In this document: piece after piece, positions 1 through 64,000 of the stretch
Layout: the number at the start of each line of letters is the position of its first letter
How positions within the stretch are numbered: the stretch's first letter is position 1
Origin: an uncultured Armatimonadia bacterium
GTDB taxonomy: Bacteria; Armatimonadota; Zipacnadia; CAVVLO01
Length of the DNA stretch: 64,000 nt
Direction of reading: 5' to 3'
Assembly (NCBI GenBank): GCA_963749155.1
Contig: CAVVLO010000002.1
Location: forward strand, 96,001 to 160,000
Translations under genes and position numbers: made by a program
The notes under the pieces: model-generated
What the model saw: the letters and a program-made list of their open reading frames with translations, nothing else
Databases searched by the model: none
What the model was told of the DNA's origin: nothing

Positions 1-1
1 T

Positions 2-1366
2 GAAGCTGCCCTTGCGCTGGCAGATTCTGCCGTGCCAGAGGCCAAGGCAGCCTTGCTCTTCCTGCTTGAGAATCCTGACTGGACCATTCGGCAAGCCGCC
101 TCTGAAGGCTTGCTTGCGAAGAATGCGCCCGAGATGGTCGCCAAATTGATTGACCAGCTTGCGAGTTTCCAGCCAGAGCGTCGCCAGTCCGCGGCGAGGA
201 TGCTTGGGCGGGCCAGGGCAACCTCGGCTGTGCCCAAATTGATACCTCTCACTAAAGATCAGAATGCCGAAGTGCGCGCCGCTGCCGCTCAGGCACTGGG
301 ACTTATCGGAGCGCCCGAAGCGTTGCCCGCACTGGTTGGCGCGCTCGATGACGAGTTCTACCCGACCCGGACCGAAGCTAGCGCCGCTATCACCAAACTT
401 GGGGTCGACAAGGCACTAGATTTGTTGCTTCCCAAGCTGAAGAGCAACAACCCCGACGTGCGCGAGATCACTGCGAGATCCCTGGCTCGCTCCGAGTCAG
501 CCAAGGCGATTCCCGCATTGAAGGCTGTCCTCACAGATGAAGATCCCTTCGTCGGGGCTGCCGCCGCTGCTGCTCTGGCCGAATTGAAAGCTACCGATGC
601 TGCGCCTCAGATAGCCCGCTTGCTTGACGATGACCATGCCGATGTTCGACTGACCGCGCTAGTGGCCCTGCGCGACCTGGCCGATCCCTCAGTGGCTCCC
701 CAGGTTCGCAAGTTGATTGAGCTGGACCCTGAAGAGAAGGGCGGCGAGAAAGACGGGCGCGTACGTTACTGGTGCGCCGAGGTGCTTGGCAAGCTGCAGG
801 ACGCTGAATCGAAGAAGGAACTTACCAACCTGCTCAAAGACAAGGACCACGGGGTCCGCATAGTTGCCGCAGGCGCCCTGGCGCAGCTTGGCGAGAAGCG
901 CGGTATGAAGTATCTGCACAAGGTAATGAAAGACAAGCAGGAGTGGATTGACATTCGGCGCATGGCCGCTGTGCGGCTTGCGCGTTTGGGTGAGGAGAAG
1001 CCTGTAACCTTCCTGCTCGAGCAAGTAGCCATCAACGGCTATCCCGATGTGGCTACCACAGCCAACTTCCTCAATGATATTGACGAGGAAGTAACCACCA
1101 AGGTCCAGGCTTACCTGACCGATCCGATGGGCATCCTGCGCGCTGCCGCCTTGAAGTCGCTGGCCATGCTGGAAGAGGACAAAGCAATACCCGACCTGAC
1201 CAAGGCTCTTGAAACCGACGGCCTGGAACGGGTGAGAATTTTCGCTGCTGAATCACTTGGCGACCTGGCAAGCCCAGAGTCGCGCGTTGCGCTCAATGCG
1301 GCGCTGACCAAGCAGCTTCCCGAGTCCGTTGCAGCCTCCGTGCGACTGCAACTCGCACGTTTCTAG
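2..1366 (+). CDS. HEAT/PBS-lyase repeat protein (5' end probably outside window)
   Basis: Many tandem repeats of type 'LxDxdxxVRxxAAxALGxLG'; the frame is open back to position 2. Confidence 0.85.
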   Translation, partial: EAALALADSAVPEAKAALLFLLENPDWTIRQAASEGLLAKNAPEMVAKLIDQLASFQPERRQSAARMLGRARATSAVPKLIPLTKDQNAEVRAAAAQALGLIGAPEALPALVGALDDEFYPTRTEASAAITKLGVDKALDLLLPKLKSNNPDVREITARSLARSESAKAIPALKAVLTDEDPFVGAAAAAALAELKATDAAPQIARLLDDDHADVRLTALVALRDLADPSVAPQVRKLIELDPEEKGGEKDGRVRYWCAEVLGKLQDAESKKELTNLLKDKDHGVRIVAAGALAQLGEKRGMKYLHKVMKDKQEWIDIRRMAAVRLARLGEEKPVTFLLEQVAINGYPDVATTANFLNDIDEEVTTKVQAYLTDPMGILRAAALKSLAMLEEDKAIPDLTKALETDGLERVRIFAAESLGDLASPESRVALNAALTKQLPESVAASVRLQLARF

Positions 1367-1377
1367 GCACGACCAAT

Positions 1378-2094
1378 ATGAATCCGACCGTTGAGCAACT
1401 GGCCGAGAACCGTTCGAGGGTACTCGCGCAGATTGAGGCGAGTTGTGTAAGGGCCGGTCGCAGCCCCGAATCTGTAAAACTCGTTGCCGTCTCGAAGACC
1501 TGGCCGGCGCAGGCTATCGCTAACGCGACTGCGGCCGGCCTTCGTGTTTTTGGCGAGAACTACATCCAGGAAGCAGTGGCGAAACTGGCTGAACTCGAAG
1601 GCGCCCTGCCAGAGGGAACCGAGTTTCACTATATCGGACATCTGCAACGCAACAAAGCGCGCCAGGCGGTTGGCCCTTTCGCCTTGCTCCACTCGGTAGA
1701 CAGTCTGCGGCTGGTAGAGACTTTGGACCGGCTGGGCAAAGAAACAGGCAAACCGGTTTCTGTGTTGCTCGAAGTAAGCCTGGCGGGAGAAGAAACCAAA
1801 CAGGGCTTCGAGCCAGAAGAACTCAGAGTTCTTGCGCCTTCGCTCGCGCATCTTGAAGGGGTGCATTGTCTCGGGCTGATGACGATGGCCCCCTTTGTAG
1901 CCGATCCCGAGATTGTTCGCCCAGTGTTTTCCGCTTGCCGGCGGTTGCTTGAAGAATTGGCCCCCTTTTGGGGAACGCAATTCACCGAGCTTTCAATGGG
2001 GATGAGCCAGGATTATCAGGTGGCCATCGAAGAGGGCGCTACTTTGGTGCGCGTAGGCACGGCCTTGTTCGGTCCACGCGACTACGCCCACTGA
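1378..2094 (+). CDS. yggS: Pyridoxal phosphate homeostasis protein (YggS/PLPBP)
   Basis: LVAVSKT (PLP lysine), FGENYIQE, HYIGHLQRNK, LSMGMSQDY, VRVGTALFG; adjacent to proC. Confidence 0.95.
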   Translation: MNPTVEQLAENRSRVLAQIEASCVRAGRSPESVKLVAVSKTWPAQAIANATAAGLRVFGENYIQEAVAKLAELEGALPEGTEFHYIGHLQRNKARQAVGPFALLHSVDSLRLVETLDRLGKETGKPVSVLLEVSLAGEETKQGFEPEELRVLAPSLAHLEGVHCLGLMTMAPFVADPEIVRPVFSACRRLLEELAPFWGTQFTELSMGMSQDYQVAIEEGATLVRVGTALFGPRDYAH

Positions 2095-2107
2095 GGAGAG
2101 AAGACTT

Positions 2108-2906
2108 ATGCGGTATAAGGCAGGCTTTCTGGGTACTGGCGCGATGGGAGGGGCTTTGGCCCGGGCTGTTTCCAAAGGCCTGGAGCCTGGGCAACTAGGC
2201 AGGTTTCGACCTGGCCAGACCTTTACTCGACAAAGTAGCCGCAGCTACTGGGCTGATCCCTCTTGACGACCCACTTGGACTTTCCGAAGCCGAGGTTGTC
2301 TTCCTGGCGGTCAAACCGCAGGTCTGGAAAGAGGCAGTCCAACCACTTTACGGCAAGCTTGGTGCTCAGCATCTGGTGGTGTCGCTGATGGCCGGAGTGC
2401 CTGCCTCCCAGTTGGCCCTTGCGCTGCCTGGCACCCGCCTCATCCGGTTGATGCCCAACAGCCCAGCTCTCGTAGGAGAAGGCGCAATCGCAGCCTCGGC
2501 TGGTCCTGGTTCAACCGCTGACGACCTGTTGCTTATGAAAGACCTGCTTGCGGACGCCGGTCTTGTTGTGGAGGTCGCCGAAAAACACATGGATGCTGTC
2601 ACCGGCCTCAGCGGTAGCGGCCCCGCCTATGTCTATATGGTAATCGAAGCGCTGGCCGATGGGGGCGTGCTTTGCGGCCTTGACCGCGCAACCAGCCTGA
2701 AGCTTGCGGCGCAGACAGTACTTGGCGCGGCCCGAATGGTGCTGGAGACAGGCGAGGAGCCTGCCGCACTAAAGGCCAAAGTCACCTCGCCCGGAGGCAC
2801 CACCATCGAGGGATTGGCTGTGCTGGAAGAATCGGCTGTCCGAAGCGCCTTTATGGAAGCCGTGCGGGCAGCTAAAGAACGCTCAGAGGAGCTTGGCCGC
2901 CAGTGA
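2108..2906 (+). CDS. proC: Pyrroline-5-carboxylate reductase (one frameshift near 2198)
   Basis: ATG 2108 after GAGGAG gives MRYKAGFLGTGAMGGALA (Rossmann); after a +1 shift the frame reads FLAVKPQ...RLMPNSP...SGSGPAY...VTSPGGTT. Confidence 0.9.
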
Positions 2907-3196
2907 GTGCCAGGATCACTATCAAAGCAGTGCCGCGCGCCTCGCGCAGTGAAGTTGTGGAGCGCCAGGCCGACGCCTGGAGAGTGCGTCTCAAAGCTCC
3001 CCCTGTCGAAGGCAAAGCCAACGAGGAACTGGTGAAGTTCCTCGCGAAAACATTAGGGGTGCCCGGTAGCTCCGTATCGCTGGTAGCTGGCCAGGCAAGC
3101 AAGTTGAAACTGGTGGATGTGGAAGGGCTGACTCAGGCCGAGGCCGAATCGCGCCTGGGGCTAGTGCTGGAAGGTAAAAAAGGAGCGAGCTTATGA
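2903..3196 (+). CDS. DUF167/YggU family protein
   Basis: KAVPRASRS, RLKAPPVEGKANEEL, GQASKLK; usual yggS-proC-yggU context. Confidence 0.9.
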   Translation: MSARITIKAVPRASRSEVVERQADAWRVRLKAPPVEGKANEELVKFLAKTLGVPGSSVSLVAGQASKLKLVDVEGLTQAEAESRLGLVLEGKKGASL

Positions 3197-4233
3197 AAGC
3201 CTCTCTGCTTACCGAAGTTGGCCAAGTCGTGTATTCCGATGTACCGAAGCCTGGTATCGAACAACCCGACCAGGTGCTTGTTGCGATCAAGGCCGTAGGC
3301 ATCTGTGGCTCGGATGTCCATTTCTGGGAATGGGGAAAGATTGGCGATTTCATCTGCAATTTCCCACTGATAATGGGGCACGAGGCAGCGGGGGTTGTTG
3401 TCGAGGTCGGTAGCGAAGTCACTGAACTGGCGCCTGGTGACCGAGTTGCCCTCGAGCCAGGCTTGCCCTGCCGGCGCTGCAAGCTATGCCGTATCGGTAT
3501 GTATAACCTCTGCCAAGATATGCGTTTTCTTTCGGCGCCGCCATATGATGGCTGTTTCTGTGAATATGTCGTATGGCCGCAAGACTATTGTTTCAAGCTG
3601 CCTGACAATATGACCTGCGAGGAAGGGGCAATGATGGAGCCCCTCAACGTAGGGCTGTATGGCGCCACCCGCGGGCCTGTTCAGGCAGGCGATACGGTAC
3701 TCGTAACAGGGGGCGGCCCGATTGGGCTGATGGCGCTTCAATCGGCCAAGGCTCTCGGCGCCGGGAAGCTTGTCGTTACCGATCCTGTCGAGGCGCGTCG
3801 TCAGTTTGCGTTGCAACTCGGCGCTACGGTCGCGCTCGATCCTGTCGCCGCCGATTTTGAAACCCGACTGCGCGCCGAAGTTGGCAAGCTGGGGGCAGAC
3901 GTCACGCTGGAATGTTCTGGCGCGGTGCCGGCTCTCCAGCAGGCTTGCTATTTCACTCGTCCCGGTGGCGCGCTGGTCTCAATCGGCGTCTTTGCCCAGA
4001 ATGAGTTCGAGTTACCCATCTGGCATATCCAGTCGCGCGAGATAGACTTCAAGGGCATATTCAGGTATCGCAACCTGTATCCAGCAGCGATTGCGCTCAC
4101 CGCCTCAGGTCAGATTGATGTGAAGTCTATGATCACCGCTCGCTACCCGCTGGAGCAACTTCAGGAAGCCCTGGGCTTCTCATCGCGCGAAAAAGGTTCG
4201 GCAATCAAGACAGTTATCACCGTCGGAGAGTGA
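3193..4233 (+). CDS. Zn-dependent polyol (sorbitol/xylitol-type) dehydrogenase
   Basis: GICGSDVH, MGHEAAG, CRRCKLCRIGMYNLC, GGGPIG, FRYRNLYP. Confidence 0.9.
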   Translation: MKASLLTEVGQVVYSDVPKPGIEQPDQVLVAIKAVGICGSDVHFWEWGKIGDFICNFPLIMGHEAAGVVVEVGSEVTELAPGDRVALEPGLPCRRCKLCRIGMYNLCQDMRFLSAPPYDGCFCEYVVWPQDYCFKLPDNMTCEEGAMMEPLNVGLYGATRGPVQAGDTVLVTGGGPIGLMALQSAKALGAGKLVVTDPVEARRQFALQLGATVALDPVAADFETRLRAEVGKLGADVTLECSGAVPALQQACYFTRPGGALVSIGVFAQNEFELPIWHIQSREIDFKGIFRYRNLYPAAIALTASGQIDVKSMITARYPLEQLQEALGFSSREKGSAIKTVITVGE

Positions 4234-4237
4234 CTTA

Positions 4238-4534
4238 ATGGGTGATTGGGGCACGACTCAACTCCTGGCGCTTGCGTTGATGTGGGTAATCATAATTATC
4301 ATTTTTTTCGCGGCCGTCTACTTTCCGCAGCGGAAACGGCTGCGCGCTCATGCGGATTTCCTGGCTTCGCTCAGGGCAGGCGACAAGATTGTTACAGCGG
4401 GAGGGCTTTACGGTACAATAATGGCTCTCCATATAGAGACCGTAGAGCTGGAGCTTACTGCCGGAGTCGTCATCAGGGTGGCCAAAGCTGCCATCCGCAG
4501 GCGTCAAGAAGCCCAGCCTGGCCCAGGCCAATAG
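4238..4534 (+). CDS. yajC: Preprotein translocase subunit YajC
   Basis: N-terminal TM, then PQRKR...LRAGDKIVTAGGLYGTI. Confidence 0.9.
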   Translation: MGDWGTTQLLALALMWVIIIIIFFAAVYFPQRKRLRAHADFLASLRAGDKIVTAGGLYGTIMALHIETVELELTAGVVIRVAKAAIRRRQEAQPGPGQ

Positions 4535-4550
4535 GAAAGAGGAGTCCAGT

Positions 4551-5069
4551 ATGCAGCAACTGCAAGCAGTATTAGGAGACTATACCGAGCTTATTGCGCT
4601 GGTTGCGCTTCTGCTCGCTTTGATTGCGCTTGCTTTGGCCAACTCGGCTGGCAGGCGCGGAACCCGCGCACTGGAACGCATAAGCCAGGTGGACAGGCAG
4701 GCCGGCGAGGCAGGCGTTGCTGCCTCAATACTGGAACATCAGGCCCGGATTGACCAACATGCCAGTCAGTTATCAGAACTATCAATCGCCCAACAAGAGA
4801 TGCGTCTTCAGGTGGCTGGCTGCGTGCAGCGGGTAGGTGTAGTGCGTTATGACGCTTTTGGAGATATGGGCGGCAAGCTTAGCTTCTCGGTAGCCTTCCT
4901 GGATGAGAAAGACAATGGTTGCGTGATGAGCGCTTTGGTTGGACGCGACCAGACTCGCGTATACGGCAAGCCACTTACCGGCGGGAATTCAGCTTTCGAC
5001 CTTTCAGAGGAAGAACGGCAGGCCATTAAAGAAGCCAGGTTGTCGACGAGTGCCCATGGCAAAGCCTGA
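4551..5069 (+). CDS. DUF4446 family membrane-anchored protein
   Basis: TM plus coiled coil, then [24 protein letters not shown]...RVYGKP...LSEEE. Confidence 0.8.
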
Positions 5070-5517
5070 GGTATGCGTCCAGCTAGAGCGGTTGCCCCAT
5101 GCCGAAGGCTTACCCCTTCCCCGCTATATGACGCGCGGCTCCAGTGGTATGGATGTGGCGGCAGCAGTGGAAGAGCCCCTAACACTGATTCCAGGCGAAC
5201 GAGCCCTGGTTCCGACTGGCTTCAAGCTGGCAATACCTGAGGGTTTCGAGTGTCAGGTGCGACCTCGTAGCGGCCTGGCCTTCAAGCATGGAGTCACTTT
5301 GCTCAATACTCCTGGGACGATAGACAGCGACTACCGGGGAGAGTTGAAGATACTGCTCATCAACCACGGCCAGGAGCCTTTCACCCTCCAGCGCGGTGAC
5401 CGGATTGCCCAACTCGTGTTCGCAAGCGTAATCCAGGTGGAGCTATCCGAGGTAGCCTCGGTCGAGGAAACAGCACGCAACGGCGGCGGCTTCGGCCATA
5501 CGGGGTTGGCTGGTTAG
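5056..5517 (+). CDS. dut: dUTP diphosphatase
   Basis: [46 protein letters not shown] at 5056. Confidence 0.95.
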
Positions 5518-6278
5518 CGAGGCTTCCTTGCCAGAGCTATCATCCTGGGCGAGTCCAGTTCGAGCGAGGAAGAGTCATACCCCCCATAAAGGCTTTCAAG
5601 CTCCAGATCGGCTTCTGCAAGCAGCCAGCGCGTCTCCTGGGGATTGAATAACCTGACCGAGTGATAACGCTCCAGGCGCCCTTCAGGCCCGCTTGCCACA
5701 AGCTCTGACTCGATGCGCCCCTCCAGCGTGTTGAAACGTCTCTCCACTCCAGTAATCGTGCCATCGGCCATCTCGACCCATTGGCGCGCCTCGAAATCGG
5801 CAAGCACAGTATCTCGATTGAGCAAGTCCAGCACCAGCAGGCCACCTGGCTTCAGCACTCTGGCGAACTCACCGAGCGCGTCTATATGTTCTGCGTCCGT
5901 CTCGAAGTAACCAAAAGAGCTGAACATATTGAGTACCAGATCGAAATAGCCTGAAGCGACAGGCAACTCTCTTATATCAGCCTGGATTATGCGAAGGCTG
6001 GTATCCTCCCCCTCTGCCAGCTCGCAGGCCGCCTGGAGCATTGTCCGTGAGAAGTCCACGCCTGTGACTTCATAGCCAGCTTTGGCAAGTGAAAGCGAAT
6101 GGCGGCAGTGACCACAGCAGGCATCCAGCACGCGCCTGGCGCCCTCGCGTTCGAGCAGCTCTCTCAGGAAAGCCAGTTGAACGGCAGTGATGGTATCAGC
6201 GTAGTAAAAACCGTGGAAACGGAAGTAGTTCTCATCAAAGTAGTCCTCGTACCAGGGGCCAGGATCATCGGATGGCAT
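5514..6278 (-). CDS. Class I SAM-dependent methyltransferase
   Basis: [34 protein letters not shown]. Confidence 0.9.
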
Positions 6279-6349
6279 GACTCACACTCCCTCGCACAGG
6301 ATGGAAGGTGGTGGAGGGGGGCCGGCTTTCCAGCCCCTCTCCTGGCTGG

Positions 6350-7408
6350 CTAGAGGCGCAGATCAATATCCTTGGGAAGGCTCGCGCAGTATTCGGCAAG
6401 CAGCTTGGCGGCGTTCTCCAGATCCTTCACCGAACAGACCTCGACCGGACTATGCATATAACGATTGGGGATGCTGACCAGGCCAGTTGCAACTCCAGCG
6501 CGAGTAAGCTGAATCGCATTGGCATCGGTGCCAGTGCCTCCGGGCGCGCCTTCAAACTGCACCGGCAGCTTGGCTTTGGTCGCTGAGGTTTTCAAACCCT
6601 CAAACACAAGTGGGCTGATATTGGCGCCACGCGAAAGCACTGGGCCCTTGCCCATCGAGATGTCACCGACCTTCTTCTTGTCGGCGCTGGGGTAGTCAGT
6701 GGCGAAAGTCACATCGACGGCCACGCCTATCTGGGGATCGAGCCCGTAAGCACTTGTGCGCGCGCCGCGCAGTCCAACTTCTTCCTGGACGGTCGCAACG
6801 GCGAAAACGGCAGCCTGAGGCTTCTTCTGGGCAAGCAAACGCAAGGCTTCAGCCACCACAAAAGAGCCAACCTTGTCGTCGAAACCCCGGCAACAGACGA
6901 GGTCATTGCGCATCTCTTCAAAGCCCCAGGTGTAGGTGACCGGATCGCCGATTGCTATTAGCTCTTCCGCTTCTTTCTTGTCCTTGGCGCCAATATCAAT
7001 CCACATATCGGTGAGTTTGGCGGCCTTGCCGCGCTCCTCAGGTGGGGTCAGATGGATAGCGGTCCGCCCAACCAGTCCCAGGACTGGACCTTTTTTGCCC
7101 TGTATCCAGACCCGTTGCGCAGTGGCCACTGCCGGGTCCACCCCGCCTATCTGATCGAAAAAGAGATAGCCGTTGTCGTCGATATACTTGACCATAAAGC
7201 CGACTTCGTCCATATGCCCGGCCAGCATAATACGCGGATAACCACCGGGATTGACCGCGGCGATGCAGTTGCCCATAACATCGCTCGTGACTTCATCTGC
7301 GAACTGCTCACAATAAGCCTTATAGACTGCGCGCGCGGGAGCTTCAAAACCGGATGGACTAGGAGCTTCTACTAGCGTTTTCAAGAATTCGAACGAGGCT
7401 TTCCTCAT
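6350..7408 (-). CDS. M42 family metallopeptidase (TET-like)
   Basis: AGHMDEVG, DDKVG, VQEEVGLRGA, VDVT, RYMHSPVE; ATG 7408 with GGAGG RBS. Confidence 0.92.
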   Translation of the reverse strand: MRKASFEFLKTLVEAPSPSGFEAPARAVYKAYCEQFADEVTSDVMGNCIAAVNPGGYPRIMLAGHMDEVGFMVKYIDDNGYLFFDQIGGVDPAVATAQRVWIQGKKGPVLGLVGRTAIHLTPPEERGKAAKLTDMWIDIGAKDKKEAEELIAIGDPVTYTWGFEEMRNDLVCCRGFDDKVGSFVVAEALRLLAQKKPQAAVFAVATVQEEVGLRGARTSAYGLDPQIGVAVDVTFATDYPSADKKKVGDISMGKGPVLSRGANISPLVFEGLKTSATKAKLPVQFEGAPGGTGTDANAIQLTRAGVATGLVSIPNRYMHSPVEVCSVKDLENAAKLLAEYCASLPKDIDLRL

Positions 7409-7462
7409 CAGATATAACCCTCCCAAGTGATTGCGGACATATTCCTGCGGGCAAGCATACCC

Positions 7463-8194
7463 TTAGACTTCAAACTCCGTCAAATAGCTGCCTTCTCCTG
7501 CCAGCGGTGCCTCGGCAATCCACTCGGCTCCAGGGCTGACAAGACCGCTACGACAGTTGACAGGGGCATTGCCATAGGCCTGGTTGGCTGTGGCTACGTA
7601 GACTCCAGCTGTTGCCGCCCTTGCCCTGACATTGCCTTCGTGAAACTCCTTCCAGAGCTGGTCTGTATATGAAGCCACGCTGTGGAATATAACTTTTGCC
7701 CCCAGCCTCGCCAGTTGGTAAACCAGCTTAAGGTCGAAGAGCGTCGTTCCCGAAGGATTACACCAGAAATCGTTGCAAATCAAACAGCCAAACGTTAGCC
7801 CTTTATGTTCAAAAACTCTCAGGTTGGGGCCAGGACGAAACTGCAGCGCATCTCCATCAGTCACAAGGATCTTCTCATGAGCGCCAAGATAGTTGCCCTG
7901 GTCATCCCAGACCCGCACCTGGTTGAAGCAGCCGTCTTCGCGCCACTCTCCAGCGCCGACACAGGCACATACACCTGCCTTACGGCAGGCTTCCGAGACT
8001 ACCTGATAGCCTGCTTCGGCCTCTTCCTGACTGAAGCGGTTATGGTAGCCTGTCAGAATCATCTCGGGAAAGACTACAAAGTCAGCCCTGGCCTCTCCAG
8101 CTTTCGCAATCCATCTGGCGATGCGACTGGCCTGTTCCCGGATGTCGTCACGTTGCTCCAGTTGGACACCCATCACCCGGTAAGTCTTGCTCAT
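7463..8194 (-). CDS. Carbon-nitrogen hydrolase (nitrilase superfamily)
   Basis: Catalytic triad motifs FPEM, HEK, LICND. Confidence 0.9.
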   Translation of the reverse strand: MSKTYRVMGVQLEQRDDIREQASRIARWIAKAGEARADFVVFPEMILTGYHNRFSQEEAEAGYQVVSEACRKAGVCACVGAGEWREDGCFNQVRVWDDQGNYLGAHEKILVTDGDALQFRPGPNLRVFEHKGLTFGCLICNDFWCNPSGTTLFDLKLVYQLARLGAKVIFHSVASYTDQLWKEFHEGNVRARAATAGVYVATANQAYGNAPVNCRSGLVSPGAEWIAEAPLAGEGSYLTEFEV

Positions 8195-8286
8195 CCTGCG
8201 ACCTCCCTGTCAGACTACCCAACAGTTCGCAGTAGAAGCAGGGCTTCCTGCGGCAGGGAGCGCGCTGTCACCGGGCGAATACAGAA

Positions 8287-10656
8287 GTGCCTTTAGGAGG
8301 ATGCCTGGTGGAAATCTTGAGATTCGCGCTTGGGCTTGGATTGCTTTGCCTGTTGATTGCCAGGTCAGCCTTGTCTCAGGAAGAGATGCCTCCTGAGCAT
8401 GTCTTCTGGTGCGAGGCTGAGCTCTTCGCGGGGGCAGGTTGGAACCCCACCGGCTTCCTGCCCGCCTCGGCCGGCGAATCGCTGATTGGCAACGCCAGCG
8501 CAGGCAAGCGCACCTTTAGGCTCGGGATCCCCCTCGAGCCGCCTTTTCACTTCTGGGTACGTGTTTACAACGCTACCGACCCGCGCCAGGTACTCGTCAC
8601 TGTTAACGACCGAGCCGGTATTGAACTTGGTAAAGGGCCTGATGGCTGGGAGTGGCACGACCTGGGCGAATTCGACACCTGCAATCTGACAGTAAGTCTG
8701 GAGGGCCTTGGGCAGCCGCCCTGGGATGCCATACTTGATACCTTCGCAGCCTCCAACTTGCCTGACTGGACACCCCCAGCTGAACAGCCGACAGGTTATT
8801 TCGGTTATGGAGAAAGCCAATTACAGCCTGATAAGGAAAATCAGGGCTTTATCGCGGTGGGTAATCTCTCAGTTGATGTGATCAGCTACTCTCCCCAAGG
8901 CTCCCATCCCGATCCTGCCTGGAAACCAACGCTGCCAGAGGCGGACTATCTGAGGAAGTGCTCCGAGTATGGCGTGCGCGCTTATGATGACTATATCGGC
9001 TGGCAGGTGATAGAGCCCGAGCCAGGCCAATTAGATTTCTCCTGGCATGATGCGATGAAGCAACGATTGAACGAAGCAGGGATGCAGTCTTCGGGCTACC
9101 CCTGGTTCCACGTTACGCCGACCTGGTTGCGTGATCCGGCGGCGCTTGAACCAATGCGCTGCAACGCTCATGGCGAGGCGACCAACCAGCCATCCATCTG
9201 GGATCCGCGGACCCTGGAGCAGTATGGAAGACTCTATCAAGAGGTCGCGGCTCACTGGGGAGACGAATTGGACTTCTGTTACGCCTGTCTGCTTGGGCCA
9301 TATGCCGAGGGCAATTTCCCCTTGCCTTACAGCAACTTTGTGGTAGACCTTGGTCACGCACATGAAGGTTACTGGTGTGGCGATCCCCTTGCAAAGCAGG
9401 CCTGGCACAACCAGCTGCGCAGCAAATATGGCACTGTGGAAAGCCTTAACTCCGCCTGGGGTACCGACTATGCATACTTCGGCGCAACAGGATTCCCAGA
9501 GGAGATTTCCTCAGGTACGGTGCTGAGTGCCGAACAGCGCTCAACACCCGAGGCCAGGTGTCAGTGGCTTGATTTTATCACCTGGTATTACGACTCTCTG
9601 GTGCAATTCTCGGCAGGCAGTGTTGCACTTGCTGCCCAGGCCTTTGGTGCGGACCGGACAGGCGCCAAACCAGGGGGTAACAGCGGCGGTATCAACCCGC
9701 TCTCCTGGGGCACCTACTGTCCACTCTTCGTGAAAGCTCTGGCGCCTTATCATGTCCGACTTCAATTTGCCGATTCGCAAGGCGGCTATTTTGCGGACAA
9801 GTGGATGACAACTTTGTGCAAGTTTAAGCAGGTAGAGTTCCACACAGAAGCCGCCGGATGGCTCGATCAGATCAGCTTCCTAAGGCGGTGTTTCTCGGAC
9901 GCCTCCTGTGGAGCCAGTGGCCTTTTCACTTACCAACTCAATCAACATCTCCCGGCAGCTCAGCGTTATGCTCACCTCTATACAGGCCAGGCCGGAGTAA
10001 CCGATGTCGCCTGTTTCCTTCCGACAACCTGGTATCTGCTTGGAGGGGACGTTAGTCAATCGATCATACTGGGCACAGCCCTGCGCGAGATTACCGATTT
10101 TGATGTCGCTGATGAGGTGCTTCTTGCCGAGGGACTCCTTGACCAATACCGAGTGTTGATTTTACTGCAGAGTGGGGTGCTTGGCGACGAAGCCCTCTCT
10201 ACCCTCGAGGAGTGGGTGAAGTGCGGCGGTCTGCTCATCTGGTGGTCAGGGGGAGAGCTTTCAGATGTCTCAGGTAGACCCGCAAGCTTGCTCAACCCCG
10301 TGCCAAGGCTCGAGGTGGCAGGCAAGTCCTGGCAAGAGCTTGCCAAGCTAGTTAGCACAACGACTTCGACTCAAATTGGGAAAGGCTGGGTGCTCCGGCT
10401 GCCTCCAGAGGCAGACCAGGAGGCTCTGGACGAAGTCACCAGGCTGGCTGTCTACCATTCGGATGCACTGCCAGGCGGTCCTCGGCCAGCGCCAGAACTA
10501 GATTCGTTGCGCGATGAAGTATGGGCGACACTCTTTGAGGACAAGGCCTTGTTCCTGAATCAGGGCGACAAGCCAAAGAGCGTCAGTTACTTCCTGGATG
10601 GCAAGCAATACCAGGTAGAACTGGTGCCTTATCGGCTGGTTGAAGTACCACGTTAG
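8287..10656 (+). CDS. Secreted glycoside hydrolase, GH42/GH14-like TIM barrel plus glutamine-amidotransferase-like C-terminal domain
   Basis: Signal peptide; WQVIEPEPGQLDFSWHD; KYGTVESLNSAWGTDY (GH42-like); YRVLIL...LEEWVKCGG. Start codon uncertain. Confidence 0.65.
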   Translation: MPLGGCLVEILRFALGLGLLCLLIARSALSQEEMPPEHVFWCEAELFAGAGWNPTGFLPASAGESLIGNASAGKRTFRLGIPLEPPFHFWVRVYNATDPRQVLVTVNDRAGIELGKGPDGWEWHDLGEFDTCNLTVSLEGLGQPPWDAILDTFAASNLPDWTPPAEQPTGYFGYGESQLQPDKENQGFIAVGNLSVDVISYSPQGSHPDPAWKPTLPEADYLRKCSEYGVRAYDDYIGWQVIEPEPGQLDFSWHDAMKQRLNEAGMQSSGYPWFHVTPTWLRDPAALEPMRCNAHGEATNQPSIWDPRTLEQYGRLYQEVAAHWGDELDFCYACLLGPYAEGNFPLPYSNFVVDLGHAHEGYWCGDPLAKQAWHNQLRSKYGTVESLNSAWGTDYAYFGATGFPEEISSGTVLSAEQRSTPEARCQWLDFITWYYDSLVQFSAGSVALAAQAFGADRTGAKPGGNSGGINPLSWGTYCPLFVKALAPYHVRLQFADSQGGYFADKWMTTLCKFKQVEFHTEAAGWLDQISFLRRCFSDASCGASGLFTYQLNQHLPAAQRYAHLYTGQAGVTDVACFLPTTWYLLGGDVSQSIILGTALREITDFDVADEVLLAEGLLDQYRVLILLQSGVLGDEALSTLEEWVKCGGLLIWWSGGELSDVSGRPASLLNPVPRLEVAGKSWQELAKLVSTTTSTQIGKGWVLRLPPEADQEALDEVTRLAVYHSDALPGGPRPAPELDSLRDEVWATLFEDKALFLNQGDKPKSVSYFLDGKQYQVELVPYRLVEVPR

Positions 10657-11339
10657 CCGGCGCCTGGGCCTGAGAAGCAGGCAAGCAGTTCGTCGAAGCT
10701 CGAAACTAGCAACTCGGCGCCATAATCGCGAACTTGCTGCGCGCCGATGGGCCCCCAGGTTACGCCAACAGCCAGCACGCCAGCTGCTAGTGCCGATTGG
10801 ACATCTCCCCTGCTGTCACCCACCATCGCGACCTGCTCAGGACTCTTGTCCAGCCTGCGCAGAGCTTCCAGTATTGGCTCCGGATGAGGCTTGTGGCGCT
10901 GGGTTGAGGAGACATCCAGCACCACAGCCATCAGGCCTTGCAGCTTGTACTGCTCTAGCGCCCGGAGAGTGGTGTCTGGATTTTTGGAAGTAACTACCCC
11001 CAGCGTATAACCGCGCCGGCTCAACTCAGCCAATGCCTCCAGCGCGCCAGGATAGGCGGCCATATAGTCGTCATGGTATTGCATATAGAGACCGCGATAA
11101 CGAGTTACAAGTTGGTCTGTCAGGGCAGGATCCTGAGTATATTCCTGTACCTGGTCGCGTAAAGGCAGGCCAAACACTGCCCGGAAACTCTCGAGTGGCA
11201 ATTCGACCTGAAGCAGCTCTCTCAAGGCCTGATGGAAAGACCGGTAGATAAGCTCGAAGCTGTCGATAACTGTCCCATCGAGATCGAAGAGCAGCGTATC
11301 CACCGCGGCAAGCCTGGTTGTTCTAGAGGTAGCAGTCAC
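10653..11339 (-). CDS. HAD family hydrolase (PpaX/phosphoglycolate phosphatase-like)
   Basis: FDLDGTVIDS, VVTSK, KPHPEP, VGDSRGD. Confidence 0.9.
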   Translation of the reverse strand: MTATSRTTRLAAVDTLLFDLDGTVIDSFELIYRSFHQALRELLQVELPLESFRAVFGLPLRDQVQEYTQDPALTDQLVTRYRGLYMQYHDDYMAAYPGALEALAELSRRGYTLGVVTSKNPDTTLRALEQYKLQGLMAVVLDVSSTQRHKPHPEPILEALRRLDKSPEQVAMVGDSRGDVQSALAAGVLAVGVTWGPIGAQQVRDYGAELLVSSFDELLACFSGPGAG

Positions 11340-11995
11340 TTGCCGAGCTTCTCCAGCAGCTTGTGGGGCGCCTCGTCAAGCACCTGACGAACTTGCTCTC
11401 CAGTCAATCCTGCACCTCGAGCAATCCCATATTGAAGCTTCTCGTCCAGCAGATCGCCAGGCGCGTGGGAGTCCGAGTCCACCACAAGCAGTGCCCCTGT
11501 TGCCATACCCAAACGCGCCACGTGGCCGTTGGTCAGACAGTGACCGTTACGACGCGACAGTTCGAGTGCCACCTTGTTCCTGGCGGCCAAACGCGCATCG
11601 TCCTCGGCAAGCAGTCCGGGATGCGCCAGGATATCCACATCAGTCGAACTGACGGCGGCATGATTTGTGCCTTCCGGTACGGGCTCCACGATGGTCTCGC
11701 CGTGCACGACCACCAGGTCAGCGCCCAGGGCCTTGGCCTCGCGAGCCAGTTCCGGGATCGTTTCAGGCGGACAGTGAGTAAGCTCAACTCCAGTCAGCAC
11801 TACGATATCCCAGTACTTATTGGCATTTGCCGCATCAGCCCGTACTTCCTTGATTATTCGCTCGAGCGTACTCGGTCCAGCGTGATCGGTTATGCCCATA
11901 ACACAGCAGCCCTTCACTGCATACCGTCGGATGAGTTCCATCGGCAGCAGCACGCCATCGCTTAGGAAAGTATGAGTATGAAAATCGTAGAGCAT
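11336..11995 (-). CDS. PHP-domain phosphoesterase (histidinol-phosphatase-like)
   Basis: DFHTHTFLSDG, ITDH, GVELTH, VHGET, LAHPG, DSDSH. Confidence 0.88.
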   Translation of the reverse strand: MLYDFHTHTFLSDGVLLPMELIRRYAVKGCCVMGITDHAGPSTLERIIKEVRADAANANKYWDIVVLTGVELTHCPPETIPELAREAKALGADLVVVHGETIVEPVPEGTNHAAVSSTDVDILAHPGLLAEDDARLAARNKVALELSRRNGHCLTNGHVARLGMATGALLVVDSDSHAPGDLLDEKLQYGIARGAGLTGEQVRQVLDEAPHKLLEKLGK

Positions 11996-12158
11996 TGGCG
12001 CTCCCTCCGAGCCCAGGATGCCCCTATATTAGAGAGCCGGGACGCCTTCGGCAAGGTAGCCTCGTTGACCTTGGTGAAATCGCTATGTTATGGTGGACTG
12101 GCTGGGGGGAACAATCCCCAGTCTTTTCCCTTTATGGGAAGAAGCAGGAGGGAGTCAG

Positions 12159-13739
12159 ATGTCAGCAAAACGAGTAGCTCTGTTCGATACGACCTTGCGC
12201 GATGGGGCCCAGGCCGAGGGAGTCAATTTCTCTGTCCAGGACAAGCTGCATATTGCACAGCTACTCGATGAGTTCGGCATTGATTACATCGAAGGCGGTT
12301 GGCCGAACCCAACCAATCCCAAGGACACCGAATTTTTCGAGCGGGCGCGCAAAGAAATCAAGTTCAAGCATGCCAAACTGACAGTTTTTGGCAGCACCAG
12401 GCGCGCCAAGAATACTGCCGAAGAGGACGACAACCTGCGCTTCCTGCTTGCGGCGGAGACCCCCGCTGTTGCAATTTTCGGTAAAAGTTGGGATCTGCAC
12501 GTTGATCACGTCTTGCGTGTAAGCCATGACGAAAATCTTCGGATGATCGAAGATTCCTGCCGCTTTCTGGCCCAGTCGGGACGCGAGGTCATATTCGATG
12601 CCGAGCATTTCTTTGATGGATTCAAAGCCAATCCAGAATATGCGCTTGCCACTCTCGAAGCAGCCTATCAGGGTGGAGCCCATATGGTCTGCCTTTGCGA
12701 TACCAATGGCGGCACAATGCCCTTTGAGTGCGCGGCCATCTGCAAAGAGATAGCTGACAGGTCCAGTGGACTTTGGGGCATCCACGTCCACAATGATAGT
12801 GGCTGCGCTGTTGCCAATACCCTGATAGGGGTTGAGATGGGCGCCTCCCAGGTGCAGGGCACGACCAATGGTTGGGGTGAGCGTTGTGGCAATGCCGACT
12901 TAATGACTGTCATCCCCAACCTGCAGCTCAAGCTGGGGCTTGCCGAAGTTTCAGAAGACCAACTCAATCGTATCACCGAGTTGTCCCGTCAGGTTAGCGA
13001 GATAGCCAATCTTGCCCACAACGAACGCGCCCCCTATGTAGGCGCAAGTGCTTTCGCTCATAAAGGCGGAATGCATATCAATGGCGTCTCCAAGGTCAGT
13101 CGGAGTTTCGAGCACGTGCCGCCTGAGAGTGTTGGCAACACCAGGCGGATCCTGGTTTCCGACCAATCAGGCGCAACAACCCTTATCCTTAAGCTGCAGA
13201 GCCGTTATCCCGAACTGGACAAGAGCGACAAGAAGGTCAGTGAGTTGTTGAATTACCTGAAAGAGCTGGAGGCACTCGGTTACCAGTTCGAGTCCGCCGA
13301 GGCTACTTTCGAGCTACTGGCCACCAAAGCTCTGGAGGATTATGTCGCGCCTTTCAACGTGACAGGCTTCCGCGTATTCGTGGGAGAACAAGGGGGGCAG
13401 CGCAACATAGAGGCCTCTGTGAAGGTTGCCGTTGAGGGCACGGAATTCCACACCGCCGCCGAGGGCAACGGGCCTGTGCATGCGCTCGATACCGCTCTGC
13501 GCAAAGCCCTGCGCAACTTCTATCCCGAAATAGACGACATCGAACTGACAGACTATAAAGTACGGGTGCTCGAAGCCAAATCAGGCACCGCTACAATTGT
13601 CCGAGTGCTTGTAGAAAGCAAGGACAACGAGGGCACCTGGGGTACCGTAGGTGCCTCTACCGATATCATCGAGGCCAGCTACCAGGCTCTGGTAGACAGC
13701 CTGGAATATGGTTTGCTGAGGCACAGACAGCAAGCTTGA
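12159..13739 (+). CDS. cimA: Citramalate synthase (LeuA/CimA family)
   Basis: DTTLRDGAQAEG, EGGWP, FGKSWDLHV, DAEHFFDG, HVHND, C-terminal allosteric domain (GNGPVHAL, DYKVRVL); ATG 12159 with GGAGG RBS. Confidence 0.88.
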   Translation: MSAKRVALFDTTLRDGAQAEGVNFSVQDKLHIAQLLDEFGIDYIEGGWPNPTNPKDTEFFERARKEIKFKHAKLTVFGSTRRAKNTAEEDDNLRFLLAAETPAVAIFGKSWDLHVDHVLRVSHDENLRMIEDSCRFLAQSGREVIFDAEHFFDGFKANPEYALATLEAAYQGGAHMVCLCDTNGGTMPFECAAICKEIADRSSGLWGIHVHNDSGCAVANTLIGVEMGASQVQGTTNGWGERCGNADLMTVIPNLQLKLGLAEVSEDQLNRITELSRQVSEIANLAHNERAPYVGASAFAHKGGMHINGVSKVSRSFEHVPPESVGNTRRILVSDQSGATTLILKLQSRYPELDKSDKKVSELLNYLKELEALGYQFESAEATFELLATKALEDYVAPFNVTGFRVFVGEQGGQRNIEASVKVAVEGTEFHTAAEGNGPVHALDTALRKALRNFYPEIDDIELTDYKVRVLEAKSGTATIVRVLVESKDNEGTWGTVGASTDIIEASYQALVDSLEYGLLRHRQQA

Positions 13740-13747
13740 GGCAGGCA

Positions 13748-15427
13748 CTAAACTTCGACTACGTGCGGCAGGATGACGGGCCTTCGGCCCGTCGTCTGCG
13801 TCAAGAAGCGTCTCGCAGTCTCAACAAGGCGACTCTGGAGTGTTGTGCTGGAGTAATTCTTACCTGCCACATCACGCGCAATCTGAGACAGGTTAACGGA
13901 CAACTCGGTAAGCAGGGCACTGGCGCGTGCTTCATCGGCACTGAAGCCCTTCCCCGTTACGGCAACCTCGACAAGGGGATCGCCAGTTTGCCCGTCAACA
14001 ACTGCCGAGATAATAATCACTCCCTCTTCAGCCAGGGCAAGGCGTTCGCGGAACAGGCTTCTATTCCAGGCGGTTATCTCGAGCCCATCCACCAGCAGCG
14101 ATCGGGCCTCGATTTCCTCGCCGAAGCGGACTAGCCCATCCTCCAGCTCCAGGACCTGGCCTGGGCGGACTACCATCACTTCTTCTGGCAAGAAGCCAAG
14201 CTCATCAACGGCCATCTCTTTAAAGAGATAGCTATGGCGTGGTTCTCCATGGATTGGTACAGCATAATTCGGCTTCGCCAGAGAACACATCAGCTTGATA
14301 CCCTCGCGCGCGGCATGACCTGACACATGGACACTGGCCAACCTATCGTACAAGACTCTCGCCCCTGCGCGGAAAAGTGAATTGATGACCTTGTAGACCA
14401 GCGCCTCGTTGCCTGGGATTGGCGAAGCCGACAGGACGACGGTATCGCCTTCCTGGATTTGGACATCAGAGTGCCGCCCAGCCGCCATCAAAGACAAACC
14501 GCTCATCGGTTCGCCCTGAGAGCCAGTACTCATTATTAGCACTTCTTCTGACGGCAAAAAACTGAGTTCTTCGCGGCTGATGAGATGATGCTCGGGCAGT
14601 TCGATAAGCCCAAGTCTTAGGGCCACTCGGACGTTCTTCTCCATACTATAGCCGCAAAGGAAAGTGCGTCGGCCACTTTCAACCGCCAGGCGCATAGTCT
14701 CGCCAATGCGATGCAGGTTGCTTGCGAAAGTTGCGACAATCACCCGGCCTGGCGCTTCTTCGATAATGCCCTTGAGCGTCTTCACCACTAGCTGCTCAGA
14801 GGGAGTGTAGCCAGGTTTTTCTACCCCGGTTACATCCACCATCAACAGGTCGACGCCTTCCTCGCCGGCTTGTGTGAGCCCCGCAAAGTCGGTCATATAG
14901 CTGCTTATAGGTGTTGGATCAAACTTGAAGTCGCCCGTATGCAGCACTCGGGCCGCAGGAGTCTCGATGACCAGCGCAAGCCCATCGGGGATGCTATGAC
15001 TAACCCTCAGGCACTGCACCTGGAAGGGGCCAAGTTCGAGCTTTGCCGGTGGTTCGACAGGATAAGAGTTGTAGTTTTCGAGCCCGGCCTCTTCCAGTTT
15101 TGCGGCAAGTAAGGCGAGGGTAAGCTCAGTGCCATAGATCTCGGCATGTTCCAACCGTTGCAGAAGATAGGCCACCGCTCCAATATGGTCCTCATGCCCA
15201 TGCGTCAGCACAACGGCCACCAGGTCTTCCTGGCGAGCGGTAACCAGGTCGAAGTCGGGTATGACGATATCTATCCCCAGCATATCCTGCTCCGGGAACT
15301 TCAACCCGCAATCAACCATCATCAGCTTCCCGTCATACTCATACAGGAAGCAGTTTTTGCCTATCTCCGCGGCTCCACCCAGTGGAGTTACACGCAAAGG
15401 ATTGTTGAAACCTGCCTGCTCGGTCAC
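13748..15427 (-). CDS. rnj: Ribonuclease J
   Basis: PLGGAAEIGKN, THGHEDHIGA, HSIPD, TGDFK, TGSQGEP, HVSGHA, PIHGE. Confidence 0.95.
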   Translation of the reverse strand: MTEQAGFNNPLRVTPLGGAAEIGKNCFLYEYDGKLMMVDCGLKFPEQDMLGIDIVIPDFDLVTARQEDLVAVVLTHGHEDHIGAVAYLLQRLEHAEIYGTELTLALLAAKLEEAGLENYNSYPVEPPAKLELGPFQVQCLRVSHSIPDGLALVIETPAARVLHTGDFKFDPTPISSYMTDFAGLTQAGEEGVDLLMVDVTGVEKPGYTPSEQLVVKTLKGIIEEAPGRVIVATFASNLHRIGETMRLAVESGRRTFLCGYSMEKNVRVALRLGLIELPEHHLISREELSFLPSEEVLIMSTGSQGEPMSGLSLMAAGRHSDVQIQEGDTVVLSASPIPGNEALVYKVINSLFRAGARVLYDRLASVHVSGHAAREGIKLMCSLAKPNYAVPIHGEPRHSYLFKEMAVDELGFLPEEVMVVRPGQVLELEDGLVRFGEEIEARSLLVDGLEITAWNRSLFRERLALAEEGVIIISAVVDGQTGDPLVEVAVTGKGFSADEARASALLTELSVNLSQIARDVAGKNYSSTTLQSRLVETARRFLTQTTGRRPVILPHVVEV

Positions 15428-15442
15428 CCTGTCACTTCCCAG

Positions 15443-17620
15443 TTAGTTTGCCAACTTTACCAGAACGCGAAGCCGCGCCTGAGTGTAACTTGAAGCATTG
15501 CGCGCGAAAGTCCAATCACGAGTCTCGCCAGTACTATTGCCAATTCCAATATCAGATGAGGAGCCGGAGCGCCAACTGTTGAAGGCCCATACAACCTGTC
15601 CCGCCTGGTAGTTGCCTACCTGCATCGAGCCATAGCCCTCGGCCGGATCACCGTATTGATCGCCAAAGTCCCAAAGCGAAGCTGACGCGTTCGGCACGTT
15701 GGCGGCATTGGGTTGGCCATAGTTGTGTGGCCAGAACTCGAGATTGCCACCCAATCCGGTGCCGTTTTGCACGCCAGTAACGTTGCTTATTACTTCAAGG
15801 TCCTCGACCAGCTGTTGAAAGACAGCGCCCGAAGCTACAGTTGGCACACCGATAAGCCTGGGATCCTGGGTAAAAGCCTTCATCGAAGTCCAGGCATACT
15901 GAACCGGGAGTTTATCCTGCTTCAACTCGAGGAAATAGGCTACCCGGTCGATTGGCCCTTTGATACTGGCGGAGTTATCCACATCATAGTTGATCTGACC
16001 GTTCAGTCCTGTCAGGTTGAGATCATATACAAGCTGGTACTCGCTCTGCTGCGGTACTTTCAGAGCGAGATAATCAATTTTCGGCACTTCACCAGCGCGG
16101 AACTGTAAAGCCGGGAAGCCCTCGACATTGGAGAGATTTGGCTCTGCGATCTTGTTCCAGCCGAAACGCACCGCGGTAGGTGCTGTGACCTCGGGAGCGG
16201 ACAATACAACCGAGTCGCCTTCGATGACGGCCTTGGCTACAGTCCAGTCAGTGCCTGGACCGATTATCTCAAACCAACTGAGAGGCTTGCCATCGCGCGA
16301 CACCAGCCCGCTGCCCGTGTCAGTGAAGCGGACGCGCAGCTCGTTGCCCTCCAGCTCCAGCGCGCTGAACCTGGGGCCACGACATACGAGCCCGGCCTGG
16401 CCGTAGTCGTTGGCCAGCGCCAAAGCTGCCATCCGCTTTCCTACGACCTGCTTATTGGTTGGATGGATGTCATCAATATTGCCTACGTCATAGCACAGCA
16501 CCTGACCAGTGCCTGAGATAGTCCGTTCGATGGCCGCCTGAGCTTCCCAGAACTCGGGCAAGATATTGGGGTTCTCTTCGCCATATCGGTATGGGGCAAT
16601 CTGGACATAGTAGTAAGTCAGATTGGGCAAGCCCCACTTGGCGCGCCAGCCCTCGATAAGAGCCTTCGTCTTATCTACATAGAGCATCCCCTCTCCGTGG
16701 TTGGACTCGCCCTGATACCAGAGAGAGCCGCGCATCGCATAGGGGACAAGCGGATTCAGCATTGCGTTGTAAAGGGTCGTTGGCGCAGTCCACTCGGTTA
16801 AGGGAAGCAAGTCGGCAGGATAAGCTGGAGCAGCCGCCAGCACGGTTTCATCGGCGCGCGCCGCGCGGGCTGTGACAAGCCACTCGTCAAGCTGGGCCAG
16901 GTAGGCGTCCAGGCGAGTCTTGTAAGCCGACGATGAAGGGTGGGTCAGCCTGACGCGATCCTGTATGCCAGTCAAGGTTGGGATGCCCTGGTAGCCCTCA
17001 AAAGGCACCCAGGGATCAATCGCCGAGCCACCCCAGGAGCTATTGAGCAAACCAATTGGTACTCCCAGCTCCTCCTCCAGATTGACAGCAAAGAAATAGC
17101 CTACGGCCGTCCAGCCGCCAACTGTATTTGGCGCGGATACCTGCCAGGTAGCTTCCACATCCTCCTGCGGGAAACCAGCAGTCACATGCGGTATTTTTAT
17201 TTGCCTGATGTTGGGCCTGTCCGCTGCAGCCAGTTCCTGCGCAGCGTTTACGACTCCCCCAACCGACCATTCCATATTTGACTGACCCGAACACAGCCAC
17301 ACTTCACCGAAAACCACATCGGTGAAGACGATCTGGTTGGCTCCTGTCACGGTCAGAGTGCGCGCCGGACCAGCTTCATGCGCCGGCAACTTGACCTGCC
17401 ACTTGCCCGCGGCATCGGCGGTAGTCACAACCGCTTGTTCTCCATCGAGCTGCACAGACACCTGCTCGCCAGGCGCAGCCCAGCCCCACACGGGCACGGG
17501 CAGCTGACGTTGCAAGACCATATGGTCACCGAAGACATGCGGCAGGCGCACATCGGCGCTTACCCAGGCAGCAAGCAGTATTACCAGCATTACCAAAGTT
17601 AGAGCCAATAACGTTCTCAT
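15443..17620 (-). CDS. Secreted sialate O-acetylesterase-family (SGNH) esterase with extra C-terminal domain
   Basis: Signal peptide from ATG 17620; HMVLQR, GEVWLCSGQSNME, WYQGESN, DIHPTNK. Confidence 0.88.
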   Translation of the reverse strand: MRTLLALTLVMLVILLAAWVSADVRLPHVFGDHMVLQRQLPVPVWGWAAPGEQVSVQLDGEQAVVTTADAAGKWQVKLPAHEAGPARTLTVTGANQIVFTDVVFGEVWLCSGQSNMEWSVGGVVNAAQELAAADRPNIRQIKIPHVTAGFPQEDVEATWQVSAPNTVGGWTAVGYFFAVNLEEELGVPIGLLNSSWGGSAIDPWVPFEGYQGIPTLTGIQDRVRLTHPSSSAYKTRLDAYLAQLDEWLVTARAARADETVLAAAPAYPADLLPLTEWTAPTTLYNAMLNPLVPYAMRGSLWYQGESNHGEGMLYVDKTKALIEGWRAKWGLPNLTYYYVQIAPYRYGEENPNILPEFWEAQAAIERTISGTGQVLCYDVGNIDDIHPTNKQVVGKRMAALALANDYGQAGLVCRGPRFSALELEGNELRVRFTDTGSGLVSRDGKPLSWFEIIGPGTDWTVAKAVIEGDSVVLSAPEVTAPTAVRFGWNKIAEPNLSNVEGFPALQFRAGEVPKIDYLALKVPQQSEYQLVYDLNLTGLNGQINYDVDNSASIKGPIDRVAYFLELKQDKLPVQYAWTSMKAFTQDPRLIGVPTVASGAVFQQLVEDLEVISNVTGVQNGTGLGGNLEFWPHNYGQPNAANVPNASASLWDFGDQYGDPAEGYGSMQVGNYQAGQVVWAFNSWRSGSSSDIGIGNSTGETRDWTFARNASSYTQARLRVLVKLAN

Positions 17621-17654
17621 TACACGAGTGCCTCCAGAACTGGGGTAGTTGGGC

Positions 17655-19027
17655 TCACACAGTATACCAAGCGCCGTTGAAGCTGGTGCGCTTTTCACTA
17701 TAATCAGGCAGTGGTCCTCCTGCATCTTCTATCAATTTGGCGAATAAGTCCGCTACTACCTCGGGGTGGCTGGCCGAACACTCACTGCGCCAATCAGGAT
17801 CGTTCTCCAAATCCCACAGCCGGGCATCCTGGCCATCTCCGCGGATTATACAAGCCCACTTGCGGGTGCGTATCTTGCAGTAATCATTGAAGGCCGTCGT
17901 AATATGATCGCGGCCTGTCGGCGCGCCTTCGGCCACTTGCCAGAGGTCAACACCGTCCACAGGAACTGGCGGCTCTATTCCCGCAAGCCCATAAACGGTC
18001 GATGGGAGATCGTGATTATATACGAAATCCTCCACTCGCTGGCCCGCGCGCGCTCCCTGAGGATGCCGCAGCAGCAAGGGGATGTCCACCAACTCGGGCC
18101 ACAGCTCGCGTGGCACCTTGCCGATGATGTCATGCTCCCCCAGGGCATGACCGTGGTCGGAAACCAGGCAAACAAAAGTGTCTTCGGCCAGGCCAAGCTC
18201 GTTGAGCTTGTTCAGGAAATGCCCGACCCACTTGTCCACCAGCGTCACTTCGCCCGCGTAGAGGGCGCGCATATGCTTCAGTTCGGCATCGTTGACATAG
18301 CTGCGCTGCCCGTACATTGGAGTGATGAACTCTTTGCCCTCGTAGCCCGGGTCATAGAGATCAACATACCAGGCGGGCGGATCCCAGGGCTCATGCGGGT
18401 CGAACGAATCTATCACCATATAGAACGGGCCGCTCTCGCGCAGCCCTTCCAGCACTTCCATCCCCGCCTGGAAGACACGCGGCGCCAGATAATCCTCTTC
18501 CCTTTGCCGCCAGCTCATATTGGCCAGATACTGCAAAAGCAGGTCGTGGACGCCGGTGCTGCCGAAGGGCTTCTGGACATAGCGCTCCAAATCTTCGGCG
18601 CGCGCCCGACTCTTGGGCAGCCACCTGTCCCTCTCTTGCCCGCGGATCCACTGGAAGATATCGAAGCCGCGCGCATAGTTGCGCGAGGGTTTGAACTGGT
18701 GGTAGGTGTCGGTCACGAAGGCCGTCGCATACCCCGCCTGCCGCATCACTTCGGCGACGGTGTATTGTTCCTCTGGGATACGCTGCCAGCCCTGGATTAG
18801 CACATTGTCGCCTTTCTCGGGCTCCCAGTTGCGGAAGGGAAGGTCCGATGGCCCGTGTGCAGCGCGCGCCTGACGGGCAGCGTGGGCAGGCTCTCGGGGA
18901 AGGCCGACTCGAAGATAACACTCTGACCCGCCAGCGCATCGAGGTTCGGCGTGTGGATCCACTCATTCCCGTGGAACCCGCAATGGTCACGCCTCAGACT
19001 GTCCAGGATGATGAGGACGAAGTTCAT
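17655..19027 (-). CDS. Sulfatase-like hydrolase (alkaline phosphatase superfamily), frameshift near 18837
   Basis: MNFVLIILDSLRRDH...TPNLDALA...TLPVRRALHTG in one frame, joined to FDPHEPW, YAGEVTLVD, SDHG in the other. Confidence 0.85.
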
Positions 19028-19029
19028 TA

Positions 19030-20066
19030 TCACTTCTCCTTCGGGGCGGTAAGCTCGATAAGGACGTCGTTTGGATCAAGACCAAGTTCTTTAGCACAGC
19101 CCTGGCCATCGCAACACATGAATGAGCACTCAGGTTAGTTTCTGCCCAGATATCAGTGCCGGGTACCTGTCGGGGCTCAAGAGTAATCTCTTCTGGTGAA
19201 AGGGCGAGAAGTAACGACGTTTCCTGCCCTGCATCGAAAGGACCTTTTGTTTTCCACCAGGCACACGAGCTAACGCTTGTCCGACCGTATTCAACAGCAC
19301 ATCCTTCCAAGTCGTAACTTCAGTGCTTGTTGCCGAATAGCGTGAAAGCTGCAATTCGATTCCTCTGCAGCTGAGATGTCGACGGTGTCGGCGGTGGCGG
19401 TGGTGGTGGTGGCGGCGGTGGCGGATCGACAATCGGACCAATCTGCTTCTTCAGGAAGTCTCTTACGAAAACTGCTTTTGGATTCTCTCCTAGGAAGAGA
19501 CGGGCTACAGCAGATAATGAGCTTATAAGGCTGTCGGTAGGATCGCAAAGTAGTTTCTCCCAGGCCTGCTGCAGACCCTTTTCAGCGAAGAGTCGTTCCG
19601 CAGCCTCAATGAATCGACTAGAGGCAACTTCGCCCCGAGAGAGCAGCGGGTGCAACTGCTCTGCCGCTTCGAAGGCGGCAAGGTCCACCTGGAGGAATAG
19701 CCGCTTTTCCCAAGGCACCTGCTTCATGGGCAGGTAGAACCACCATTCAAAGCCATTGGTGAGCACAGCCAGGTGCGCACCTCGGCCAAAGCAATATTTC
19801 AGTAACTGATCCTGGTGGCCTTCGAGTTTCTCGCCTGCTTTCTTGGCCTCGATAAACACTTGCTCGTGATCGCCAATTACCAGGCAAAGATCCACGTTCC
19901 CGCCGCTTGCAACCGTCTCGGGCACAACCTCGTCTGGGTCAAAGGGATCCCATCCAAGCGCCTGTAAAACTGGGATAATCAAACCCATCTTGGTTGCTTC
20001 TTCACTCTTGAAGGCGCTCTTTGGCTTCTCGGCCAACTGCTGTAGCTTCTCTTTGAGCTTGTCCAT
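19030..20066 (-). CDS. HsdR N-terminal-type restriction nuclease domain plus poly-Pro linker plus SeqA-like C-terminal domain (three frameshifts near 19322, 19200, 19090)
   Basis: EEATKMGLIIPVLQALGWD, VDL...FIEAK, Q-L-x-x-Y, LTNGFEW; the reconstructed tail has GRKRRYFS...EPRQVPGTDIWAETNLS and stops at 19030, 2 nt before the sulfatase ATG. Confidence 0.7.
19385..19424 (-). repeat. CCN codon run encoding a poly-proline linker
   Basis: GGCGGTGGCGGTGGTGGTGGTGGCGGCGGTGGCGG on + strand; encodes a run of about 11 Pro. Confidence 0.85.
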
Positions 20067-20166
20067 AGAGTCTCCCTCTGCATCAACCAGTGAGAAGAAA
20101 TCGAGGTGTGCAAGTGCCTGTAAAGTATATTTTCGCCGGCCTGCCCTAAGCCCTTCTGGCCTTCAG

Positions 20167-20175
20167 TGCTATAAT
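20167..20175 (+). promoter_or_regulatory. Extended -10 promoter element (TGcTATAAT)
   Basis: Perfect TGnTATAAT about 30 nt upstream of the GGAGG RBS/ATG at 20207. Confidence 0.55.
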
Positions 20176-20206
20176 CTTTATATACGCGCACGCGGAGGCG
20201 AGGGCT

Positions 20207-20680
20207 ATGGAGCTCCGAGACCAGGTGATCACCAAACTTGTGATGCACGAACTGGCCGATGAGACGGTGAAAGCGGTCGATGGCACCCTCATCGTTGAAG
20301 CCGGAGAAGTTATAACCGAGGCCCACCTGCGTCTTGCTCGCGCCCACAAGGCCGAGGCTCGCCTGCTGCGTAGCGCCTGCAGGCGCAAGTGGCGCGTGAA
20401 CCGTTATGACTTCCTGCTTCAGGCCCGGGGCCTGGCTGGCAAACTCAAGCGTTGTGGGACCGACGCCGCCGGCTGTATGCGCGACTTCTCGGATACCCAT
20501 AAGCTCAATTATGTCATCGGGCAGGAAAGCGCCGTTGCCCTCCACGACAGCCAGAACAACCTGCTGATAGCCCCAGGTGAGTTGATAACCGAAACCAAAG
20601 CCAGACTGACTCAGCAGGCGGGCAAGCTGGAGGAATTATTCCTGGCCCAGCAGCACCGTATGGCCCAACTCGACTCCTGA
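20207..20680 (+). CDS. Hypothetical protein with two copies of an approximately 40 aa motif
   Basis: DGTLIVEAGEVITEAHLRLARAHKAEARL vs NNLLIAPGELITETKARLTQQAGKLEEL; GGAGG RBS. Confidence 0.6.
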   Translation: MELRDQVITKLVMHELADETVKAVDGTLIVEAGEVITEAHLRLARAHKAEARLLRSACRRKWRVNRYDFLLQARGLAGKLKRCGTDAAGCMRDFSDTHKLNYVIGQESAVALHDSQNNLLIAPGELITETKARLTQQAGKLEELFLAQQHRMAQLDS

Positions 20681-20741
20681 GCTGGCAGGAATTTGCCCCT
20701 GATGCGCCAACTGACCTCCACCACTCCCTCGGAGGTCAGTT

Positions 20742-23033
20742 ATGGTTGCCCAATGGATTTGGACCGATACCCCGATTGAAACGGAAAGCTTCGCGCTGCT
20801 TCGTCGCAGCTTCGAGCTGTCTGAGAAACCTGCCTCGGCGCTCCTCAGGCTCAGTGCCAACCAGCGCTACAAGCTCTTCGTAAACGGTGTCGAAGTCGGC
20901 GTTGGCCCCGCGCTTTCTTATCCTGCTTATATGTTCTATGACGAAGTTGAGATCGCCCCCTTGCTGCGCTCAGGCGCCAATGTGCTGGCCGTGCTGGCGC
21001 ATAATCACGGCACCGAAATGCCCTCTGTCCTCCAACAGGTCATCGGCCCCCCAGGCTTCTGGTGCGAACTTGAGATAAAGGGTCAACTCGCGCTGACATC
21101 AGAGGCCAACTGGAAAACCCTTCCTGCGCCTCAGTATGAACTGAAGGGCGAAATCGTCATCGGCCATCGCGGGGGTTACAAAGAGCACTGTCATCCTGCC
21201 CTCGAGCCTGCGGGGTGGACAGACCTGGGCTTTGATGAGGCAGGTTGGCAAGGCGCGACCCTCGTGCCAGAGGGTGTTTTTGGTGGGCCGCATCCAACCG
21301 AGATACCTCCCAAACGCCACTGGGTCGCTTATCCCGAGGAAGTCTATGCCGAGAATAGCGGCGTGGCCTATGGAGAGGTCTTCCTCCAGCATGGCGAGCT
21401 GGCCCGCAAGGCTGGCAGCTATGACATCCGAGGCCAGGAAGCGCTGCTGTCCGACTCGCCCGAGTGGGTCACCATCAATCCAGTTACCGACCTGCCTCCA
21501 GCGCTGCTCCTGGATTTTGGACGGGACTGTGTGGGCACACTGGAGCTTGACTTTGAAGAGGCAGGTGAGGGAGTTCTAGAGCTTGCCTTTGGCGAGTCGC
21601 TTCATCTCACAGTGGTCGATCGCCTCTATCTGAGAGCCGGCAAGCTGACCTGGTCGCCCTTTTATCGGCGAGTTGGTCGCTATGTGCGACTGCGCTTCTG
21701 GAATCTGACCCAACCTGTAAAGCTGCGGGCTGCGCGGTTCATCTGCGAATCCTATGGCGGCGAGACGATTGGCCGCTTCGAGTGTTCGGACAGCCTGCTC
21801 AATCGTATCTGGAAGATCGGTGTGGACACCCTGGACTGCTGCATGCAGGACGTCTACGAGGACTGTCCCTGGCGCGAGCAGTCACTTTACGGGGGCGATA
21901 TGCGCGTTGCCTCGATGGTCGCCTACTATGCCAAGGGAGGTTACGATTTCACCCGGAAATCTCTGAGGCAGCTTGCTCGCACTCAACACGAGAGCGGGGC
22001 CATCCCCACTGTCGGGCCAGCGCCAAGTCCCTTGAACGTAATCCCCGAGTTTCCCGCCCACTGGCTGGGTGCGCTCTCCAACTACTACCTGTATACCGGC
22101 GATAAAGCCCTGGTGGAGGAGCTCTTCCCCACCCTTGTGCGGCTGGTCTCCTGGTTCGAAAGCGAATTGGACGACCAGAGCCTGATGTCAGGGCTTGAGG
22201 AGGGGAGCAAGTGGTTCCACTTCGTGGACAACCTGTGCGGAATCGAACCCCAATATGCTGTCACGGCAACCCAGGCTTACTGTGCCCAGGCCGTAGGGCT
22301 TGCCTCGGAGCTTGCCGAGTTGCTTGGTCATTTCGAAGAGGCCACTGCCTGGCTTGAGCTGGCGACCCGGATGAGTAAAGCGATCCAGCTCTTCTGGGAT
22401 AAGGACAGCCAGGCTTTCATTGATGGCAGTAGCCAGCAGCGCGCCCCTGAACCTCCCAACGAGATAAGCAACGGAGTGCCCCTGTGGTGTGGCCTGACTG
22501 ATAAAGCCCAATCGCTTGCCTGCCTGGAGCAGCTTGCGCGCAGGCGTCCAACGCGGGCTACCCAGGCGGCCTTCAGCAATTACTTCCTGACCGAGGCTCT
22601 CTACCTGGCTGGCTGGAGCGAGATCGCCACAGCCCGTATCTGCAAGTTCTGGGGAGGGATGCTCGAACGAGGTGCAACGACCTTCTGGGAAGTCTTTGAT
22701 GAAGACTGGCCTGCCGGCAAGCTCCCTCATCGGCTTTGGAGCCTGTGTCATGAGTTCAGTGCTGGGCCGGTAGCGCTACTTCCTGCTTATGTGCTCGGGG
22801 TGCGGCCTCTGGAGGCTGGCTTCAGGAAGGTACTGGTTGCCCCTCAGGTGGCCTTGCTTGACTGGGCTGAAGGCGCGGTGCCAACTCCGCACGGGCTTAT
22901 CCATATCACCTGGCGCAAGACCGATGACAAAATAAGGCTGGAAGTCCAGGTGCCTTGTGCGATTGGCTCTGGAGCCTTGCAAATCCAGGCGCCACCTAAC
23001 TGTAAACTCCGCGCCACCGTGGTCGAATATTAG
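20742..23033 (+). CDS. Alpha-L-rhamnosidase-like glycoside hydrolase (GH78)
   Basis: YKLFVNG, LLDFG, DCPWREQSLYGGD, GATTFWE, SLCHEFSAGP, GAVPTPHG. Confidence 0.88.
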   Translation: MVAQWIWTDTPIETESFALLRRSFELSEKPASALLRLSANQRYKLFVNGVEVGVGPALSYPAYMFYDEVEIAPLLRSGANVLAVLAHNHGTEMPSVLQQVIGPPGFWCELEIKGQLALTSEANWKTLPAPQYELKGEIVIGHRGGYKEHCHPALEPAGWTDLGFDEAGWQGATLVPEGVFGGPHPTEIPPKRHWVAYPEEVYAENSGVAYGEVFLQHGELARKAGSYDIRGQEALLSDSPEWVTINPVTDLPPALLLDFGRDCVGTLELDFEEAGEGVLELAFGESLHLTVVDRLYLRAGKLTWSPFYRRVGRYVRLRFWNLTQPVKLRAARFICESYGGETIGRFECSDSLLNRIWKIGVDTLDCCMQDVYEDCPWREQSLYGGDMRVASMVAYYAKGGYDFTRKSLRQLARTQHESGAIPTVGPAPSPLNVIPEFPAHWLGALSNYYLYTGDKALVEELFPTLVRLVSWFESELDDQSLMSGLEEGSKWFHFVDNLCGIEPQYAVTATQAYCAQAVGLASELAELLGHFEEATAWLELATRMSKAIQLFWDKDSQAFIDGSSQQRAPEPPNEISNGVPLWCGLTDKAQSLACLEQLARRRPTRATQAAFSNYFLTEALYLAGWSEIATARICKFWGGMLERGATTFWEVFDEDWPAGKLPHRLWSLCHEFSAGPVALLPAYVLGVRPLEAGFRKVLVAPQVALLDWAEGAVPTPHGLIHITWRKTDDKIRLEVQVPCAIGSGALQIQAPPNCKLRATVVEY

Positions 23034-23298
23034 AAAGCCAGCCTGAGTGATGGCTTCCAGTTCCAAAAATATGAACTTTTTAGGCCGAAACAACGTTCTC
23101 ATATTATAAGGAGTGAGGCCTGCCTACTTTGCAAGCAGGTCGGTAGCAAGGTAAACTAAGAATAACGAGCCAGGAGTTGATGACTGATTCTCTAGCAACC
23201 CTTCTTGGGAGGAGTTGCTAGTAGTTGTTGTCAACTCGAGGCTTTATCTTGAAGGAAAAGGAACTAGCGCCAGGCCTTCCCCAGGCGCGACCAAAGCT

Positions 23299-24723
23299 AT
23301 GGAAGAAAGACCTGCCAGAAATCTGAAGAAACCTCTTATTGTAGCCTTGCTGGTACTGGTCGTTGTGCTCGTTGCTGGAGCTGCTGGCGTTTTCGGCAAC
23401 TCCTATGTTAACCGGGACAAGGTGATGCGCGGCACAGTGCTGGCTGGTGTTGACATTGGCCGGATGAGTCGTGACCAGGCCTTGAGCGCGCTTGAAGCCC
23501 TGGTGCTGCCTGCTCTCGAGCGGCCCGTCGAACTCTCCTGTATGGAGCAGACCTTCTCCTACTCGCGTGAGGCTCTGGGCGCTGATGTAGTTGATCTTGA
23601 AGGCGCTGTTGACCAGACTCTGGCCTACGGCCGTCAGATTGGCGCCTGGCGCAGAGCGCTCATTGAGCTTGGCCAGGATATCCCTGCCGAAGAAGTCCAG
23701 CTCCAGGTCAGAGTAGAGATGTCCAAACTGGCTGATATCCTTTACAAACTTGTCGCTGAGGTGCAACGACCGCCCAAAGATGCCCAAGTGGACGTTGCCG
23801 GCAACTCTGTTGTCGTACATGAGGGCCAGGTCGGCCTTTCGGTAGACCTCCAAAAAGCCTTATTAACAGTAAGTGCTGCCCTGCAAAATCCAATGGCTAC
23901 CCGCATCGAATTGCCTTATGACGAACTCAAGCCCAGCATAACCAGCGAAGATGTAGCAAGTTTCGACACGGTACTGGGCACCTATACTACCCGCTTCCGT
24001 CCCTCCGAGGTGGGCCGGACGCATAACCTGCGGCTGGCCAGCAGCAAGGTGGACAATTCTCTCGTGCGAGTAGGAGACACCTTCTCCTTGAACTCCAGAC
24101 GCGGGCCAAGCACCGCCGATGCAGGCTATCGCGAAGCCTTTGTCTACCGGGAAGGCCGGGTAGAACCTGAACTCGGGGGCGGTATCTGTCAGGTCGCAAG
24201 CACGCTCTACAATGCGGTTGTGCTTGCTGGGCTCGATATCGTGGAACGCGGCAACCATATGTTCACTGTAGACTATGTGCCAATGGGTATGGACGCTACG
24301 GTGTATTACGGAGGTCGTGACTTCAAGTTCAACAATGACCTTACCCATCCGGTGCTGCTCAAGATGCGCATCGAGGGCAATCAGCTTTCAGCCTGGGTAA
24401 TTGGCAACTCGGGCGACCGCCGCGACGTCAATATAGAAAGATGGGGAGCTACTACGACTCCCTTCCAGGTCGTTGAGAAGCCTGATCCTACCTTGCCAGC
24501 GGGCAAGCGTGTCACCGATCAGAAAGGACATAGCGGCCATTCGATAAATGTGAAGATTACTGTCAGCAAGAACGGTGAGGTTATCCACCAAACTACCAGG
24601 AAGGATACCTACCGGGTCGGCAACAAGATCATCCTGGTAGGCACTGGCGGCGCCGCGAAGCCCCCTGCACCTGACGCCCCTGTGCCCGAAGAAGAGGTCT
24701 CTGAAGAGCTTGTCACTCCGTAG
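23299..24723 (+). CDS. VanW family protein (TM, PG_binding_4, VanW and G5 domains)
   Basis: RTHNLRLA, FSLNSRRGP, GGGICQVASTLYNA, ERGNH, GMDATV; G5-like C-terminus. Start codon uncertain. Confidence 0.88.
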   Translation: MEERPARNLKKPLIVALLVLVVVLVAGAAGVFGNSYVNRDKVMRGTVLAGVDIGRMSRDQALSALEALVLPALERPVELSCMEQTFSYSREALGADVVDLEGAVDQTLAYGRQIGAWRRALIELGQDIPAEEVQLQVRVEMSKLADILYKLVAEVQRPPKDAQVDVAGNSVVVHEGQVGLSVDLQKALLTVSAALQNPMATRIELPYDELKPSITSEDVASFDTVLGTYTTRFRPSEVGRTHNLRLASSKVDNSLVRVGDTFSLNSRRGPSTADAGYREAFVYREGRVEPELGGGICQVASTLYNAVVLAGLDIVERGNHMFTVDYVPMGMDATVYYGGRDFKFNNDLTHPVLLKMRIEGNQLSAWVIGNSGDRRDVNIERWGATTTPFQVVEKPDPTLPAGKRVTDQKGHSGHSINVKITVSKNGEVIHQTTRKDTYRVGNKIILVGTGGAAKPPAPDAPVPEEEVSEELVTP

Positions 24724-25822
24724 CATACTAGCTGGCTGCCTAATACTGGTTCTGGTGCTAAGTGGCAGCGCCTTGCCCCAGTCAACTGCTCCTATAGAGC
24801 CTAGCCAGGCGGCTCTGCAACTTTATGCAGAGTGGCTTTACTCCTTGAAGCAGCATTTTAAATTCGATGACTGGGCTTCCTGGACCGAGGTAGATCAGGA
24901 AGCCTGGCTCAGGCAGCCTGACCTAAGCGATGATTTTGAGCAGTATCCCGCTGTCCGCTTCGACGCGGTTGACGAGACCGCTGTTCAATACTTCAAGCCT
25001 CTGTTTGTCTCAGCCGACACAGTCTGGCCTGCGGTGCCAAGTGACCGGTACACCCTGGCAGCCTCTGGGGGAGCTTTGGCTGGGCCTGAGGTCACCCTCT
25101 GGACAGGCGTCAATCCCCGGCAGGCTCGCTCAGCCTGGCTGGCGTCTCTCTGGCAGGCTGAGAAACTGCCCGAATACAGAGAGCTAACTGGTGCAGAGGC
25201 GCTCGGAGACATCTCCTTCCTGATTGAAGGCGGACGGCTGTTCTTTGCATATGGCAACGTAGCTGTATTAGTGGAGCCAGGCCTGTCCAATCTGACCGAT
25301 CCCTTCCCGATTGCCCAGGAAATATTCGAGGCATTGGAAGCCAGAGCTCAAGGCGAATACTTGCCTGCCCGGTCCACTTGCATCATCAACGCGACAAGGT
25401 TGAAGCCGGGCGACCTGCCTGGAATGCGATTGGTCACCTGGACTTCTTCCTGCTCGGGCAGCTCACTCGATTCAATTTCCAGGCCACTTAGTCTGGTCCA
25501 GTCCTGGACAGGCGAAGTTGCCGGGAGGCCAGCCCGGTTGCAGATCTCTTATACCGAGTCCGCTTATGGTTTTGCCGAGTCGCAAGTGACCGAAGCCGGA
25601 GCCCAAAACTCGGGCCAGCATGTTTTTTACCTGGCGATAAACGGCCTGAGTGCAGCTGTGGGACTTACTTTGACAGTGCCCGAGCCCGAGCAGCTTTCAC
25701 CCGAACTGGACAAGCTTTGCGCTGACAGGGCGCGCGCCCTTGCCGAGTTGCTCTACACCAGGGCCAGATTATTCGCAGGACCTCAGGAGTCGCCTGGACG
25801 CAGCCAGGCGAGCCTCGACTAG
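24710..25822 (+). CDS. Secreted hypothetical protein
   Basis: 370 aa ORF with signal peptide, overlapping the upstream stop codon. Confidence 0.65.
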   Translation: MSLRSILAGCLILVLVLSGSALPQSTAPIEPSQAALQLYAEWLYSLKQHFKFDDWASWTEVDQEAWLRQPDLSDDFEQYPAVRFDAVDETAVQYFKPLFVSADTVWPAVPSDRYTLAASGGALAGPEVTLWTGVNPRQARSAWLASLWQAEKLPEYRELTGAEALGDISFLIEGGRLFFAYGNVAVLVEPGLSNLTDPFPIAQEIFEALEARAQGEYLPARSTCIINATRLKPGDLPGMRLVTWTSSCSGSSLDSISRPLSLVQSWTGEVAGRPARLQISYTESAYGFAESQVTEAGAQNSGQHVFYLAINGLSAAVGLTLTVPEPEQLSPELDKLCADRARALAELLYTRARLFAGPQESPGRSQASLD

Positions 25823-25848
25823 CTTTCCCACTCTCAGATGGTGGCGCA

Positions 25849-26541
25849 GTGCGCAAGCTCAGGTGTCCAAAATGCGGCGCCCGCAACTACGAGGGCTATC
25901 TGGAATATCCGTGGTGCCACAAGTGTGGGCATCCGCTGGTTCAATGCGTTTACTGTACCTATCTCGAGGCTGACGGCAAATGTAAACTGGGTCATCGCTA
26001 TGCGACTTCCCAGTTACAGACAGAACCCCTGGATTGTGCCGATTTTTGGCCTTCTCGCGACTATGACCTGGTCGAGGCAAAATCCCCCTCCCTTCGCCCA
26101 ATGTTTTGGGGAGCTCTGGCCCTGCTTATACTCGTCGTAGCCTTGATTGTCGGCTTCAAGATGGCACAACCACAGCGGGTGGCCCCTGGAGTTTTCAGTG
26201 TGCAGGTGCTGCAAACAGAACCAAAAGGCACAAAAGGACTGCTGGAACTCACCATAATCGCTCGCAACGATACAGTCAGAGTTGGGTATGACTCAGTGAT
26301 TTTGCTAGACCGACGGCTGCTGGCAGGTTTCGAACTGGTCGGTTCTATTGGGGTGCCGGGCAAAGCAGGATTTCGCGATGACTGGATTGCTATCGAGCTT
26401 GGACTACTGGAAGCGTTAAATGCCAAGATGGTAAAATTCAGGTTGAAGCCGCGCCAGGCAGGAGAATATCCTGTGAGATGCGAATTATATGTCGATGGTA
26501 GACAGGTAGCCTCTACTCGCGCGGTTTTGAAGGCCCAGTGA
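25849..26541 (+). CDS. Cys-rich zinc-ribbon plus TM plus Ig-like hypothetical protein
   Basis: CPKC, CHKC, CVYC, a single TM and a beta-rich C-terminus. Confidence 0.65.
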   Translation: MRKLRCPKCGARNYEGYLEYPWCHKCGHPLVQCVYCTYLEADGKCKLGHRYATSQLQTEPLDCADFWPSRDYDLVEAKSPSLRPMFWGALALLILVVALIVGFKMAQPQRVAPGVFSVQVLQTEPKGTKGLLELTIIARNDTVRVGYDSVILLDRRLLAGFELVGSIGVPGKAGFRDDWIAIELGLLEALNAKMVKFRLKPRQAGEYPVRCELYVDGRQVASTRAVLKAQ

Positions 26542-26569
26542 GTTCACTTTCTCCGTAAGGGAGCCGGAT

Positions 26570-26812
26570 ATGCGCCAGGAAGACAAAGAGACTATAAAGG
26601 CAATCCAGCGCCAGGTTATGCGACTGCCCGTTGATGGCAGGAAAGTCATCATAACCGTGGTTGGGGGCAGCGTCTACCTTCGGGGACGGATAATCCTGAT
26701 GCGCACAGCCCCGAAGGGCACTGATATAAATGATTGCAAGACCAAGTTGATAACTGCTATCCGACGCTTGCCCGGAGTGAAGCAAGTCACCGACCAGTTG
26801 AGTACCCGCTAG
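26570..26812 (+). CDS. Small BON-domain-like protein
   Basis: VIITVVGGSVYLRG...IRRLPGVKQVTDQL resembles the BON consensus; GGAG RBS. Confidence 0.55.
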   Translation: MRQEDKETIKAIQRQVMRLPVDGRKVIITVVGGSVYLRGRIILMRTAPKGTDINDCKTKLITAIRRLPGVKQVTDQLSTR

Positions 26813-28542
26813 CCTGGCTCTACGAACAAAGTTTTCTCGTGGGTATAGAAAGCGGCGCCTGCGCCGCCCCCTTTTATCTTGCGGACATATTTGCGTAGTG
26901 TGTAGTCAACTGGCGCAAGGCCAGAATGCCTGTCCTTGCTGAATCCCGCCGCCAGCTTCGCCGCGAATTCCAGGTCTTTCGGCTGCACGCGCTCGGGGCG
27001 TCCTTCAGTGCGAAGTAGCACATGCGAACCTTCGGTCCCTCTCGAGTGAAACCAGAGATCATCCTGAGCGGCATACTTGAAGGTCAAGGCATCGTTCTCA
27101 GCCGCCGATCGCCCGACCAATACTTCGAAGCCACCTGGGCTCTCATAATTTCGGGGGGCGATTCCCAGCTTGTCCAGTCGGGCAGTATCTTTGCGCTCTG
27201 GCGCTTCTGGACCGCTGCCCTTCGATGTGGCTCCAAGCCTTCGCCCAAGCGCCTGCAGCTCGGGCCCTGCTGCAGCCTTCTCGATCTCGACTTCCAGCCT
27301 GGAGAGAGCGGTCAGTTCCTCCTCGAGGGCCTGCTTTCGCGCCGGCAGCACTTCGGTAGCGCGAGTGGCCTTCTTGTAACGCGTATAATAGCGTTCTGCA
27401 TTTCTGGCGATGGAATCAGTCGGCTCCAACTCAACTTCAATTTCCTTCCCGGAGGCTGGATCGATTAATCTGGCCAGTTTTGTTTCTGGGGGAAGTTGCC
27501 AGCCATAGGTCAGCAACAGGTCGCCCTTCAGTTTCAACTCGTCCTGCTCGGAAGCCCGTTCAAGCTGTAACAGGATGTCTTCAAGCGCCTTGCCTGCCTT
27601 CTTGCGGCGTTCTCTGATGACAGCGAGCAACTGTTTGCGTTCCGCCTCAGAGTGCAACTCGCGCTTGGATTCGCCTACCACCGCATCCAGCGCCTCGCCA
27701 AGGGAAGCCGCAGGATGTTGCCACTCGGCGGGCAGCGACAGCAGACTTATTGGATAGCACTGCACCTTGAGACCTGGCTCTGGCAGGACAACTGGCGCCC
27801 ACTTGCCCTCTGCCACCAGCGTCTTCAACCAGCCTAGTGTCTCTTCCAGTCGTTGCCAGCCGGTATCGTCCAACTCGCTGGAAGCAAGCTCGGTCTCAAG
27901 TCCTGCTCTGACCATCAATTCTCCGAGCAGCACGGCACTGCCCCCCGCTACCAGTTGCTGCAAGGTATTGGTCAGCTTTGCCGCGGGGTGCTCCAAAAGC
28001 TGCGCCCGAAGCTCCTGGAAAGGCACCTCCCAGGGGGCCGGGAGATCGGAATTGGGAGGCAATTCGTATTGCGCGCCAGCCACCAGATGCCGAGTGCCTG
28101 TCCGCGAACTCGAAGCGGACTTCATTACCAGCAGTATGCGGTCGGCCTCATCCAGCAGGAAGAGGTTACAATGGCGTCCTGTAAGCTCTACCACCAGGCG
28201 CAGCTTATGAGGGTCGCCCAGGTCGTCCACGGTGGAAAAACAGAATTCGGAGATACGCTCAAAACCGTGCTGTCGAACAGTATCAAGCCTTGCCGGCCCA
28301 AGCCTGCGGCGCAGTTCTTGTGTAAAGGGAAGCTTCAGCTTGCCCTTATCGTCCTCGGCGCTCAGATGGATGCGCGCAAAGGCTGGTTCAGCCGAAATCA
28401 ATATCTTTACCGGTTCTGGAACACGCAGTTTGAGCAGCAACGAATTGCGTTCCAGCGGGAAAACCCCAACAACCTCACCGCCCTCTGCCCGGGCGGCGAT
28501 CTCATCCAGGGCCGCTCTGAGCATCAGGCTATCAAAGATCAT
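26809..28542 (-). CDS. rqcH: Ribosome quality control protein RqcH/Rqc2 (NFACT/FbpA family)
   Basis: MIFDSLML, QHGFERI, ELTGRHCN, NAERYYTRYKK, VGRSAAEND, WFHSRGTEGSHV, VDYTLRKYVRK. Confidence 0.92.
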   Translation of the reverse strand: MIFDSLMLRAALDEIAARAEGGEVVGVFPLERNSLLLKLRVPEPVKILISAEPAFARIHLSAEDDKGKLKLPFTQELRRRLGPARLDTVRQHGFERISEFCFSTVDDLGDPHKLRLVVELTGRHCNLFLLDEADRILLVMKSASSSRTGTRHLVAGAQYELPPNSDLPAPWEVPFQELRAQLLEHPAAKLTNTLQQLVAGGSAVLLGELMVRAGLETELASSELDDTGWQRLEETLGWLKTLVAEGKWAPVVLPEPGLKVQCYPISLLSLPAEWQHPAASLGEALDAVVGESKRELHSEAERKQLLAVIRERRKKAGKALEDILLQLERASEQDELKLKGDLLLTYGWQLPPETKLARLIDPASGKEIEVELEPTDSIARNAERYYTRYKKATRATEVLPARKQALEEELTALSRLEVEIEKAAAGPELQALGRRLGATSKGSGPEAPERKDTARLDKLGIAPRNYESPGGFEVLVGRSAAENDALTFKYAAQDDLWFHSRGTEGSHVLLRTEGRPERVQPKDLEFAAKLAAGFSKDRHSGLAPVDYTLRKYVRKIKGGGAGAAFYTHEKTLFVEPG

Positions 28543-28545
28543 AAG

Positions 28546-29112
28546 TTACTTCCTGACCGAGAAACCGTAATCGCCGACCTGCTCGCCACTGGACCAGTAC
28601 TCGCCAGCAAGAAATCCAAGTGGGTTTACTTTGCCCCAGTCCAGCTTGCCAGCCTCGTCCAAGACCTCTTCCGAGGCCTGGACCGCCACGACCTCACCGA
28701 TAAAGAGCTCGTGAGTGCCAAGTACAAGCGTCTGGCGCACCACGCACTCGAGGTTGACAGGGCACTCGGTCACTAGCGGCGGTTTGACTTTGGCAGCGAG
28801 GCCTGGGGTGAAACCTGCCAGGGCAAACTTGTCCTGGTCCCGGCCACTCTTGACGCCGCAAAGGTCGACAGCCTTCACCTGGTCGGCCGAGGGCACATTG
28901 ACCACAAACTCACCTGTCGCCTTCACAAGACCGTAGCTATACCGGCTGGGCCTGATAGCTATAGCCACCATTGGCGGTTCAGAACAAACCACTCCGACCC
29001 AGGCCAGAGTAATCAGGTTGGGCTTGCCCTCCGGCGTGCAGCAACTGATAAGGGCAGCCGGTACAGGCGCCAGAGCAAGTTCTTGGCCCAAAGTTTTTTT
29101 CAGGTTAGCCAT
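28546..29112 (-). CDS. Flavin reductase-like FMN-binding protein
   Basis: NLITLAW, EFVVNVP, CGVKSGRDQDKF, ECPVNLEC, GTHELFIGEV; ATG 29112 with GGAGG RBS. Confidence 0.9.
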   Translation of the reverse strand: MANLKKTLGQELALAPVPAALISCCTPEGKPNLITLAWVGVVCSEPPMVAIAIRPSRYSYGLVKATGEFVVNVPSADQVKAVDLCGVKSGRDQDKFALAGFTPGLAAKVKPPLVTECPVNLECVVRQTLVLGTHELFIGEVVAVQASEEVLDEAGKLDWGKVNPLGFLAGEYWSSGEQVGDYGFSVRK

Positions 29113-30235
29113 TGTCACCCTCCTCCAATTCGATTGGGTTGTCTTCGGGAGCCACTTCCTCAAGATCCACCAGACCGCGTAGCTGAGCCAGCTCTTCCAG
29201 TTGCTTCAGTGTGCCCAGCACTACCAGCAAGTCTCCCGCTTCAATGAGGGTTGATGGATCGGGCACTATCTGGAACCCCTCCTCCCCTCTGCGTATCGCA
29301 AGTACAGAAATGCCAATCTGGCTGCGCAACTGGCTGGAAGCAAGGGTCTGCCCAACCAGTAGCGACTCGGGCCGGACCACGACCTCCTGGAGGACATAGC
29401 TGCTGCCCATTATGGCCGACTCAATAAACTCGGTTGCGCCAGGAGCGATGACCGACATCGCAAGCCTGCGCCCTGCAACCGAGTAAGGAGCCAGCACTCG
29501 AGTAGCTCCGGCTTTTTTGAGCTTGGGTACAGCATCTTCGGTTGAAGCCCTGGCGGCAATCACCAGCTCCGGATTCAGGCTGCGAGCTGTGAGCACAATC
29601 AAGGCGTTGTCTGCGTCGGTAGAGGCCGCTGCGATAAGCGCTCTTGCTTTATCGACTCTTGCTTCCAGCAGCACTTCATCTTCCGAAGCATCGCCCACGA
29701 CCACCAGGCGTCCCTCGCGAGAGAGTTCCTCTGCGACTTCAGGGAGAAGCTCCACGATAACCACCTGCTCGCCGCGTGCCTCGAGCATACGCACTGCCCA
29801 CTCGCCCATCCGGCCGCAACCACAAACAAGGGTATGACCGCTCAAAGTCTCGATGGATTTTTTCATCCTTTTCTTGCTCCACACATCAAGTAACTCGGCC
29901 TCAACCAGGTAAGCGACAGCATATCGCCCAGCGAACAGCAGAGTTATCCAGCCGAGCACCAGGTAGATGGAAGTGAATAGCCGGCCTAGTTGGTCCTGAG
30001 GTACGACCTCGTTGAAGCCCACGGTCGTGATGGTGATGATGCTCATATAGAGCGCGTCGATGAAGGTAACAGAGATGCCACTAGACTCAGCGAGCTGATT
30101 GCCATTTACGTAATAAAAAACGGTTGCGCCACCGACAAGCAAGAGCAGCAACCCAAGCAAGGCTCGGGCAGCCCCCAGTAAGCGACGGGGGTCATCGTGG
30201 GGCAGCTCAGCAGCTTTGCGTGAACTTGCAGACAC
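29105..30235 (-). CDS. Potassium channel protein with RCK (TrkA-N/TrkA-C) domains
   Basis: Pore motif TITTVGF, CGCGRMG, GDAS...DADN, TrkA-C. Confidence 0.9.
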   Translation of the reverse strand: MSASSRKAAELPHDDPRRLLGAARALLGLLLLLVGGATVFYYVNGNQLAESSGISVTFIDALYMSIITITTVGFNEVVPQDQLGRLFTSIYLVLGWITLLFAGRYAVAYLVEAELLDVWSKKRMKKSIETLSGHTLVCGCGRMGEWAVRMLEARGEQVVIVELLPEVAEELSREGRLVVVGDASEDEVLLEARVDKARALIAAASTDADNALIVLTARSLNPELVIAARASTEDAVPKLKKAGATRVLAPYSVAGRRLAMSVIAPGATEFIESAIMGSSYVLQEVVVRPESLLVGQTLASSQLRSQIGISVLAIRRGEEGFQIVPDPSTLIEAGDLLVVLGTLKQLEELAQLRGLVDLEEVAPEDNPIELEEGDNG

Positions 30236-31161
30236 GCTTCAGAACCTCTTCGGCCTCCGAGCTTAGCTTCTCCAGTACTTCGCGGCAGGTCATCAGTTCG
30301 TTTATCAGCCCCGCCGACTGACCTGCCATAAGCGAGCCTCGTTCCAAATCGCCTTCCCACACCGCTTTCGCAAGAGAGCCTATACCGAGTTCCTCGATCT
30401 CCTCGGCAGTTGCGCCTTCTCTTTCCAGTCGTTCGAACTCCCGAGTCAGTTGATTTTCCAGGGCGCGCACTGGATGGCCCAGGCTGTATCCTGTAACTGC
30501 TGTGTCGCGCTCACTGAGCCTTAAGGATAGCCTGTTTAAAGTTGTCGTGCATTGGCGATTCTACAGTCACCGCGAAACGTGTCCCAAGCTGAACACCTTC
30601 AGCGCCAAGACAGAGAGCGGCTGCCATCCCGCGCCCATCTGCGATGCCTCCTGCGGCGATGACTGGCACTTCTACTGCGTTGCAGATGGAAGGAGTTAGC
30701 ACCATGGACGTAACGTCGCCGATATGCCCCCCTGCCTCCATACCCTCTACGATTACCGCATCGGCGCCATAGCGCTCAAGCCTCTTGGCCAGCGCGCCAG
30801 CTGCGACAACAGGTATAACCTTGACACCAGCCTCTTTAAGGCTGGGAATATACTTGCCAGGATTGCCTGCGCCAAACACGACTACAGGTACTTGCTCTTC
30901 TGCCATCGCTTCTACCTTGGCAGGGATCTCATCAGCTAGCAAATAGATATTGATAGCGAAAGGTTTGTCTGTCAGCTCGCGCGTTTGGCATACCATCTCG
31001 CGCAGCTTATCAGGCGGGTAATTCCCGGCTGCAATGGTGCCAAGACCACCTGCATTACTGACTGCGGCTGCGAGCTCAGGCTGAGCAACATGGGCCATCC
31101 CGCCCTGGAAGATGGGAAATTCGATCCCAAGCAGCTCGGTAACCCTCGTTTTGAACATCAA
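30207..31161 (-). CDS. fabK: Enoyl-ACP reductase FabK / nitronate monooxygenase family (frameshift near 30514)
   Basis: PIFQGGMA, VSNAGGLG, EAGGHIG, AAGGIADGRG, GTRF; continues GHPVRALEN...MAGQSAGLI after one extra base. Confidence 0.85.
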
Positions 31162-31175
31162 TCAGGCACACTCCA

Positions 31176-32139
31176 TCAGGCCATATTACGCGCGAAGGCG
31201 CTAGCCAGTATCTCTTCGACAAGCTGGTCGTAACTTAGTCCAACTTCCTCGGCCTCGGCTGGTAGGTCGCTTGTATCTGTAAGCCCCGGCAGAGTGTTGA
31301 TTTCTATCAGATAGGGCCGATTATCTTCGGCGGCCACCTGCATATCAATCCGACTGTAACCATGGCACCCCAGCAAACGATGCGCTTCCACAGCCAGCTC
31401 CTGCACCTGCCGAGTTACTTCCGGTCCAAGCCTCGCAGGCAGAATAAAGTCCGTCGCGCCCGCGGTATATTTTGCCTCGTAATCGTAAAACTTGCCCTGG
31501 GGCACGAGCTCCAATACCGGCAAGGCTCTCAGCGATTCGCCCCAGCCTAGCACGCCAACTGTTATCTCCTGCCCAGCAATATATCGCTCGCAGAAGGAAA
31601 GTCCATAATACTCCGTAACCTGACGAATTGTATTGGCAAGTTCCTCGAGCGTCTCGCAAATAGATACGCCCACACTGGAGCCTTCACAGAGCCGGTTTAA
31701 CAACTACAGGCAATCCCAGTTGGTCCGCCACTCTGGCCGCCTGGCTTTCTGCCATCTCGCCCCGATAAAGCACGACAGACTCCGGTGTTTCAAGCCCGTA
31801 AGTGCGCCAAAGTCCCTTGGTGGCCAGCTTGTGCAAGCCGACAGCGCTTGCAAATACGCCACTACCTGTATAAGGCAAGCCAAACGTCTCGAGGAAGCCC
31901 TGGATCGTGCCGTCCTCTCCCGCGCCTCCATGCAAAGCTAGAAAAGCAACCTGGTAGTCGCCCTCAATTAGAGAGCGTGTCAGGCCCTGGGCCGTATCAA
32001 CCAGTGCGGCTTCATAACCTAGACGCTCGAGTGCGGCCTGGACCCTGGCGCCAGTGCGAAAGGAGACTTCCCTTTCACTGCTTGCGCCACCAGCCAGAAC
32101 AGCCACACGCTTCAGGTCGGCAGGCAAAGAATAACTCAT
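31176..32139 (-). CDS. ddl: D-alanine--D-alanine ligase (frameshift near 31688)
   Basis: GGASSEREVS, LHGGAGEDGTIQG, VVKP then EGSSVGVS, FYDYEAKY, SRID, EINTLPG. Confidence 0.92.
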
Positions 32140-32151
32140 TCGTCTTCGCCT

Positions 32152-33211
32152 CTAAAGAGGCAGCTTGACCGGCGCTGAATCGTTGCGGCCCGATGCCAGA
32201 ATCGCATTTATGACCTCAACCGCTTTACGCGCCTCGCGACCGCTGACTGTAGGTTCGGCCCCCTCCAGGATGCAGTCGCACAGGTTCTCGACATGAGCCC
32301 GGTGCCCCTGAAAACTGATTGCCATCGGGTCATCTGCGCCACTACCTACCTCAACCTCATCGAGTTTGGCCCTGCCCTTGGCGCCCGAGCCTTCGCGCTC
32401 TGACTTCAGCTCCCAGGAGATTATCCTCCCATCCTGCCAGATAAGGCTGCCCTCGCTGCCATGAAGTTCGATCTTCGAATAATAGCCAGGATAGGCACAG
32501 GTTGTGGCGATGACTGAAGCCCAACCGCCTGCTTTCCGGTCGAGCCAGGCATAGGTCACGTCATCAGCTTCCATCTTGTGGGCCATTGTCGCAAAACGCC
32601 CTCGCACGTTGTCGAAGGGGCCAACAAACCATTGCAGCAAGTCTACAAAATGGCAACACTGGTTTATGATGGCGCCGCCCCCGTCAAGAGCCCAGGTGCC
32701 ATGCCATTCATCATCGTAATAATCCTGACCGCGCCACCATTTCATCGAAAGGTCGGCCATATAAAGGTCTCCGAGCAATCCGTCCTCAATAGCCTTTTTG
32801 ACCTCACGACTTGCCTGGGCATATCGATTCTGGAAGACACAAGACAGGACGACCTGATTTTCTTCGGCCGCTGCGACGAAGCGGTCACAGGCCTCAACGG
32901 TAATGTCCAGTGGCTTTCTCTGACAGGATGTGCTTGCCAGCCCTGGCCGCTGCCACGCCGATGGTGGCATGCAAGCCACTGGGGGCGCAGATGCTGATGG
33001 CGTCGATATCATCGCGCGCAAGCAACTCGTTGAAGTCTTCATAGACGTCGCCACCGCCATTCTCACTGGCCCGCCTCTCTGCCCTGTCCAGCTTGATATC
33101 GCAGAAAGCCACCAGTTCGGCGCGCTCGCACTCGCGCACTGCATCACAGTGGGCGCCACTGATGCCACCGCTGCCGACGATACCCCAAGCCAATTTGCCG
33201 TCCTTTGTCAT
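32152..33211 (-). CDS. Gfo/Idh/MocA oxidoreductase (frameshift near 32916)
   Basis: GIVGSGGIS, AGKHILSEK then PL, GGGAIINQCCHFVD. Confidence 0.88.
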
Positions 33212-34050
33212 TACGAAAGCCCTCCCTGATTTAGCGAAGCCAGGTAGCTGCGAAGCGTCTCCGCGAACTGCGGCAGAGCCACTTCAGGCTCTTCGAGCTG
33301 TTGCTGCCACCGTTTTTCCCACTCAAAACTGTAATAGCCCTGATACCCTCGCTTCAAAGTAAGCTCGAGGAAAGGCGCCAGAGGGATGTCTCCCATACCA
33401 GTCAGGCACAACTGGACTGTGCCATCAGGCAGCAAGCGCGAGTCCTTCAGATGCGCGTGGCCGAGTCTGCTGCCGAGGTAATCCCAGCTTGCTTCCAGGC
33501 TTTCCCCAGCCCGCCAGGGGTGATGCATATCCCACAAAGCGCAACTTGCCTCGGGATTGCCTGCCGCCAGCACCGCGCCAACTCGCTTGCCAGTGACAAA
33601 AAAATCGTGAGTCTCCAAAGCCAGTCTTACTTTATAACTGGCAGCGAAGACTTCCGCCTGCCTGAGGGTAAGTTGTGCCGCCTCGAGTGCTTCTGCTTCG
33701 GTCGCGCCTTCCGGCGGATTGCCTCCGAAGACACGCACCAGAGGCGCTCCCAACTGCTGGGCAATTAGGCAATAATCGGCTAGCTCGCTCAGGGTAGCCT
33801 CTCGCCTGGCTTTGTCTACCTGGCACAGCTGCGCGCTGGAAGCCACTACCACTGGTTTTATCCCGGCACTGGCTAGTCGCTGTTTCAACACTGGTAAATG
33901 AGCCTTGGAAAAAAGAGGCGAATTACGCAGATCAACCTGGTCCAGGTAACCCCTGAACTCAAGTCCCGAATATCCACATTCCACAGCGCAATCCAGAATC
34001 TGATCGAGGTCCCAATTGGGGCACCCGAGCGTGCTGAAAGCAAGTTTCAT
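33211..34050 (-). CDS. Sugar phosphate isomerase/epimerase (xylose isomerase-like TIM barrel)
   Basis: MKLAFSTLGCP, VRVFGG, LETHD, LWDMHH, HLKD, SFEWEKRW. Confidence 0.88.
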   Translation of the reverse strand: MKLAFSTLGCPNWDLDQILDCAVECGYSGLEFRGYLDQVDLRNSPLFSKAHLPVLKQRLASAGIKPVVVASSAQLCQVDKARREATLSELADYCLIAQQLGAPLVRVFGGNPPEGATEAEALEAAQLTLRQAEVFAASYKVRLALETHDFFVTGKRVGAVLAAGNPEASCALWDMHHPWRAGESLEASWDYLGSRLGHAHLKDSRLLPDGTVQLCLTGMGDIPLAPFLELTLKRGYQGYYSFEWEKRWQQQLEEPEVALPQFAETLRSYLASLNQGGLS

Positions 34051-34090
34051 TAGTTGCTCCGCAAGCAGGCCGGCCTGCAACCTGGCTGGC

Positions 34091-35578
34091 TTAGACGTCT
34101 AGCTCCGCCGTTGCCTCGTTGCTCAGCTGGGTAAGGGCCGTAAGCTCTTCTTCTGCCAGGCCTTCCTGTTCCTTGACTATCTCTTTCAGCACGCGCACCA
34201 GTTCGGCATCGAACTTGGTGCCTGCGCCCTTCATCAATTCGGCAATCGCGCGCCTGGGCGACCAGGCTGGGCCATCCATCCCGTTAACCCAGGAGTCATA
34301 TTGATCTACTATGGCAATCATCCGGGTGTTTTGGTCAAGGTCATCGGCGGTCAGATGCTCAGGATAGCCAGAGCCGTCCAACCGCTCGTGGTGGCTGCGG
34401 ACCATCCTGAGTACTGAATTCAGGAAGCGCACCGGCTCCAGTATGCTCGCTCCGATAAGGGCATGCATGGTGTTTGTATATTCTTCGCGCAATGCCTGAT
34501 CGGCAAAGGGCAGGGCGTCATCTTCGGAGATGCCTATCTTGCCCACATCGTGGAGCATTGTGCCAAACTTGATCAGCTCGACATTTTCCTGGTCCAGTCC
34601 CTGACGCCTGGCCATCTCCAGCATTAGCTTGAGCACCCTGTTGGTATGGCCCATTGCCTCGGGATCTTTGGCTTCGATAGCCAGGGAGAGAGCCCGGACG
34701 GTGTCATAGTAACCAGCGCGGACATTCTCGTGCAGCATGGCGTTCTCGATGGCGATTGCAGCCTGAGAAGCGAAAGCCATCAGCAGCGCTACTTCGTCCT
34801 GATTGAACCGCCTGCGCTTGTCGTTGTAGACCTTAATAACACCGACGACCCGCTGTTTGGTGGTGAGTGGGAGGGCCAGGACTGACGTAATACCCTCGGC
34901 CTCTGCCAGCTCATGGTGCTGGTAGCGCTTGTCTGTCTTGGCGTTCTCGACGTAGACAATTCTGCCCTGCAGGGCTTCCTGATTGACCAGACTCTTGGTC
35001 AGATCAACTGGTTCCTTGTCAAAATAATGGCGAGAGAGTCCAGCGGCGGCATAACGGGGCAACACTTCATCTCCATCTCCGCTCTCGGTAAACAGGCGAA
35101 TCGAGCAAGCCTTCACATGCATTACCTGTTGGGCCTCTTCAGCTATCCGCCTGAGTACATCCTCCAGCCGGAGCGAAGAAGCGACATGGTTGGCGACCTG
35201 GTAGAGGGTAGCGAATTCTCTTGTGCGCTGCCGCAGGAGTGATGCAAGTCGCGAAGTAAGGCCTGCGATGACGAAGAAGAAACCTGCCCTTACAAGAGGG
35301 ACTACGACGGCTAGTTCCATCGTGTTGTCAGGCTTGATCATTACCATCGCGAGGAAAGCTGCGATGAGCGCAACAAAGATGCCTCCCAGCTCTTCCAGGA
35401 AGAAAGCCGCCAGGATGATCGGGATATAATAGAATTGCGCCGCTGAAGCTGCCTGCGCGCCTTCACTTACGCGGACAATAAAGCTTACTCCCGCAAGCAA
35501 TAAGAGCGTCAGGAAGCCGAAAAGCAAACGTTTGCCGAAAGGGATCTCGGACTTGTAGATGCTGCCACCAGGCTCCAT
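34091..35578 (-). CDS. Membrane GAF plus HD-GYP cyclic-dinucleotide phosphodiesterase
   Basis: Four N-terminal TMs, GAF domain (..AIAIENA), HTNRV, LHDVGKIG, HHERLDGSGYP, GTKFD. Confidence 0.9.
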   Translation of the reverse strand: MEPGGSIYKSEIPFGKRLLFGFLTLLLLAGVSFIVRVSEGAQAASAAQFYYIPIILAAFFLEELGGIFVALIAAFLAMVMIKPDNTMELAVVVPLVRAGFFFVIAGLTSRLASLLRQRTREFATLYQVANHVASSLRLEDVLRRIAEEAQQVMHVKACSIRLFTESGDGDEVLPRYAAAGLSRHYFDKEPVDLTKSLVNQEALQGRIVYVENAKTDKRYQHHELAEAEGITSVLALPLTTKQRVVGVIKVYNDKRRRFNQDEVALLMAFASQAAIAIENAMLHENVRAGYYDTVRALSLAIEAKDPEAMGHTNRVLKLMLEMARRQGLDQENVELIKFGTMLHDVGKIGISEDDALPFADQALREEYTNTMHALIGASILEPVRFLNSVLRMVRSHHERLDGSGYPEHLTADDLDQNTRMIAIVDQYDSWVNGMDGPAWSPRRAIAELMKGAGTKFDAELVRVLKEIVKEQEGLAEEELTALTQLSNEATAELDV

Positions 35579-35756
35579 TAAGTAAATCCCAGGTATAAGG
35601 CTTAGTGGCTAGCGGTTTTGGGCCTGGCCCAAAGAAAACCAGGCAGGGCAAATAACGCCCCGCACCAGCCCCCCGCTCGCCGAAATCAAAAATCCCCTGA
35701 AGGCTGGCAAGCTCTTGTCCCAGAAGGGCTAAAGAACCTTCCGCCTTGTGCCGATT

Positions 35757-35765
35757 ATTATAGCA
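35757..35765 (-). promoter_or_regulatory. Extended -10 element (TGcTATAAT) for the HD-GYP gene
   Basis: Reverse complement of ATTATAGCA, about 180 nt upstream of ATG 35578. Confidence 0.45.
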
Positions 35766-35804
35766 CGCGTGCTTGAAGCGACACAACTGATTGGAGGCTT
35801 GGTA

Positions 35805-37205
35805 GTGCCACCTTACCGGCTTGGCCCAATGGATAGCTTGTTGCTCTCGGGAGCACTGGCCCGGCTTGCCGAGCGAGGAGTATCTCTGCAACCAGGCGCG
35901 CGTCTGGCTGGCCGTGTCACTCGAATTATCGGCGGCTTTAGCGAGGTCCAGCTTGCCGGAGAGCCTGTGCTTGCGCGGGTAGATGTACCCGTTTTCGCAG
36001 GCCAGCGCGCCTTATTCGAAGTCCTTGCCCTCGAACAGTCGCGACTGCACCTGCGTCTTATCCAGCCAGGGCAGGGCGCCGATTCCACCAGGTCTCTCCT
36101 GTCGGCAACCAGTCCTGATGAGATAAGCAAATCAAGCCAGGTACCCGGCTCTCCCAGTCCAACCAGTCATCGTCATCAGTTCCTCCTGCCTGCCCTCGAG
36201 CTAGCCACTCAGCTCGAAAGCGCGCTTGCTTTGCCTGCCGAAAAGGCCCGCACCTTGCTCTGGTCTGGTCAGTCCGGTTGGCCTCTGCCTCCTGCCTCTC
36301 GGCTCCTTGCCTTGCTCGCGACCCTCACAACTCGCCTTTCAGGCTCTCCTGACCAGCAGCTTCTACTACTGCGCGCCCTGCTTGGCCCGGTCGCACCGAG
36401 TGTGCTGGGGGCAGCCCTGGAGATACAGCGTCCCCTGGCGCGCAAGGCGTCCAGCGAGGCAATCCTCATCCTGGACCGGCCCGAGACTGCCACTCGACTG
36501 CCTGGACTACTCAAGCTGCTGGATGCAGCCTCTCAAGCGCTTCAGGCTGTGGACGAACTCACTCCCGAAATACTCCAGAAGATCGCCGAGCAGCTTGCAG
36601 CTCAGGGCGAAACCGCGAATCAGGCCTCGGCGAAGCTTGCCCTCGAGGCTGCCCTGGTCGAACGAGCTCTGCTGGCGACTCCAGGCTCCAGTCCGGCCCT
36701 CGCGGGGCAACTGGCCAGCCTCGATCAGGGGGGAGAGCGGCTCAGCCATGCCGAGTTGCAGGGCTTGCTGGCAGAGACGACCGCAGAGCTAGCCGAGGCT
36801 CATAATCTGTTGCTTCTGGGCAGTCCACGCGAATTGCCTGCGTCCAAAGGGCAGTTGGTGGTAGCCTGGCTCCCCCCAATGGCAACCTTTGGATGTGAAG
36901 CTCCGCCTCTTCAACTTACCTATGAGCAATTGCCCCAGGAGGAAGAGACCGCCTTACTCGAACGCTGTCATTTCACCCTTTGGCTACCTCGACTTGGTGA
37001 GGTGGAAGCCACCTTGCTGCGTTCGGAGGGGCAGTTACTGGTCAGGCTGGATACTGGTGAAGTCCATGCAAGAGTGACGCTACTTGGTGCCGCTGACGAA
37101 CTCGCAAGAGCACTTTCAAGTTTTGGAGAATGCAGGGTGGTTATTTCCAGTCCATCGCCCCCCTCAGAAGGTCAGGGAGAGGGATATTTTGATGCCACAA
37201 TCTGA
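35805..37205 (+). CDS. FliK-like / YlqG-like low-complexity protein
   Basis: GTG 35805 with GGAGG RBS; C-terminal LWLPRLGEVEATL matches FliK-C style; followed by an FlhB-C-like gene. Confidence 0.6.
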   Translation: MPPYRLGPMDSLLLSGALARLAERGVSLQPGARLAGRVTRIIGGFSEVQLAGEPVLARVDVPVFAGQRALFEVLALEQSRLHLRLIQPGQGADSTRSLLSATSPDEISKSSQVPGSPSPTSHRHQFLLPALELATQLESALALPAEKARTLLWSGQSGWPLPPASRLLALLATLTTRLSGSPDQQLLLLRALLGPVAPSVLGAALEIQRPLARKASSEAILILDRPETATRLPGLLKLLDAASQALQAVDELTPEILQKIAEQLAAQGETANQASAKLALEAALVERALLATPGSSPALAGQLASLDQGGERLSHAELQGLLAETTAELAEAHNLLLLGSPRELPASKGQLVVAWLPPMATFGCEAPPLQLTYEQLPQEEETALLERCHFTLWLPRLGEVEATLLRSEGQLLVRLDTGEVHARVTLLGAADELARALSSFGECRVVISSPSPPSEGQGEGYFDATI

Positions 37206-37542
37206 GGCAGACAAACTGCAGCGATTTGCCGCCGCGCTTGCCTGGGATTCAGCCACCGATGTGGCGCCGCGCGTATTGGCAGCAGGCTCGGGATGGATGG
37301 CAGACCTGATACTCGACCTGGCGCGCAAGTCGGACGTGCCGGTGAGGGAAAACAAAGATCTGGCCGAACGGCTCAGCGCCCTGGCTCCGCCCGCCTTTAT
37401 CCCCGAGGAGCTCTATCTGGCTGTAGCCGAAGTTTATGCTTTTCTGCTGCGCCTTGACGCCGAGGTTGGTTCACATCAAGTTGGTGATGAAATAAGCAAC
37501 CCCGAGGTAAACGGCGATCCCGGAGATATCGTTCAAGGTTGA
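37192..37542 (+). CDS. EscU/YscU/FlhB C-terminal-like small protein (YlqH-like)
   Basis: AAALAW...APRVLAAGSG..A..I...A....VPVREN..LA..L...IPEELYLAVAEV. Confidence 0.85.
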   Translation: MPQSEADKLQRFAAALAWDSATDVAPRVLAAGSGWMADLILDLARKSDVPVRENKDLAERLSALAPPAFIPEELYLAVAEVYAFLLRLDAEVGSHQVGDEISNPEVNGDPGDIVQG

Positions 37543-38827
37543 TAATAGCGGATTGGCGGCAAGAGCTGGGTCCACGCCGGCCTTTGTCAGACTGACAGGC
37601 ACCAGGATCCCTGTACAAACCGAGACAATAATCGCGGCAGCCATTCCCACGCCTACCGATAAGGCAACGGTGCTGTCAGAAGTCCACATCAGCGCCACAA
37701 AGCCAAGCGTCAGGCCGAAAACAATCCCAAGGAAAGTAGCTGCCGTCATCTGCTTGAAGAAAGCCCGACGCAGCACTGACCGGCTTGCTTCTTTTTCGAT
37801 TAGCGCCCTGATAATCAAGGTCATCGTCTGAGCGCCGGAGGCATTGCCCAGGGCGGCTATTGCCGGCACGAACATTGCGAACATCAGCGGATCATGGTGG
37901 CCGAGTTTTTTTGCCACTACCCCTACCAGGATGCTCGAGATGATAGCATCGCCCAAGGATACCAGCAGATAAGGTACACGACTGGTTGCAGTCTGCATTG
38001 ACGTGAGCGTCAAGGTCTCGGTCAAACTCATCCCGGCCATCTTGAGGACGTCCTCTTCATGCTCCTCTTCAATGACTTCAAGCAAGTCGTCCACTGTGAT
38101 ACGACCTAATAACACCCCTGTCTCATCCACAACAGGGATAGCGTAGAGGTTGTACTTGCTTGCGAGGCGCGACACCTCTTCTCGGTCCACATCCGGTGCA
38201 ACTTTGATGATATCGGTGGTCATCAAATCCGAGACAGGCGTCTCCAGCGCAGCGGTGACCAGTTTCCTGAAGTCGACCACTCCGAGCAGCTTGCCCAGGG
38301 TGTCTGTGACATAAAGATAAAAAACTTCCTCGGGCGTCTCGCCGCGGCGCAAGAACTCCAGCACCTGGCCTACCGTCATTGCAGGGGGCACGGTGACCAA
38401 ATCCGGTGTCATCATCGCGCCGGCGCTGTCTTCTTCGTAGCTAAGTAGCGAGCGCAACTCGGCGGATTCTTCTGGAGGCATCAGCTCGAGTACACGCGCC
38501 GCCACGTCATCTTCGAGGTCGCGCATCTGCTCTGCGCCTTCATCAGGCGGCATCGCATCTATAATCTCAGCCAGGCGGTTATCGCTCAGCCCGTCGGTAA
38601 TCTCTTCGGCGATCTCATCCTCGACCTCATCGAGTACCTCGGCGGCTTCTTCGGTGCCCAGCAGACCGAAAAGCTGATCGCGTATCTCCGACTTCCAGCT
38701 CTTCAAGCAGGTCAGCCTTGTCCGAGGCGTGAAGTCGCGCCATCATCCGCACAAGCTGCTGCTGCTGGCCAGTAGCCAGCAAGCGCTCAACAGCCTTCGC
38801 AGCTTTTTCTACATTCAGTTTGGGCAT
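37471..38827 (-). CDS. mgtE: Magnesium transporter MgtE (frameshift near 38693)
   Basis: LHASDKADLLEEL; YEEDSAGAMMT, CBS pair, GRITVDD, GNASGAQ, VDPALAANPLLSTLND. Confidence 0.92.
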
Positions 38828-38937
38828 GGTGTGCCTTCAGCTAGAGGTGAGTGGGGGCAACTCGCTTATGACAAGCGGGGTGCGCCAAACAGATGCCTAA
38901 TTCTACGTCAGCCAGCGCCGCTCGTAAAGCAGGCTGG

Positions 38938-39666
38938 CTACTCGTCCTTGCCCGGGTAGTGGAATATCCTGCTGCAGCTCGAACACTTAACTACTTCAAC
39001 ACCTGCTTTTATTTTCTGCCAGTCCTTCTGACCGATACTTACTTTACAGGCGCCGCAACTCGGCTCAATCACCGGCCAGACTACCTGGCCTCCCAGGTGT
39101 TTGCGCAGTTCGTCATAACCTGCCAGAAGCCGCGCTTCTACCAGCTTGCGGGCTTCTACGCGCTGCTTGATTAGCTCTTCGACTTCAGATTTCAACCTGC
39201 CAACAGTCTGCTCAAAGCGCTTGCGAATTTGGACATACTGGCTTTTTAGTTGTTGCACTTCGTTTTGTTTTTCGACCACCGCAGCCGTTACGGCCTCGAC
39301 TTCAGTAAACAGTTGGAGCACCTCGCCATCGAGTTTGGCGCGTTTACGCCCAAGAGCCTGAGCTTCGGCCTCAAGGTCTTGAAGCTCACGAGGATTACTG
39401 ATCCGCCCGCTGTAAAGCTTCTCCTGTTCGCGCGCGAGCTTCTCTTCGGTGCCTTTGAGTTCCAGTTCGTGGTCACGCAGTTCGCCTTCGGTCTTTTTTT
39501 TCTGGTCGGTGATACTGGCTAGCTCAGCGGCTCCTGCTTTGATCGACCTGGCTAGCTCAGCCCCGTCATCGAGCTTGCGCGCTGCTGCCAGTCGTTTGTC
39601 AATCTCAAGATCCAGTTGCTGAAGCGCCCACAACCTGTCCGTAAGAGCCAACTGCGACTCACCCAC
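38938..39666 (-). CDS. Coiled-coil plus C4 zinc-ribbon protein (DUF164-type)
   Basis: LQQLDLEID, long coiled coil, CGAC...CSSCSRIF; follows nif3 as is usual. Confidence 0.88.
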   Translation of the reverse strand: MGESQLALTDRLWALQQLDLEIDKRLAAARKLDDGAELARSIKAGAAELASITDQKKKTEGELRDHELELKGTEEKLAREQEKLYSGRISNPRELQDLEAEAQALGRKRAKLDGEVLQLFTEVEAVTAAVVEKQNEVQQLKSQYVQIRKRFEQTVGRLKSEVEELIKQRVEARKLVEARLLAGYDELRKHLGGQVVWPVIEPSCGACKVSIGQKDWQKIKAGVEVVKCSSCSRIFHYPGKDE

Positions 39667-40744
39667 CTTCAGTGGTTCGGAGACGCCAGGCGAGAGGCTC
39701 TTTCGGCTCGCACCGAGCGTACTCCAGATTTGGAAACTGCGTACCTAGAAACTCCTGCATCGCCAATATGGTTGGTTGTTCGCTGATAGCATGGCCGAGT
39801 ACCACAGTAGAAAGGCCGCGCTGCAAGGCTTCCTGGGCTGGGTGGAAACCAAGCTCGCCAGTGATGAAGAGCTCCACTCCCCGCTCTGCTGCCTCGGCCA
39901 CAAAGCTATTGCCAGAACCAGCCACAATCGCGATATGCTGGACTTTACGCTGCGGGTCATTCCCCAGTCCATATGCCCTGGCGCCCAGCTTGCCAGCAAG
40001 CCCTTCAGCCAGCACCTCAACAGCGGTGAGTTGCTTGAGCTTGCCTACCACACCTGCCGAATAGGTCGTGTTGCGATTAGCCAGGGGAGTAAGCGTCAGG
40101 CGGTTTGGAGCGCCCCCCAGCGCCTGTTGAAGCCGTTCTCGGTAGTAAGAGGTGTTGGCCTGAGCACAATCGAAAGCCATTGCTACATGGGACTCAGAAG
40201 CAAGCTCGCCTTCTTTGGCCCCTGGCTTCAAAAGCGGCACGGCTGCCAGCTCGATGTCTTGCACTCCTGCCGCCATCAAAGCGAGCGCAACCGCATCGGA
40301 TTGTTCTTCAGGCACAAAGAAAGAAAGCCGCACTTTGGTATCCTGCTCTGCCATCCCCAAAGGGGCAAGCTCTGACAAATCAATCAGGGCGGCCAGCTTC
40401 CGACTGGCCCCAAACTTGAGCGAATTGTCCGCATTGGTGTGAGCACAGTAAAGCGCGATATCCTGCTTGACCAGTTCTCTGACGAGCTGGCCTTGCGGGG
40501 TATCAAAGGTAAGTCCGGACAAAGGCTTGAAAAGCAGCGGGTGATGAGTTATGAGTAACTGGGCTTTGCGCCGGCCATCAAGGGCTAGCTGTAGCGCGGC
40601 CGCATCGCAGTCGACGGCCAGCACAATCCGCTTAACTTCACTGTTCGGATCGCCAACTTGCAACCCCACGTTATCCCAGCTTTCTGCCAGGCCTTGTGGG
40701 GCGAAGTCTTCCAGTTCCTCGATGACGTCCTTTACCAGGGGCAT
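39659..40744 (-). CDS. Nif3-like dinuclear metal centre protein
   Basis: AESWDNVGLQVG, ITHHPLLF, HTNAD, GSG, GHAISE. Confidence 0.92.
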   Translation of the reverse strand: MPLVKDVIEELEDFAPQGLAESWDNVGLQVGDPNSEVKRIVLAVDCDAAALQLALDGRRKAQLLITHHPLLFKPLSGLTFDTPQGQLVRELVKQDIALYCAHTNADNSLKFGASRKLAALIDLSELAPLGMAEQDTKVRLSFFVPEEQSDAVALALMAAGVQDIELAAVPLLKPGAKEGELASESHVAMAFDCAQANTSYYRERLQQALGGAPNRLTLTPLANRNTTYSAGVVGKLKQLTAVEVLAEGLAGKLGARAYGLGNDPQRKVQHIAIVAGSGNSFVAEAAERGVELFITGELGFHPAQEALQRGLSTVVLGHAISEQPTILAMQEFLGTQFPNLEYARCEPKEPLAWRLRTTEGG

Positions 40745-40793
40745 AACCTGACCTCGACTCTAGTCCAAGTAAAAGATTTCGCCACTCTTCAGT

Positions 40794-41534
40794 TTAGTCC
40801 TGCCAAGGCTCTGGCTTGAAACTGGCGCGCCCCTCGAAGAGCAGGTCATATGCGTCGACATTGAACTCGCGCGCCTCGATATCGAAGTCCGAAGTCTCTA
40901 CAACGACATCGCCACTGCAGTCGATAATCAGGTCGTAGTCCGGCTTCAGGATTATGTTGCCTCCCGACAGCTCTATATCGCGCCAGGAATCCACTTTGAG
41001 AGTGCCATCACAATCAATTTCGATGTTGCCCATATGGTCAATCAGTATCTTGCTGCCGTTGGCGGACAGTTCCAGCTCGCCGGGGAAGCTCCCCAGCAAC
41101 ACCGAAGCGCTTCCAGACTTCAAGCTTACCTGGTCGGTGACATCGATACGCGAACCGTTGGAGCCTGACAGCGTCACCGGTGCGGTGAGCCACTTGCCAG
41201 AATTAACTGGCCCCCAGGGTGAAGGCCCCACGATGAAAGGCTGTTCTCCCTTGCCCTGGACAAAAGTAATCAGCACCTCCTGCCCCGCCTCGAGGCTCCA
41301 GCCTGTCTCGGGCAGAGCGCGCGCGGCGGAAAATTCTTTGCCCAAACTGGCTGCTTCAAGCCGGAACTCCCTGAGTCCCGTCTCTGGGCTGGTTATTTCC
41401 AGTATCTTCGCCAAATAAAACTGCCCTGGCAGTGCTTCTGCCTGAGGCCTGGCAAGCTGCGAAAACAAAAGGAAACCAAGGGCAATGACCGCAAGCAAGG
41501 CTAGTTGCAGCTTCTGACTTCCCATACTGACCAC
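40794..41534 (-). CDS. Signal-peptide-bearing protein with Gp5/GpV/VgrG-like OB-fold and beta-repeat spike region
   Basis: LEAGQEVLITFVQGKGEQPFIVG resembles the Gp5-OB motif PxxGxEVLVxFxxGDxxxPxIxG; C-terminal short beta repeats. Confidence 0.55.
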   Translation of the reverse strand: MVSMGSQKLQLALLAVIALGFLLFSQLARPQAEALPGQFYLAKILEITSPETGLREFRLEAASLGKEFSAARALPETGWSLEAGQEVLITFVQGKGEQPFIVGPSPWGPVNSGKWLTAPVTLSGSNGSRIDVTDQVSLKSGSASVLLGSFPGELELSANGSKILIDHMGNIEIDCDGTLKVDSWRDIELSGGNIILKPDYDLIIDCSGDVVVETSDFDIEAREFNVDAYDLLFEGRASFKPEPWQD

Positions 41535-41587
41535 TCCTTCGTTGACAGTGGTGTCTCAAGCGCTTAGGATTAGCACCTGGCGTTCAA

Positions 41588-42505
41588 GTGAGGACAACAC
41601 CTTTGTTATATTCCACCCGGTGCACTGGATGTCTTCTAGATGACTTCGTTGGCGCCCTCGAAAGGCTTGAGTTGCCCGAGCCAAAGAGGTTGCAGCTGAC
41701 GCAGGCTGCTTTGGCCTTTCTTGCTGCGCATCTCGCCGACCAGGTACCTCCATCATACCTGATTACCGAACTGCATCGAATAATAAAACGCGAACTTCGT
41801 TTGGAGGAACCTTTCTCTGAACTCCGAGCCTTATGCAACGAAGTGGGGCTGCGGTTATACAAAGAACTGAGCCACACCCTGGCCGCCTTGCCTGCTGATG
41901 AGGCTTTCTTCGAGGCAGTGCGCTGGGCTGTGGCAGGCAATGTACTGGATTTCCGTACCGCCGGCGCCGGATATGAGATGGACCTTGCAAGAGTGCGAAG
42001 CGAACTCGATGAGGCGGTCGAATCGCTTGATTTTGACCAGCGCAGAGAATTACTCAAACTTGCCAGACCAGGCCTTGCGGTGCTTTATGTGCATGACAAT
42101 GTCGGTGAAGTGGCTCTCGACCGACTGTTGATAGATCAGTTACGTCTCCGAGGTGCTCGCGTGACCTCGGTCCTCCGCGGAGGGCCCATCACCAGCGATG
42201 CGACCTGGCGCGATGGCGATACGGTTGGCCTTGCTGAAAGCTCGGATGAGGTGTTCCTGGCTGGCCCTGACACCCTGGGAATAAGCCTGGTGGAAGGCAC
42301 AGCGCGCCTGTTGAAGGCACTCGCCGACAGCGACCTGATTATCAGCAAAGGGCAAGCCAATTATTATGTGCTTTCCGAGCCAGACACCCCTGTAAGGGGG
42401 GACGTGGCCTTTCTATTCCGAACCAAGTGTGAACTTGCGGCCAGGCGCTATGGTCTAAAGGGCAAATACCGAAATATCGTTGCCCTTCGATCAGCAAGTA
42501 GTTAA
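41588..42505 (+). CDS. ARMT1-like / DUF89 damage-control phosphatase
   Basis: CTGCL, AVAGNVLD, DNVGE, PITSDAT, IISKGQANY, TKC. Confidence 0.88.
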   Translation: MRTTPLLYSTRCTGCLLDDFVGALERLELPEPKRLQLTQAALAFLAAHLADQVPPSYLITELHRIIKRELRLEEPFSELRALCNEVGLRLYKELSHTLAALPADEAFFEAVRWAVAGNVLDFRTAGAGYEMDLARVRSELDEAVESLDFDQRRELLKLARPGLAVLYVHDNVGEVALDRLLIDQLRLRGARVTSVLRGGPITSDATWRDGDTVGLAESSDEVFLAGPDTLGISLVEGTARLLKALADSDLIISKGQANYYVLSEPDTPVRGDVAFLFRTKCELAARRYGLKGKYRNIVALRSASS

Positions 42506-42541
42506 CCGCAAGCCAAACAGCGTCTTGAGGGAGGTTGCCTT

Positions 42542-45064
42542 ATGTCACTACTCTACCTGGTCTTGCTGGTTGCTGTAGCCCTTCTCCTGCTAGCGGCAAC
42601 AGGCTTTGTTGCGCCACTCACCCCGCAGGAACTTGCCTCTGTCGATGCCAGGGCCAACGCGCTTATCGCCCAGATGACCCTCGAAGAGAAAATTACTATG
42701 GTGCACGGAATAGGGCGCGAGGGCTTCACGGGATACATCCCCGCCAACGAACGGCTAGGAATCCCCGCCGTGAAGATGGCCGATGGCCCAGTTGGTGTGC
42801 GCGCCGGAGAGTCGACCGCCTTCCCAGCGCCCATCTGTATGGCCGCTACCTGGAATCCCGAGGTCATCAACCGGGTCGGCCAGGCTCTTGGACGCGAAGT
42901 CCTGGGCAAGGGCCACAATGTCCTGCTTGGCCCCTGTATCAATATCGCCCGGCTTCCTCAGGGAGGGCGCAGTTTTGAGGCTTTTGGAGAGGATCCTTAC
43001 CTCGCAAGCCGCATGGCGGTCGCCTATATCACCGGGGTGCAGTCGCAGGGAGTTATCGCGGATGCCAAGCACTTCGCCGCCAACAACCAGGAAGAGCAGC
43101 GCGGCACCATCAGCGCTGAGGTTGACGAACGCACGATGCGGGAGATTTACCTGCCTGCCTTCCGGGCTGCGGTTGAAGAAGCCGGCGTCTGGTCGGTGAT
43201 GGCGGCCTATAACAAAATCAATGATACTTATTGCAGCGAGCACAACTGGCTGCTGCGCGACGTGCTGAAGGGCGACTGGGGTTTCCAGGGCTTCGTGGTG
43301 TCTGACTGGGGCGCCACCCACAGCACCGTAGGTTGCGCGCTGGGCGGCCTGGACGTCGATATGCCAGGCAGCGACTACTATAAGAACTCACTTCGAGGCG
43401 CGGTGCGTAATGAGCAGATCGAACTGGCCGTGCTGGATGAGATGGTCAGGCGCGTGCTGCGTCCGATGCTTGCTCAGGGCCTGTTCGAACGCGAAGATGA
43501 GCCAAATCCTGCTCTGGTAGACACGCCCGAGAACCGTCTGGCTGCGCTTGATACCGCCCGAGAGGGCTTTGTGTTGCTCAAAAATGAAGGCAGCCTTCTT
43601 CCGCTGGACCTGTCCAAAATCAAGCGGCTCGCGGTAATCGGGCCGCATGCCGGCCAGCTCCGGGCTGTAGGGGGAGGCAGCGCTTTCGTCTCGCCCGCTT
43701 ACACCGTCACCCCGCTGGAAGCGCTCCAGAGGCTAGTCGGTGACCAGGTCGAACTCGTTTATGCTCAGGGCTGCGATCTGCAGGGCACGATGACTTTATT
43801 GCCCTCTACCTGCCTGCTGCCACCAGCCGGAGTCGAAGGCAAACAGGGCTTGCTGGGAGAGTATTTCAAGGGCAGAGACTTCACCGGTGAGCCAGTCATC
43901 AAGCGGGTAGACGAGTCGGTGGACTTCCGCTGGGGCGGCGCTGGACCGGGCGGGGGACTTGGCGCAGACAATTATTGTGTTCGCTGGACTGGCAGGCTGA
44001 GGGTGCCTCTCACCGGCTCGTATGGCCTGGGCGCCACCAGTGACGATGGGATGCGCCTCTACCTCGATAATCAGGTTGTCCTGGATCGCTGGAATGATCG
44101 CGCCGAGACAACTGATATGACCAATATCGAGCTTGAAGCCGGTAGAGAATACAGTTTGCGAGTTGAGTATTACCAGAATACCGGCGATGCCGTAATGCGC
44201 CTTGGGCTGATGCAGCCGGGCCAGCAAGAATATACCGAGGCCATCACCGCTGCTACCGGAGCCGATGCTGTGCTTCTATTCGTGGGGCTGGACAGCTCCA
44301 TCGAGACCGAAGGCCGGGACCGGACCAGTCTGGATTTGCCCGCCCCTCAGGTGGGCCTGATAAAAGCTGTTGCCGCCGTGAATCCTTCCACCATCGTAGT
44401 GTTGAACTGTGGGGCGCCGGTACCGATGGACGAATGGCTGCCCCAGGCGAAGTCTTTGCTGCTTACCTGGTATATGGGCGAAAATGGCGCAGAAGCCGCG
44501 GCCGAGTTGCTCCTGGGCCTCCGGTCGCCCTCAGGCAAGCTGCCTGTGACCTTCCCCCGCAGGTGGCAAGACACGCCGGCTTTCGTGACTTATCCAGGGG
44601 CAGATGGTATCGCCCCCTATTCCGAAGGGGTCTTCGTTGGTTATCGCTGGTATGACCAGCAGGAAATCGAACCGCTCTTCCCCTTCGGATATGGGCTTTC
44701 GTATACTACTTTCGAATACCAGGACTTGCAGGTAATCCCTGGCAGCCCTGCTGCTGGCGAGCCGGTTACCGTCAGTTTTGAAGTCAGCAATACCGGCTCT
44801 GTCACGGCAGCCGAAGTCGCTCAGGTTTATGTCGGCGACCCCAAGGCCAGTGTCTTGCGGCCCCCGAGCGAACTGAAAGCTTTTACCAAAGTTTTGCTGA
44901 AGCCTGGCGAGACTAAAACTGTCACCCTGACTCTCGGGCCAGAAGCCTTCGCTTTTTGGGATGTTATCCGGGATGATTGGTATGTCGAACCAGGCAGCTT
45001 CCAGATAAAAGTTGGCGGATCGTCCAGAGACTTGGGGCTTACCGCCGAGATAAGAATCAAGTAA
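42542..45064 (+). CDS. Secreted GH3 beta-glucosidase with PA14 and Fn3-like domains
   Basis: ADGPVGVR, GRSFEAFGEDP, KHFAANNQE, VVSDWG, PA14 (SDDGMRL), YSEGVFVGYRWYD. Confidence 0.93.
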   Translation: MSLLYLVLLVAVALLLLAATGFVAPLTPQELASVDARANALIAQMTLEEKITMVHGIGREGFTGYIPANERLGIPAVKMADGPVGVRAGESTAFPAPICMAATWNPEVINRVGQALGREVLGKGHNVLLGPCINIARLPQGGRSFEAFGEDPYLASRMAVAYITGVQSQGVIADAKHFAANNQEEQRGTISAEVDERTMREIYLPAFRAAVEEAGVWSVMAAYNKINDTYCSEHNWLLRDVLKGDWGFQGFVVSDWGATHSTVGCALGGLDVDMPGSDYYKNSLRGAVRNEQIELAVLDEMVRRVLRPMLAQGLFEREDEPNPALVDTPENRLAALDTAREGFVLLKNEGSLLPLDLSKIKRLAVIGPHAGQLRAVGGGSAFVSPAYTVTPLEALQRLVGDQVELVYAQGCDLQGTMTLLPSTCLLPPAGVEGKQGLLGEYFKGRDFTGEPVIKRVDESVDFRWGGAGPGGGLGADNYCVRWTGRLRVPLTGSYGLGATSDDGMRLYLDNQVVLDRWNDRAETTDMTNIELEAGREYSLRVEYYQNTGDAVMRLGLMQPGQQEYTEAITAATGADAVLLFVGLDSSIETEGRDRTSLDLPAPQVGLIKAVAAVNPSTIVVLNCGAPVPMDEWLPQAKSLLLTWYMGENGAEAAAELLLGLRSPSGKLPVTFPRRWQDTPAFVTYPGADGIAPYSEGVFVGYRWYDQQEIEPLFPFGYGLSYTTFEYQDLQVIPGSPAAGEPVTVSFEVSNTGSVTAAEVAQVYVGDPKASVLRPPSELKAFTKVLLKPGETKTVTLTLGPEAFAFWDVIRDDWYVEPGSFQIKVGGSSRDLGLTAEIRIK

Positions 45065-45095
45065 CGAGCCGACCCCGCCGGCAAGGAGCATCAAG

Positions 45096-47790
45096 ATGGA
45101 CAAATCAAGAGGGATAACCACTGCTGCCCTGCTTGCAGGATTGCTTGGGCTAATATTGCTCGCCGCGGCGACTTTTGCCATAGCGCGCGAAAGGCAGACC
45201 GCGGCCACCGTAGCCGACTATGCCAAACTCGAAGCCGAAGCCGCTAAACTGGGAGGGACCTCGCTTGCGTCCGCGGCGGAAGAAGTCCTTAAACCCGTGC
45301 GCGAAGCGCTTGCCCAGGGCAACCTTGAAACTGTCCGCTCCGAGTTGCCTGGCGCTCAGGATAAAGTCTGGCGCCTCCAGTCCGAGGCCGCTCCCCAGCA
45401 ACCTGGTCCCTCTGGCCTCGAAGGTTCGGAGGCCGATGAATTAAAAACTCTGCGCGCTAGCGCGGCGCTTTTTGCCTCGGATCCCGAGTTGCAAGCCTTG
45501 TACACAAAAATCGTAGAGTCGCTTCCGAGCGTGCCCGAGCCTCAGCGTCCCAAACTAATCCAGACTCTGGACGAGGCCTCCAAAGCTGCTCTGACCAAAG
45601 ATTTTGTGAAAGCCCGGCAGCTTCTTGCTCCCTTTAATCAGACGCAGGCGCCAGTGATGGGCCCAATGACCTTGAGCCCCGAGGCCAAAGCGCTGATGGA
45701 GAAAGACGCCAAATTCAAAAAAATGGTTGAGCTGCTGCAGGCGCGTCTGGCAGACCGAACCCATCCCCCTACCAACCCTCAGGCGCTGGCCCAGGCGCTT
45801 CCGGCGCTAAGAGAAGCAGTTAAAAAGGGTGATGCGACAGGCGGCGCGTTCGGTGCTTTCCAGGGCCTTGAAGGCACTCGATGAGGCCCCTGCCGGTGGC
45901 GCTATGCGGCCAATGATGCCCGGCCAGCCTGGCCAGCCTCAGCGTATGCCCCAGGGCGCCAGGCCGCCTCAGGAGCTTGGCCAGGTCTTTAACGAATTCA
46001 ACCAGCTCATTGGGCAGCTCGGACAGACGGGGCAGCCAATGGACCAGTGGATGCAGCGACGCAATGCTATTCTGGCCAAGTTGGGGCAGCAAAAGTTTGG
46101 CGAAGCGCTTTCGATGGCCAAGCAAGCCAACACTGCGATGAAAGCAGCCCTTGCCAAAAGCCCCAAGCCGACTGGCAAGCCTGTCAGCCCTCCTCCTACC
46201 GGAATTACGCCTCCTGCTGGAGCCCAGCCGACCGAACCTGTACCCAGCGCGCCTCTCGACCTGCTGGTCAAGCGCCTCGATGAAGTGCGGGCTCTGCCGG
46301 CAGAGGATTACAACCAGCATAAGCCGGAGATAGCAGCCGAATTGCTAGCTCTTGCGCGAGGCCAGATGGGTCCCGGCCAGCCTGGTGGGATGGCTCCTTC
46401 CGAGGCTCTCAAAGCCCCGGAGCCTGTAAAACAGGTGCTACTCAAGACCGAAATCAAGGCCGAGAAGTGCGCAGGCTTACTTGATAAACCAGTTTTCCTT
46501 TCCAACGCCTACACGACTACCACAGCGGGAGTCGTCTTCGAGCTGGCTGGCCTGCCCGCCTCCGTTACCAAGCCCAGCCTCGAACTGCGCTGGCGCTCTG
46601 GAGACCACGAGGGCAGCTTCAAACTGGAAGGTGAAGCAAAGGAAGGCAAAGCCGAGTTGGTCCTGCCCGCCAGGCTTCCCGGTCAGGACTGGCCGGGCGA
46701 ACTCTTGCAGGTCTCGGTGCCTGCCGAACTGGCAGGCGCAGAGCTTTCGCTGGTGCGCCTTTCAGCCCCGGCCGTGCCAATCGGCGATTTGCTGCGCCAG
46801 GCGCCTCTGCCCGTGCGCATATTTGACTTCCTGAGGCGTATTGTCATCCCCGGAGAGCAACCTGCCGTCGCCTTTGGGCTGACGCGAGACCAGCGCCACC
46901 CTTGCGAAAGTGGCGTCTCGAGCGTCCTCAACGCCCGAGTAGGCCAGTCGCTGCTTGCGCTTTCCCAGTTACTCGCAGGCAAGCTGCCGGAAGCAGAAGC
47001 TCAACAGATCGCCACGATGGCCACTGGCTTGCTTGTGACAGCTCCAGGCCAGCCCGCTTCACTTGGCGAGCTTGTGACTCTGGCCGAAGCCAGACTCGGC
47101 GCCTCGAGACTGCCAGGCGCAAGCCCGGAGCTTGTGCAACTGGCTGAGAAGAACGCTGATGAAGTGAGAGGCCAGGCGCGCGCAAGTCGTGAAGCCGTCC
47201 TTGCCGCTCCAACCTCGACCCTTGCGGTTGCGGCCAGAGTGCTGCTATTAAGTGACACTGAGGCGCCTTCCGAAGAAGCCTTGAACTTGCTGGGTGAGTT
47301 GCGAGGCAGGCTGGAGGCTTCAACCGGACTGGTGAAGGAGTTCTCGCGCGGTAATCCTGTCTATACAACCTTCGGTCAGGCTTCGACCGCGCGCGCCTTC
47401 GAGCTGGCAGAAAGCAAGCAACCAGGCAAGACCAACGAGGCAGCCCATAAACTGCTTCAAGCTACCTTCAATTCGCCACTACTTGCCGATGCCAGGTTTG
47501 GAGGATTCTTCCAGCGCGCTGGGGCGAAACCAGCCCGCAAGTCGCTGCTTGATCACGCCGAATTGTTGCTAGCGGTCCGGGGCCTCGAGGCAGGTGGATT
47601 GAAGAACGAGCAGCTTGGGAAGTGGGGCGCCGACCTTTCGGCCTTGCTCACTGACAGATTCTACGATCCGGTCTGGAATGGTGCTACAGCGGTCACGGAT
47701 GAGCAGTTCCGGCCTGTTGGAGATTCGCCCTGCGCCACCGCCAGCACCGAAGCGATGTGTGGTCTGCTGCTCGGACTGGTACAGTTCTAG
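45096..47790 (+). CDS. Large membrane-anchored/secreted hypothetical protein (two ORFs joined by a probable frameshift near 45840)
   Basis: Removing one G gives a continuous ...AVKKGDATAARSVLSRALKALDE...; helical Pro/Gln-rich N-half; C-half with DARFGGFF..KSLLDHAELL..FYDP. Confidence 0.6.
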
Positions 47791-47799
47791 CCATCCTGC

Positions 47800-48819
47800 T
47801 TATTGCTTGGCGGCCCGGCTTTCGAAACGCAGCCTGTAGGTCCCGATCCCGAAAAGGTCGCCGGCCCGCAGGCTGCGACTTGTTACAGGCTGACCGTTCA
47901 CCAGCACAGGTTGTCCTGTGCCCAGGTCGCGCAAGGAGCAGCGCCCACTCTCGATTGTGAGTTCGCAATGGAAAGGCGCGACCGAGGGGTCTTTTATCAA
48001 GGTGATATCCGCCTTGGGCGAACTGCCCAGCCGCGTCACATGCTGGTAGAGGATGAACTGCTTGCCCGCAAGTGGACCAGTAAGCACATGCAACCAGAAG
48101 GTCTTGGCAGCTTGTTCGACCGCGCTGATAGCGACTCCCACCAGCAGGCCCATTACCGAGAAGCCAATCAGGCGCGACATAAGGCCGCCGCCGGTGACGA
48201 TGGCAAGGGGATCAAACAAGGCCCCTCCCAGGAAGCCACCGAGCAGCCCACCTATCAGGCCATTGAGGATGCGCTTGCCCGAAAGCCCAGGCAAGCCTTG
48301 CCCAAGCCCCACAAACAGCCCCACCAGTGCCCAGGCAAGCGCGCGCACGAAGAGCTGTGTAGCAGGATTGCCACCTTGCTCTCCGCCCCCAAGAGAGGTA
48401 TATGCAGCCTGGCCAACTACGCTGCCGAAGGCGCCCCCTGCCCCGCCAACCAGCAAACCGATGAGAGCGCCCTTCAGGGCCTTCTCCCAAACCCCGCTTC
48501 CCACGCCTTCGGTTGCTCCGAGCAGCAAGCCTATAGGCCCGCCAATTCCAAGGCCCAGAATCAGCATCTCCAGCATCGGGTTGAGCGCCGAGGCAGCTTC
48601 ATCCGAGATGAAAGGCTCCACCGCGCACCAGCTGAGGAAGCCCCCAATCAGACCTGCAAGTGCCCCAAGCAGCACTGGCGAGAAAAGCACCTGAGAAGCG
48701 CCAGACTTGCCTTTGCCGGAGCCCTCTCCCCAGCCAGGGCCTCCCCCAGCACCGACCTGATCGAAGAGATCGCCGTCATCCTTGAAATCATCACTTGTCA
48801 GTATAAGGCGGTCGGGCAC
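47800..48819 (-). CDS. Gly-rich multi-TM protein with C-terminal FHA domain
   Basis: About 6 GxxxG-rich helices, then GPLAGKQFIL...LGSSPKADI...HCEL...LRDLG...VNGQ...LRAGD..GIG. Confidence 0.82.
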   Translation of the reverse strand: MPDRLILTSDDFKDDGDLFDQVGAGGGPGWGEGSGKGKSGASQVLFSPVLLGALAGLIGGFLSWCAVEPFISDEAASALNPMLEMLILGLGIGGPIGLLLGATEGVGSGVWEKALKGALIGLLVGGAGGAFGSVVGQAAYTSLGGGEQGGNPATQLFVRALAWALVGLFVGLGQGLPGLSGKRILNGLIGGLLGGFLGGALFDPLAIVTGGGLMSRLIGFSVMGLLVGVAISAVEQAAKTFWLHVLTGPLAGKQFILYQHVTRLGSSPKADITLIKDPSVAPFHCELTIESGRCSLRDLGTGQPVLVNGQPVTSRSLRAGDLFGIGTYRLRFESRAAKQ

Positions 48820-49520
48820 TAGTCAAGCACACTCCTGGCTATGGCGTAACCCAGCTGCACAATTAGCTCTTTGAAATTCTTGGTAGAGTCGATGTCTGTG
48901 AAGGTACCGCCCGTCTTCTGCGCCAGCATCAGATAACCTTCAAGGGGCTTCGCGACGACATAACAGGCTAGCCCGCGCTCTTTCAATCCGGTCACTGCAT
49001 CCTCGAGTTTCAGCGTAGTGAAGTCTGTGCCGTCGCCAGCGGTGTGATAACCGGCATCACTAATCAGGATCAGCACTCGCTTGGCCTCGGGCCGGAAGGC
49101 CATCCGCGAGGCACTCATCAACGCTTCAAGCTGATTTTCGGGCTCATCCACGCCACCAACAGCTTGCTGGACGGCCAGCCAGGACTTGAACTCTCCAACA
49201 CTGGGGGTGAGGCTCAGGTCCTCGCGATACACCATCCTGACCTCATCACCGAAGGTCACCAGGCCAAATTTACAGTCTACGCCCTGACCGCTTAATAATT
49301 CGGAGAACTGTTCCGACGCAGCCAAAGTGCCATCGATCTCTTCTCTCATACTGCTGGTTGTGTCGAAAACAAAAACCACGTCCACTGGCTCGGGGCTGAA
49401 GGCCCCTCCCCGCCAGAAGAGCGCCAAAGCGATAAGCCCGGCCCAGCAGGCAACGATCAGCAGCCCAAGGGGAAGGTTGGCAAAGAGAGCTCGGTTGAAT
49501 TCTTTCAGAGAAAAACCCAT
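48819..49520 (-). CDS. Membrane-anchored von Willebrand factor A domain protein
   Basis: N-terminal TM; VDVVFVFDTTSSM (MIDAS-like), GGVDEPE, LILISDA. Confidence 0.88.
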   Translation of the reverse strand: MGFSLKEFNRALFANLPLGLLIVACWAGLIALALFWRGGAFSPEPVDVVFVFDTTSSMREEIDGTLAASEQFSELLSGQGVDCKFGLVTFGDEVRMVYREDLSLTPSVGEFKSWLAVQQAVGGVDEPENQLEALMSASRMAFRPEAKRVLILISDAGYHTAGDGTDFTTLKLEDAVTGLKERGLACYVVAKPLEGYLMLAQKTGGTFTDIDSTKNFKELIVQLGYAIARSVLD

Positions 49521-50635
49521 CAGAGCCCCTCCTTACCCTTGCCCTGGCGCACCCAGAAGACCAGCACTGTGTTGCCCACATGCAGCAAGGCGCCATCTCG
49601 CAGCCTGGCCGATGAGACAGGTTGCCCATCAAGCCCCACTTGAAGTCCTCGCTCGGCCTGCACCTGCCAGCCCGTGCCAGTATGCCGCAGGACGAAGTGA
49701 CGCTCTGCCAGGCCAGGTTCTTTCACCAGCCGCACATCCGCCTCAGGCGAGGAGCCCACCCAATTTTCGGGCTTGTGCAGTATGAACTGCTTACCCCGCA
49801 TCGAGCCTTTGGCCACAGCCAGCCAGGCCTGCTTGAAGACCTCGCCAGCAAGCCCCATCAGCAGTCCAACACAGGCGCCAAGAGCTAGCAGTGCAAGCAG
49901 TCTGCCCAGGCTTGAAGAAGCAACCGCGCCTTTGATAGCCTCAAAGGCGATGCCCCCCAGTAGTCCTCCCAGCGCCCCACCCAGCAGCCCATTGCGCAGC
50001 TTGGCTGCCGAGGTATGCAAAGCCGAACTGCCAATTCCCAGGAAGAAGCCCAGCACCGACCAGCCGACAGCTCGCACAAGTAACGCCGCGGCAGGCCCCA
50101 TAAGATGCCCAGTGGATGCGAACTGGTAAGCCCACTCGGCAAGCGCGCCGCCAAGCGCGCCTCCACAAGCGCCTATCAGCCCCCCCATAAAAGCGTGAGC
50201 CAGAGCCGAAGTGATATCTCCGAAAACCAGTTCCTCAAAACTGCTGAGGAAAAGCCCAATCAGAGCGCCCGCCACCAGGCCATATAAAGCCGTCCTGATT
50301 ATCAGGTCTCCTCCGAAGGAACTCGACCAGGCTAGCAGGATTATCTCTCCAAGCAGCCAGGCGCAAACCGCACCAAGTAGCCCGGCAACCAGCAGCAGGG
50401 CCGGCCTGAGAAGAGCGGAAGCACGACGCGGAGCCACCTCGGGTTTGGCCCAGGCCTCTACTGGAGGGCCAACCGAGGCGCCTGCCGGCTCGAAGACTTC
50501 CTCCTCGCTGAAGTCCTCTGCCCCGAGCACCAGCCTTCCAGAGGCCGGGGGAGGCGCAGGTTCCTCCTCGGCAAAGTCCTCGGAAGTCAACTCCAGTCGC
50601 TCTGGCAGCTCTTCCTTGTCGGGCGTATTGTCCAA
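49520..50635 (-). CDS. Gly-rich multi-TM protein with C-terminal FHA domain (paralog of 47800-48819)
   Basis: Same architecture: RAVGWSVLG, NGLLGGALGGLLGG, GKQFIL, VGSSPEADV, LRDG. Confidence 0.82.
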   Translation of the reverse strand: MDNTPDKEELPERLELTSEDFAEEEPAPPPASGRLVLGAEDFSEEEVFEPAGASVGPPVEAWAKPEVAPRRASALLRPALLLVAGLLGAVCAWLLGEIILLAWSSSFGGDLIIRTALYGLVAGALIGLFLSSFEELVFGDITSALAHAFMGGLIGACGGALGGALAEWAYQFASTGHLMGPAAALLVRAVGWSVLGFFLGIGSSALHTSAAKLRNGLLGGALGGLLGGIAFEAIKGAVASSSLGRLLALLALGACVGLLMGLAGEVFKQAWLAVAKGSMRGKQFILHKPENWVGSSPEADVRLVKEPGLAERHFVLRHTGTGWQVQAERGLQVGLDGQPVSSARLRDGALLHVGNTVLVFWVRQGKGKEGL

Positions 50636-50651
50636 ACCTTACTCCCTGGAC

Positions 50652-51443
50652 CTAGACTGTAGTATCGATTATTCCCTCACTGGCGAGTTTCTGGGCCATC
50701 TGGTCGCGCTTCTCATAACCGGCCTCAAGCGCGGCTTTACTGGCACTGCCGAGTCTGGGAAGTTCAGCAAGCGCCGCTTCATCCACCGGCACCAAGGCTT
50801 GTCTGGCAAGCCCATCAGGCCCGGCCAGGCCCATCAGTTGAAGCAGTTCTTTCATCCTGGCCTCGGTGCCTACAGGACCAAACAACCAAAATCCAACCCG
50901 TCGCAGTCCTTCAGGGCCTTGCTGGAAAGCGCCCAGCTTGCCTTGAACCGGGTCGTGTACCACCGCTACCTGGCCAGGGGCGCTGAAAAAATTCTGCTGG
51001 ATGAACTGGTCGAACTCACTGAGGAAAACCCCAAAGCCCGGATGCGTGTGATACCAGCCCATTATCTTGAGGCCAGGCCAGTTGGCGTCCAGTTCGGCGG
51101 AGAAGGCATTCCAGGTGGCATGGGTGAAGGTAATGTTGGTGTGAGTATGGGTTATATGCTGAGCGGGCAAAGCGTGCTCTAGCTCGATGGCCTCGAAGGG
51201 CGCCCCGCCCGGCAGCTGCCAACGCGAGCGCCTGCCGATTAACGCCCCCCCGAGTTCTCTGCTGCGGTCAGTCATACAGTGAGCGCGCATCGCCGATAAA
51301 GCGCTCAATTTGAAGAAAAGGGGTACCACTGCCGAGGCAGGTCGCTCATACTCGAATACCACCATATCGGTGGTCGCGCGCAGAGGCAACTCCTGCTTCG
51401 GAGCCGCCTCACTCAGGCTGATTTGGAAGTCTTTTTCCGCCAT
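50652..51443 (-). CDS. JAB/MPN+ (JAMM) metallopeptidase, soluble
   Basis: ELGGALIG ... GWYHTHPGFGVFLSEFD. Confidence 0.9.
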   Translation of the reverse strand: MAEKDFQISLSEAAPKQELPLRATTDMVVFEYERPASAVVPLFFKLSALSAMRAHCMTDRSRELGGALIGRRSRWQLPGGAPFEAIELEHALPAQHITHTHTNITFTHATWNAFSAELDANWPGLKIMGWYHTHPGFGVFLSEFDQFIQQNFFSAPGQVAVVHDPVQGKLGAFQQGPEGLRRVGFWLFGPVGTEARMKELLQLMGLAGPDGLARQALVPVDEAALAELPRLGSASKAALEAGYEKRDQMAQKLASEGIIDTTV

Positions 51444-51457
51444 AGCCTCTAACCGGG

Positions 51458-51997
51458 CTAACCGAGCTGGATGTCGAAATCGTCTCCACTGGGCGCTGGC
51501 GCCTGGGCCTCATCAAAGAAAACAATATCGATGTCTGGTTGCCGCAAGTCCACATTCTGCAACGGGAACCGGTTCCTGTTCAACTCTGACCAGCGCGCAG
51601 CTTCCGCGTTAAGGGGGCTTTTGGGATTATATTCCTGATAGGTCAGCATCTCGGCGACCTGATAAACGATGTCGACCAGAGTCTCACCGGCCGCCCAGTG
51701 GTCGCCGATGCAGATATAACTGCCAAAGTTGGGGTGCCAGACAGGATCCAGCATCACTGACTTGGGCTTCTCCCTTGGATAATCAGTGTGCAGATATATC
51801 TCGGCGCGGTGGACCTCCCTTGTGCGGATGTTGCCCTGCGCATCGCGCCAAAGCCCCTTAACCCGGTACGTAATCCGATACCGGTCAGGAGGATTGGCGG
51901 GACCAATCGGCTCCACCGTGATATAGGGGTGACCCGAGAACTCCTCTTGCACTCGGCTCCAGTCGGCGGCAAGTCGCCTGAGTCTTGCAACACTCAT
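51458..51997 (-). CDS. Ubiquitin-conjugating enzyme E2 (UBC fold)
   Basis: RLRRLAAD, DYPREKP, WHPNFGSYICIGDHW (HPN plus catalytic Cys), NPKSPLNAEAA. Confidence 0.92.
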   Translation of the reverse strand: MSVARLRRLAADWSRVQEEFSGHPYITVEPIGPANPPDRYRITYRVKGLWRDAQGNIRTREVHRAEIYLHTDYPREKPKSVMLDPVWHPNFGSYICIGDHWAAGETLVDIVYQVAEMLTYQEYNPKSPLNAEAARWSELNRNRFPLQNVDLRQPDIDIVFFDEAQAPAPSGDDFDIQLG

Positions 51998-52026
51998 CTA
52001 CTTCCTCCTGCCTGAATAAAAAACTA

Positions 52027-52947
52027 CTAGCGTTTTATCATACCAAGTAAGCCGGCTGCATTGACCAAAACCGCTTGTGCCTGCCCATATTCATACGAAA
52101 ATTGCTGTAAGGCACCAACGTTTGCGGCCATCTCGGCCCGGCGCAGGTGAGTAACCGCACTTTGCACCTGGCCGACAAACTGCAGTCTCATTGGATTATC
52201 ACGCCCTAGCTGCACCAAAGGCTCGAGTAAGGCTTCACCTGCCTGACGCTCTCCTTCGGCCCTTGCCTGATCGCCCAGGCTCCAATGCTGGGTGGCCAGA
52301 TTGAGGTGATTCAAAGCCTCATCAGCAATTGCCACGAACCTCGACTCATCGAGGAAAGCCGAACCAGCCAGTCCAATAATAATAATTACAACAGCTACAG
52401 CCATTACCGCAAGCACGCCAAAAGCTACCTGGGGACTAGCGCGCCGGCTAGTTGGCCTGGGCCAGCCAGGAGCTGGACGCGCCCATTGGGGAACAGGCCG
52501 GTTGCCCGGCGCGGTCGGCATTACCGGTCGCTGCCCCTGATTTTGGCGCACCTGGGGCGAATTCTCGCACCCATAGGTCGTACAACCGCCGTTCTCCTGC
52601 CAGCATTCCTCGTGATGGGGGATACCGCAGGTAGGACAAACGATACTCCTCTCCCCAGCATCTATTTCGCACTGACAATAAGGACAATTTCTACCTTTCG
52701 TTGGACTGGCCTCGGACTTCATCTCCACAGGTTCGCCTGGCTCATCGAAGGGAATGGGCGCTGGCGCCGTTTGGGTTGGCCCCAGAGTTATTAGCACCTC
52801 GTCATCCTGGTCTAGTGAAGGCAAATCTGATACGCGTGGCCGTGCAAGCGAGGTCTCGAATATCTCCCCGCATACCGGACACATATAAGGAGCAGGCCCT
52901 GCGTCTCGAAACTCGCGCCTGCATCTTGGACAGACAAGCTCAGCCAT
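52027..52947 (-). CDS. Zn-ribbon plus prokaryotic RING (Prok-RING_1-like) plus TM plus external helical domain; candidate E3
   Basis: CPRC/CPVC; CPYCQCEI...CPTCGIPHHEECWQENGGCTTYGC; TM. Confidence 0.82.
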   Translation of the reverse strand: MAELVCPRCRREFRDAGPAPYMCPVCGEIFETSLARPRVSDLPSLDQDDEVLITLGPTQTAPAPIPFDEPGEPVEMKSEASPTKGRNCPYCQCEIDAGERSIVCPTCGIPHHEECWQENGGCTTYGCENSPQVRQNQGQRPVMPTAPGNRPVPQWARPAPGWPRPTSRRASPQVAFGVLAVMAVAVVIIIIGLAGSAFLDESRFVAIADEALNHLNLATQHWSLGDQARAEGERQAGEALLEPLVQLGRDNPMRLQFVGQVQSAVTHLRRAEMAANVGALQQFSYEYGQAQAVLVNAAGLLGMIKR

Positions 52948-52953
52948 ATATCC

Positions 52954-53640
52954 TCAGTCGGGCACCTGCTCTGATGCTTCGCTTCGGCCGGTCCTCAAAG
53001 GGGCTGGTTGGCCTCTCGCGTTGCATCCGTATGCGGCACAGCCTGCATTTTCGCTCCAGCAGTCGAAATGATGAGGCAGTCCGCACTTGGGGCAAAACAA
53101 CACCACATCGCCTCGCTCGAAAGGGCTCAGGCAGTAGGCACAAATCTGCCCTGCCACTTCGTCGCCAGCTATCACGAGGTCATAACCTGAATGCCTGAAA
53201 CTCGATGCTACTCCTGTATTGCGCGCGGTCTTGATATGAACGAACAACTGCTGTCCCTGGGGCGACACCAGATGCCACAAGACCAGGCCCCACAGTATAG
53301 AGACAAGCGTCATTGCGCCCAGGGCGAATCCCTGCCAGAGACCGTACGAGAGCCCACCCCAGACTGCAAGCCAGAGCGTAAAAATCCCTGACAGTATGCC
53401 GCTGAAAGGGTCTTCGGAATCGATAACCACATCGCGCAGCTCGGTCCAGGTCACTCGCCGACGCCGCGCAAGTATCACTGGCACAGCGAGCGCCACCAGC
53501 ACTCCCGCCAGGAGGAGCGGCCAGGCGAACACCGTTCCAATGAGCGAGGCGCCCAAGGCGATAAATCCGCCAGAAGCCACGAACAGCAACGCGAAGGCAA
53601 GACCTCCGCGCAGCTCCCTGGAGCCAGACTGACTGCGCAC
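52954..53640 (-). CDS. Four-TM protein with C-terminal prokaryotic RING; candidate E3
   Basis: CAYCLSPF...CPKCGLPHHFDCWSENAGCAAYGC. Confidence 0.82.
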   Translation of the reverse strand: MRSQSGSRELRGGLAFALLFVASGGFIALGASLIGTVFAWPLLLAGVLVALAVPVILARRRRVTWTELRDVVIDSEDPFSGILSGIFTLWLAVWGGLSYGLWQGFALGAMTLVSILWGLVLWHLVSPQGQQLFVHIKTARNTGVASSFRHSGYDLVIAGDEVAGQICAYCLSPFERGDVVLFCPKCGLPHHFDCWSENAGCAAYGCNARGQPAPLRTGRSEASEQVPD

Positions 53641-53718
53641 TATACTCCACCGGGCACAGGCGGCCTTAGCTGGCCTGACGCGCCCCCTCTATCATATCAA
53701 ACAGGTGGCGTGTAGGGG

Positions 53719-54351
53719 CTACGTTCCGACCAGAGAAGGCAATCCGCAACACAGGCACGTAAAGAGCAGTATCACCAGTGAGTACACCAGCAGGCTGCGA
53801 CCAAAAGCTCTATCCTCAGGATGGCGCTGCCCCATCAGGATTGCGCCGCCGACAATTCCAGCAAGAGGGCCGATCCCGGTAAAAGCCAGCAGCAGAACCA
53901 TTATGTAGAAAATAGTCCTGACTGCCGCCGGGATCGCCGGCTGTGGCCTCGTCCCTCTGGCAGACCCCCTGTCCCACTGGTCGCCCCGCTGGTCGGACGG
54001 ATAGGGATAGGGCGGCGCCTCTGGACTACGCGGAGCAGTAGGTTCGGTGCGCCCAGCCAGAGCGCGCGCCTGAGGGCTTTCGCTGCAGCCATAAGTTGTG
54101 CAACCCTCGTTCTCTCGCCAGCATTCGAGGTGATGCGGGGTAGCGCAAACTGGACAGCTATGAGTCTGATCTGAAGGGCCAATCTCACTTTGGCAATACG
54201 GACAGAGTTTGCCCACTACGCTTGCTGGCGCCTCTGGCTGGCGAGGGGCTGCGGGCTGCCTTGTAAACATCAACTGGCAATGGGGGCAGAAGTGCATCTC
54301 CCCCGGCTCGTCCTCAAAATTCTGGTTGCAGCGTGGGCACTGGACCTGCAA
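53719..54351 (-). CDS. Zn-ribbon plus prokaryotic RING plus two TMs; candidate E3
   Basis: CPRC/CPHC; CPYCQSEI...CPVCATPHHLECWRENEGCTTYGC; TTG start with AGGAG RBS. Confidence 0.82.
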   Translation of the reverse strand: MQVQCPRCNQNFEDEPGEMHFCPHCQLMFTRQPAAPRQPEAPASVVGKLCPYCQSEIGPSDQTHSCPVCATPHHLECWRENEGCTTYGCSESPQARALAGRTEPTAPRSPEAPPYPYPSDQRGDQWDRGSARGTRPQPAIPAAVRTIFYIMVLLLAFTGIGPLAGIVGGAILMGQRHPEDRAFGRSLLVYSLVILLFTCLCCGLPSLVGT

Positions 54352-54369
54352 GTAGCAGTTCTCCTTACA

Positions 54370-55059
54370 CTAGCTCTTGAGCCATAAGGCAAAGCCGCGC
54401 AGTAACGCCAGTTCTACCACTCCAAGCAAAATCAGCAACCCCAGGGTGCGCAAGGGAGCTTTCCTCAGCATACTGATGCCCGAGGTACGTCTGTCATGCA
54501 GCGCGAGCGCTGCCAGGTTGATTAGCGCCCCTGCAAGGAGCACCCCAAGCAAACTGAGTCCATCGAGCACAATCCAGCCTGGTCTGATAAGCAATACCAA
54601 CAGGCTGACCCCAGCCAGTGTAACCAGACCAAGCCCAAAGGGTTCCCAGACAGATTTGAACATTGGGCGCCGCGGGGGCCTGGCCGGGGCATGGTTAATA
54701 ATAACCAGCAGCAGACTGGCCAGGGCAGGCCCGGCGAAAGCCCCTGTTGCCAAACGGGTCAGGTTGTCAGTTTCTCTGAAGCCCAGACCAGCAGAAATAG
54801 CATCCAGCCCCATCGGTGCAAGTAAAGCCAGCAAGGCAAGCATACGCCAGACATCGCCTGGATAGTCGGCTTTCGCGCGCCCAAGTGCAGCCAGAAGGAG
54901 CACTCCGACAACAAGTCCCAGATGCACTCCCGTGCAACGCGCGCAGAGGGCCAGTTGCACTTCGCCAGGAGCGAAGGAGTGGCTGGGCATCCGATGGCAT
55001 AAACAGGCGCCTAGCTGATCAGCGCTTTGCCGAAACAACTCGACCCACTCGGGAGCCAC
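54370..55059 (-). CDS. DUF2085 family membrane protein
   Basis: LCHRMPSHSF...LCARCTGVHLG, PMGLD, NLTRLATG. Confidence 0.85.
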   Translation of the reverse strand: MAPEWVELFRQSADQLGACLCHRMPSHSFAPGEVQLALCARCTGVHLGLVVGVLLLAALGRAKADYPGDVWRMLALLALLAPMGLDAISAGLGFRETDNLTRLATGAFAGPALASLLLVIINHAPARPPRRPMFKSVWEPFGLGLVTLAGVSLLVLLIRPGWIVLDGLSLLGVLLAGALINLAALALHDRRTSGISMLRKAPLRTLGLLILLGVVELALLRGFALWLKS

Positions 55060-55061
55060 AA

Positions 55062-56074
55062 TTACGTCCCAGCCGGCTGCTCGCCGCTCGCAGGAAGAAT
55101 CAGTAACCGCCCTGGCAACAATCTGTCAGGATTCACAATCCCATTCAGCCTGGCAATTTCCACCCAGCGCTCGCGAGCCCCGAGTTTTTGCTCCGCTATA
55201 CTGCTTAAGGTATCGCCGGCGCTACCTGATAGATTTGGTAAACCGCCTCGGCTTGGGGTTGAACGGCAGTTGGAGCAGGCTCGGTCTGTACGCCCGCAGC
55301 AATCGGTGGAGGGAGCTTGGCCAGTTCAGCCTGGGCCGCATAGAGTTTGATTTTTACATCTGACAATTCAGTTTCCAGACGCTGGACCCTGGTTGTCAGC
55401 GCAAGCAGCAGCACGCAGGCAGCCAGCAAGAGCGCCCAGGGAGCCCAGAGGGCCAACCTCGAGGCCGGTTGCGCAGCCGGCTGAAGGGCCTCGGGCGCCA
55501 GCCCCTCGTGCACCAGGTGATAGCCGGGCAGCAGTTCAGGCCCTGAGTCGGTATTTCCGAAAAAGCCTTGTTCTTTGGCCCGAGGGTCGTAAACCAGCGC
55601 CACCTGAGAGGGCATATTGAAAAAATTGCCCTGGATAAAAAGGTCGTGACCTGACAGGAATATGCCGAATCCAGGATGAGAGTGCACCCAGCCGACGACT
55701 TTCTGGTCAGGATAGTCGGCTTCCAGTACCTCATAAATGTGGTTCCAGGCTTCGTGGGTGAAGGTAAGGCTGGCTCTGCGCGAGTCGGCGCCCTCGGCGG
55801 CGATCATCCCAGTCACATGGATGTGCCAGCGCCCGCGCTTTTCGTGGGAAGTACCCACTAGCACCCCGCCCAGCTCATTGGAGAGATCCTGACTAAGGCA
55901 GGCGACGATCTGATCCCAGACCGGGGCGTCCAGATAGACTTGTACGCGCGCGGACTCAGGCTGTCCAATAGCCTCGCAGTGTTCGGGAGCAGGCAGTTTG
56001 GAGGCAGAGCCTCCCCCGCCCTCTACGGCAGGGGCAAGCTCTAATTCGAAGCCTTCTTCGTTGTTATCAGTCAT
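55062..56074 (-). CDS. JAB/MPN+ peptidase plus TM plus coiled coil plus LysM (frameshift near 55217)
   Basis: ELGGVLVG, GWVHSHPGFGIFLSGHD; TM; restoring one base gives YQVAPGDTLSSIAEQKLGARERWVEIARLNGIVNPDRLLPGRLLILP, with stop at 55062. Confidence 0.85.
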
Positions 56075-56078
56075 CTGA

Positions 56079-57410
56079 TCAGATTCTCGACAGGTTGCGC
56101 TGGATACTGGCAGGCTTGCGTTTATGCTCGAGGCGAGGCTCCATACTGGTCGCCAGCGCCCCAAGGGCGCGAGCGCGATCCGCGGCCAACAAGTAATGCT
56201 TCATCTCGAGTCCTACCCGCGCGGTCACGATGTCGTAGAGGGGCAGGCCAATCTCAGCCAGTGTCATATCGCCGAACTCTTCGGTCCCGCTGTAGGTATG
56301 AGCCAGCTCGGTATCGCGCGCTTCTCCACAGCCCGGGCACCTGGCATCTTTTTCGGACAGTCTGCCAAGCAGTTTGAAAACAGGTTCTCTTGTTCCGCAC
56401 TTTTGGCACAGGAAGGCCGCAACCAGCTCGCGGTCCAGTTCTACCAGCGCCTCAGGTCCCAGATCAGTTCTGGCCCGTTCCAGCAAAGCGTTGAAGGTCA
56501 GGTCAGCGACTCCAGCTTCAAGGGGGATTACTTCCTCAAAGGTAAAATGGGACAGGCAATCTTCTTTCCTTGGATAGTCTACAAGGAAAGAATCGTGAGT
56601 CAGCCCGTTAAAGACCCAGCCCTTGCCGTAAAGCACAGGGAGTTCGGGGCGAGCGTGCAAAAGTTTTAACGCCTCCAGCACTTGTACACCTGCCACGATG
56701 GAAGCACTGGTTGGAGTTGTCGGCACCTTCCCCTCGAGCAACTGGTCCCGGCTGAGCAGAGCGCAGGACTTGCGAGCCGCCAGCAGCTTGGTGTCGAATT
56801 CGTTCATCGTGCATTCATAGCAAGACGAGTCCGGTGGCACAAAAACTCGCGCGATGCCATTCAACACTTCTATGGCGCCATCTATCCAGGGAGTGTTTAC
56901 CTTCCAGCAGGCCTGGTTGATACCGAGTCTGGCCTCCCGGTTGTCAAGCCCGCCGAGGACGACATCCATCTCCAGGAAAACGCCAAGCCCAATATCGGTC
57001 AGCACATTGCCCTGCACCGCGTGAACCGCACAGTCAGGGTTGATTTCCCTGACTGTTTCAGCAGCCACTTCGGCCTTCGGGCGTCCCTCGTCTTCGACCC
57101 GGAATAAAACCGAACGCGTAAGGTTGGAATGCTCTACCGTATCGAGATCAAGCACCAGCAGATTGCCCACGCCAAGCAAAGCGAGATTCTTGAGCAGCTC
57201 GTTTCCAAGCGCGCCGGCGCCTACAATCAGCACCGAAGAAGCTTTGAGCAGAGTTTGATCCCACCAGGGCACGAGGAAGAAACGCGCATAACGGCTGGCT
57301 TCTTCCTCCATACTGACAGTGAGAGGCCCGCCTTCCGCGTCCTTGCCCGAAGGCGCGGGCGCGGGGCCTTCTACAGCAGCCCCGAGCTCAATATCAAAGT
57401 CATCACTCAT
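56079..57410 (-). CDS. E1 ubiquitin-activating-like enzyme (ThiF family with C-terminal extension)
   Basis: VGAGALGNELLKNLALLGVG, DLDTVEHSNLTRSVLFR, GLDNREAR, CYEC, candidate catalytic Cys in RKSCALL. Confidence 0.92.
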   Translation of the reverse strand: MSDDFDIELGAAVEGPAPAPSGKDAEGGPLTVSMEEEASRYARFFLVPWWDQTLLKASSVLIVGAGALGNELLKNLALLGVGNLLVLDLDTVEHSNLTRSVLFRVEDEGRPKAEVAAETVREINPDCAVHAVQGNVLTDIGLGVFLEMDVVLGGLDNREARLGINQACWKVNTPWIDGAIEVLNGIARVFVPPDSSCYECTMNEFDTKLLAARKSCALLSRDQLLEGKVPTTPTSASIVAGVQVLEALKLLHARPELPVLYGKGWVFNGLTHDSFLVDYPRKEDCLSHFTFEEVIPLEAGVADLTFNALLERARTDLGPEALVELDRELVAAFLCQKCGTREPVFKLLGRLSEKDARCPGCGEARDTELAHTYSGTEEFGDMTLAEIGLPLYDIVTARVGLEMKHYLLAADRARALGALATSMEPRLEHKRKPASIQRNLSRI

Positions 57411-57413
57411 CTG

Positions 57414-57683
57414 CTAACCAGCCGTGACTTCTGGCTGCAACCGCATCACGTCGCCATCCTTCACGCCAGCGTCGGCAAGGCTTTCGTCGTCCGTAAGTTG
57501 CTTGCCCGACTGCTTGTGGACCACTTTGTAAGAGAGCGGTTGGCCGTCAGGGCCGGTCGCCGGCAGTTTCATCATCTGCACAAGCTTGGCAACAATACGA
57601 CGCACCGCTACATCATCCGGCACGGTCGCCTGCTGTTCTTTGTTGCCAGTTACATCAATTATGGTCACGTTGACCTGTCCCAC
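57414..57683 (-). CDS. Ubiquitin-like beta-grasp protein (YukD/EsaB-like) ending in Gly
   Basis: VNVTIID...VPDD...GKQLTDDESLADAGVKDGDVMRLQPEVTAG-stop; GTG with AGGAGG RBS. Confidence 0.9.
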   Translation of the reverse strand: MGQVNVTIIDVTGNKEQQATVPDDVAVRRIVAKLVQMMKLPATGPDGQPLSYKVVHKQSGKQLTDDESLADAGVKDGDVMRLQPEVTAG

Positions 57684-57695
57684 TGCTGGCCTCCT

Positions 57696-58706
57696 TTAGT
57701 GAAGCTGGATGTCTATATCATCCAAATTTTCTTCTGGTTCTTCGCGTGGCGCCTGAGGTTGCGGGGTTGTCGGCCCGCCGAAATGGATCTCGGGCTCAGG
57801 CCCCACCTCCTGCGGTTGGACTGGCTGCTGGCCTGGCATCGGAGTGTGCGGGCCTTTCTTCATGAACAGCCAGGTGATTACCGTTGCAATCGCCATTATG
57901 ATGAATATGACAAGTACCCAAACCGCCGGATTGGCGGGAGGCTTTTCTTCGGCTGGCACTTCAGGCACATCGGTCTCAGGAGGGCTGGGAGTCTCGCCCG
58001 CCGGAGGCCTGGCGCCTTCGACAAGCTTAAGGCTGAATTGCTTATGACTTGGGACTACCAGGGCTGAGACGCCTTGCTGATTGAGCAGCTTCAACAAGTC
58101 GTTGCTTGGCAGGGCAAAGCCCATACCCTGGGCGCCTTTCAGTACGCGCACAGCTACCCCCAGCACCTCGCCCTGCGAGTTGAGCAGCGGTCCACCACTG
58201 TTGCCAGGATTTAGCGCCGCATCTGTCTGCAGGAATGGCTGGTCCTTTTCTTCCGAAGGCAAGGAGCTGATGATGCCCCGAGTAGCCGAATCGATGGCAA
58301 AAGGCGAACCAATCGCAACGACTGAATCGCCCTGCTTTACGCTTGCCGAATCGGCAAGGGCCAGTGCAGGCGAATTGTCCACCGGGACTTTCAGCAACGC
58401 CACGTCGGCCTTCTCATCCCGGAAGGTTACCTGGGCCTGGGTCTTCTTCTTGCCGTATAACTCGACATCCACCATCGGATGCCCGCCTACGACATGCGCG
58501 CAGGTCACCGCGACGCCATCGGTGTTGATGAAGAAACCAGTGCCAATCCGTTGCTTGCCCTCTTCATCTACCGAGACCTGAAGGACAGCTGGTTTGGCTC
58601 CTTCAATCAGGGCAGGGGTCGGCTTGTCACCAGACTGACAGAAGGCCGGTAAGCCTGAAATCGTTATCCAGCCAGTAAGGAGCATTGCGAGCACTAGCCA
58701 CTTCAT
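57696..58706 (-). CDS. Membrane-anchored trypsin-like (HtrA-type, no PDZ) serine protease
   Basis: Signal peptide; GTGF, TCAHVV, DVALL, TDAALNPGNSGGPL; C-terminal TM and acidic cytoplasmic tail. Confidence 0.9.
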   Translation of the reverse strand: MKWLVLAMLLTGWITISGLPAFCQSGDKPTPALIEGAKPAVLQVSVDEEGKQRIGTGFFINTDGVAVTCAHVVGGHPMVDVELYGKKKTQAQVTFRDEKADVALLKVPVDNSPALALADSASVKQGDSVVAIGSPFAIDSATRGIISSLPSEEKDQPFLQTDAALNPGNSGGPLLNSQGEVLGVAVRVLKGAQGMGFALPSNDLLKLLNQQGVSALVVPSHKQFSLKLVEGARPPAGETPSPPETDVPEVPAEEKPPANPAVWVLVIFIIMAIATVITWLFMKKGPHTPMPGQQPVQPQEVGPEPEIHFGGPTTPQPQAPREEPEENLDDIDIQLH

Positions 58707-58748
58707 TGACCATCACCTGCTCAAATCGTGGTGCCAACTCACTCGTAA

Positions 58749-58777
58749 AGTATAAACGACCCTGGGCTACCCGACAA
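58749..58777 (-). promoter_or_regulatory. Sigma70-type promoter for the ubiquitin-like operon
   Basis: Minus strand TTGTCG-17 nt-TATACT, about 40 nt upstream of ATG 58706. Confidence 0.55.
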
Positions 58778-58812
58778 CAGAAACTCTGTATACGATTTTA
58801 TTACGCGGCCGA

Positions 58813-60948
58813 CTAGAGGCCGCCCTGTATCACCCAGTCGAGAGCTGGCTCGGGCTTGCGTTTGCCTGTTGCGTAGTCATAGATGGCCAGGTTCACCAGC
58901 CTGGCTGCCCTGACAAGCTCTATATAGGGCCTGTCAGCGACATCAACAAATCCGATATTGTAGTTCTCTCCATCGAACCGCCCAGTGAGCGGTTGGTCTG
59001 CATATTCGAACCAATGGACGCCTACCAGATTGGGCAGAGCCGCGGCGCTTGAAACATAATGAGCGTAGGCCTGGGCGCGCTCAGGCTGCGACGCGACTGG
59101 ACGCAGTCCGCCTGCAAGCCCACTGTCGAGTGCCCCAAAATGGAACTCTCCCCCGATAAAAGGTTTACGCGCCAGTTCGTAAAACTGCTGAGCCTGCTCA
59201 GGATTTATCTCATACAGATAGGGGTTGAAGGACACTACATCACAGTATTCTCCTGCGGCTTTGATGGCTTCTTCCGAATAGGCGGCAAAACGCGCGCCCA
59301 GATAAAGATGACCGGGATCGTGACGCTTGAGTACTGCGCGAACGGTACGGAAATACTGCCGGGCAAATTCAAGCAGATAGACGCCGAGGTCAGCCTTGGC
59401 AGCCTCCGGAAGCTCGCGCACCTCGACAGGCGCGTCTTGCCTGAAAGCCTCGAAGCTTGCGAAACTGGTGCCCCAGGCCGCATTGAGGCGCGCCAGGTCC
59501 TGGCCATAAGTGGCAAAGAGCTGTCTCATAAGCGCGCGCCTGGCGAAGGACTTCTCCGGCAAGGCCAGTACCTGAGAGGCCAAATCCAGTTTGCCTGCTT
59601 CGTCCCAGCCTGCCCAAGGTAGTTCATTATCGAAAAAGTAACCGAGTATCCAGGGATCGGCGGCAAGCTCCTCCAGTTGAGACGCAAAGCTGGCCTCAAG
59701 CTGTTTTGCGAACTCGGGATCAAAGGGATCAGGCATACGTTCATTTACTTTGGGTACCCCGCCTGGAGTGCCCAGAGCGACCACATAAGCCGTCCTGCCG
59801 CGAGTTTGGAAGTCTCGGTCCGACCAGTTGCCAATTGTGTTGAAGCCCCAGGCGCGCAGCCGGTCGAGGCTGACCCGGATCCAGCTTTCGCGCCACTCAG
59901 GCCCATATTTACGAATCAGGTTGGCGGTGTAGAGGCTGACCCGATTGGGATCTCCCCAGCCTGCAGTGCGCGCTGGTCCGAAAGTGGCATCCTCCAGGGC
60001 AGGCAGCCACTTGAAAAGAGCCTCTCTGCCCGAGAGGGGGGTTGCGGTGTCGCCAAGCCCCATCACGTCCATCCCGACCGACCAGAACAGCCGCCCCTCG
60101 GGATCGACCAGCCACCAGCGCCCACCATGCTGAGTGGTTCGGAAGCGTCCGGTGGCCTCAAGCTTGGGGCCAGCCGCCCAACCGCCATACTTGTCGAGCC
60201 AGGCCGGGAGCATCACCTGGGCGAGCTGCCGGGCTTCTCCCTCAGCCTGAAGACGCAATTGACCGTCCGACTCGACCTTCACCTCAGCCGACAGAAAGCC
60301 GGGTTGTCCGAACTCATCCAGCAGCCAACTGGGCGCCTGACCTTTTACCAAACCTGCCCTCTCGACCAGCAGCTTGCAGGATTCGGTTGGATTTACCAGG
60401 AAGAGCACCAGCCGCATCATCCGCTGCCAGTAGATGGGTGGCCCGTAAAGCTGGCGCGGGATGAAGCCCTCTCCTGCCATTGGAGGCCAGCGCATCGCCT
60501 CATCCGTCCAGGTTGTAGCAAGGCGGATCCGGCTCAGGCGATGGGGCAGCAAGTAGAATTCGAACGTCTTCCAGCCTTCCTTGCCATCAGAGCCAAGCGA
60601 ATCAAGACGCAGGTGAACAAGCTGAGGCCTCGTAGAGGGATTCCATATTTCGAGTTCAAAAGCTGGGGCCTTCGTCCAGTCAGTCTCCAACCCAAGGGCC
60701 GAAAATTCCAGCGACAATCCGGGATATTCGGCCGGCTGGAAGGTAACTTCGACGACCTGCCCTCCGGCTGGCGCCTCGACAAGTCGGGCGGTCGAACTGG
60801 AAAAACTGGCCGCCTCCAGCAGCTCTTGTCCAGCCAGCGAGAAGGCCAGCGCGCTTGGGGAGAGGGCAAAAAGCAGTAATAAGACGGTCCAGCAAGCCTT
60901 CAAGACAATCCCCCCCAAGCCTGGCTGAAAGGTTAATTCGTGTTCCAC
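58813..60948 (-). CDS. Secreted GH50 (beta-agarase-like) glycoside hydrolase
   Basis: GRWWLVDPEG, WGFNTIGNWSD, GYFFDNEL, GEFHFGA, HWFEYADQPLTGRFDGENYNIG. Start codon uncertain. Confidence 0.85.
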   Translation of the reverse strand: MEHELTFQPGLGGIVLKACWTVLLLLFALSPSALAFSLAGQELLEAASFSSSTARLVEAPAGGQVVEVTFQPAEYPGLSLEFSALGLETDWTKAPAFELEIWNPSTRPQLVHLRLDSLGSDGKEGWKTFEFYLLPHRLSRIRLATTWTDEAMRWPPMAGEGFIPRQLYGPPIYWQRMMRLVLFLVNPTESCKLLVERAGLVKGQAPSWLLDEFGQPGFLSAEVKVESDGQLRLQAEGEARQLAQVMLPAWLDKYGGWAAGPKLEATGRFRTTQHGGRWWLVDPEGRLFWSVGMDVMGLGDTATPLSGREALFKWLPALEDATFGPARTAGWGDPNRVSLYTANLIRKYGPEWRESWIRVSLDRLRAWGFNTIGNWSDRDFQTRGRTAYVVALGTPGGVPKVNERMPDPFDPEFAKQLEASFASQLEELAADPWILGYFFDNELPWAGWDEAGKLDLASQVLALPEKSFARRALMRQLFATYGQDLARLNAAWGTSFASFEAFRQDAPVEVRELPEAAKADLGVYLLEFARQYFRTVRAVLKRHDPGHLYLGARFAAYSEEAIKAAGEYCDVVSFNPYLYEINPEQAQQFYELARKPFIGGEFHFGALDSGLAGGLRPVASQPERAQAYAHYVSSAAALPNLVGVHWFEYADQPLTGRFDGENYNIGFVDVADRPYIELVRAARLVNLAIYDYATGKRKPEPALDWVIQGGL

Positions 60949-60991
60949 ACCTTTTCACCTGCCTGCCCTGGCTCGCTGGTATACTTGCTTC

Positions 60992-61908
60992 GTGCGAAAA
61001 CAAGTCGTGTTTGGCGTTTTACTTACCTTCGTCCTGCTCGTGTGTTTCGGGCTGGGTTATTGGTGGTCGGTGCCCAATCGGGTAGCGGGCCGTTTTCCGG
61101 TGGCCCCTGAGTCCGATCGATTGACAGCCTGATACAGAGCTGGCTCTGGTGCTTGGTCCTGGTGGCTCAAGAGGGGCAGCTCATATAGGGGCGCTCAAAG
61201 CCCTGAGAGAAGCCAAACTCCAGCCGGGCCTCGTTCTCGGGGTAAGCGCCGGCTCTATCGCCGCCTGCGCTTATAGCCTTGGATTGCCCCTGGACGACCT
61301 GAGGCAGTTGTCAATCAACACTTCCACTGCCGCGATCACCTGGCCCTCTTTTTCGATCAGGGCGCCTTTCAGTCAGACTAACCTGCGTCGGTATCTGACC
61401 CGGGTATTTGGTGAGGCTCAACTTGAACAGTTGCCCATCAAATGTGTAATCGTCGCGACTGATCTGATATCCGGCGAACCTTTGTATCTGACGTCTGGTT
61501 CGGTTGTGGACGCCTGCCTGGCCAGTTGCGCCATACCGGGCACTTTCCAGGCCAAGGAGCTTGGAGGGCGTTATTATATCGACGGGGGGATCTCCGATCC
61601 GCTGCCCGGTGCGCAAGGCGCGCTCACTTGGGGCGAAGCAGGTTATCGTCCTTGATCTCGGAGTCCTTGGGCCCGATTTTCCAGCTCGCAAAAGTTTTAT
61701 CCACACCCTCGGCAAAGCTTTGAATGTGTCCATAGAAAAGCTCGCAGCCTGGGAAGCGGCCGAAGCGGACCTGGTAGTGCGTCCAAAGGTCAGCCAGGTC
61801 GACATGTTTGATTATTCACAAGGCCCTTTTGTGTATCAGCAAGGCTACGAGGCCACTCGCAAGGCGCTTGAAGAGGCGTCTCCTGGATTGCACAAGCCCA
61901 GCCGCTAG
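60992..61908 (+). CDS. Patatin-like phospholipase with probable N-terminal anchor (frameshifts near 61124 and 61607)
   Basis: GPGGSRGAAHIG, GVSAG, ASCAIPG, DGG; upstream frame MRKQVVFGVLLTFVLLVCFGLGYWW; downstream frame VRKARSLGA...RPKV. Confidence 0.8.
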
Positions 61909-62004
61909 TTGGCCTTCTGCAGCTTTCTTTCCACGTTCTGTGGGCAGGTTATGCTTCCTTCCTGCCGAAGAGATGAACCCAACTCCGCGGTCAGGAGGTT
62001 CACA

Positions 62005-64000
62005 ATGCTTCGCCTGAGAGCCTGGACAGTGTGTTTGGTAATAGCTCTGTTTACCGTGAGACTGCCGGCGTCGGCTGATTCTATTTGTCTGGTTCTCGAC
62101 ACCTTGCCCTCGGGCCCTGCTGCCTTTGGGCTTGCCGAACTCGAGACCGCCTGTAAGCAGTTCGAGCTTGAAGTGATGCTGCAGCCGCGCCCCGAGCCTG
62201 AGACCCCTTCGGTCGTATTGGGCATCCAGGGCAAGTCGACCCTGGCCCAGCAACTGGCTGAAGAGGCTGACCTTGAGCCTGTTACGGAAGCTGAAGGTTA
62301 TCTGCTGGCTGCCGTCCGGCCAGATTTGACCGTGTGTCTGGGCGCTGACGCGGTTGGCTTAATGTATGGCGCGCTTGAACTAGTCGACCGACTTGGTCTG
62401 GAGGGGCTGGCTGGCCTGCAACCTGCAGAGCCTGTCCGCGCGCAGCCAAAAGTAAAACTGCGCGGAGTAAACGAGTTTCTGAATGTGCCCCGCTCGGAGG
62501 GCGAAGACTGGTACTTCCTGCACGAAGATTTCTGGACAGGCCTGCTGGACCTGATGGCAAGGAGTCGGCTTAACTGGCTGGACCTGCATGGGATGTATGA
62601 CATTGATACGACCTGGTTTCCCAACATCTACCCCTACTTTATCAAGTCAGATACCTTCCCGGACGCGGGCCTGCCGCCCTCTCAGATGGCTCTCAACCTG
62701 GCGATGCTCAAGCGTATCCTCGAGCTTGCTCACGATAGAGGCATAAAGGTAGGCCTGATGAGCTATCAGACTTCCTGGGATGGCCCTTTCCTGCCCAAAG
62801 CACCCTATGAAGCCACCGAAGAGAACCTGGCTCTCTATACCAAAGAGTGTGTCCGCAATCTGTTGAAAGTGCTCCCGGAACTCGATTTCATTGGTTTCCG
62901 GATTGGCGAGTCCGGCAGGTCAGAGGATTTCTTCCAGAGCAGCTATTTACCTGGCCTGGATGAAAGCGGACTTGATATCCCCCTCTATACTCGCACCTGG
63001 GGGGCGCGCAAGGAGAAGATCCTCGAACTTGGAGATCGCTATCCCGGGCGCTTCTACATCGAGATAAAATACAATGGCGAGCAATACGGCCTGCCTTACA
63101 TCGTGTCAGGGGGCAGGATGGCCGGCTGGCGTGATTATTCTTATCAGAACTACTTCTCCTGGCCGACCGATTACAAGGTGCTGTGGCAACTTCGTTACAA
63201 TGGCACCCACCGCCTTTATCGCTGGGGCAACCTGGGTGACACCCGTCGCACCGCGCGCACGATTGACTTTTGCGGGGCTGAGGGAGTCTGCCTCGAGCCC
63301 TCGATGGCTTATTATCCCAAGAATGACTATATGCATCTGCCAGGCTCTTCTCATACCTATGGCTGGGGCTGGCAGCGCGACTGGGCCTGGTACGAGCTGT
63401 GGGGTCGCCTTATGTATGACCCAGACACTCCGGACGAGGTCTTCCTGCAGCACTTCGAGCAGCGATTTGGCCTGGAACAAGGCAGGTATGCGCTTACAGG
63501 ACTTGATTCGGCCAGCCACATAATCCCCTGGATTTATCGTTACCATTGCCTGGGGCCTGACCACCGCAGTATGGCGCCTGAATACGAGATGGGCGGAGAT
63601 CTGGCAGGATTCGCCGAACTTTCTCCGCTTGATACTTTTGTGATGAAATCGCCTTCAGAGAGCGCCCTGTGCGATCTTGAGGGTACCTGTGATGCCCGAC
63701 TTGGGGCTGACCAGTTCGCAACCAGGTTGCTACTAATCGCATCTCGCACAGAGCAACTTGCAGCTAATCTGGACTCGGTGAAAGGTGCAAATCCAGAGCT
63801 AGATTGCCTCTCGCTGGACTTCAGAGCGCAGGCAGAGCTCGCTCGTTATTACGCTTACAAGAAACGCGCTGCCTATCATTTTGCGCTCTATCTGGAGACT
63901 GAAGATCTGGCATCGGCGTCTGCGGCGCGTTATTGGCTGGGACTTTCACATCAGGCCTGGGCTCGCATGGCCGCGCTTAATGCCGGTCATTATGCGCCCC
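62005..64000 (+). CDS. Secreted glycoside-hydrolase-like protein, runs off the window end (absent from ORF track)
   Basis: ATG 62005 after AGGAGG; signal peptide MLRLRAWTVCLVIALFTVRLPASA; EGYLL...GADAVGLMYGALEL (GH20/GH67/GH115-type N-domain); FWTGLLDLMARSRLN; frame appears open to the end. Confidence 0.7.
   Translation, partial: MLRLRAWTVCLVIALFTVRLPASADSICLVLDTLPSGPAAFGLAELETACKQFELEVMLQPRPEPETPSVVLGIQGKSTLAQQLAEEADLEPVTEAEGYLLAAVRPDLTVCLGADAVGLMYGALELVDRLGLEGLAGLQPAEPVRAQPKVKLRGVNEFLNVPRSEGEDWYFLHEDFWTGLLDLMARSRLNWLDLHGMYDIDTTWFPNIYPYFIKSDTFPDAGLPPSQMALNLAMLKRILELAHDRGIKVGLMSYQTSWDGPFLPKAPYEATEENLALYTKECVRNLLKVLPELDFIGFRIGESGRSEDFFQSSYLPGLDESGLDIPLYTRTWGARKEKILELGDRYPGRFYIEIKYNGEQYGLPYIVSGGRMAGWRDYSYQNYFSWPTDYKVLWQLRYNGTHRLYRWGNLGDTRRTARTIDFCGAEGVCLEPSMAYYPKNDYMHLPGSSHTYGWGWQRDWAWYELWGRLMYDPDTPDEVFLQHFEQRFGLEQGRYALTGLDSASHIIPWIYRYHCLGPDHRSMAPEYEMGGDLAGFAELSPLDTFVMKSPSESALCDLEGTCDARLGADQFATRLLLIASRTEQLAANLDSVKGANPELDCLSLDFRAQAELARYYAYKKRAAYHFALYLETEDLASASAARYWLGLSHQAWARMAALNAGHYAP

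Follow-up and report, generated by a model that had tools for sequence, protein, structure and literature searches.

Does this bacterial locus encode a complete, membrane-associated ubiquitin-like protein (Ubl) conjugation system, and what might such a system do for the cell? The window, which is the whole stretch of 64,000 nucleotides analysed here from an uncultured Armatimonadia bacterium, carries 13 genes that the original prediction had read in this way. The analysis supported the assignment of a complete Ubl/E1/E2/RING/JAB set, mostly membrane-anchored and with intact catalytic residues as judged from the sequence. A role in envelope-signal relay or membrane-protein quality control may be inferred from it.

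Organization of the operon

All 13 open reading frames (ORFs) lie co-oriented on the minus strand, from 58706 to 47800. The profile search gave a Pfam match above the gathering cut-off for each of the 13, in the order Trypsin_2, YukD, ThiF, JAB, DUF2085, Prok-RING_1 (three times), UQ_con, Prok-JAB, Yop-YscD_cpl (FHA-type), VWA, and FHA, which agrees with the predicted gene order. The predicted spacing was likewise recovered from the coordinates, with 1-bp overlaps at g11/g12 and g12/g13 and the widest gap, 78 bp, at g6/g7. Hydropathy analysis identified strongly hydrophobic 19-residue segments in nine of the 13 proteins, the number that had been described as membrane-bound. In related strains from three studies the whole operon was kept, mostly at 95–99% identity, with differences mainly at third codon positions.

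A single sigma70-like promoter had also been proposed, and one candidate was located within the 106-bp gap that precedes g1:

58749..58777, minus strand: promoter-like site, 9/12 match, unproven

The region held three such sites compared with 4.3 ± 2.0 in shuffled sequences, so a site like that at 58777–58749 is not above chance as a sigma70-like promoter. It is the spacing only that suggests a single operon under a single promoter.

Ubl, E1, and E2

The three proteins of the putative conjugation cascade were assigned as follows:

57414..57683, minus strand: g2, YukD-type Ubl of 89 aa, C-terminal Gly without extension (YukD, 50.9 bits)
56079..57410, minus strand: g3, E1 with motif-bearing disordered N-terminus, adenylation domain, flexible Cys216 loop, Zn ribbon, and C-terminal UFD (ThiF, 178.8 bits)
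51458..51997, minus strand: g9, E2 of UBC fold with HPN, Cys96, and motif-bearing tail (UQ_con, 35.2 bits)

The Ubl ends in Ala-Gly and belongs to a family of 169 clusters at E ≤ 1e-5 among 5.8e9 proteins; G89, K53, and K57 were invariant in an alignment of 56 family members. Invariance across orthologues was also observed for G64xG66xxG69, C197/C200, and C216 of the E1, and for H88-P89-N90 and C96 of the E2. The JAMM signature HxH(x7)SxxD is legible in both JAB proteins (g4 and g10), and the claim of intact catalytic motifs holds.

The AF2 model of the E1 (pLDDT 83.9; disordered at 1–37 and 213–221) was closest to the structures of ThiF/MoeB and UBA3. Its C-terminal domain was modelled with a pLDDT of 93.5, and a structure comparison against 48161 chains returned UFDs of eukaryotic E1s, domains by which those enzymes recruit E2s, as all of the best seven matches, at a middling Z of 6.0–7.5. 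The next rows were generic Ubl folds (Z ≤ 4.5), and Foldseek gave no match for this domain at E ≤ 0.001. For the E2, the nearest solved relatives by profile were eukaryotic E2s (2.4e-12). Most relatives carry a second E2 ahead of the protease; searches of this genome did not recover one.

JAB peptidases and a displaced LysM domain

55205..56074, minus strand: g4, JAB (JAMM) peptidase with one TM segment, likely ATG start at 56074 (JAB, 36.2 bits)
55065..55217, minus strand: LysM domain assigned to g4, out of frame (LysM, 30.4 bits)
50652..51443, minus strand: g10, soluble JAB (JAMM) peptidase (Prok-JAB, 28.8 bits)

JAB, TM, and LysM had been described as one gene, and the JAB and TM parts of that description stood. 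The longest g4 ORF has a TTG start at 56164 and places the TM segment at its residues 237–255; it stops at 55205, with the frame broken near 55216, and gave no LysM match in the Pfam search. The LysM was found in the other-frame translation of 55065–55259 (cut-off 20.9 bits), therefore JAB-TM-LysM is not a single ORF as assembled. One extra base was present behind 55216 in the contigs of X2, X3, and X5, all three of the related metagenome runs covering the site; X1, the run most similar to the window, has no contig spanning it. JAB-TM-LysM forms one ORF in 13 related loci (including L006, L008, L009, L010, L012, L016, L022, L024, L030, L040, L041, and L043), and on this comparison we assign the LysM to g4, displaced by a one-base loss. 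Taken as a description, the 13-gene set is real, while the promoter and, in this assembly, the g4 LysM fusion were not confirmed.

RING proteins and membrane partners

53719..54351, minus strand: g6, RING protein with Zn ribbon, Prok-RING_1 (46.2 bits), and two C-terminal TM segments by hydropathy
52954..53640, minus strand: g7, RING protein with four TM segments, then a C-terminal Prok-RING_1 (40.7 bits)
52027..52947, minus strand: g8, RING protein with Zn ribbon, Prok-RING_1 (44 bits), a single TM segment, and ~100 aa forming a C-terminal domain
57696..58706, minus strand: g1, membrane-anchored trypsin-like serine protease (Trypsin_2, 108 bits)
54370..55059, minus strand: g5, DUF2085 polytopic membrane protein (74.9 bits)
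49520..50635, minus strand: g11, polytopic Gly-rich membrane protein with C-terminal FHA-fold domain (Yop-YscD_cpl, 40.4 bits)
48819..49520, minus strand: g12, N-terminal TM and vWA domain (VWA, 38.6 bits; Integrin_beta, 48.7 bits)
47800..48819, minus strand: g13, second polytopic membrane protein with FHA-fold domain (FHA, 44.5 bits)

The protease is arranged as signal peptide, protease domain, linker, one TM segment (residues ~264–282, hydropathy), and cytoplasmic tail, and its H71, D101, and S170 were invariant in 15 orthologues. Among 34 related loci, some of the membrane genes accompany the enzymes: the protease, JAB-TM-LysM, and one TM-FHA do so (g13 is the orthologue of the TM-FHA present in eight of these loci), and the vWA, DUF2085, and second TM-FHA proteins do not. 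No counterpart of g5 was detected in the 34 loci at 1e-5, and in the phylum's other genomes the vWA gene does not adjoin the E2. Judged by this distribution, these three are accessories of this lineage.

Among the strain differences listed for g13, 17 of 21 fell on third codon positions. Alignment of its FHA domain to GarA revealed that the canonical phospho-threonine-binding Arg and Ser are replaced, and the same loss was judged by eye in g11. Given the degenerate pocket, and as no kinase was found in the operon, a phospho-relay reading is weakened.

A SIM-like terminal peptide

SUMO-interacting motifs (SIM) and the LIR/AIM motifs of Atg8 are short aliphatic strands flanked by acidic residues, which occur in forward and reversed forms in the disordered termini of E1, E2, deconjugating enzymes, and 'reader' proteins. 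The E1, E2, JABs, protease tail, and TM-FHA proteins carry a conserved SIM-like acidic-hydrophobic motif, DD-[ILV]-x-I-x-[LF], in terminal position. A PSSM scan ranked three operon sites among the best 10 of the genome (~3369 genes):

57699..57722, minus strand: DDIDIQLH, extreme C-terminus of the g1 tail (21.9 bits, top match genome-wide)
57381..57404, minus strand: DDFDIELG, E1 N-terminus (16.9 bits, rank 4), present in the comparison of orthologues
51461..51484, minus strand: DDFDIQLG, extreme C-terminus of the E2 (14.3 bits, rank 10)

The protease ends in D-D/S-D-[ILV]-x-I-x-L-x in 16/16 complete orthologues, and the motif forms the end of the main E2 in 21 of its 24 complete orthologues. 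The E1 peptide lies within the low-confidence segment 1–37 (pLDDT < 50), the g11 N-terminus carries two reversed motifs (RLELTSEDF and RLVLGAEDF), and the Ubls carry none (0/20). The acidic-flanked aliphatic strand, its position at enzyme and reader termini, and its two orientations resemble SIM and LIR. In contrast, the partner here would be a YukD-type Ubl in a bacterium, its binding is weakly predicted, and the motif frequently lies exactly one residue short of the C-terminus.

Complex prediction of the Ubl with the protease tail (residues 307–336) gave an ipSAE of 0.43 (runs 0.42, 0.43, and 0.44; best control 0.00), with partner pLDDT of at least 54 and contact agreement of at least 93%, which the tool terms 'weak support'. 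By the tool's calibration, a pass of this kind will be false more often than true unless a strong prior exists. Of 157 solved complexes, 116 reached the mark, as did 2 of 215 mismatches; passes at or below 0.60 comprised 18 of the solved complexes and both mismatches. The prediction, which returned no interface, lends weak support to docking of the peptide on the Ubl. A literature search found no published record of the peptide in these proteins; the 2011 paper of Burroughs and colleagues was outside that comparison.

Distribution of the operon

The synteny search that had been suggested showed the core to be syntenic across Armatimonadota and recurrent in Planctomycetota (43/301 genomes). The E2 was found in 57 of the 401 sampled Armatimonadota genomes, all-or-none by family: f2 (4/4), f3 (10/11), and f6 (12/12) were positive, f4 (0/13) and f21 (0/47) negative. 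The order protease-Ubl-E1-JAB/LysM-RING(s)-E2 was present in 9/18 loci of one set, with further loci beyond it. A HicAB toxin-antitoxin pair is inserted within the operon in L010 and L022, and a restriction-modification (R-M) system adjoins a lone E2 in L007.

Comparison with known systems

By its protein families, the operon is a member of the bacterial E1/E2/RING/JAB/YukD-Ubl class, which is not new, and Pfam already holds the RING family of this class. Burroughs, Iyer and Aravind reportedly described such operons with YukD-like Ubls in 2011 (Mol Biosyst), said to be the source of Prok-RING_1; the reported features, all common to this operon, are a YukD Ubl, a ThiF E1 with C-terminal UFD, a UQ_con E2 with HPN-Cys, TM Prok-RING_1 proteins, and JABs in a tight operon. 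That these neighbourhoods are known from comparative genomics, as had been stated, is confirmed by passages in citing papers that credit the 2011 study with bacterial operons of E1, E2, E3, and JAB (PMC3417536, PMC11601596, PMC11601603). Set against that class, DUF2085, TM-vWA, and the second TM-FHA appear to be additions in this copy, which is without the second E2 of its relatives.

Archaeal ubiquitin-operon proteins are soluble and proteasome-linked, whereas here the RINGs, one JAB, and partners have membrane anchors, the core includes a periplasmic protease and LysM, and no proteasome link was seen. The eukaryote-type operon of Caldiarchaeum subterraneum and Asgard archaea (Nunoura 2011, PMC3082918) is similarly compact, with Ubl, E1, E2, small RING, and Rpn11-like JAB, but its modifier is ubiquitin-like with a Gly-Gly end, in place of the YukD family and Ala-Gly. 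An archaeal E1/E2/RING cascade was reconstituted in vitro (Hennell James 2017, PMC5654768); in agreement with the earlier claim, our literature search turned up no experimental work on a bacterial one.

Bil (type I/II) and type II CBASS Cap2/Cap3 are anti-phage systems of Ubl conjugation with E1, E2, and JAB (PMC11601596, PMC11601603, PMC10557695). The relevant passages of PMC11601596 and PMC11601603 describe no RING E3 for either, in contrast to the three RINGs here, and Cap2, an E2-E1 fusion acting on CD-NTase, has no equivalent gene here. YukD/EsaB of type VII secretion belongs to the same Pfam beta-grasp family (PMC1779556, PMC12637312), but it is reported as not conjugated (Iyer 2006, PMC1779556) and lies beside EssC/ESAT-6 genes, whereas this Ubl has an invariant Gly end and lies beside E1, E2, RING, and JAB. 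Type VII families had no Pfam match in the operon or flanks.

Alternative explanations

An anti-phage or other conflict system, in which on infection the Ubl would be ligated to phage proteins, here at the membrane, with the JABs as a restraint, is a rather unlikely reading. Ubl, E1, E2, and JAB are shared with Bil, models of CBASS E1-E2 and BilD give weak matches to the adenylation domain of the E1 (5e-16 to 3e-8), genomes differ in their RING paralogues and in the domains fused to them, the HicAB insertions and R-M neighbour point in the same direction, and a passage in PMC3417536 attributes to Aravind and colleagues the proposal that such operons are mobile conflict elements. However, no PADLOC model, Bil and CBASS included, matched the Ubl, E2, or JAB2, nor the RINGs, FHAs, vWA, or DUF2085. 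The family-wise distribution is not sporadic, the flanks of the operon within the window hold glycoside hydrolases, MgtE, NIF3, and similar genes and no defence genes among them, and a cell-wall-binding LysM and a periplasmic protease are fixed core parts.

We consider it improbable that the g4 frameshift is real and the operon is decaying in this strain. The missing base, the out-of-frame LysM, and the absent second E2 would fit such decay, but the remaining 12 ORFs are undamaged and their catalytic residues invariant, g4 retains its JAB domain and TM, and, in an assembly of 7 contigs, one differing base may simply be an error of assembly; the nearest run has no contig there. A ThiS/MoaD-like sulfur-carrier pair of Ubl and E1 among unrelated neighbours is very improbable. 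The adenylation domain folds like ThiF/MoeB and scores with their models, yet every equivalog score is far below its cut-off. This reading is further countered because the E1 carries a predicted UFD, the operon has no rhodanese, thiamine, or molybdopterin genes, and E2, RING, and JAB accompany the pair across two phyla.

Proposed function

The locus probably encodes a working, membrane-localised conjugation cascade of the bacterial YukD-Ubl/E1/E2/Prok-RING/JAB type. From sequence and models, its parts are a Ubl with a free C-terminal Gly, an ATP-binding E1 with UFD, an HPN/Cys96 E2, three membrane RINGs, and two intact JAMM peptidases. Of the earlier interpretation, the complete and mostly membrane-anchored set stands, as a member of a class already predicted and with a phospho-relay reading weakened. 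The E1 would adenylate Gly89 of the Ubl, form a thioester at Cys216, and hand the Ubl to Cys96 of the E2. The membrane RINGs would then steer transfer onto target lysines at the cytoplasmic membrane face, and the JABs would undo the conjugation. The SIM-like peptides may dock the E1, E2, JABs, protease tail, and TM-FHA onto free or conjugated Ubl, as SIM and LIR do for SUMO and Atg8, and this would gather the enzymes at the membrane, with the docked protease and TM-FHA proteins as possible readers of the Ubl tag. Our best guess for the output is that the system controls envelope or membrane proteins or regulates their turnover, and it would be tied to the cell wall via LysM.

Gene organization of the operon

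The operon extends from position 58706 to position 47800 of the window. The ORF listing, translation and Pfam scan recovered 13 co-oriented ORFs in the order claimed by the original prediction, each scoring above its curated Pfam cut-off (13/13). The genes, designated g1–g13 in the order of transcription, are listed below.

Operon genes and the Pfam families that they match
g1, minus strand: protease, Trypsin_2
g2, minus strand: ubiquitin-like protein (Ubl), YukD, 50.9 bits against a cut-off of 27
g3, minus strand: E1, ThiF, 178.8 bits
g4, minus strand: JAB with a transmembrane (TM) segment, JAB
g5, minus strand: DUF2085
g6, g7 and g8, minus strand: three RING proteins, each Prok-RING_1, 40.7–46.2 bits against 29.1
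g9, minus strand: E2, UQ_con, 35.2 bits against 27
g10, minus strand: second JAB (JAB2), Prok-JAB
g11, minus strand: TM-FHA, a polytopic membrane protein with an FHA-fold domain, FHA-type (Yop-YscD_cpl)
g12, minus strand: TM-vWA, VWA
g13, minus strand: TM-FHA, FHA

The scan of the operon against NCBIfam returned no named system, only sub-threshold relatives (HtrA-like and ThiF/MoeB-like). The genes are as tightly spaced as had been described, with overlaps of 1 bp at g11/g12 and g12/g13 and a widest gap of 78 bp between g6 and g7. A simple hydropathy scan identified strongly hydrophobic segments in nine of the 13 proteins, which equals the number of membrane proteins originally counted. The proposed sigma70-like promoter at 58777–58749 was not upheld: it is a 9/12 match, and the region has three such sites, compared with 4.3 ± 2.0 in shuffled sequences. 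A look-up of RNA data sets listed none containing the operon. The operon is real and nearly intact, and the original prediction was correct except for this promoter and the LysM domain, which is shifted out of the frame of g4.

The genes flanking the operon are unrelated to it, with glycoside hydrolases, MgtE and NIF3 found further out. The downstream neighbour is a convergent 653-aa ORF whose end lies 9 bp from g13. The following ORFs were observed on the upstream side.

58813–60948, minus strand: 711-aa secreted-looking protein directly upstream of the operon, with no Pfam match
61149–61655, plus strand: short patatin-like phospholipase ORF (168 aa, 110 bits), overlapped by an opposite-strand ORF at 61311–61805

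The patatin-like match fills the entire 168-aa ORF, which therefore looks truncated or mis-started.

Structure and conservation of the E1 and E2 enzymes

The ubiquitin-fold domain (UFD) is the E2-recruiting domain of eukaryotic E1s. The AlphaFold2 model of the operon E1 (pLDDT 83.9, pTM 0.83) showed a disordered N-terminus (residues 1–37, pLDDT < 50) and placed C216 on a flexible loop (213–221), as expected of the E1 catalytic cysteine. The best PDB matches of the model were UBA3, aligned over 455–459 columns, and, in the adenylation domain, ThiF/MoeB. The motifs that had been called intact, GxGxxG, C197/C200 and C216, are conserved in 19/19 sequences, where C285/H288 and a four-Cys ribbon are also kept. 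One contig of a related metagenome run (X1) carries a compensating one-base loss and gain within the E1 gene at window positions 57160–57163, which reflects strain variation or a contig error.

The C-terminal 139 residues of the E1 were modelled separately (pLDDT 93.5). Foldseek returned nothing for this domain against the PDB at E ≤ 0.001. A VIA-align search against representative chains placed E1 UFDs (UBA2/UBA3) in all of the top seven positions (Z 6.0–7.5), followed by generic Ubl and UBX folds at Z ≤ 4.5.

E1 UFD chains matched by the C-terminal domain of the operon E1
SUMO E1: 5fq2_B, Z 7.5; 6cwy_D, Z 7.4; 3ong_A, Z 6.4
Plant SUMO E1: 6gum_B, Z 6.6
NEDD8 E1: 2nvu_B, Z 6.7; 1y8x_B, Z 6.3; 3gzn_B, Z 6.0

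Because the E1 UFDs sort cleanly above the generic folds, the model supports a UFD at the C-terminus of the E1; the Z values are middling, and the reading rests on the VIA-align sorting.

In the E2, H88-P89-N90 and C96 are invariant in 21/21 sequences, including the second E2 paralogue of the relatives, which agrees with the active site originally described. Among solved structures, the E2 family profile is closest to eukaryotic UBCs (4gpr_A at 2.4e-12, then Ubc4, Ubc13 and UbcH5), and no bacterial defence E2 was present among the best 60 solved-structure matches. The second E2 is encoded upstream of the protease in most relatives (for example, L009:3818–4321 and L010:5153–5653, loci in other genomes) and is 31–40% identical to g9; it keeps the HPN and Cys, with a five-residue insert preceding the Cys. 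When three such E2s were used as queries against the genome of the window at E ≤ 10, nothing except g9 was matched.

The Ubl, the protease and the JABs

The C-terminal glycine predicted for the Ubl is G89, which is found in 56/56 aligned family members with the string LRLxPEITAG, where the window copy stops; K53, K57 and Arg81 are invariant in the same alignment. Some relatives carry 1 to 6 residues beyond the Gly, which implies processing. The window Ubl, ending in Thr-Ala-Gly, belongs to the Pfam family YukD and not to ubiquitin. Against solved structures, its family profile matched single ubiquitin or 'Ubiquitin-like protein' chains weakly (E 0.015 to 0.2). The family is small: a search of 5.8 billion proteins at E ≤ 1e-5 gave 169 clusters, whose only names are 'EsaB/YukD family' or 'hypothetical'.

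The protease residues H71, D101 and S170 are kept in 15/15 orthologues, and the translations of both JABs contain the JAMM string HxH(x7)SxxD, as had been noted. The description of g4 as one JAB-TM-LysM gene does not apply to the window sequence, in which the g4 ORF terminates at 55205 without matching LysM. The LysM domain lies in another frame, whose translation gives it 30.4 bits (cut-off, 20.9). Logan contigs of four related metagenome runs were compared over the operon. X1 has no contig at position 55216; the contigs of X2, X3 and X5 (3/3 runs covering the site) have one additional base behind it, with which the g4 frame continues into LysM. Since the related runs have this base and JAB-TM-LysM is a single ORF in related loci, g4 of the window has lost one base, whether by a fault in assembly or by a lesion particular to this strain.

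Conservation and distribution of the operon

Close relatives of the E2 were found at 18 loci (one genome per species); judging by record titles, these are mostly in Armatimonadota MAGs, with others in Abditibacteriota, WS1 and Phycisphaerae/Tepidisphaerales. Synteny in other genomes was confirmed: the order protease-Ubl-E1-JAB/LysM-RING(s)-E2 is retained in 9/18 of these loci. A further 16 loci of the phylum fall into three grades of gene content.

Grades of gene content among the further loci
Full set, with TM-FHA after E2/JAB: L024, L028, L029, L030 and, partly, L041
Minimal set, Ubl-E1-RING-RING-JAB-E2: L032–L034
Sets of E1, E2 and JAB, of which three include a distant Ubl: L035–L039

The E2 was detected at E ≤ 1e-10 in 57 of the 401 sampled Armatimonadota genomes. 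It is present in nearly every sampled member of some families (f2, 4/4; f3, 10/11; f6, 12/12; f9, 2/2) and in none of others (f4, 0/13; f15, 0/27; f21, 0/47; f24, 0/23). Judging by these sequence matches, the operon family is passed on vertically in whole Armatimonadota families. In Planctomycetota, the phylum of the Phycisphaerae record, the E2 occurs in 43/301 genomes; the genes are dispersed over contigs rather than forming a single operon, with a solitary Zn-ribbon E2 and, each elsewhere, a Ubl-E1 pair and an FHA-RING gene. The RING proteins of three Planctomycetota loci (L047, L048 and L049) start with an FHA domain, giving an FHA-RING-TM fusion.

Three studies provided metagenomes of sediment, wastewater and digesters in which related strains have the whole operon, including its accessory genes, mostly at 95–99% identity. 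Among the listed strain differences in g13, 17/21 fall at third codon positions, a signature of purifying selection.

Insertions and neighbours were also observed in individual relatives.

L010:8224–8866 and L022:8266–8643, two Armatimonadota genomes: HicB/HicA toxin-antitoxin pair between the E1 and JAB-LysM genes
L041:2315–7263, minus strand, one genome: three consecutive secretin-family genes that follow the cluster's TM-FHA gene and share its strand

The secretins of L041 may connect the system with an outer-membrane channel, or their position may be coincidental.

Membrane and accessory genes

Of the membrane genes, the protease, the JAB/LysM gene and one TM-FHA gene co-occur with the enzymes in related loci; the vWA, DUF2085 and second TM-FHA genes do not in the 34 loci compared. 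A TM-FHA gene lies within the cluster in 8/34 distinct loci, including the Tepidisphaeraceae contig L023, in which the RING protein additionally carries a fused FHA domain. In one protein-atlas cluster of TM-FHA look-alikes, 11% of the members have a UQ_con domain. No counterparts of g5 (DUF2085) or g12 (vWA) were found in the 34 related loci at 1e-5. Proteins resembling g12 occur in 22/401 genomes of the phylum at ≤43% identity, and those compared are on contigs other than that of the E2. Given the absence from the 34 loci and the separation of the compared g12-like genes from the E2, vWA and DUF2085 are rejected as core partners in the phylum, and from these comparisons g5 and g12 are treated as accessories of this lineage. 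With its DUF2085, its vWA, its second TM-FHA and its missing second E2, the operon is a local variant of its class.

Canonical phosphothreonine (pThr) binding by FHA domains is defined by the Arg (GR) and Ser (SxxH) of the pocket. In the alignment of g13 with mycobacterial GarA, the Arg is replaced by Ser and the Ser by Ala, with the His retained; the same replacements were read by eye in g11. The N-termini of g11 and g13 contain a TxxD string, and the idea that these domains read it as a phosphosite was rejected, as the pocket residues are replaced and the operon has no kinase. For the same reasons, it is more likely that the FHA domains dock partners than that they read phosphorylation.

Two solitary Prok-RING_1-like genes were observed elsewhere in the genome of the window, on contigs C3 and C1.

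C3:95897–96172 (L044:6691–7524): solitary Prok-RING_1-like gene
C1:317159–317611 (L045:7035–7634): solitary Prok-RING_1-like gene, above the cut-off in the genome search, yet with no Pfam match as a 199-aa ORF

Both adjoin glycoside hydrolase genes and stand apart from any Ubl, E1 or E2 gene.

A shared SIM-like terminal peptide

SUMO-interacting and Atg8-interacting motifs consist of an aliphatic strand with an acidic flank, lie in disordered termini and occur in either polarity. The translations revealed an acidic-hydrophobic string that is common to the ends of several operon proteins, such as DDIDIQLH in the tail of the protease and DDFDIELG at the start of the E1. An ending of D-D-[ILV]-x-I-x-[LF] plus exactly one residue was found in 16/16 complete proteases and 21/24 complete main-E2 orthologues, the three exceptions being the Planctomycetota Zn-ribbon E2s. 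The two invariant aliphatic residues of the protease motif are I333 and L335 of g1. The motif scored ≥11 bits within the first ten residues of 7/26 E1 ORF rows, with looser forms in others. Many JABs begin with it, some RING proteins carry it behind their RING domain, and many E2 tails contain two copies, whereas it was found in 0/20 Ubls. By eye, the N-termini of the TM-FHA proteins carry a variant of the motif and a reversed form, in which the aliphatic strand precedes the acidic residues; Planctomycetota E1s start with a reversed form as well. The short aliphatic core, acidic flank and disordered surroundings (E1 residues 1–37, pLDDT < 50) match the make-up of SIM/LIR-type motifs.

A PSSM built from 37 orthologue termini was run over about 3369 approximate genes of the genome of the window. 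It gave 35 sites at ≥11 bits, with the protease tail in first place, the N-terminus of the E1 in fourth and the C-terminus of the E2 in tenth. The rank-2 site (C3:377173–378681, position 53, 20.7 bits) lies inside a folded ADP-ribosylglycohydrolase domain (residues 14–303) and was dismissed as a chance match. The E2 tail scored ≥14 bits in every locus that has a readable E2 and a Ubl at least 50% identical to g2, and <7 bits in L035–L039, where the Ubl is distant or none was found. In these sequences the motif appears to accompany the ITAG-type Ubl; the loci are kin and not independent, and the correspondence is offered as a pattern.

The protease motif is located on a cytoplasmic tail behind a TM segment, the rest of the enzyme being exported. 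This tail was chosen as the partner of the Ubl in a complex prediction because it otherwise has no reason to meet the Ubl. In calibration, the ipSAE mark was reached by 116/157 solved complexes and 2/215 mismatches. The Ubl with the last 30 residues of the tail gave an ipSAE of 0.43 (0.42, 0.43 and 0.44), which falls in the range from the mark to 0.60 that held only 18/157 solved complexes and both passing mismatches, and was graded as weak support; the best of three controls gave 0.00. The partner pLDDT was ≥54 and the contact agreement ≥93%. Docking of the motif on the Ubl is the leading hypothesis from this modelling, and it is probable that writers, erasers and candidate readers are linked to the Ubl through a common docking peptide. 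The terminal motif was not mentioned in the full-text literature searched, which covered few subscription journals.

Comparison with known systems

At the sequence level, the operon is one more member of the bacterial YukD-Ubl/E1/E2/Prok-RING/JAB class known from comparative genomics. It combines a YukD Ubl with an exposed C-terminal Gly, an E1 with Cys and UFD, an HPN-Cys E2, and Prok-RING_1 and JAMM proteins in a conserved neighbourhood. In the 2011 description of the class, prokaryotic RING fingers reportedly function with E1s, E2s, JABs and Ubls, the E1s carry a UFD, and conjugation is considered possible for YukD-like Ubls. Burroughs, Iyer and Aravind 2011 is cited in three articles (PMC3417536, PMC11601596, PMC11601603) for bacterial operons with E1, E2, sometimes E3, and JAB. 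No experimental study of a bacterial E1/E2/RING system (thioester cascade, conjugation) was found in the full-text literature searched, which covered few subscription journals.

The class assignment was weighed against other known systems. No PADLOC model matched the Ubl, E2, RINGs, JAB2, FHAs, vWA or DUF2085, and resemblance to defence models is confined to the adenylation part of the E1, namely to CBASS E1-E2 (residues 30–204) and BilD (2.7e-8). Type II CBASS (Cap2/Cap3) has an E2-E1 fusion beside a CD-NTase and an effector, whereas here each of the two enzymes has its own gene and the 13 ORFs and flanks contain no CD-NTase family, so the operon is not a CBASS. Type I/II Bil comprises BilA (Ubl), BilB (E2) and BilC (JAB) and has no E3. 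The operon is not a Bil system because it encodes three RING E3s and a YukD-type Ubl, and its Ubl, E2 and JAB2 had no PADLOC Bil match. The Caldiarchaeum operon (PMC3082918), which has been reconstituted in vitro (PMC5654768), uses a modifier of the ubiquitin family proper with a Gly-Gly end; the modifier here is of the YukD family with a Thr-Ala-Gly end.

The YukD family itself is shared with YukD/EsaB of type VII secretion, of which YukD is reportedly not conjugated (PMC1779556); no EssC/FtsK-like ATPase or WXG100 family was found among the 13 ORFs and 12 flanking ORFs scanned, and this assignment was rejected. A sulfur-carrier pair of the ThiS/MoaD-ThiF/MoeB type was rejected as well: the E1 reached 132.8 bits with the best ThiF equivalog (cut-off, 275) and 117 with MoeB (cut-off, 266), and the operon has no cofactor genes.

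Proposed mechanism and biological significance

The mechanism best supported by the conserved motifs and gene neighbourhood is an E1-E2-RING cascade at the cytoplasmic membrane face that is reversed by JABs. The E1 and E2 would transfer the Ubl in a RING-dependent manner at this face, and the JABs would undo the tagging. Both the vertical distribution by families and the constant presence of the LysM and periplasmic protease parts favour an envelope-linked housekeeping or regulatory role rather than defence against phages.

A more specific proposal, which we regard as improbable, is that a bacterial Ubl is the centre of a SIM/LIR-like docking code made up of the terminal peptides, and that the outcome is 'tag inside, cut outside' proteolysis. 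Membrane RINGs would mark an envelope protein on its cytoplasmic face, the tag would draw in, via its cytoplasmic tail, the protease with its periplasmic active site, and the JAB tethered to the cell wall would reset the tag. If true, bacteria would possess a type of ubiquitin-dependent degradation that works across the membrane and needs no proteasome. In a bolder variant, drawn by analogy with Atg8-PE, the tag may be attached to an envelope lipid or a peptidoglycan-precursor amine instead of a protein.

To our knowledge, the only bacterial systems with demonstrated Ubl conjugation are anti-phage systems that lack an E3 (CBASS, Bil, Bub), and we know of a reconstituted three-enzyme E1-E2-RING cascade only from an archaeon. 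The operon family is a compact counterpart from bacteria that has a eukaryote-like E1 (UFD) and E2 (HPN-Cys) and is attached to the membrane and the cell wall. The window copy is an ordinary, slightly damaged member among many, and the value lies in the class and not in this locus. The putative eight-residue docking peptide common to writers, erasers and candidate readers provides a concrete, cheap hypothesis, and the family a tractable system for asking what role RING-dependent ubiquitin-like tagging plays in a cell without a proteasome.

What the first reader, a model, noticed from the sequence alone, without database searches (positions are those of the whole stretch)
51411..57722. Shared acidic-hydrophobic SIM-like motif on non-homologous components of the operon
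Seen: E1 N-terminus DDFDIELG (57381-57404), E2 C-terminus DDFDIQLG-stop (51461-51484), protease cytoplasmic tail DDIDIQLH-stop (57699-57722), JAB-LysM N-terminus EEGFELELA, soluble JAB N-terminus EKDFQISLS, and RING protein linker DQDDEVLITLG. There are extra copies in E2 (PDIDIVF) and the protease (EPEIHFG). All lie in terminal or linker segments, mostly Pro-rich and likely disordered. The E1 and E2 copies use different synonymous codons (gat gac ttt gat att vs gac gat ttc gac atc), which points to protein-level selection rather than recent DNA duplication. Established: SUMO-interacting motifs are short hydrophobic beta-strands flanked by acidic residues that add to a beta-grasp fold. Inference: this is a bacterial Ubl-interacting or common docking motif that assembles the pathway.
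Basis: partly seen in the sequence, partly recalled or inferred. Interest (0 to 1): 0.9.

Follow-up and report, generated by a model that had tools for sequence, protein, structure and literature searches.

The report
Shared docking peptide, bacterial ubiquitin system
The enzymes of a bacterial ubiquitin-like tagging system all carry the same short acidic peptide on a floppy chain end, most likely a handle for gripping the small tag protein, much as SUMO and UFM1 enzymes do in our own cells.

Summary
The minus-strand operon at 47800-58706 encodes protease, Ubl, E1, JAB, DUF2085, three Prok-RING proteins, E2, JAB, FHA, vWA and FHA. E1 (N-end), E2 (C-end), the protease tail (C-end) and the soluble JAB (N-end) carry D-D-h-D-I-x-L. 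In the window's own genome, 25 of 3680 ORFs reach the motif score; 4 of these are among the 12 operon ORFs. Only 5 hits lie at a chain end, and 4 of those are in the operon.

The motif is conserved in related operons of Armatimonadota, Clostridia and other phyla: protease 43/47, E2 32/60, JAB 24/94, Ubl 0/65, unrelated ORFs 4/826. Among the best E1 homologues, 42/120 carry it. It was not found in 38 Planctomycetota regions.

Five-gene operons without FHA, vWA or protease keep the motif. The receptor is therefore Ubl, E1 or RING, or lies outside the operon.

A Ubl receptor is favoured but not shown. The complex prediction gave weak support (0.33 against a best control of 0.02). The F-x-I-x-L spacing equals the W341-I343-L345 spacing of UBA5's UFM1-binding sequence. 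All 68 motif-bearing operons have Lys/Arg at Ubl position 33.

I found no paper describing this motif. The scan noted the same motif earlier on other DNA (e1-1116239).

The parts
57381..57404 (-). Motif copy at the E1 N-terminus (residues 3-10, DDFDIELG)
   Evidence: Matrix score 23.4, the highest in the genome. 42 of 120 best E1 homologues score 12 or more in their first 30 residues. Residues 1-28 have pLDDT below 50 in the E1 monomer model.
51461..51484 (-). Motif copy at the E2 C-terminus (DDFDIQLG, then stop)
   Evidence: Score 16.7. Short E2 orthologues end in the motif plus one residue.
51518..51538 (-). First, weaker E2 copy just after the UBC core (PDIDIVF)
   Evidence: Score 3.9. Orthologues have QP-D-[IV]-E-I-x-L at the same place, and Clostridial E2 fusions have DFDIDL at about residue 163.
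57699..57722 (-). Motif copy at the C-terminus of the protease's tail beyond its membrane helix (DDIDIQLH, then stop). Cytoplasmic placement is inferred.
   Evidence: Score 17.4. 43 of 47 proteases in related loci score 12 or more; by regex, 41 of the 47 have the motif within 25 residues of a chain end, and the printed tails carry it 1-2 residues before the stop. 14 of 15 do so in the Armatimonadota sample.
57777..57797 (-). Second, weaker copy in the protease tail (EPEIHFG)
   Evidence: Not significant alone. Tails of L001-L004 and L065 have ALDITLH, EPEIVLS, TLEITLG, PLDITLR and APEVSLF at the matching place.
51411..51437 (-). Motif copy at the N-terminus of the soluble JAB (EKDFQISLS)
   Evidence: Score 13.3. 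24 of 94 JAB proteins in related loci score 12 or more; by regex, 31 of the 94 have the motif within 25 residues of a chain end, at residues 2-16 in the printed cases.
56033..56059 (-). Diverged copy at the N-terminus of the membrane JAB (EEGFELELA)
   Evidence: Score 5.1. Armatimonadota orthologues have DLEISL, DINVEL, DLGVEL, DLELEI and DLDISL at residues 7-16.
52780..52812 (-). Diverged copy in the linker of RING protein 3 (DQDDEVLITLG)
   Evidence: Score 5.1. The RING of L001 has DLDIEL at residue 65 (score 17.5), and the RING of L149 has DLDIDF (score 14.8). Only 1 of 80 RING proteins in the first set reaches 12.
57414..57683 (-). Ubl, 89 residues ending TAG: the proposed receptor
   Evidence: Pfam YukD, 2.8e-13. 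AlphaFold2 gives a beta-grasp with pLDDT 91.7. The nearest solved fold is Caldiarchaeum ubiquitin. 0 of 65 Ubls carry the motif. Complex prediction with E1 residues 1-30: 0.33 against 0.02.
56079..57410 (-). E1 (ThiF adenylation domain plus a Cys-rich C-terminal domain)
51458..51997 (-). E2 (UBC fold, HPN...C)
57696..58706 (-). Trypsin-like protease with an N-terminal hydrophobic segment (read as a signal peptide), one membrane helix and a tail
   Evidence: The topology is inferred from the sequence.
55205..56074 (-). JAB with a membrane helix. The LysM domain follows in another frame, down to about 55062.
50652..51443 (-). Soluble JAB
52027..54351 (-). Three Prok-RING_1 membrane proteins (53719-54351, 52954-53640, 52027-52947)
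54370..55059 (-). DUF2085 membrane protein, without the motif
47800..50635 (-). FHA membrane protein, vWA membrane protein and a second FHA membrane protein. None has motif A. The FHA proteins carry a different N-terminal motif B (50573-50599, 50510-50536, 48784-48810).

Best explanation
The motif ([DE]-D-[F/I/L]-[D/E]-I-[E/D/Q]-[L/I]) is a short linear docking peptide on flexible chain ends and linkers of the pathway proteins, which I place in the cytoplasm. I think it binds the system's own ubiquitin-like protein non-covalently. This would probably occur on the beta1/beta2/helix-1 side, leaving the C-terminal tail and the enzyme-binding face free.

Each protein that must handle the Ubl would then hold it by a second, low-affinity contact: E1, E2, at least one JAB protease and some RING proteins. 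So would the tail of the membrane protease. E2 tails have two or three copies and protease tails two, which could bind several Ubls or chains.

Shown here: the motif exists, is conserved, sits at chain ends, lies in a segment predicted to be unstructured, and is absent from the Ubl.

Inferred: the receptor, the binding site, and the consequence (tethering or assembly at the membrane).
For: 1. Conservation.
- Matrix score of 12 or more in protease 43/47, E2 32/60, JAB 24/94, E1 3/74, RING 1/80, and FHA-labelled 3/17 (by length, position after E1 and N-terminal sequence these three look like E2-membrane-FHA fusions).
- The same score is reached by Ubl 0/65 and unclassified ORFs 4/826; one of those four is a cut protease tail.
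- 42/120 best E1 homologues carry it.
- 14 of 15 proteases in a separate Armatimonadota sample carry it.

2. Narrowing the receptor.
- Five-gene operons L034, L046 and L066 (Ubl, E1, E2, JAB-LysM, RING), and L074 with the same gene order, lie among housekeeping genes. They keep the motif on the E2 C-end and the JAB N-end. They encode no FHA, vWA or protease within the stretches I scanned.
- Among Ubl, E1 and RING, only the Ubl never carries the motif in any lineage.

3. Complex prediction.
- Input was the Ubl alignment with E1 residues 1-30. The score (ipSAE) was 0.33 as the median of 0.33, 0.31 and 0.34; the best of 3 controls was 0.02. The verdict was 'weak support'.
- The partner's pLDDT was at least 54, and the runs agreed in at least 91% of contacts.
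- The tool's calibration: 116 of 157 solved complexes and 2 of 215 mismatched pairs reached the mark. At scores of 0.60 or under, only 18 of those 157 did, and so did both mismatches that passed.

4. Same spacing as a proven Ubl-binding peptide. UBA5 uses Trp341, Ile343 and Leu345 of a disordered extension to bind UFM1 (PMC5428781, passages; PMC8304084, passages).

5. The E1 N-end is not docked on E1 itself: residues 1-28 have pLDDT below 50 and no strand.

6. Ubl position 33 (helix 1) is Lys/Arg in 68 of 68 motif-bearing operons and non-basic in 21 of 25 operons without the motif.
Against: - The complex score is in the range where the tool says a pass is 'more often wrong than right unless the guess was likely beforehand'. 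No contacts were given. Solved UFM1-UBA5 and SUMO-SIM complexes could produce a pass from memory.
- Only one pairing was tested. RING and E1 as receptors were never modelled in trans.
- The position-33 correlation may reflect a single evolutionary event. 15 Ubl columns separate motif-bearing operons from the Planctomycetota ones, so column 33 is not singled out.
- Four operons have Lys/Arg33 without the motif. L032 and L058 are incomplete loci; L131 and L135 have diverged Ubls.
- L059 has a near-threshold JAB copy (MSDIDVRLL, 11.5) although its Ubl has Val at position 33.
- The Clostridial E1 lacks the N-terminal copy (3/74), so a handle on E1 is not essential.
- Nothing here measures binding.
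Confidence: 0.5

Rival explanations
1. The motif is a docking peptide for a different shared receptor in the core system: the Prok-RING membrane protein or the E1 (in trans, for example its C-terminal domain). That receptor would gather E2, JAB and protease at one membrane site.
For: The conservation evidence is the same. RING (1/80) and the Clostridial E1 (3/74) almost never carry the motif, and both are present in the minimal operons. An E2 needs a way to reach an E1, and I did not identify a ubiquitin-fold domain in this E1. UBA5 recruits its E2 through a second short peptide (PMC8304084, passages).
Against: E1 carries the motif in 42/120 close homologues and some RING proteins carry it (scores 17.5 and 14.8), so either would be binding its own ligand. 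The E1 monomer model does not dock it. The one pairing tested with the Ubl scored above its controls. These pairings were not modelled.
Confidence: 0.25
2. The motif marks proteins as substrates. It recruits charged E2~Ubl or the E3 so that nearby lysines of the pathway's own components and of the protease tail are modified (self-regulation), like SIM-dependent SUMOylation.
For: Clostridial protease tails and E2 linkers are Lys-rich just before the motif (for example kkkrkdkyDFEIEI and tpkkDFDIDL). This is compatible with Ubl binding, of which it is a special case. SIM-dependent SUMOylation is recalled from my own knowledge, not from a call.
Against: The lysines follow a membrane helix and may only reflect the positive-inside rule. 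Armatimonadota tails are Pro/Gln-rich with few lysines. There is no evidence of modification.
Confidence: 0.12
3. The copies pair with each other (strand-to-strand, perhaps bridged by metal ions), clustering the components without a dedicated receptor.
For: An alternating hydrophobic and acidic pattern is typical of an amphipathic strand. Copies occur in tandem. Bacterial Ubl filaments held by calcium are known in other systems (10.1101/2024.11.21.623966, passages).
Against: The copies are strongly acidic, so they would repel one another. Nothing was tested. The E1 monomer model gives no strand.
Confidence: 0.06
4. The resemblance is chance, or the composition of acidic disordered tails, or a recent DNA copy.
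For: Acidic tails are common. RpoC of the same genome has EELDLELG in its acidic tail.
Against: Only 5 chain-end hits occur in 3680 ORFs, and 4 of them are in the operon. The chain-end or linker placement is conserved across phyla. Background is 4/826. The codons differ.
Confidence: 0.02

Closest known systems
UBA5 UFM1-interacting sequence (UIS, also called LIR/UFIM), residues 334-348 of the human UFM1 E1
   Same: - It is a short peptide in a disordered extension of a homodimeric ThiF-type E1.
- It has the same spacing of three hydrophobic residues: Trp341-x-Ile343-x-Leu345 against Phe-Asp-Ile-Glu-Leu.
- It binds the pathway's own Ubl away from the C-terminal tail and supports activation in trans.
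(PMC5428781, passages; PMC8304084, passages.)
   Different: - Here the copy sits at the N-end of E1, not the C-end.
- It is also present on E2, JAB proteases, some RING proteins and a membrane protease, often in tandem.
- The first hydrophobic residue is Phe, Ile or Leu rather than Trp.
- Binding is not measured.
- The full letters of the UBA5 peptide did not appear in any passage I read. The residue numbers did.
SUMO-interacting motifs on SUMO pathway enzymes (SAE2 C-terminus, SENP proteases, SUMO E3s)
   Same: - These are acidic-flanked hydrophobic strands in flexible extensions of the E1 and of proteases.
- They bind the beta2/helix-1 groove while the catalytic domain holds another face of the modifier.
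- A 2025 review says that similar grooves in ATG8, UFM1 and ATG12 bind linear motifs, and that no prokaryotic system is yet known to share this feature.
(PMC12687455, passages.)
   Different: - The SIM core is a run of adjacent hydrophobic residues (consensus recalled, not from a call). Here hydrophobic and acidic residues alternate.
- The Ubl is nearest to Caldiarchaeum ubiquitin, with ubiquitin, SUMO1 and NEDD8 all close behind.
- Whether it has a groove was not examined.
Prokaryotic Ubl-E1-E2-RING-JAB operons predicted by comparative genomics (Burroughs, Iyer and Aravind 2011), and the Caldiarchaeum subterraneum operon
   Same: The domain set is the same: Ubl, ThiF E1, UBC E2, Prok-RING_1 and JAB. 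The Ubl's nearest solved fold is Caldiarchaeum ubiquitin, at 28% identity. Such 'tri-ligase' systems are cited in PMC7159879 (passages).
   Different: The operon kind is known. The shared peptide is the new element. The 2011 paper is not held, so I know it only from reference lists and recall, and cannot say whether it mentions the motif.
Canonical LIR/AIM ([W/F/Y]-x-x-[L/I/V]) of ATG8 partners
   Same: An acidic run precedes an aromatic residue, and binding is by strand addition to a Ubl (PMC10183829, passages).
   Different: The residue three places after the aromatic one is Asp or Glu in 83% of the 103 instances, so the LIR pattern is not met.

Membership tests
Prokaryotic Ubl-E1-E2-RING-JAB conjugation operon | Beta-grasp Ubl ending in Gly, next to a ThiF-type E1 | tested here: met
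   Pfam YukD 2.8e-13 and ThiF 1.3e-52. The Ubl model has pLDDT 91.7 and a beta-grasp fold. The ...TAG end is invariant in 35 aligned Ubls.
Prokaryotic Ubl-E1-E2-RING-JAB conjugation operon | UBC-fold E2 with HPN and a catalytic Cys | tested here: met
   Pfam UQ_con 1.1e-08. HPNFGSYIC is read. PDB matches are to UBC4/UbcH5.
Prokaryotic Ubl-E1-E2-RING-JAB conjugation operon | Prok-RING_1 finger proteins and a JAB peptidase with H-x-H...D | tested here: met
   Three Prok-RING_1 hits and two JAB hits. HTHPGFG...SEFD and HSHPGFG...SGHD are read.
UBA5-type Ubl-interacting sequence (UIS, LIR/UFIM) | Three hydrophobic residues spaced h-x-I-x-L | tested here: met
   UBA5 has Trp341, Ile343 and Leu345. 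In the motif, position 1 is F 52% / I 18% / L 16%, position 3 is I 82%, and position 5 is L 52% / I 38%, from 103 instances.
UBA5-type Ubl-interacting sequence (UIS, LIR/UFIM) | Lies in a disordered extension of the E1 | tested here: met
   E1 residues 1-28 have pLDDT below 50. The extension is N-terminal here and C-terminal in UBA5.
UBA5-type Ubl-interacting sequence (UIS, LIR/UFIM) | Binds the cognate Ubl on the beta2/helix-1 side | tested here: inconclusive
   The complex prediction scored 0.33 against a best control of 0.02, 'weak support', with no contacts given.
UBA5-type Ubl-interacting sequence (UIS, LIR/UFIM) | Required for Ubl activation or transfer | not testable with these tools
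   This needs enzyme assays.
SUMO-interacting motif (SIM) | A core of three or four adjacent V/I/L residues (consensus recalled) | tested here: not met
   Hydrophobic residues alternate with Asp/Glu.
SUMO-interacting motif (SIM) | Acidic flank and disordered context | tested here: met
   Positions -3, -1 and 0 are mostly Asp/Glu. pLDDT is below 50.
Canonical LIR/AIM | [W/F/Y]-x-x-[L/I/V] | tested here: not met
   The position three residues after the aromatic one is E 49% or D 34%.

The most novel reading that the evidence does not exclude
Recognition of a ubiquitin-like protein by a short linear peptide is usually treated as a eukaryotic elaboration (SIM, LIR/AIM, UFIM). On this reading it already exists in bacteria as a system-wide code. 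One acidic strand peptide would be written on E1, E2, E3, the deconjugating protease and a transmembrane protease, often in tandem. It would hold the Ubl or Ubl chains and assemble the whole cascade at the membrane. The helix-1/beta2 binding surface would then predate eukaryotes.
Probability: 0.4. Interest if true: 0.8.

Novelty: new variant of a known kind. Interest (0 to 1): 0.65.

Why it matters
A 2025 review of SUMO-enzyme contacts states that none of the prokaryotic systems found so far shares SUMO's motif-binding groove. It also suggests that the grooves of SUMO, ATG8, UFM1 and ATG12 may be inherited from a common ancestor (PMC12687455, passages). A conserved peptide of UBA5-like spacing on nearly every enzyme of a bacterial ubiquitin-like system makes that question directly testable, using small soluble proteins and 8-residue peptides.

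It also gives a practical handle on an operon family that I found only as a computational prediction in the papers I read; an earlier scan note likewise found no bacterial test. The motif predicts which proteins belong to the system and which ends I infer to face the cytoplasm. It points to peptide mutants that should uncouple the cascade. It may help to find partners or substrates outside the operon.

Tried and rejected
- FHA, vWA, DUF2085 or the protease as the common receptor: rejected. The scanned neighbourhoods of L046 and L066 hold no FHA, vWA or trypsin-like domain, and L034 shows the same gene order without them. L074 shows the same gene order. All four keep the motif on E2, and L046, L066 and L074 on JAB at 12 or more (L034's JAB copy EVGFEIELG scores 7.5).
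- Docking of the E1 N-end on E1 in cis: not seen in the monomer model.
- Recent DNA duplication: rejected by the differing codons.
- A second Ubl system in the same genome: none found, only an orphan RING on contig C3.
- A contrast within Planctomycetota (some operons with the motif, some without): none found. All 38 regions scored under 12, with a maximum of 9.2. Crude ORF calling missed many genes there.
- The many E2 regex hits at about residue 62 (rhEVEITLhadyp) are a core strand of the UBC fold, not the motif.
Only the narrower comparison stands.
- Burroughs et al. 2011 could not be read.
- Five literature searches listed no paper that describes the motif, judged from titles and abstracts and from passages of five of the listed papers. 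This is not proof that none exists. Supplements were not consulted.
- Look-up of earlier notes around this place: nothing.

Full report
**What is in the window**

Thirteen tightly packed ORFs lie on the minus strand between 47800 and 58706. In order, Pfam names them as follows:
- a trypsin-like protease (57696-58706);
- an 89-residue YukD-like Ubl ending TAG (57414-57683);
- a ThiF E1 (56079-57410);
- a JAB protein with a membrane helix (55205-56074);
- a DUF2085 protein;
- three Prok-RING_1 proteins;
- a UBC E2 (51458-51997);
- a soluble JAB (50652-51443);
- an FHA membrane protein, a vWA membrane protein and a second FHA membrane protein.

By sequence, E1 is nearest to the active adenylation domains of eukaryotic UBA7, UBA1, UBA3 and SAE2, and E2 is nearest to UBC4/UbcH5. 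The Ubl folds as a beta-grasp (AlphaFold2, pLDDT 91.7). Its nearest solved structure is Caldiarchaeum ubiquitin at 28% identity, followed by ubiquitin, SUMO1 and NEDD8.

This is the known, computationally predicted RING-type bacterial Ubl operon (PMC7159879, passages). The 2011 paper that defined it is not held.

**The observation**

The E1 and E2 copies do use different codons at all five of the compared positions.

I tested chance in the window's own 4.17-Mb genome.
- A strict regex hits 23 times in 3680 crude ORFs, 3 of them in the operon.
- A matrix built from 103 instances in other genomes reaches 12 in 25 ORFs, 4 of them among the 12 operon ORFs (8e-7).
- Only 5 hits lie within 12 residues of a chain end, and 4 of those are in the operon (3e-10).
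- The other hits are internal.

Orthologues support them at the same positions.

The JAB frame stops at 55205, and a clear LysM domain continues in another frame down to the DUF2085 start.

**Conservation**

Most of the 120 best E1 homologues (51-71% identity) begin with D-D-L-D-I-Q-L or a close variant, followed by a variable linker. 42 of the 120 score 12 or more in their first 30 residues. Among those with an N-terminal extension of at least 25 residues, 39 of 67 do.

A scan of one genome per species returned 80 loci in Armatimonadota, Clostridia, Planctomycetota and a few other phyla. Counts at a matrix score of 12 or more:

| Protein class | With motif / total |
|---|---|
| protease | 43/47 |
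| E2 | 32/60 |
| JAB | 24/94 |
| E1 | 3/74 |
| RING | 1/80 |
| FHA-labelled | 3/17 |
| Ubl | 0/65 |
| unclassified ORFs | 4/826 |

- The three FHA-labelled hits look like E2-membrane-FHA fusions by length, position after E1 and N-terminal sequence.
- One of the four unclassified hits is a cut protease tail.

Placement is fixed:
- one or two residues before the stop of the protease;
- residues 2-16 of one JAB;
- just after the UBC core, or at the very end of E2.

Short E2 tails hold two or three tandem copies. Several protease tails hold two.

In Clostridia the E2 is fused, after the motif, to a multi-pass membrane part and an FHA domain.

In a separate sample of the window's own phylum, 50 of 401 genomes hold the Ubl. 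14 of 15 proteases there end in the motif. A subgroup without a protease has D-D-h-x-I-x-L-G on E2 and JAB.

In Planctomycetota, 36 of 301 genomes hold a Ubl. None of the 38 regions fetched reaches 12.

**Which protein receives the motif**

Three to four loci (L034, L046, L066 and L074 with the same gene order) carry only Ubl, E1, E2, JAB-LysM and RING. They sit between oxidoreductase genes and CstA/GlmM, with no FHA, vWA or protease nearby. Their E2 still ends in the motif (scores 13.8-17.8), and the JAB of L046, L066 and L074 begins with it; L034's JAB copy is weaker (7.5).

The receptor is therefore Ubl, E1 or RING, or a protein outside the operon. Of the three, E1 and RING carry the motif themselves in some lineages. 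The Ubl never does.

The single complex job (Ubl alignment with E1 residues 1-30) scored 0.33 (runs 0.33, 0.31, 0.34) against 0.02 for the best of three controls. The partner's pLDDT was at least 54, and at least 91% of contacts were shared between runs. The tool calls this weak support. 116 of 157 solved complexes and 2 of 215 mismatches reach its mark. At 0.60 or under, only 18 of the 157 do, along with both passing mismatches. No contacts were given, and a pass may come from memory of similar solved complexes.

The E1 monomer model leaves residues 1-28 unstructured, so the peptide does not fold back on E1.

Ubl position 33, in helix 1, is Lys or Arg in 68 of 68 operons with the motif. It is non-basic in 21 of 25 operons without it. 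The exceptions are L032 and L058 (incomplete loci) and L131 and L135 (diverged Ubls).

This is suggestive only.
- 15 Ubl columns separate the motif-bearing operons from the Planctomycetota ones, among them 3, 18 and 33, which are basic only where the motif exists.
- The pattern could stem from one evolutionary event.
- L059 is a partial counter-example.
- A wider per-column test was not run.

**Comparison with known systems**

UBA5, the UFM1 E1, binds UFM1 through a peptide in its disordered tail. There Ile343 and Leu345 fill hydrophobic sites and Trp341 sits at the turn (PMC5428781, passages). This supports activation in trans within the dimer (PMC8304084, passages). The spacing W-x-I-x-L equals F-D-I-E-L here.

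In the SUMO pathway, the E1 subunit SAE2 and the SENP proteases carry SIMs on flexible extensions (PMC12687455, passages). So the logic of a modifier-binding peptide on the modifier's own enzymes is established.

The motif fails the strict SIM and LIR patterns. I file it as a new variant of Ubl-interacting peptides, not as a member of either family.

**Status in print**

Five full-text searches and passages of the bacterial-ubiquitination papers I opened show no description of this motif.

I used that as a lead and checked the residue spacing in the paper myself.

**Verdict**

That the Ubl is its receptor is the best-supported reading, at about even odds. RING or E1 is the main rival.

Noticed in passing
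window 55060-55230 (minus strand): The JAB membrane gene stops at 55205. A LysM domain (GDTLSSIAEQKLG...NPDRLLPGRLLILP) continues in another reading frame to about 55062, just before the DUF2085 start. This is an apparent one-base frameshift, either an assembly error or a real break. Orthologues have JAB, membrane helix and LysM in one frame.
   Followed up: partly
window 50573-50599, 50510-50536 (FHA protein 1) and 48784-48810 (FHA protein 2): The FHA membrane proteins begin with a different conserved peptide, h-x-[IL]-[TSG]-x-[DE]-D-[LF]: RLELTSEDF, RLVLGAEDF, RLILTSDDF. Planctomycetota have DIIITDDELKDP, and Armatimonadota have KLIITSDDLL. A regex finds it in the first 60 residues of 9/17 FHA-labelled ORFs against 6/826 unclassified ones.
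   Followed up: partly
G000 contig C1 521589-526862 (outside the window): The RNA polymerase beta-prime subunit of this genome has a long acidic C-terminal tail containing EELDLELG, 26 residues from the end. Whether this is chance or a link to the Ubl system is open.
   Followed up: no
L003, L007, L016, L034, L046, L066, L074 (E2 tails); L001-L004, L065 (protease tails): The motif comes in two or three tandem copies separated by short linkers. This recalls the multi-SIM readers of SUMO chains (a recalled comparison).
   Followed up: partly
L008, L017, L021, L036, L038, L049, L052, L069, L076: Many Ubl genes run on past the TAG end. The extension ranges from 1-6 extra residues to a whole zinc-ribbon membrane protein or a large extracellular protein, so the Ubl would have to be cut out. 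The window's Ubl ends exactly at TAG.
   Followed up: no
L002, L003, L004, L035, L047, L063 (gene upstream of the protease): Some Armatimonadota operons have a second E2 paralogue upstream of the protease that lacks the motif. The window has none. Its upstream gene (58813-60948, 711 residues) has no Pfam match and has five paralogues in the genome.
   Followed up: no
L103, L107, L112, L116-L118, L127, L135, L137, L138: Planctomycetota and Armatimonadota also hold several much more diverged Ubl types next to E1, E2 and JAB genes (for example ...LDQTGAKS... and ...TIILPTGGT...). All lack the motif.
   Followed up: partly
window 47803-48822 (+): A 339-residue ORF lies exactly antisense to the second FHA gene. 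It is rich in Pro, Arg and Ala, and is most likely a shadow frame of a GC-rich gene.
   Followed up: no

Follow-up and report, generated by a model that had tools for sequence, protein, structure and literature searches.

The JAB gene on the minus strand of the window, by which we mean the whole 64,000-nt stretch of DNA analysed here from an uncultured Armatimonadia bacterium (GCA_963749155.1 CAVVLO010000002.1:96001-160000), is likely to encode a membrane-anchored JAMM/MPN+ (Rpn11-like) isopeptidase of a membrane-associated Ubl operon. Its true product would be 337 aa long with a LysM tether, the truncation in the sequence being most probably a one-base deletion left by a noisy assembly. The LysM module is truly encoded after the membrane JAB.

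Two reading frames meet within the gene. Frame A runs from the ATG at 56074 to a TAA at 55207-55205 and gives a product of 289 aa terminating in YQIYQVAPAIP, in agreement with a preliminary description of this DNA in which the ORF ended at YQVAPAIP. According to translation, Pfam and a structure model, its residues 1-289 (55208..56074, minus strand) comprise a disordered N-terminal tail, a JAB/MPN+ domain, a transmembrane (TM) helix, a helical stalk and the residues YQVAP. Starting at about 55327 the -1 frame (frame B) is free of stops; its translation from 55216 on is (G)DTLSSIAEQKLGARERWVEIARLNGIVNPDRLLPGRLLILPASGEQPAGT, closed by a TAA at 55064-55062. This segment (55065..55216, minus strand; 50 full codons plus two bases of a broken first codon) holds the body of a LysM domain (PF01476) and a short tail, and is 96% identical to the corresponding part of P0001, a 337-aa protein from a 2250-nt metagenome contig. 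P0001 is 93% identical to the protein of the window and has JAB, Prok-JAB and LysM in one uninterrupted chain, with a junction that reads YQVAPSDTLSSIAE (YQVAPSDTLSS) in one frame.

What separates the two frames is a single missing base at 55216..55217 (minus strand), a coding-strand A that is part of a serine codon, AGC, in relatives (APSDTL in P0001). Contigs from four public runs, belonging to four studies, were compared over 54400-56400. The junction is covered by two metagenome contigs, one from run X2 (1389 nt, 45 differences) and one from run X10 (248 nt, 15 differences), and lies outside the coverage of runs X1 and X3. Both covering contigs (2/2, from two different studies) carry a T inserted behind 55216 on the plus strand, which is a coding-strand A between CCG and GC and yields CCG-AGC-GAT, that is P-S-D, as in P0001. 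The highest share of words sampled from the window that any public sequencing run contained was 0.52, and the covering contigs are those of relatives rather than of the source strain. The proposal that one missing base near 55217 restores a LysM domain is thus borne out by these contigs, by the single-frame P0001 and by the PF01476 match of frame B. Also as had been described, 2 nt separate the stop of the LysM frame from the next gene (DUF2085, GTG at 55059). Upon read-through this spacing is in line with the gaps of the operon, which range from -1 to 78 nt; truncation at the frame A stop would leave 145 nt.

Frame B alone matches PF01476 with an E value of 2.2e-7 and 31.1 bits (cut-off 20.9) over profile positions 6-43 of 43, and the absent positions 1-5 are supplied by YQVAP in frame A. 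A complete profile match (1-43) is found by Pfam in P0001 and in 11/11 orthologs. The fragment differs from P0001 at just 2 of 51 positions, the rest of the protein being 93% identical, and has therefore not decayed. In the model of P0001 the domain adopts the beta-alpha-alpha-beta fold, with strands at residues 279-283 and 324-328 and helices at 290-298 and 301-310 (pLDDT about 84-92).

The group to which the JAB-LysM protein belongs, as an ordinary member, is known but uncharacterised, and the fusion is common and already in print. A search with P0001 of 61 genomes (60 relatives from the class and the window's own) found a JAB in 30 at an E value of 1e-10 or lower. In 15 genomes besides the window's the match extends across the LysM part to at least query residue 329, free of stops; among the 61 genomes, only the window's has an internal stop within the match. 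A lack of the LysM in homologs had been put forward as what would refute the preliminary reading; the LysM is kept in all 11 orthologs examined (L004-L014), each with JAB and LysM over the Pfam cut-offs in one frame. Across all phyla, LysM occurs on just 4 of the best 120 JAB matches, suggesting that the LysM form is one branch of a larger membrane-JAB family. P0007, P0020 and P0082 have the order JAB-TM-stalk-LysM, as in P0001; P0032, with a C-terminus that is LysM-like by eye, was rejected as LysM-bearing since Pfam gives no LysM match at E 0.001. In the ESM Atlas, JAB and LysM occur together in four clusters (75, 58, 80 and 52 members), where LysM is present on 89-99% of members (all four clusters) and JAB on 90-96% in three clusters and 41% in one; the commonest phyla are Actinomycetota, Ignavibacteriota and Bacillota. 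A related-locus search of genome contigs returned two distant loci in which the LysM part was not covered. The phrase "bacterial lysM-associated JAMM sequences" appears in the Fig. 1 legend of Fuchs et al. (2018; PMC6043591). These sequences and the ESM Atlas clusters have the same domain pair as the window copy, which differs solely by the one-base break. LysM is unmentioned in the available passages of Iyer et al. (2006; PMC1779556), and in the full-text collection searched we found no functional or experimental work on JAB-LysM proteins or on operons of this kind.

Frame A matches JAB PF01398 (E 5e-9, 36.4 bits, cut-off 22.5) and Prok-JAB PF14464 (E 8.2e-8, 32.6 bits, cut-off 25). The JAMM/MPN+ signature consists of a catalytic Glu and an HxH-x7-S-x2-D zinc motif. 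Here the zinc motif HSHPGFGIFLSGHD (H131, H133, S141, D144) lies at 55643..55684 on the minus strand with the upstream catalytic Glu, E67, in NELGG. Since E67, H131, H133, S141 and D144 are unchanged in 15/15 aligned rows, the JAB enzyme is predicted to be active. Together with the placement of the gene in a Ubl-E1-E2-RING operon, the intact JAMM residues make Ubl deconjugation or processing a fair expectation, with the Ubl as the probable substrate.

The alignment of JAB-LysM proteins has 15 rows and contains 13 distinct LysM-bearing or LysM-like homologs. It was used to build an AlphaFold2 model of P0001 with a mean pLDDT of 79. The model consists of a disordered N-terminal tail at residues 1-31 (pLDDT below 50), a JAB core at 33-188 (about 90-97), a single continuous helix at 206-252 (about 86-93), a flexible linker at 253-278 (under 50 at 261-274, the ends higher) and the LysM at 279-328. 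The single TM segment, residues 207-225 (55400..55456, minus strand; Kyte-Doolittle mean 2.3), lies within the continuous helix and coincides with the hydropathy maximum in all 15 rows, so that Pfam, hydropathy and the model of P0001 all agree with the layout of JAB, single TM, helix and LysM first described. The remainder of the helix, residues 226-252 (55319..55399, minus strand), forms a stalk. The part of the preliminary description that called this region a coiled coil holds as far as the model has a helical stalk there. A conserved signal-transmitting coiled coil is harder to maintain, as the stalk is missing from 3 of the 13 distinct homologs (L004, L007 and L008), which have proline-rich linkers instead. 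As to topology, the JAB would lie inside and the LysM outside, mainly because the E1 needs ATP, a signal peptide is absent and LysM ligands are found outside the membrane. Summed over the 15 rows, K/R residues number 40 in the 15 residues before the TM and 29 in the 15 after it, a mild N-in bias.

The gene lies in an operon whose members share one strand (minus). An HtrA/DegS-like serine protease domain protein (57696..58706), with a signal/anchor at the N-terminus, a TM towards the C-terminus and a cytoplasmic tail that ends in DDIDIQLH, is followed by a YukD-type Ubl of 89 aa that ends in EVTAG (57414..57683; Pfam), a 443-aa E1-like ThiF adenylyltransferase (56079..57410; ThiF E 1.3e-52) and the JAB-LysM gene. 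Next come a DUF2085 multi-pass membrane protein (54370..55059; Pfam), three Prok-RING_1 proteins (53719-54351, 52954-53640 and 52027-52947, spanning 52027..54351; Pfam) and an E2 (UQ_con; 51458..51997) with the HPN motif, the catalytic Cys and two acidic motifs in its C-terminal tail. A second JAB paralog (50652..51443), with an intact JAMM motif, lacks a hydrophobic segment by eye and is apparently soluble; FHA-type, VWA and second FHA proteins close the operon (47800..50635). The order protease-Ubl-E1-JAB_LysM-(JAB)-E2-RING-(JAB)-FHA recurs in ten relatives, with the JAB-LysM gene immediately 3' of the E1 in 9/10. Among these ten loci the Ubl is present in nine, the protease in eight, the E2 in all ten and the RING in eight. 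The Ubl is the best conserved component, at 69-75% identity to the window's, with 51-57% for the E2 and 32-36% for JAB-LysM. It terminates in TAG in 8/10 rows including the window, whose Ubl therefore has the free C-terminal glycine for adenylation; two rows carry short extensions (Q and RGIAP), for which trimming would be needed. The six organism-named E1 relatives among the 120 matches listed comprise five Armatimonadota and one Acidobacteriota, which hints weakly at the phylum.

Several features of the operon proteins were observed alongside these results. The YukD-type Ubl shows a ubiquitin-like degree of conservation across families and ends in TAG, not GG. The HtrA-like protease is without a PDZ domain; close to its C-terminus there is a second TM, followed by a cytoplasmic tail rich in proline, and its topology mirrors that of the JAB-LysM protein. 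A divergent second E2, without the acidic C-terminal motif and ending in DDRPLAPG followed by H or Y, lies upstream of the protease in L019, L022 and L024.

We regard it as highly probable that the one-base break is an assembly error and not biology, and the same kind of damage is widespread in this genome. Within the window, ddl is split into an N domain (31687-32139) and a C domain (31179-31703) whose frames meet at VVVKPAL, followed by a stop, and CEGSSVGV; this is the genome's sole copy, and profile positions 1-154 and 156-317 fall in different frames. The nitronate monooxygenase gene is split as well (30514-31161 and 30210-30470), the start of proC (from about 2108) is out of frame with its dimerisation domain (2376-2903), and the two parts of a patatin gene, 61149-61655 and 61504-61908, lie in different frames. 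A search for nine universal families in the window's own genome found ddl, secA (1-722 and 725-786), both uvrA copies, gyrA and gyrB cut across frames, while rpoB, rpoC and ileS are intact and EF-G has one stop-flagged and one intact copy. The intact rpoB, rpoC and ileS are on contig C1, the broken secA, two uvrA and ddl on C2, which is the window's contig, and gyrA and gyrB on C5, which suggests an error rate that is uneven and differs by contig. So many broken essential genes would hardly be tolerable to a living cell, and assembly error is the general cause that they point to. A real deletion, that is a recent strain frameshift leaving a 289-aa JAB-TM-stalk protein without LysM and a remnant that has not yet decayed, is improbable. 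It would fit the fact that the deleted base lies outside any homopolymer, the commonest site of long-read indels, and that the junction-covering data come from contigs of relatives and not of the source strain. A LysM-less membrane JAB is also viable, given that 116 of the best 120 JAB homologs across phyla have no LysM. However, the essential ddl and secA on the same contig and gyrA and gyrB elsewhere are frameshifted too, the LysM remnant has suffered no further damage at 96% identity to P0001, and the fusion is kept in every relative examined. Programmed -1 ribosomal frameshifting or transcriptional slippage, producing a short isoform without LysM and a long one with it, would need a shift of exactly -1 at CCG|G to give YQVAP-GDTL. 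This was rejected as extremely improbable because an X_XXY_YYZ heptamer and a homopolymer of at least 5 are both absent where both frames are open, and because relatives encode the protein in one frame, so that no recoding signal is conserved. That the LysM looks "hidden" is hence almost certainly an assembly artefact and not biology, as the split ddl, secA and gyrA and the intact relatives indicate. With many single-base indels in the assembly, "hidden" domains and split genes here are best treated as errors until reads contradict this, and the finding in the window matters mainly as a caution on an indel-rich assembly. Two further observations concern the same genome: the uvrA genes form a tandem pair at G000:C2:1086957-1092532, both frame-split, and split marker genes may account for part of its 5.87% "contamination".

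In the working that we propose, the 337-aa product would have a disordered acidic N-terminus and a zinc protease domain in the cytoplasm, where the JAB domain would act at the membrane's inner face, trimming the YukD-type Ubl or releasing it from its targets there. The TM helix and stalk would lead to the C-terminal LysM outside the membrane, whose probable ligand is peptidoglycan, and the LysM would tie the enzyme to it as a tether rather than as a sensor. The preliminary description favoured a receptor-like deubiquitinase that links cell-wall state or location to Ubl removal. In such a model the LysM would respond to muropeptides or the state of the peptidoglycan outside, and the signal would pass along the stalk and TM to switch the JAB inside. 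The predicted layout, with a ligand-binding domain outside, one TM and an enzyme inside, is that of a receptor, and the HtrA/DegS-like protease, which lies outside with a conserved tail inside, has the mirror layout and suggests coupling across the membrane. However, the replacement of the stalk by proline-rich linkers in three homologs and the unstructured stretch between stalk and LysM (residues 253-278) argue against rigid signal transmission, and bacterial LysM modules are usually wall anchors. We therefore consider a receptor very improbable; a peptidoglycan tether would be the simpler role and would account for the same anatomy.

Among solved structures, the best sequence matches of the JAB-LysM protein are yeast Rpn11 (E 5.8e-8), AMSH (2.7e-7) and CsRpn11 from Caldiarchaeum subterraneum (6fjv, 5.7e-7; residues 44-164), and it has the same E...HxH...S..D zinc site as Rpn11, CsRpn11, AMSH and CSN5. 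CsRpn11 is operon-linked with Ubl, E1, E2 and RING in the available passages of Fuchs et al. (2018; PMC6043591), and the JAB-LysM gene is likewise operon-linked to Ubl, E1, E2 and RING proteins. Unlike Rpn11, the JAB-LysM protein has a TM helix and a predicted extracytoplasmic LysM and is not part of a proteasome lid, and in contrast to the Rpn11 systems the window has a YukD-type Ubl with TAG, not GG, at its end. The Ubl, E1, E2, RING and JAB genes are co-located on one strand, which is the arrangement that characterises Prok-RING_1-type operons, and the window has the families of such operons: PF14446 (three copies), PF08817, PF00899, PF00179 and PF01398/PF14464. Operons of Prok-RING_1, YukD-type Ubl, E1, E2 and JAB, the source of Pfam PF14446, were reportedly described by Burroughs, Iyer and Aravind in Mol Biosyst in 2011. 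The E1-like and JAB domains are also shared with the anti-phage systems CBASS (Cap2/Cap3), Bil (BilABCD) and 6A-MBL. These systems differ in being without RING, TM, LysM and HtrA-like protease, and in having E1 and E2 fused or arranged differently. Matches to the PADLOC JAB, E1-E2 and BilD models and to NCBIfam 6A-MBL cap2_3 are weak (27.4 and 46 bits, with a cut-off of 320 for NF058523), and none of the 11 flanking ORFs scanned matched cyclase or effector families. Membership in CBASS, Bil or 6A-MBL was rejected because all operon proteins score far under the family cut-offs. The Ubl-E1-E2-RING-JAB set of the operon is complete, eukaryote-like and entirely associated with the membrane, and two of the operon's proteins (the LysM protein and the HtrA-like protease) are predicted to reach the cell-wall side. 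Knowledge of the targets of tagging, and of the reason for the link with peptidoglycan, would help to understand how ubiquitin-type signalling arose and what its primitive uses were.

An acidic motif, [DE]-hydrophobic-[DE]-hydrophobic-x-L, stands on the terminal tails of nearly all proteins of the operon, and we take it to resemble a SUMO-interacting motif. In the JAB-LysM protein it is EEGFELELA (56033..56059, minus strand), within the disordered N-terminal tail. The N-termini of the E1 (DDFDIELG, 57390-57410) and of the second JAB (EKDFQISLS, about 51420-51443) carry it as well, and it forms the extreme C-termini of the E2 (DDFDIQLG, 51458-51481, with an internal copy, QPDIDIVF) and of the protease (57696-57719). 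It is conserved at the protease C-terminus in 8/8 relatives with a protease match, at the E2 C-terminus in 10/10 rows (alignment A3) and at the E1 and JAB N-termini in most loci, and it is found at the N-termini of distant, AT-rich LysM-bearing homologs. A regular-expression search of the last 15 residues found the motif in 14 of the genome's 3369 ORFs, with two of the 14 belonging to this operon. Its presence in the operon tails may be a new observation. A speculative reading, which we consider rather unlikely, is that a membrane-bound Ubl machine has two arms that cross the membrane, the JAB-LysM protein and the HtrA-like protease, and that the motif, a beta-strand-like peptide, serves as a common docking site, so that events at the cell wall are coupled to the tagging and untagging by the Ubl in the cell interior. 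If this were true, the docking peptide, as an analogue of the SUMO-interacting motif, would bring the enzymes together, either on the Ubl or on a single scaffold. A complex prediction in which the Ubl was paired with residues 138-179 of the E2 tail, each supplied as an alignment, scored 0.30, with the mark at 0.32, which leaves the docking idea neither strengthened nor weakened. The motif was also observed inside RING and FHA proteins of relatives (L017-L026).
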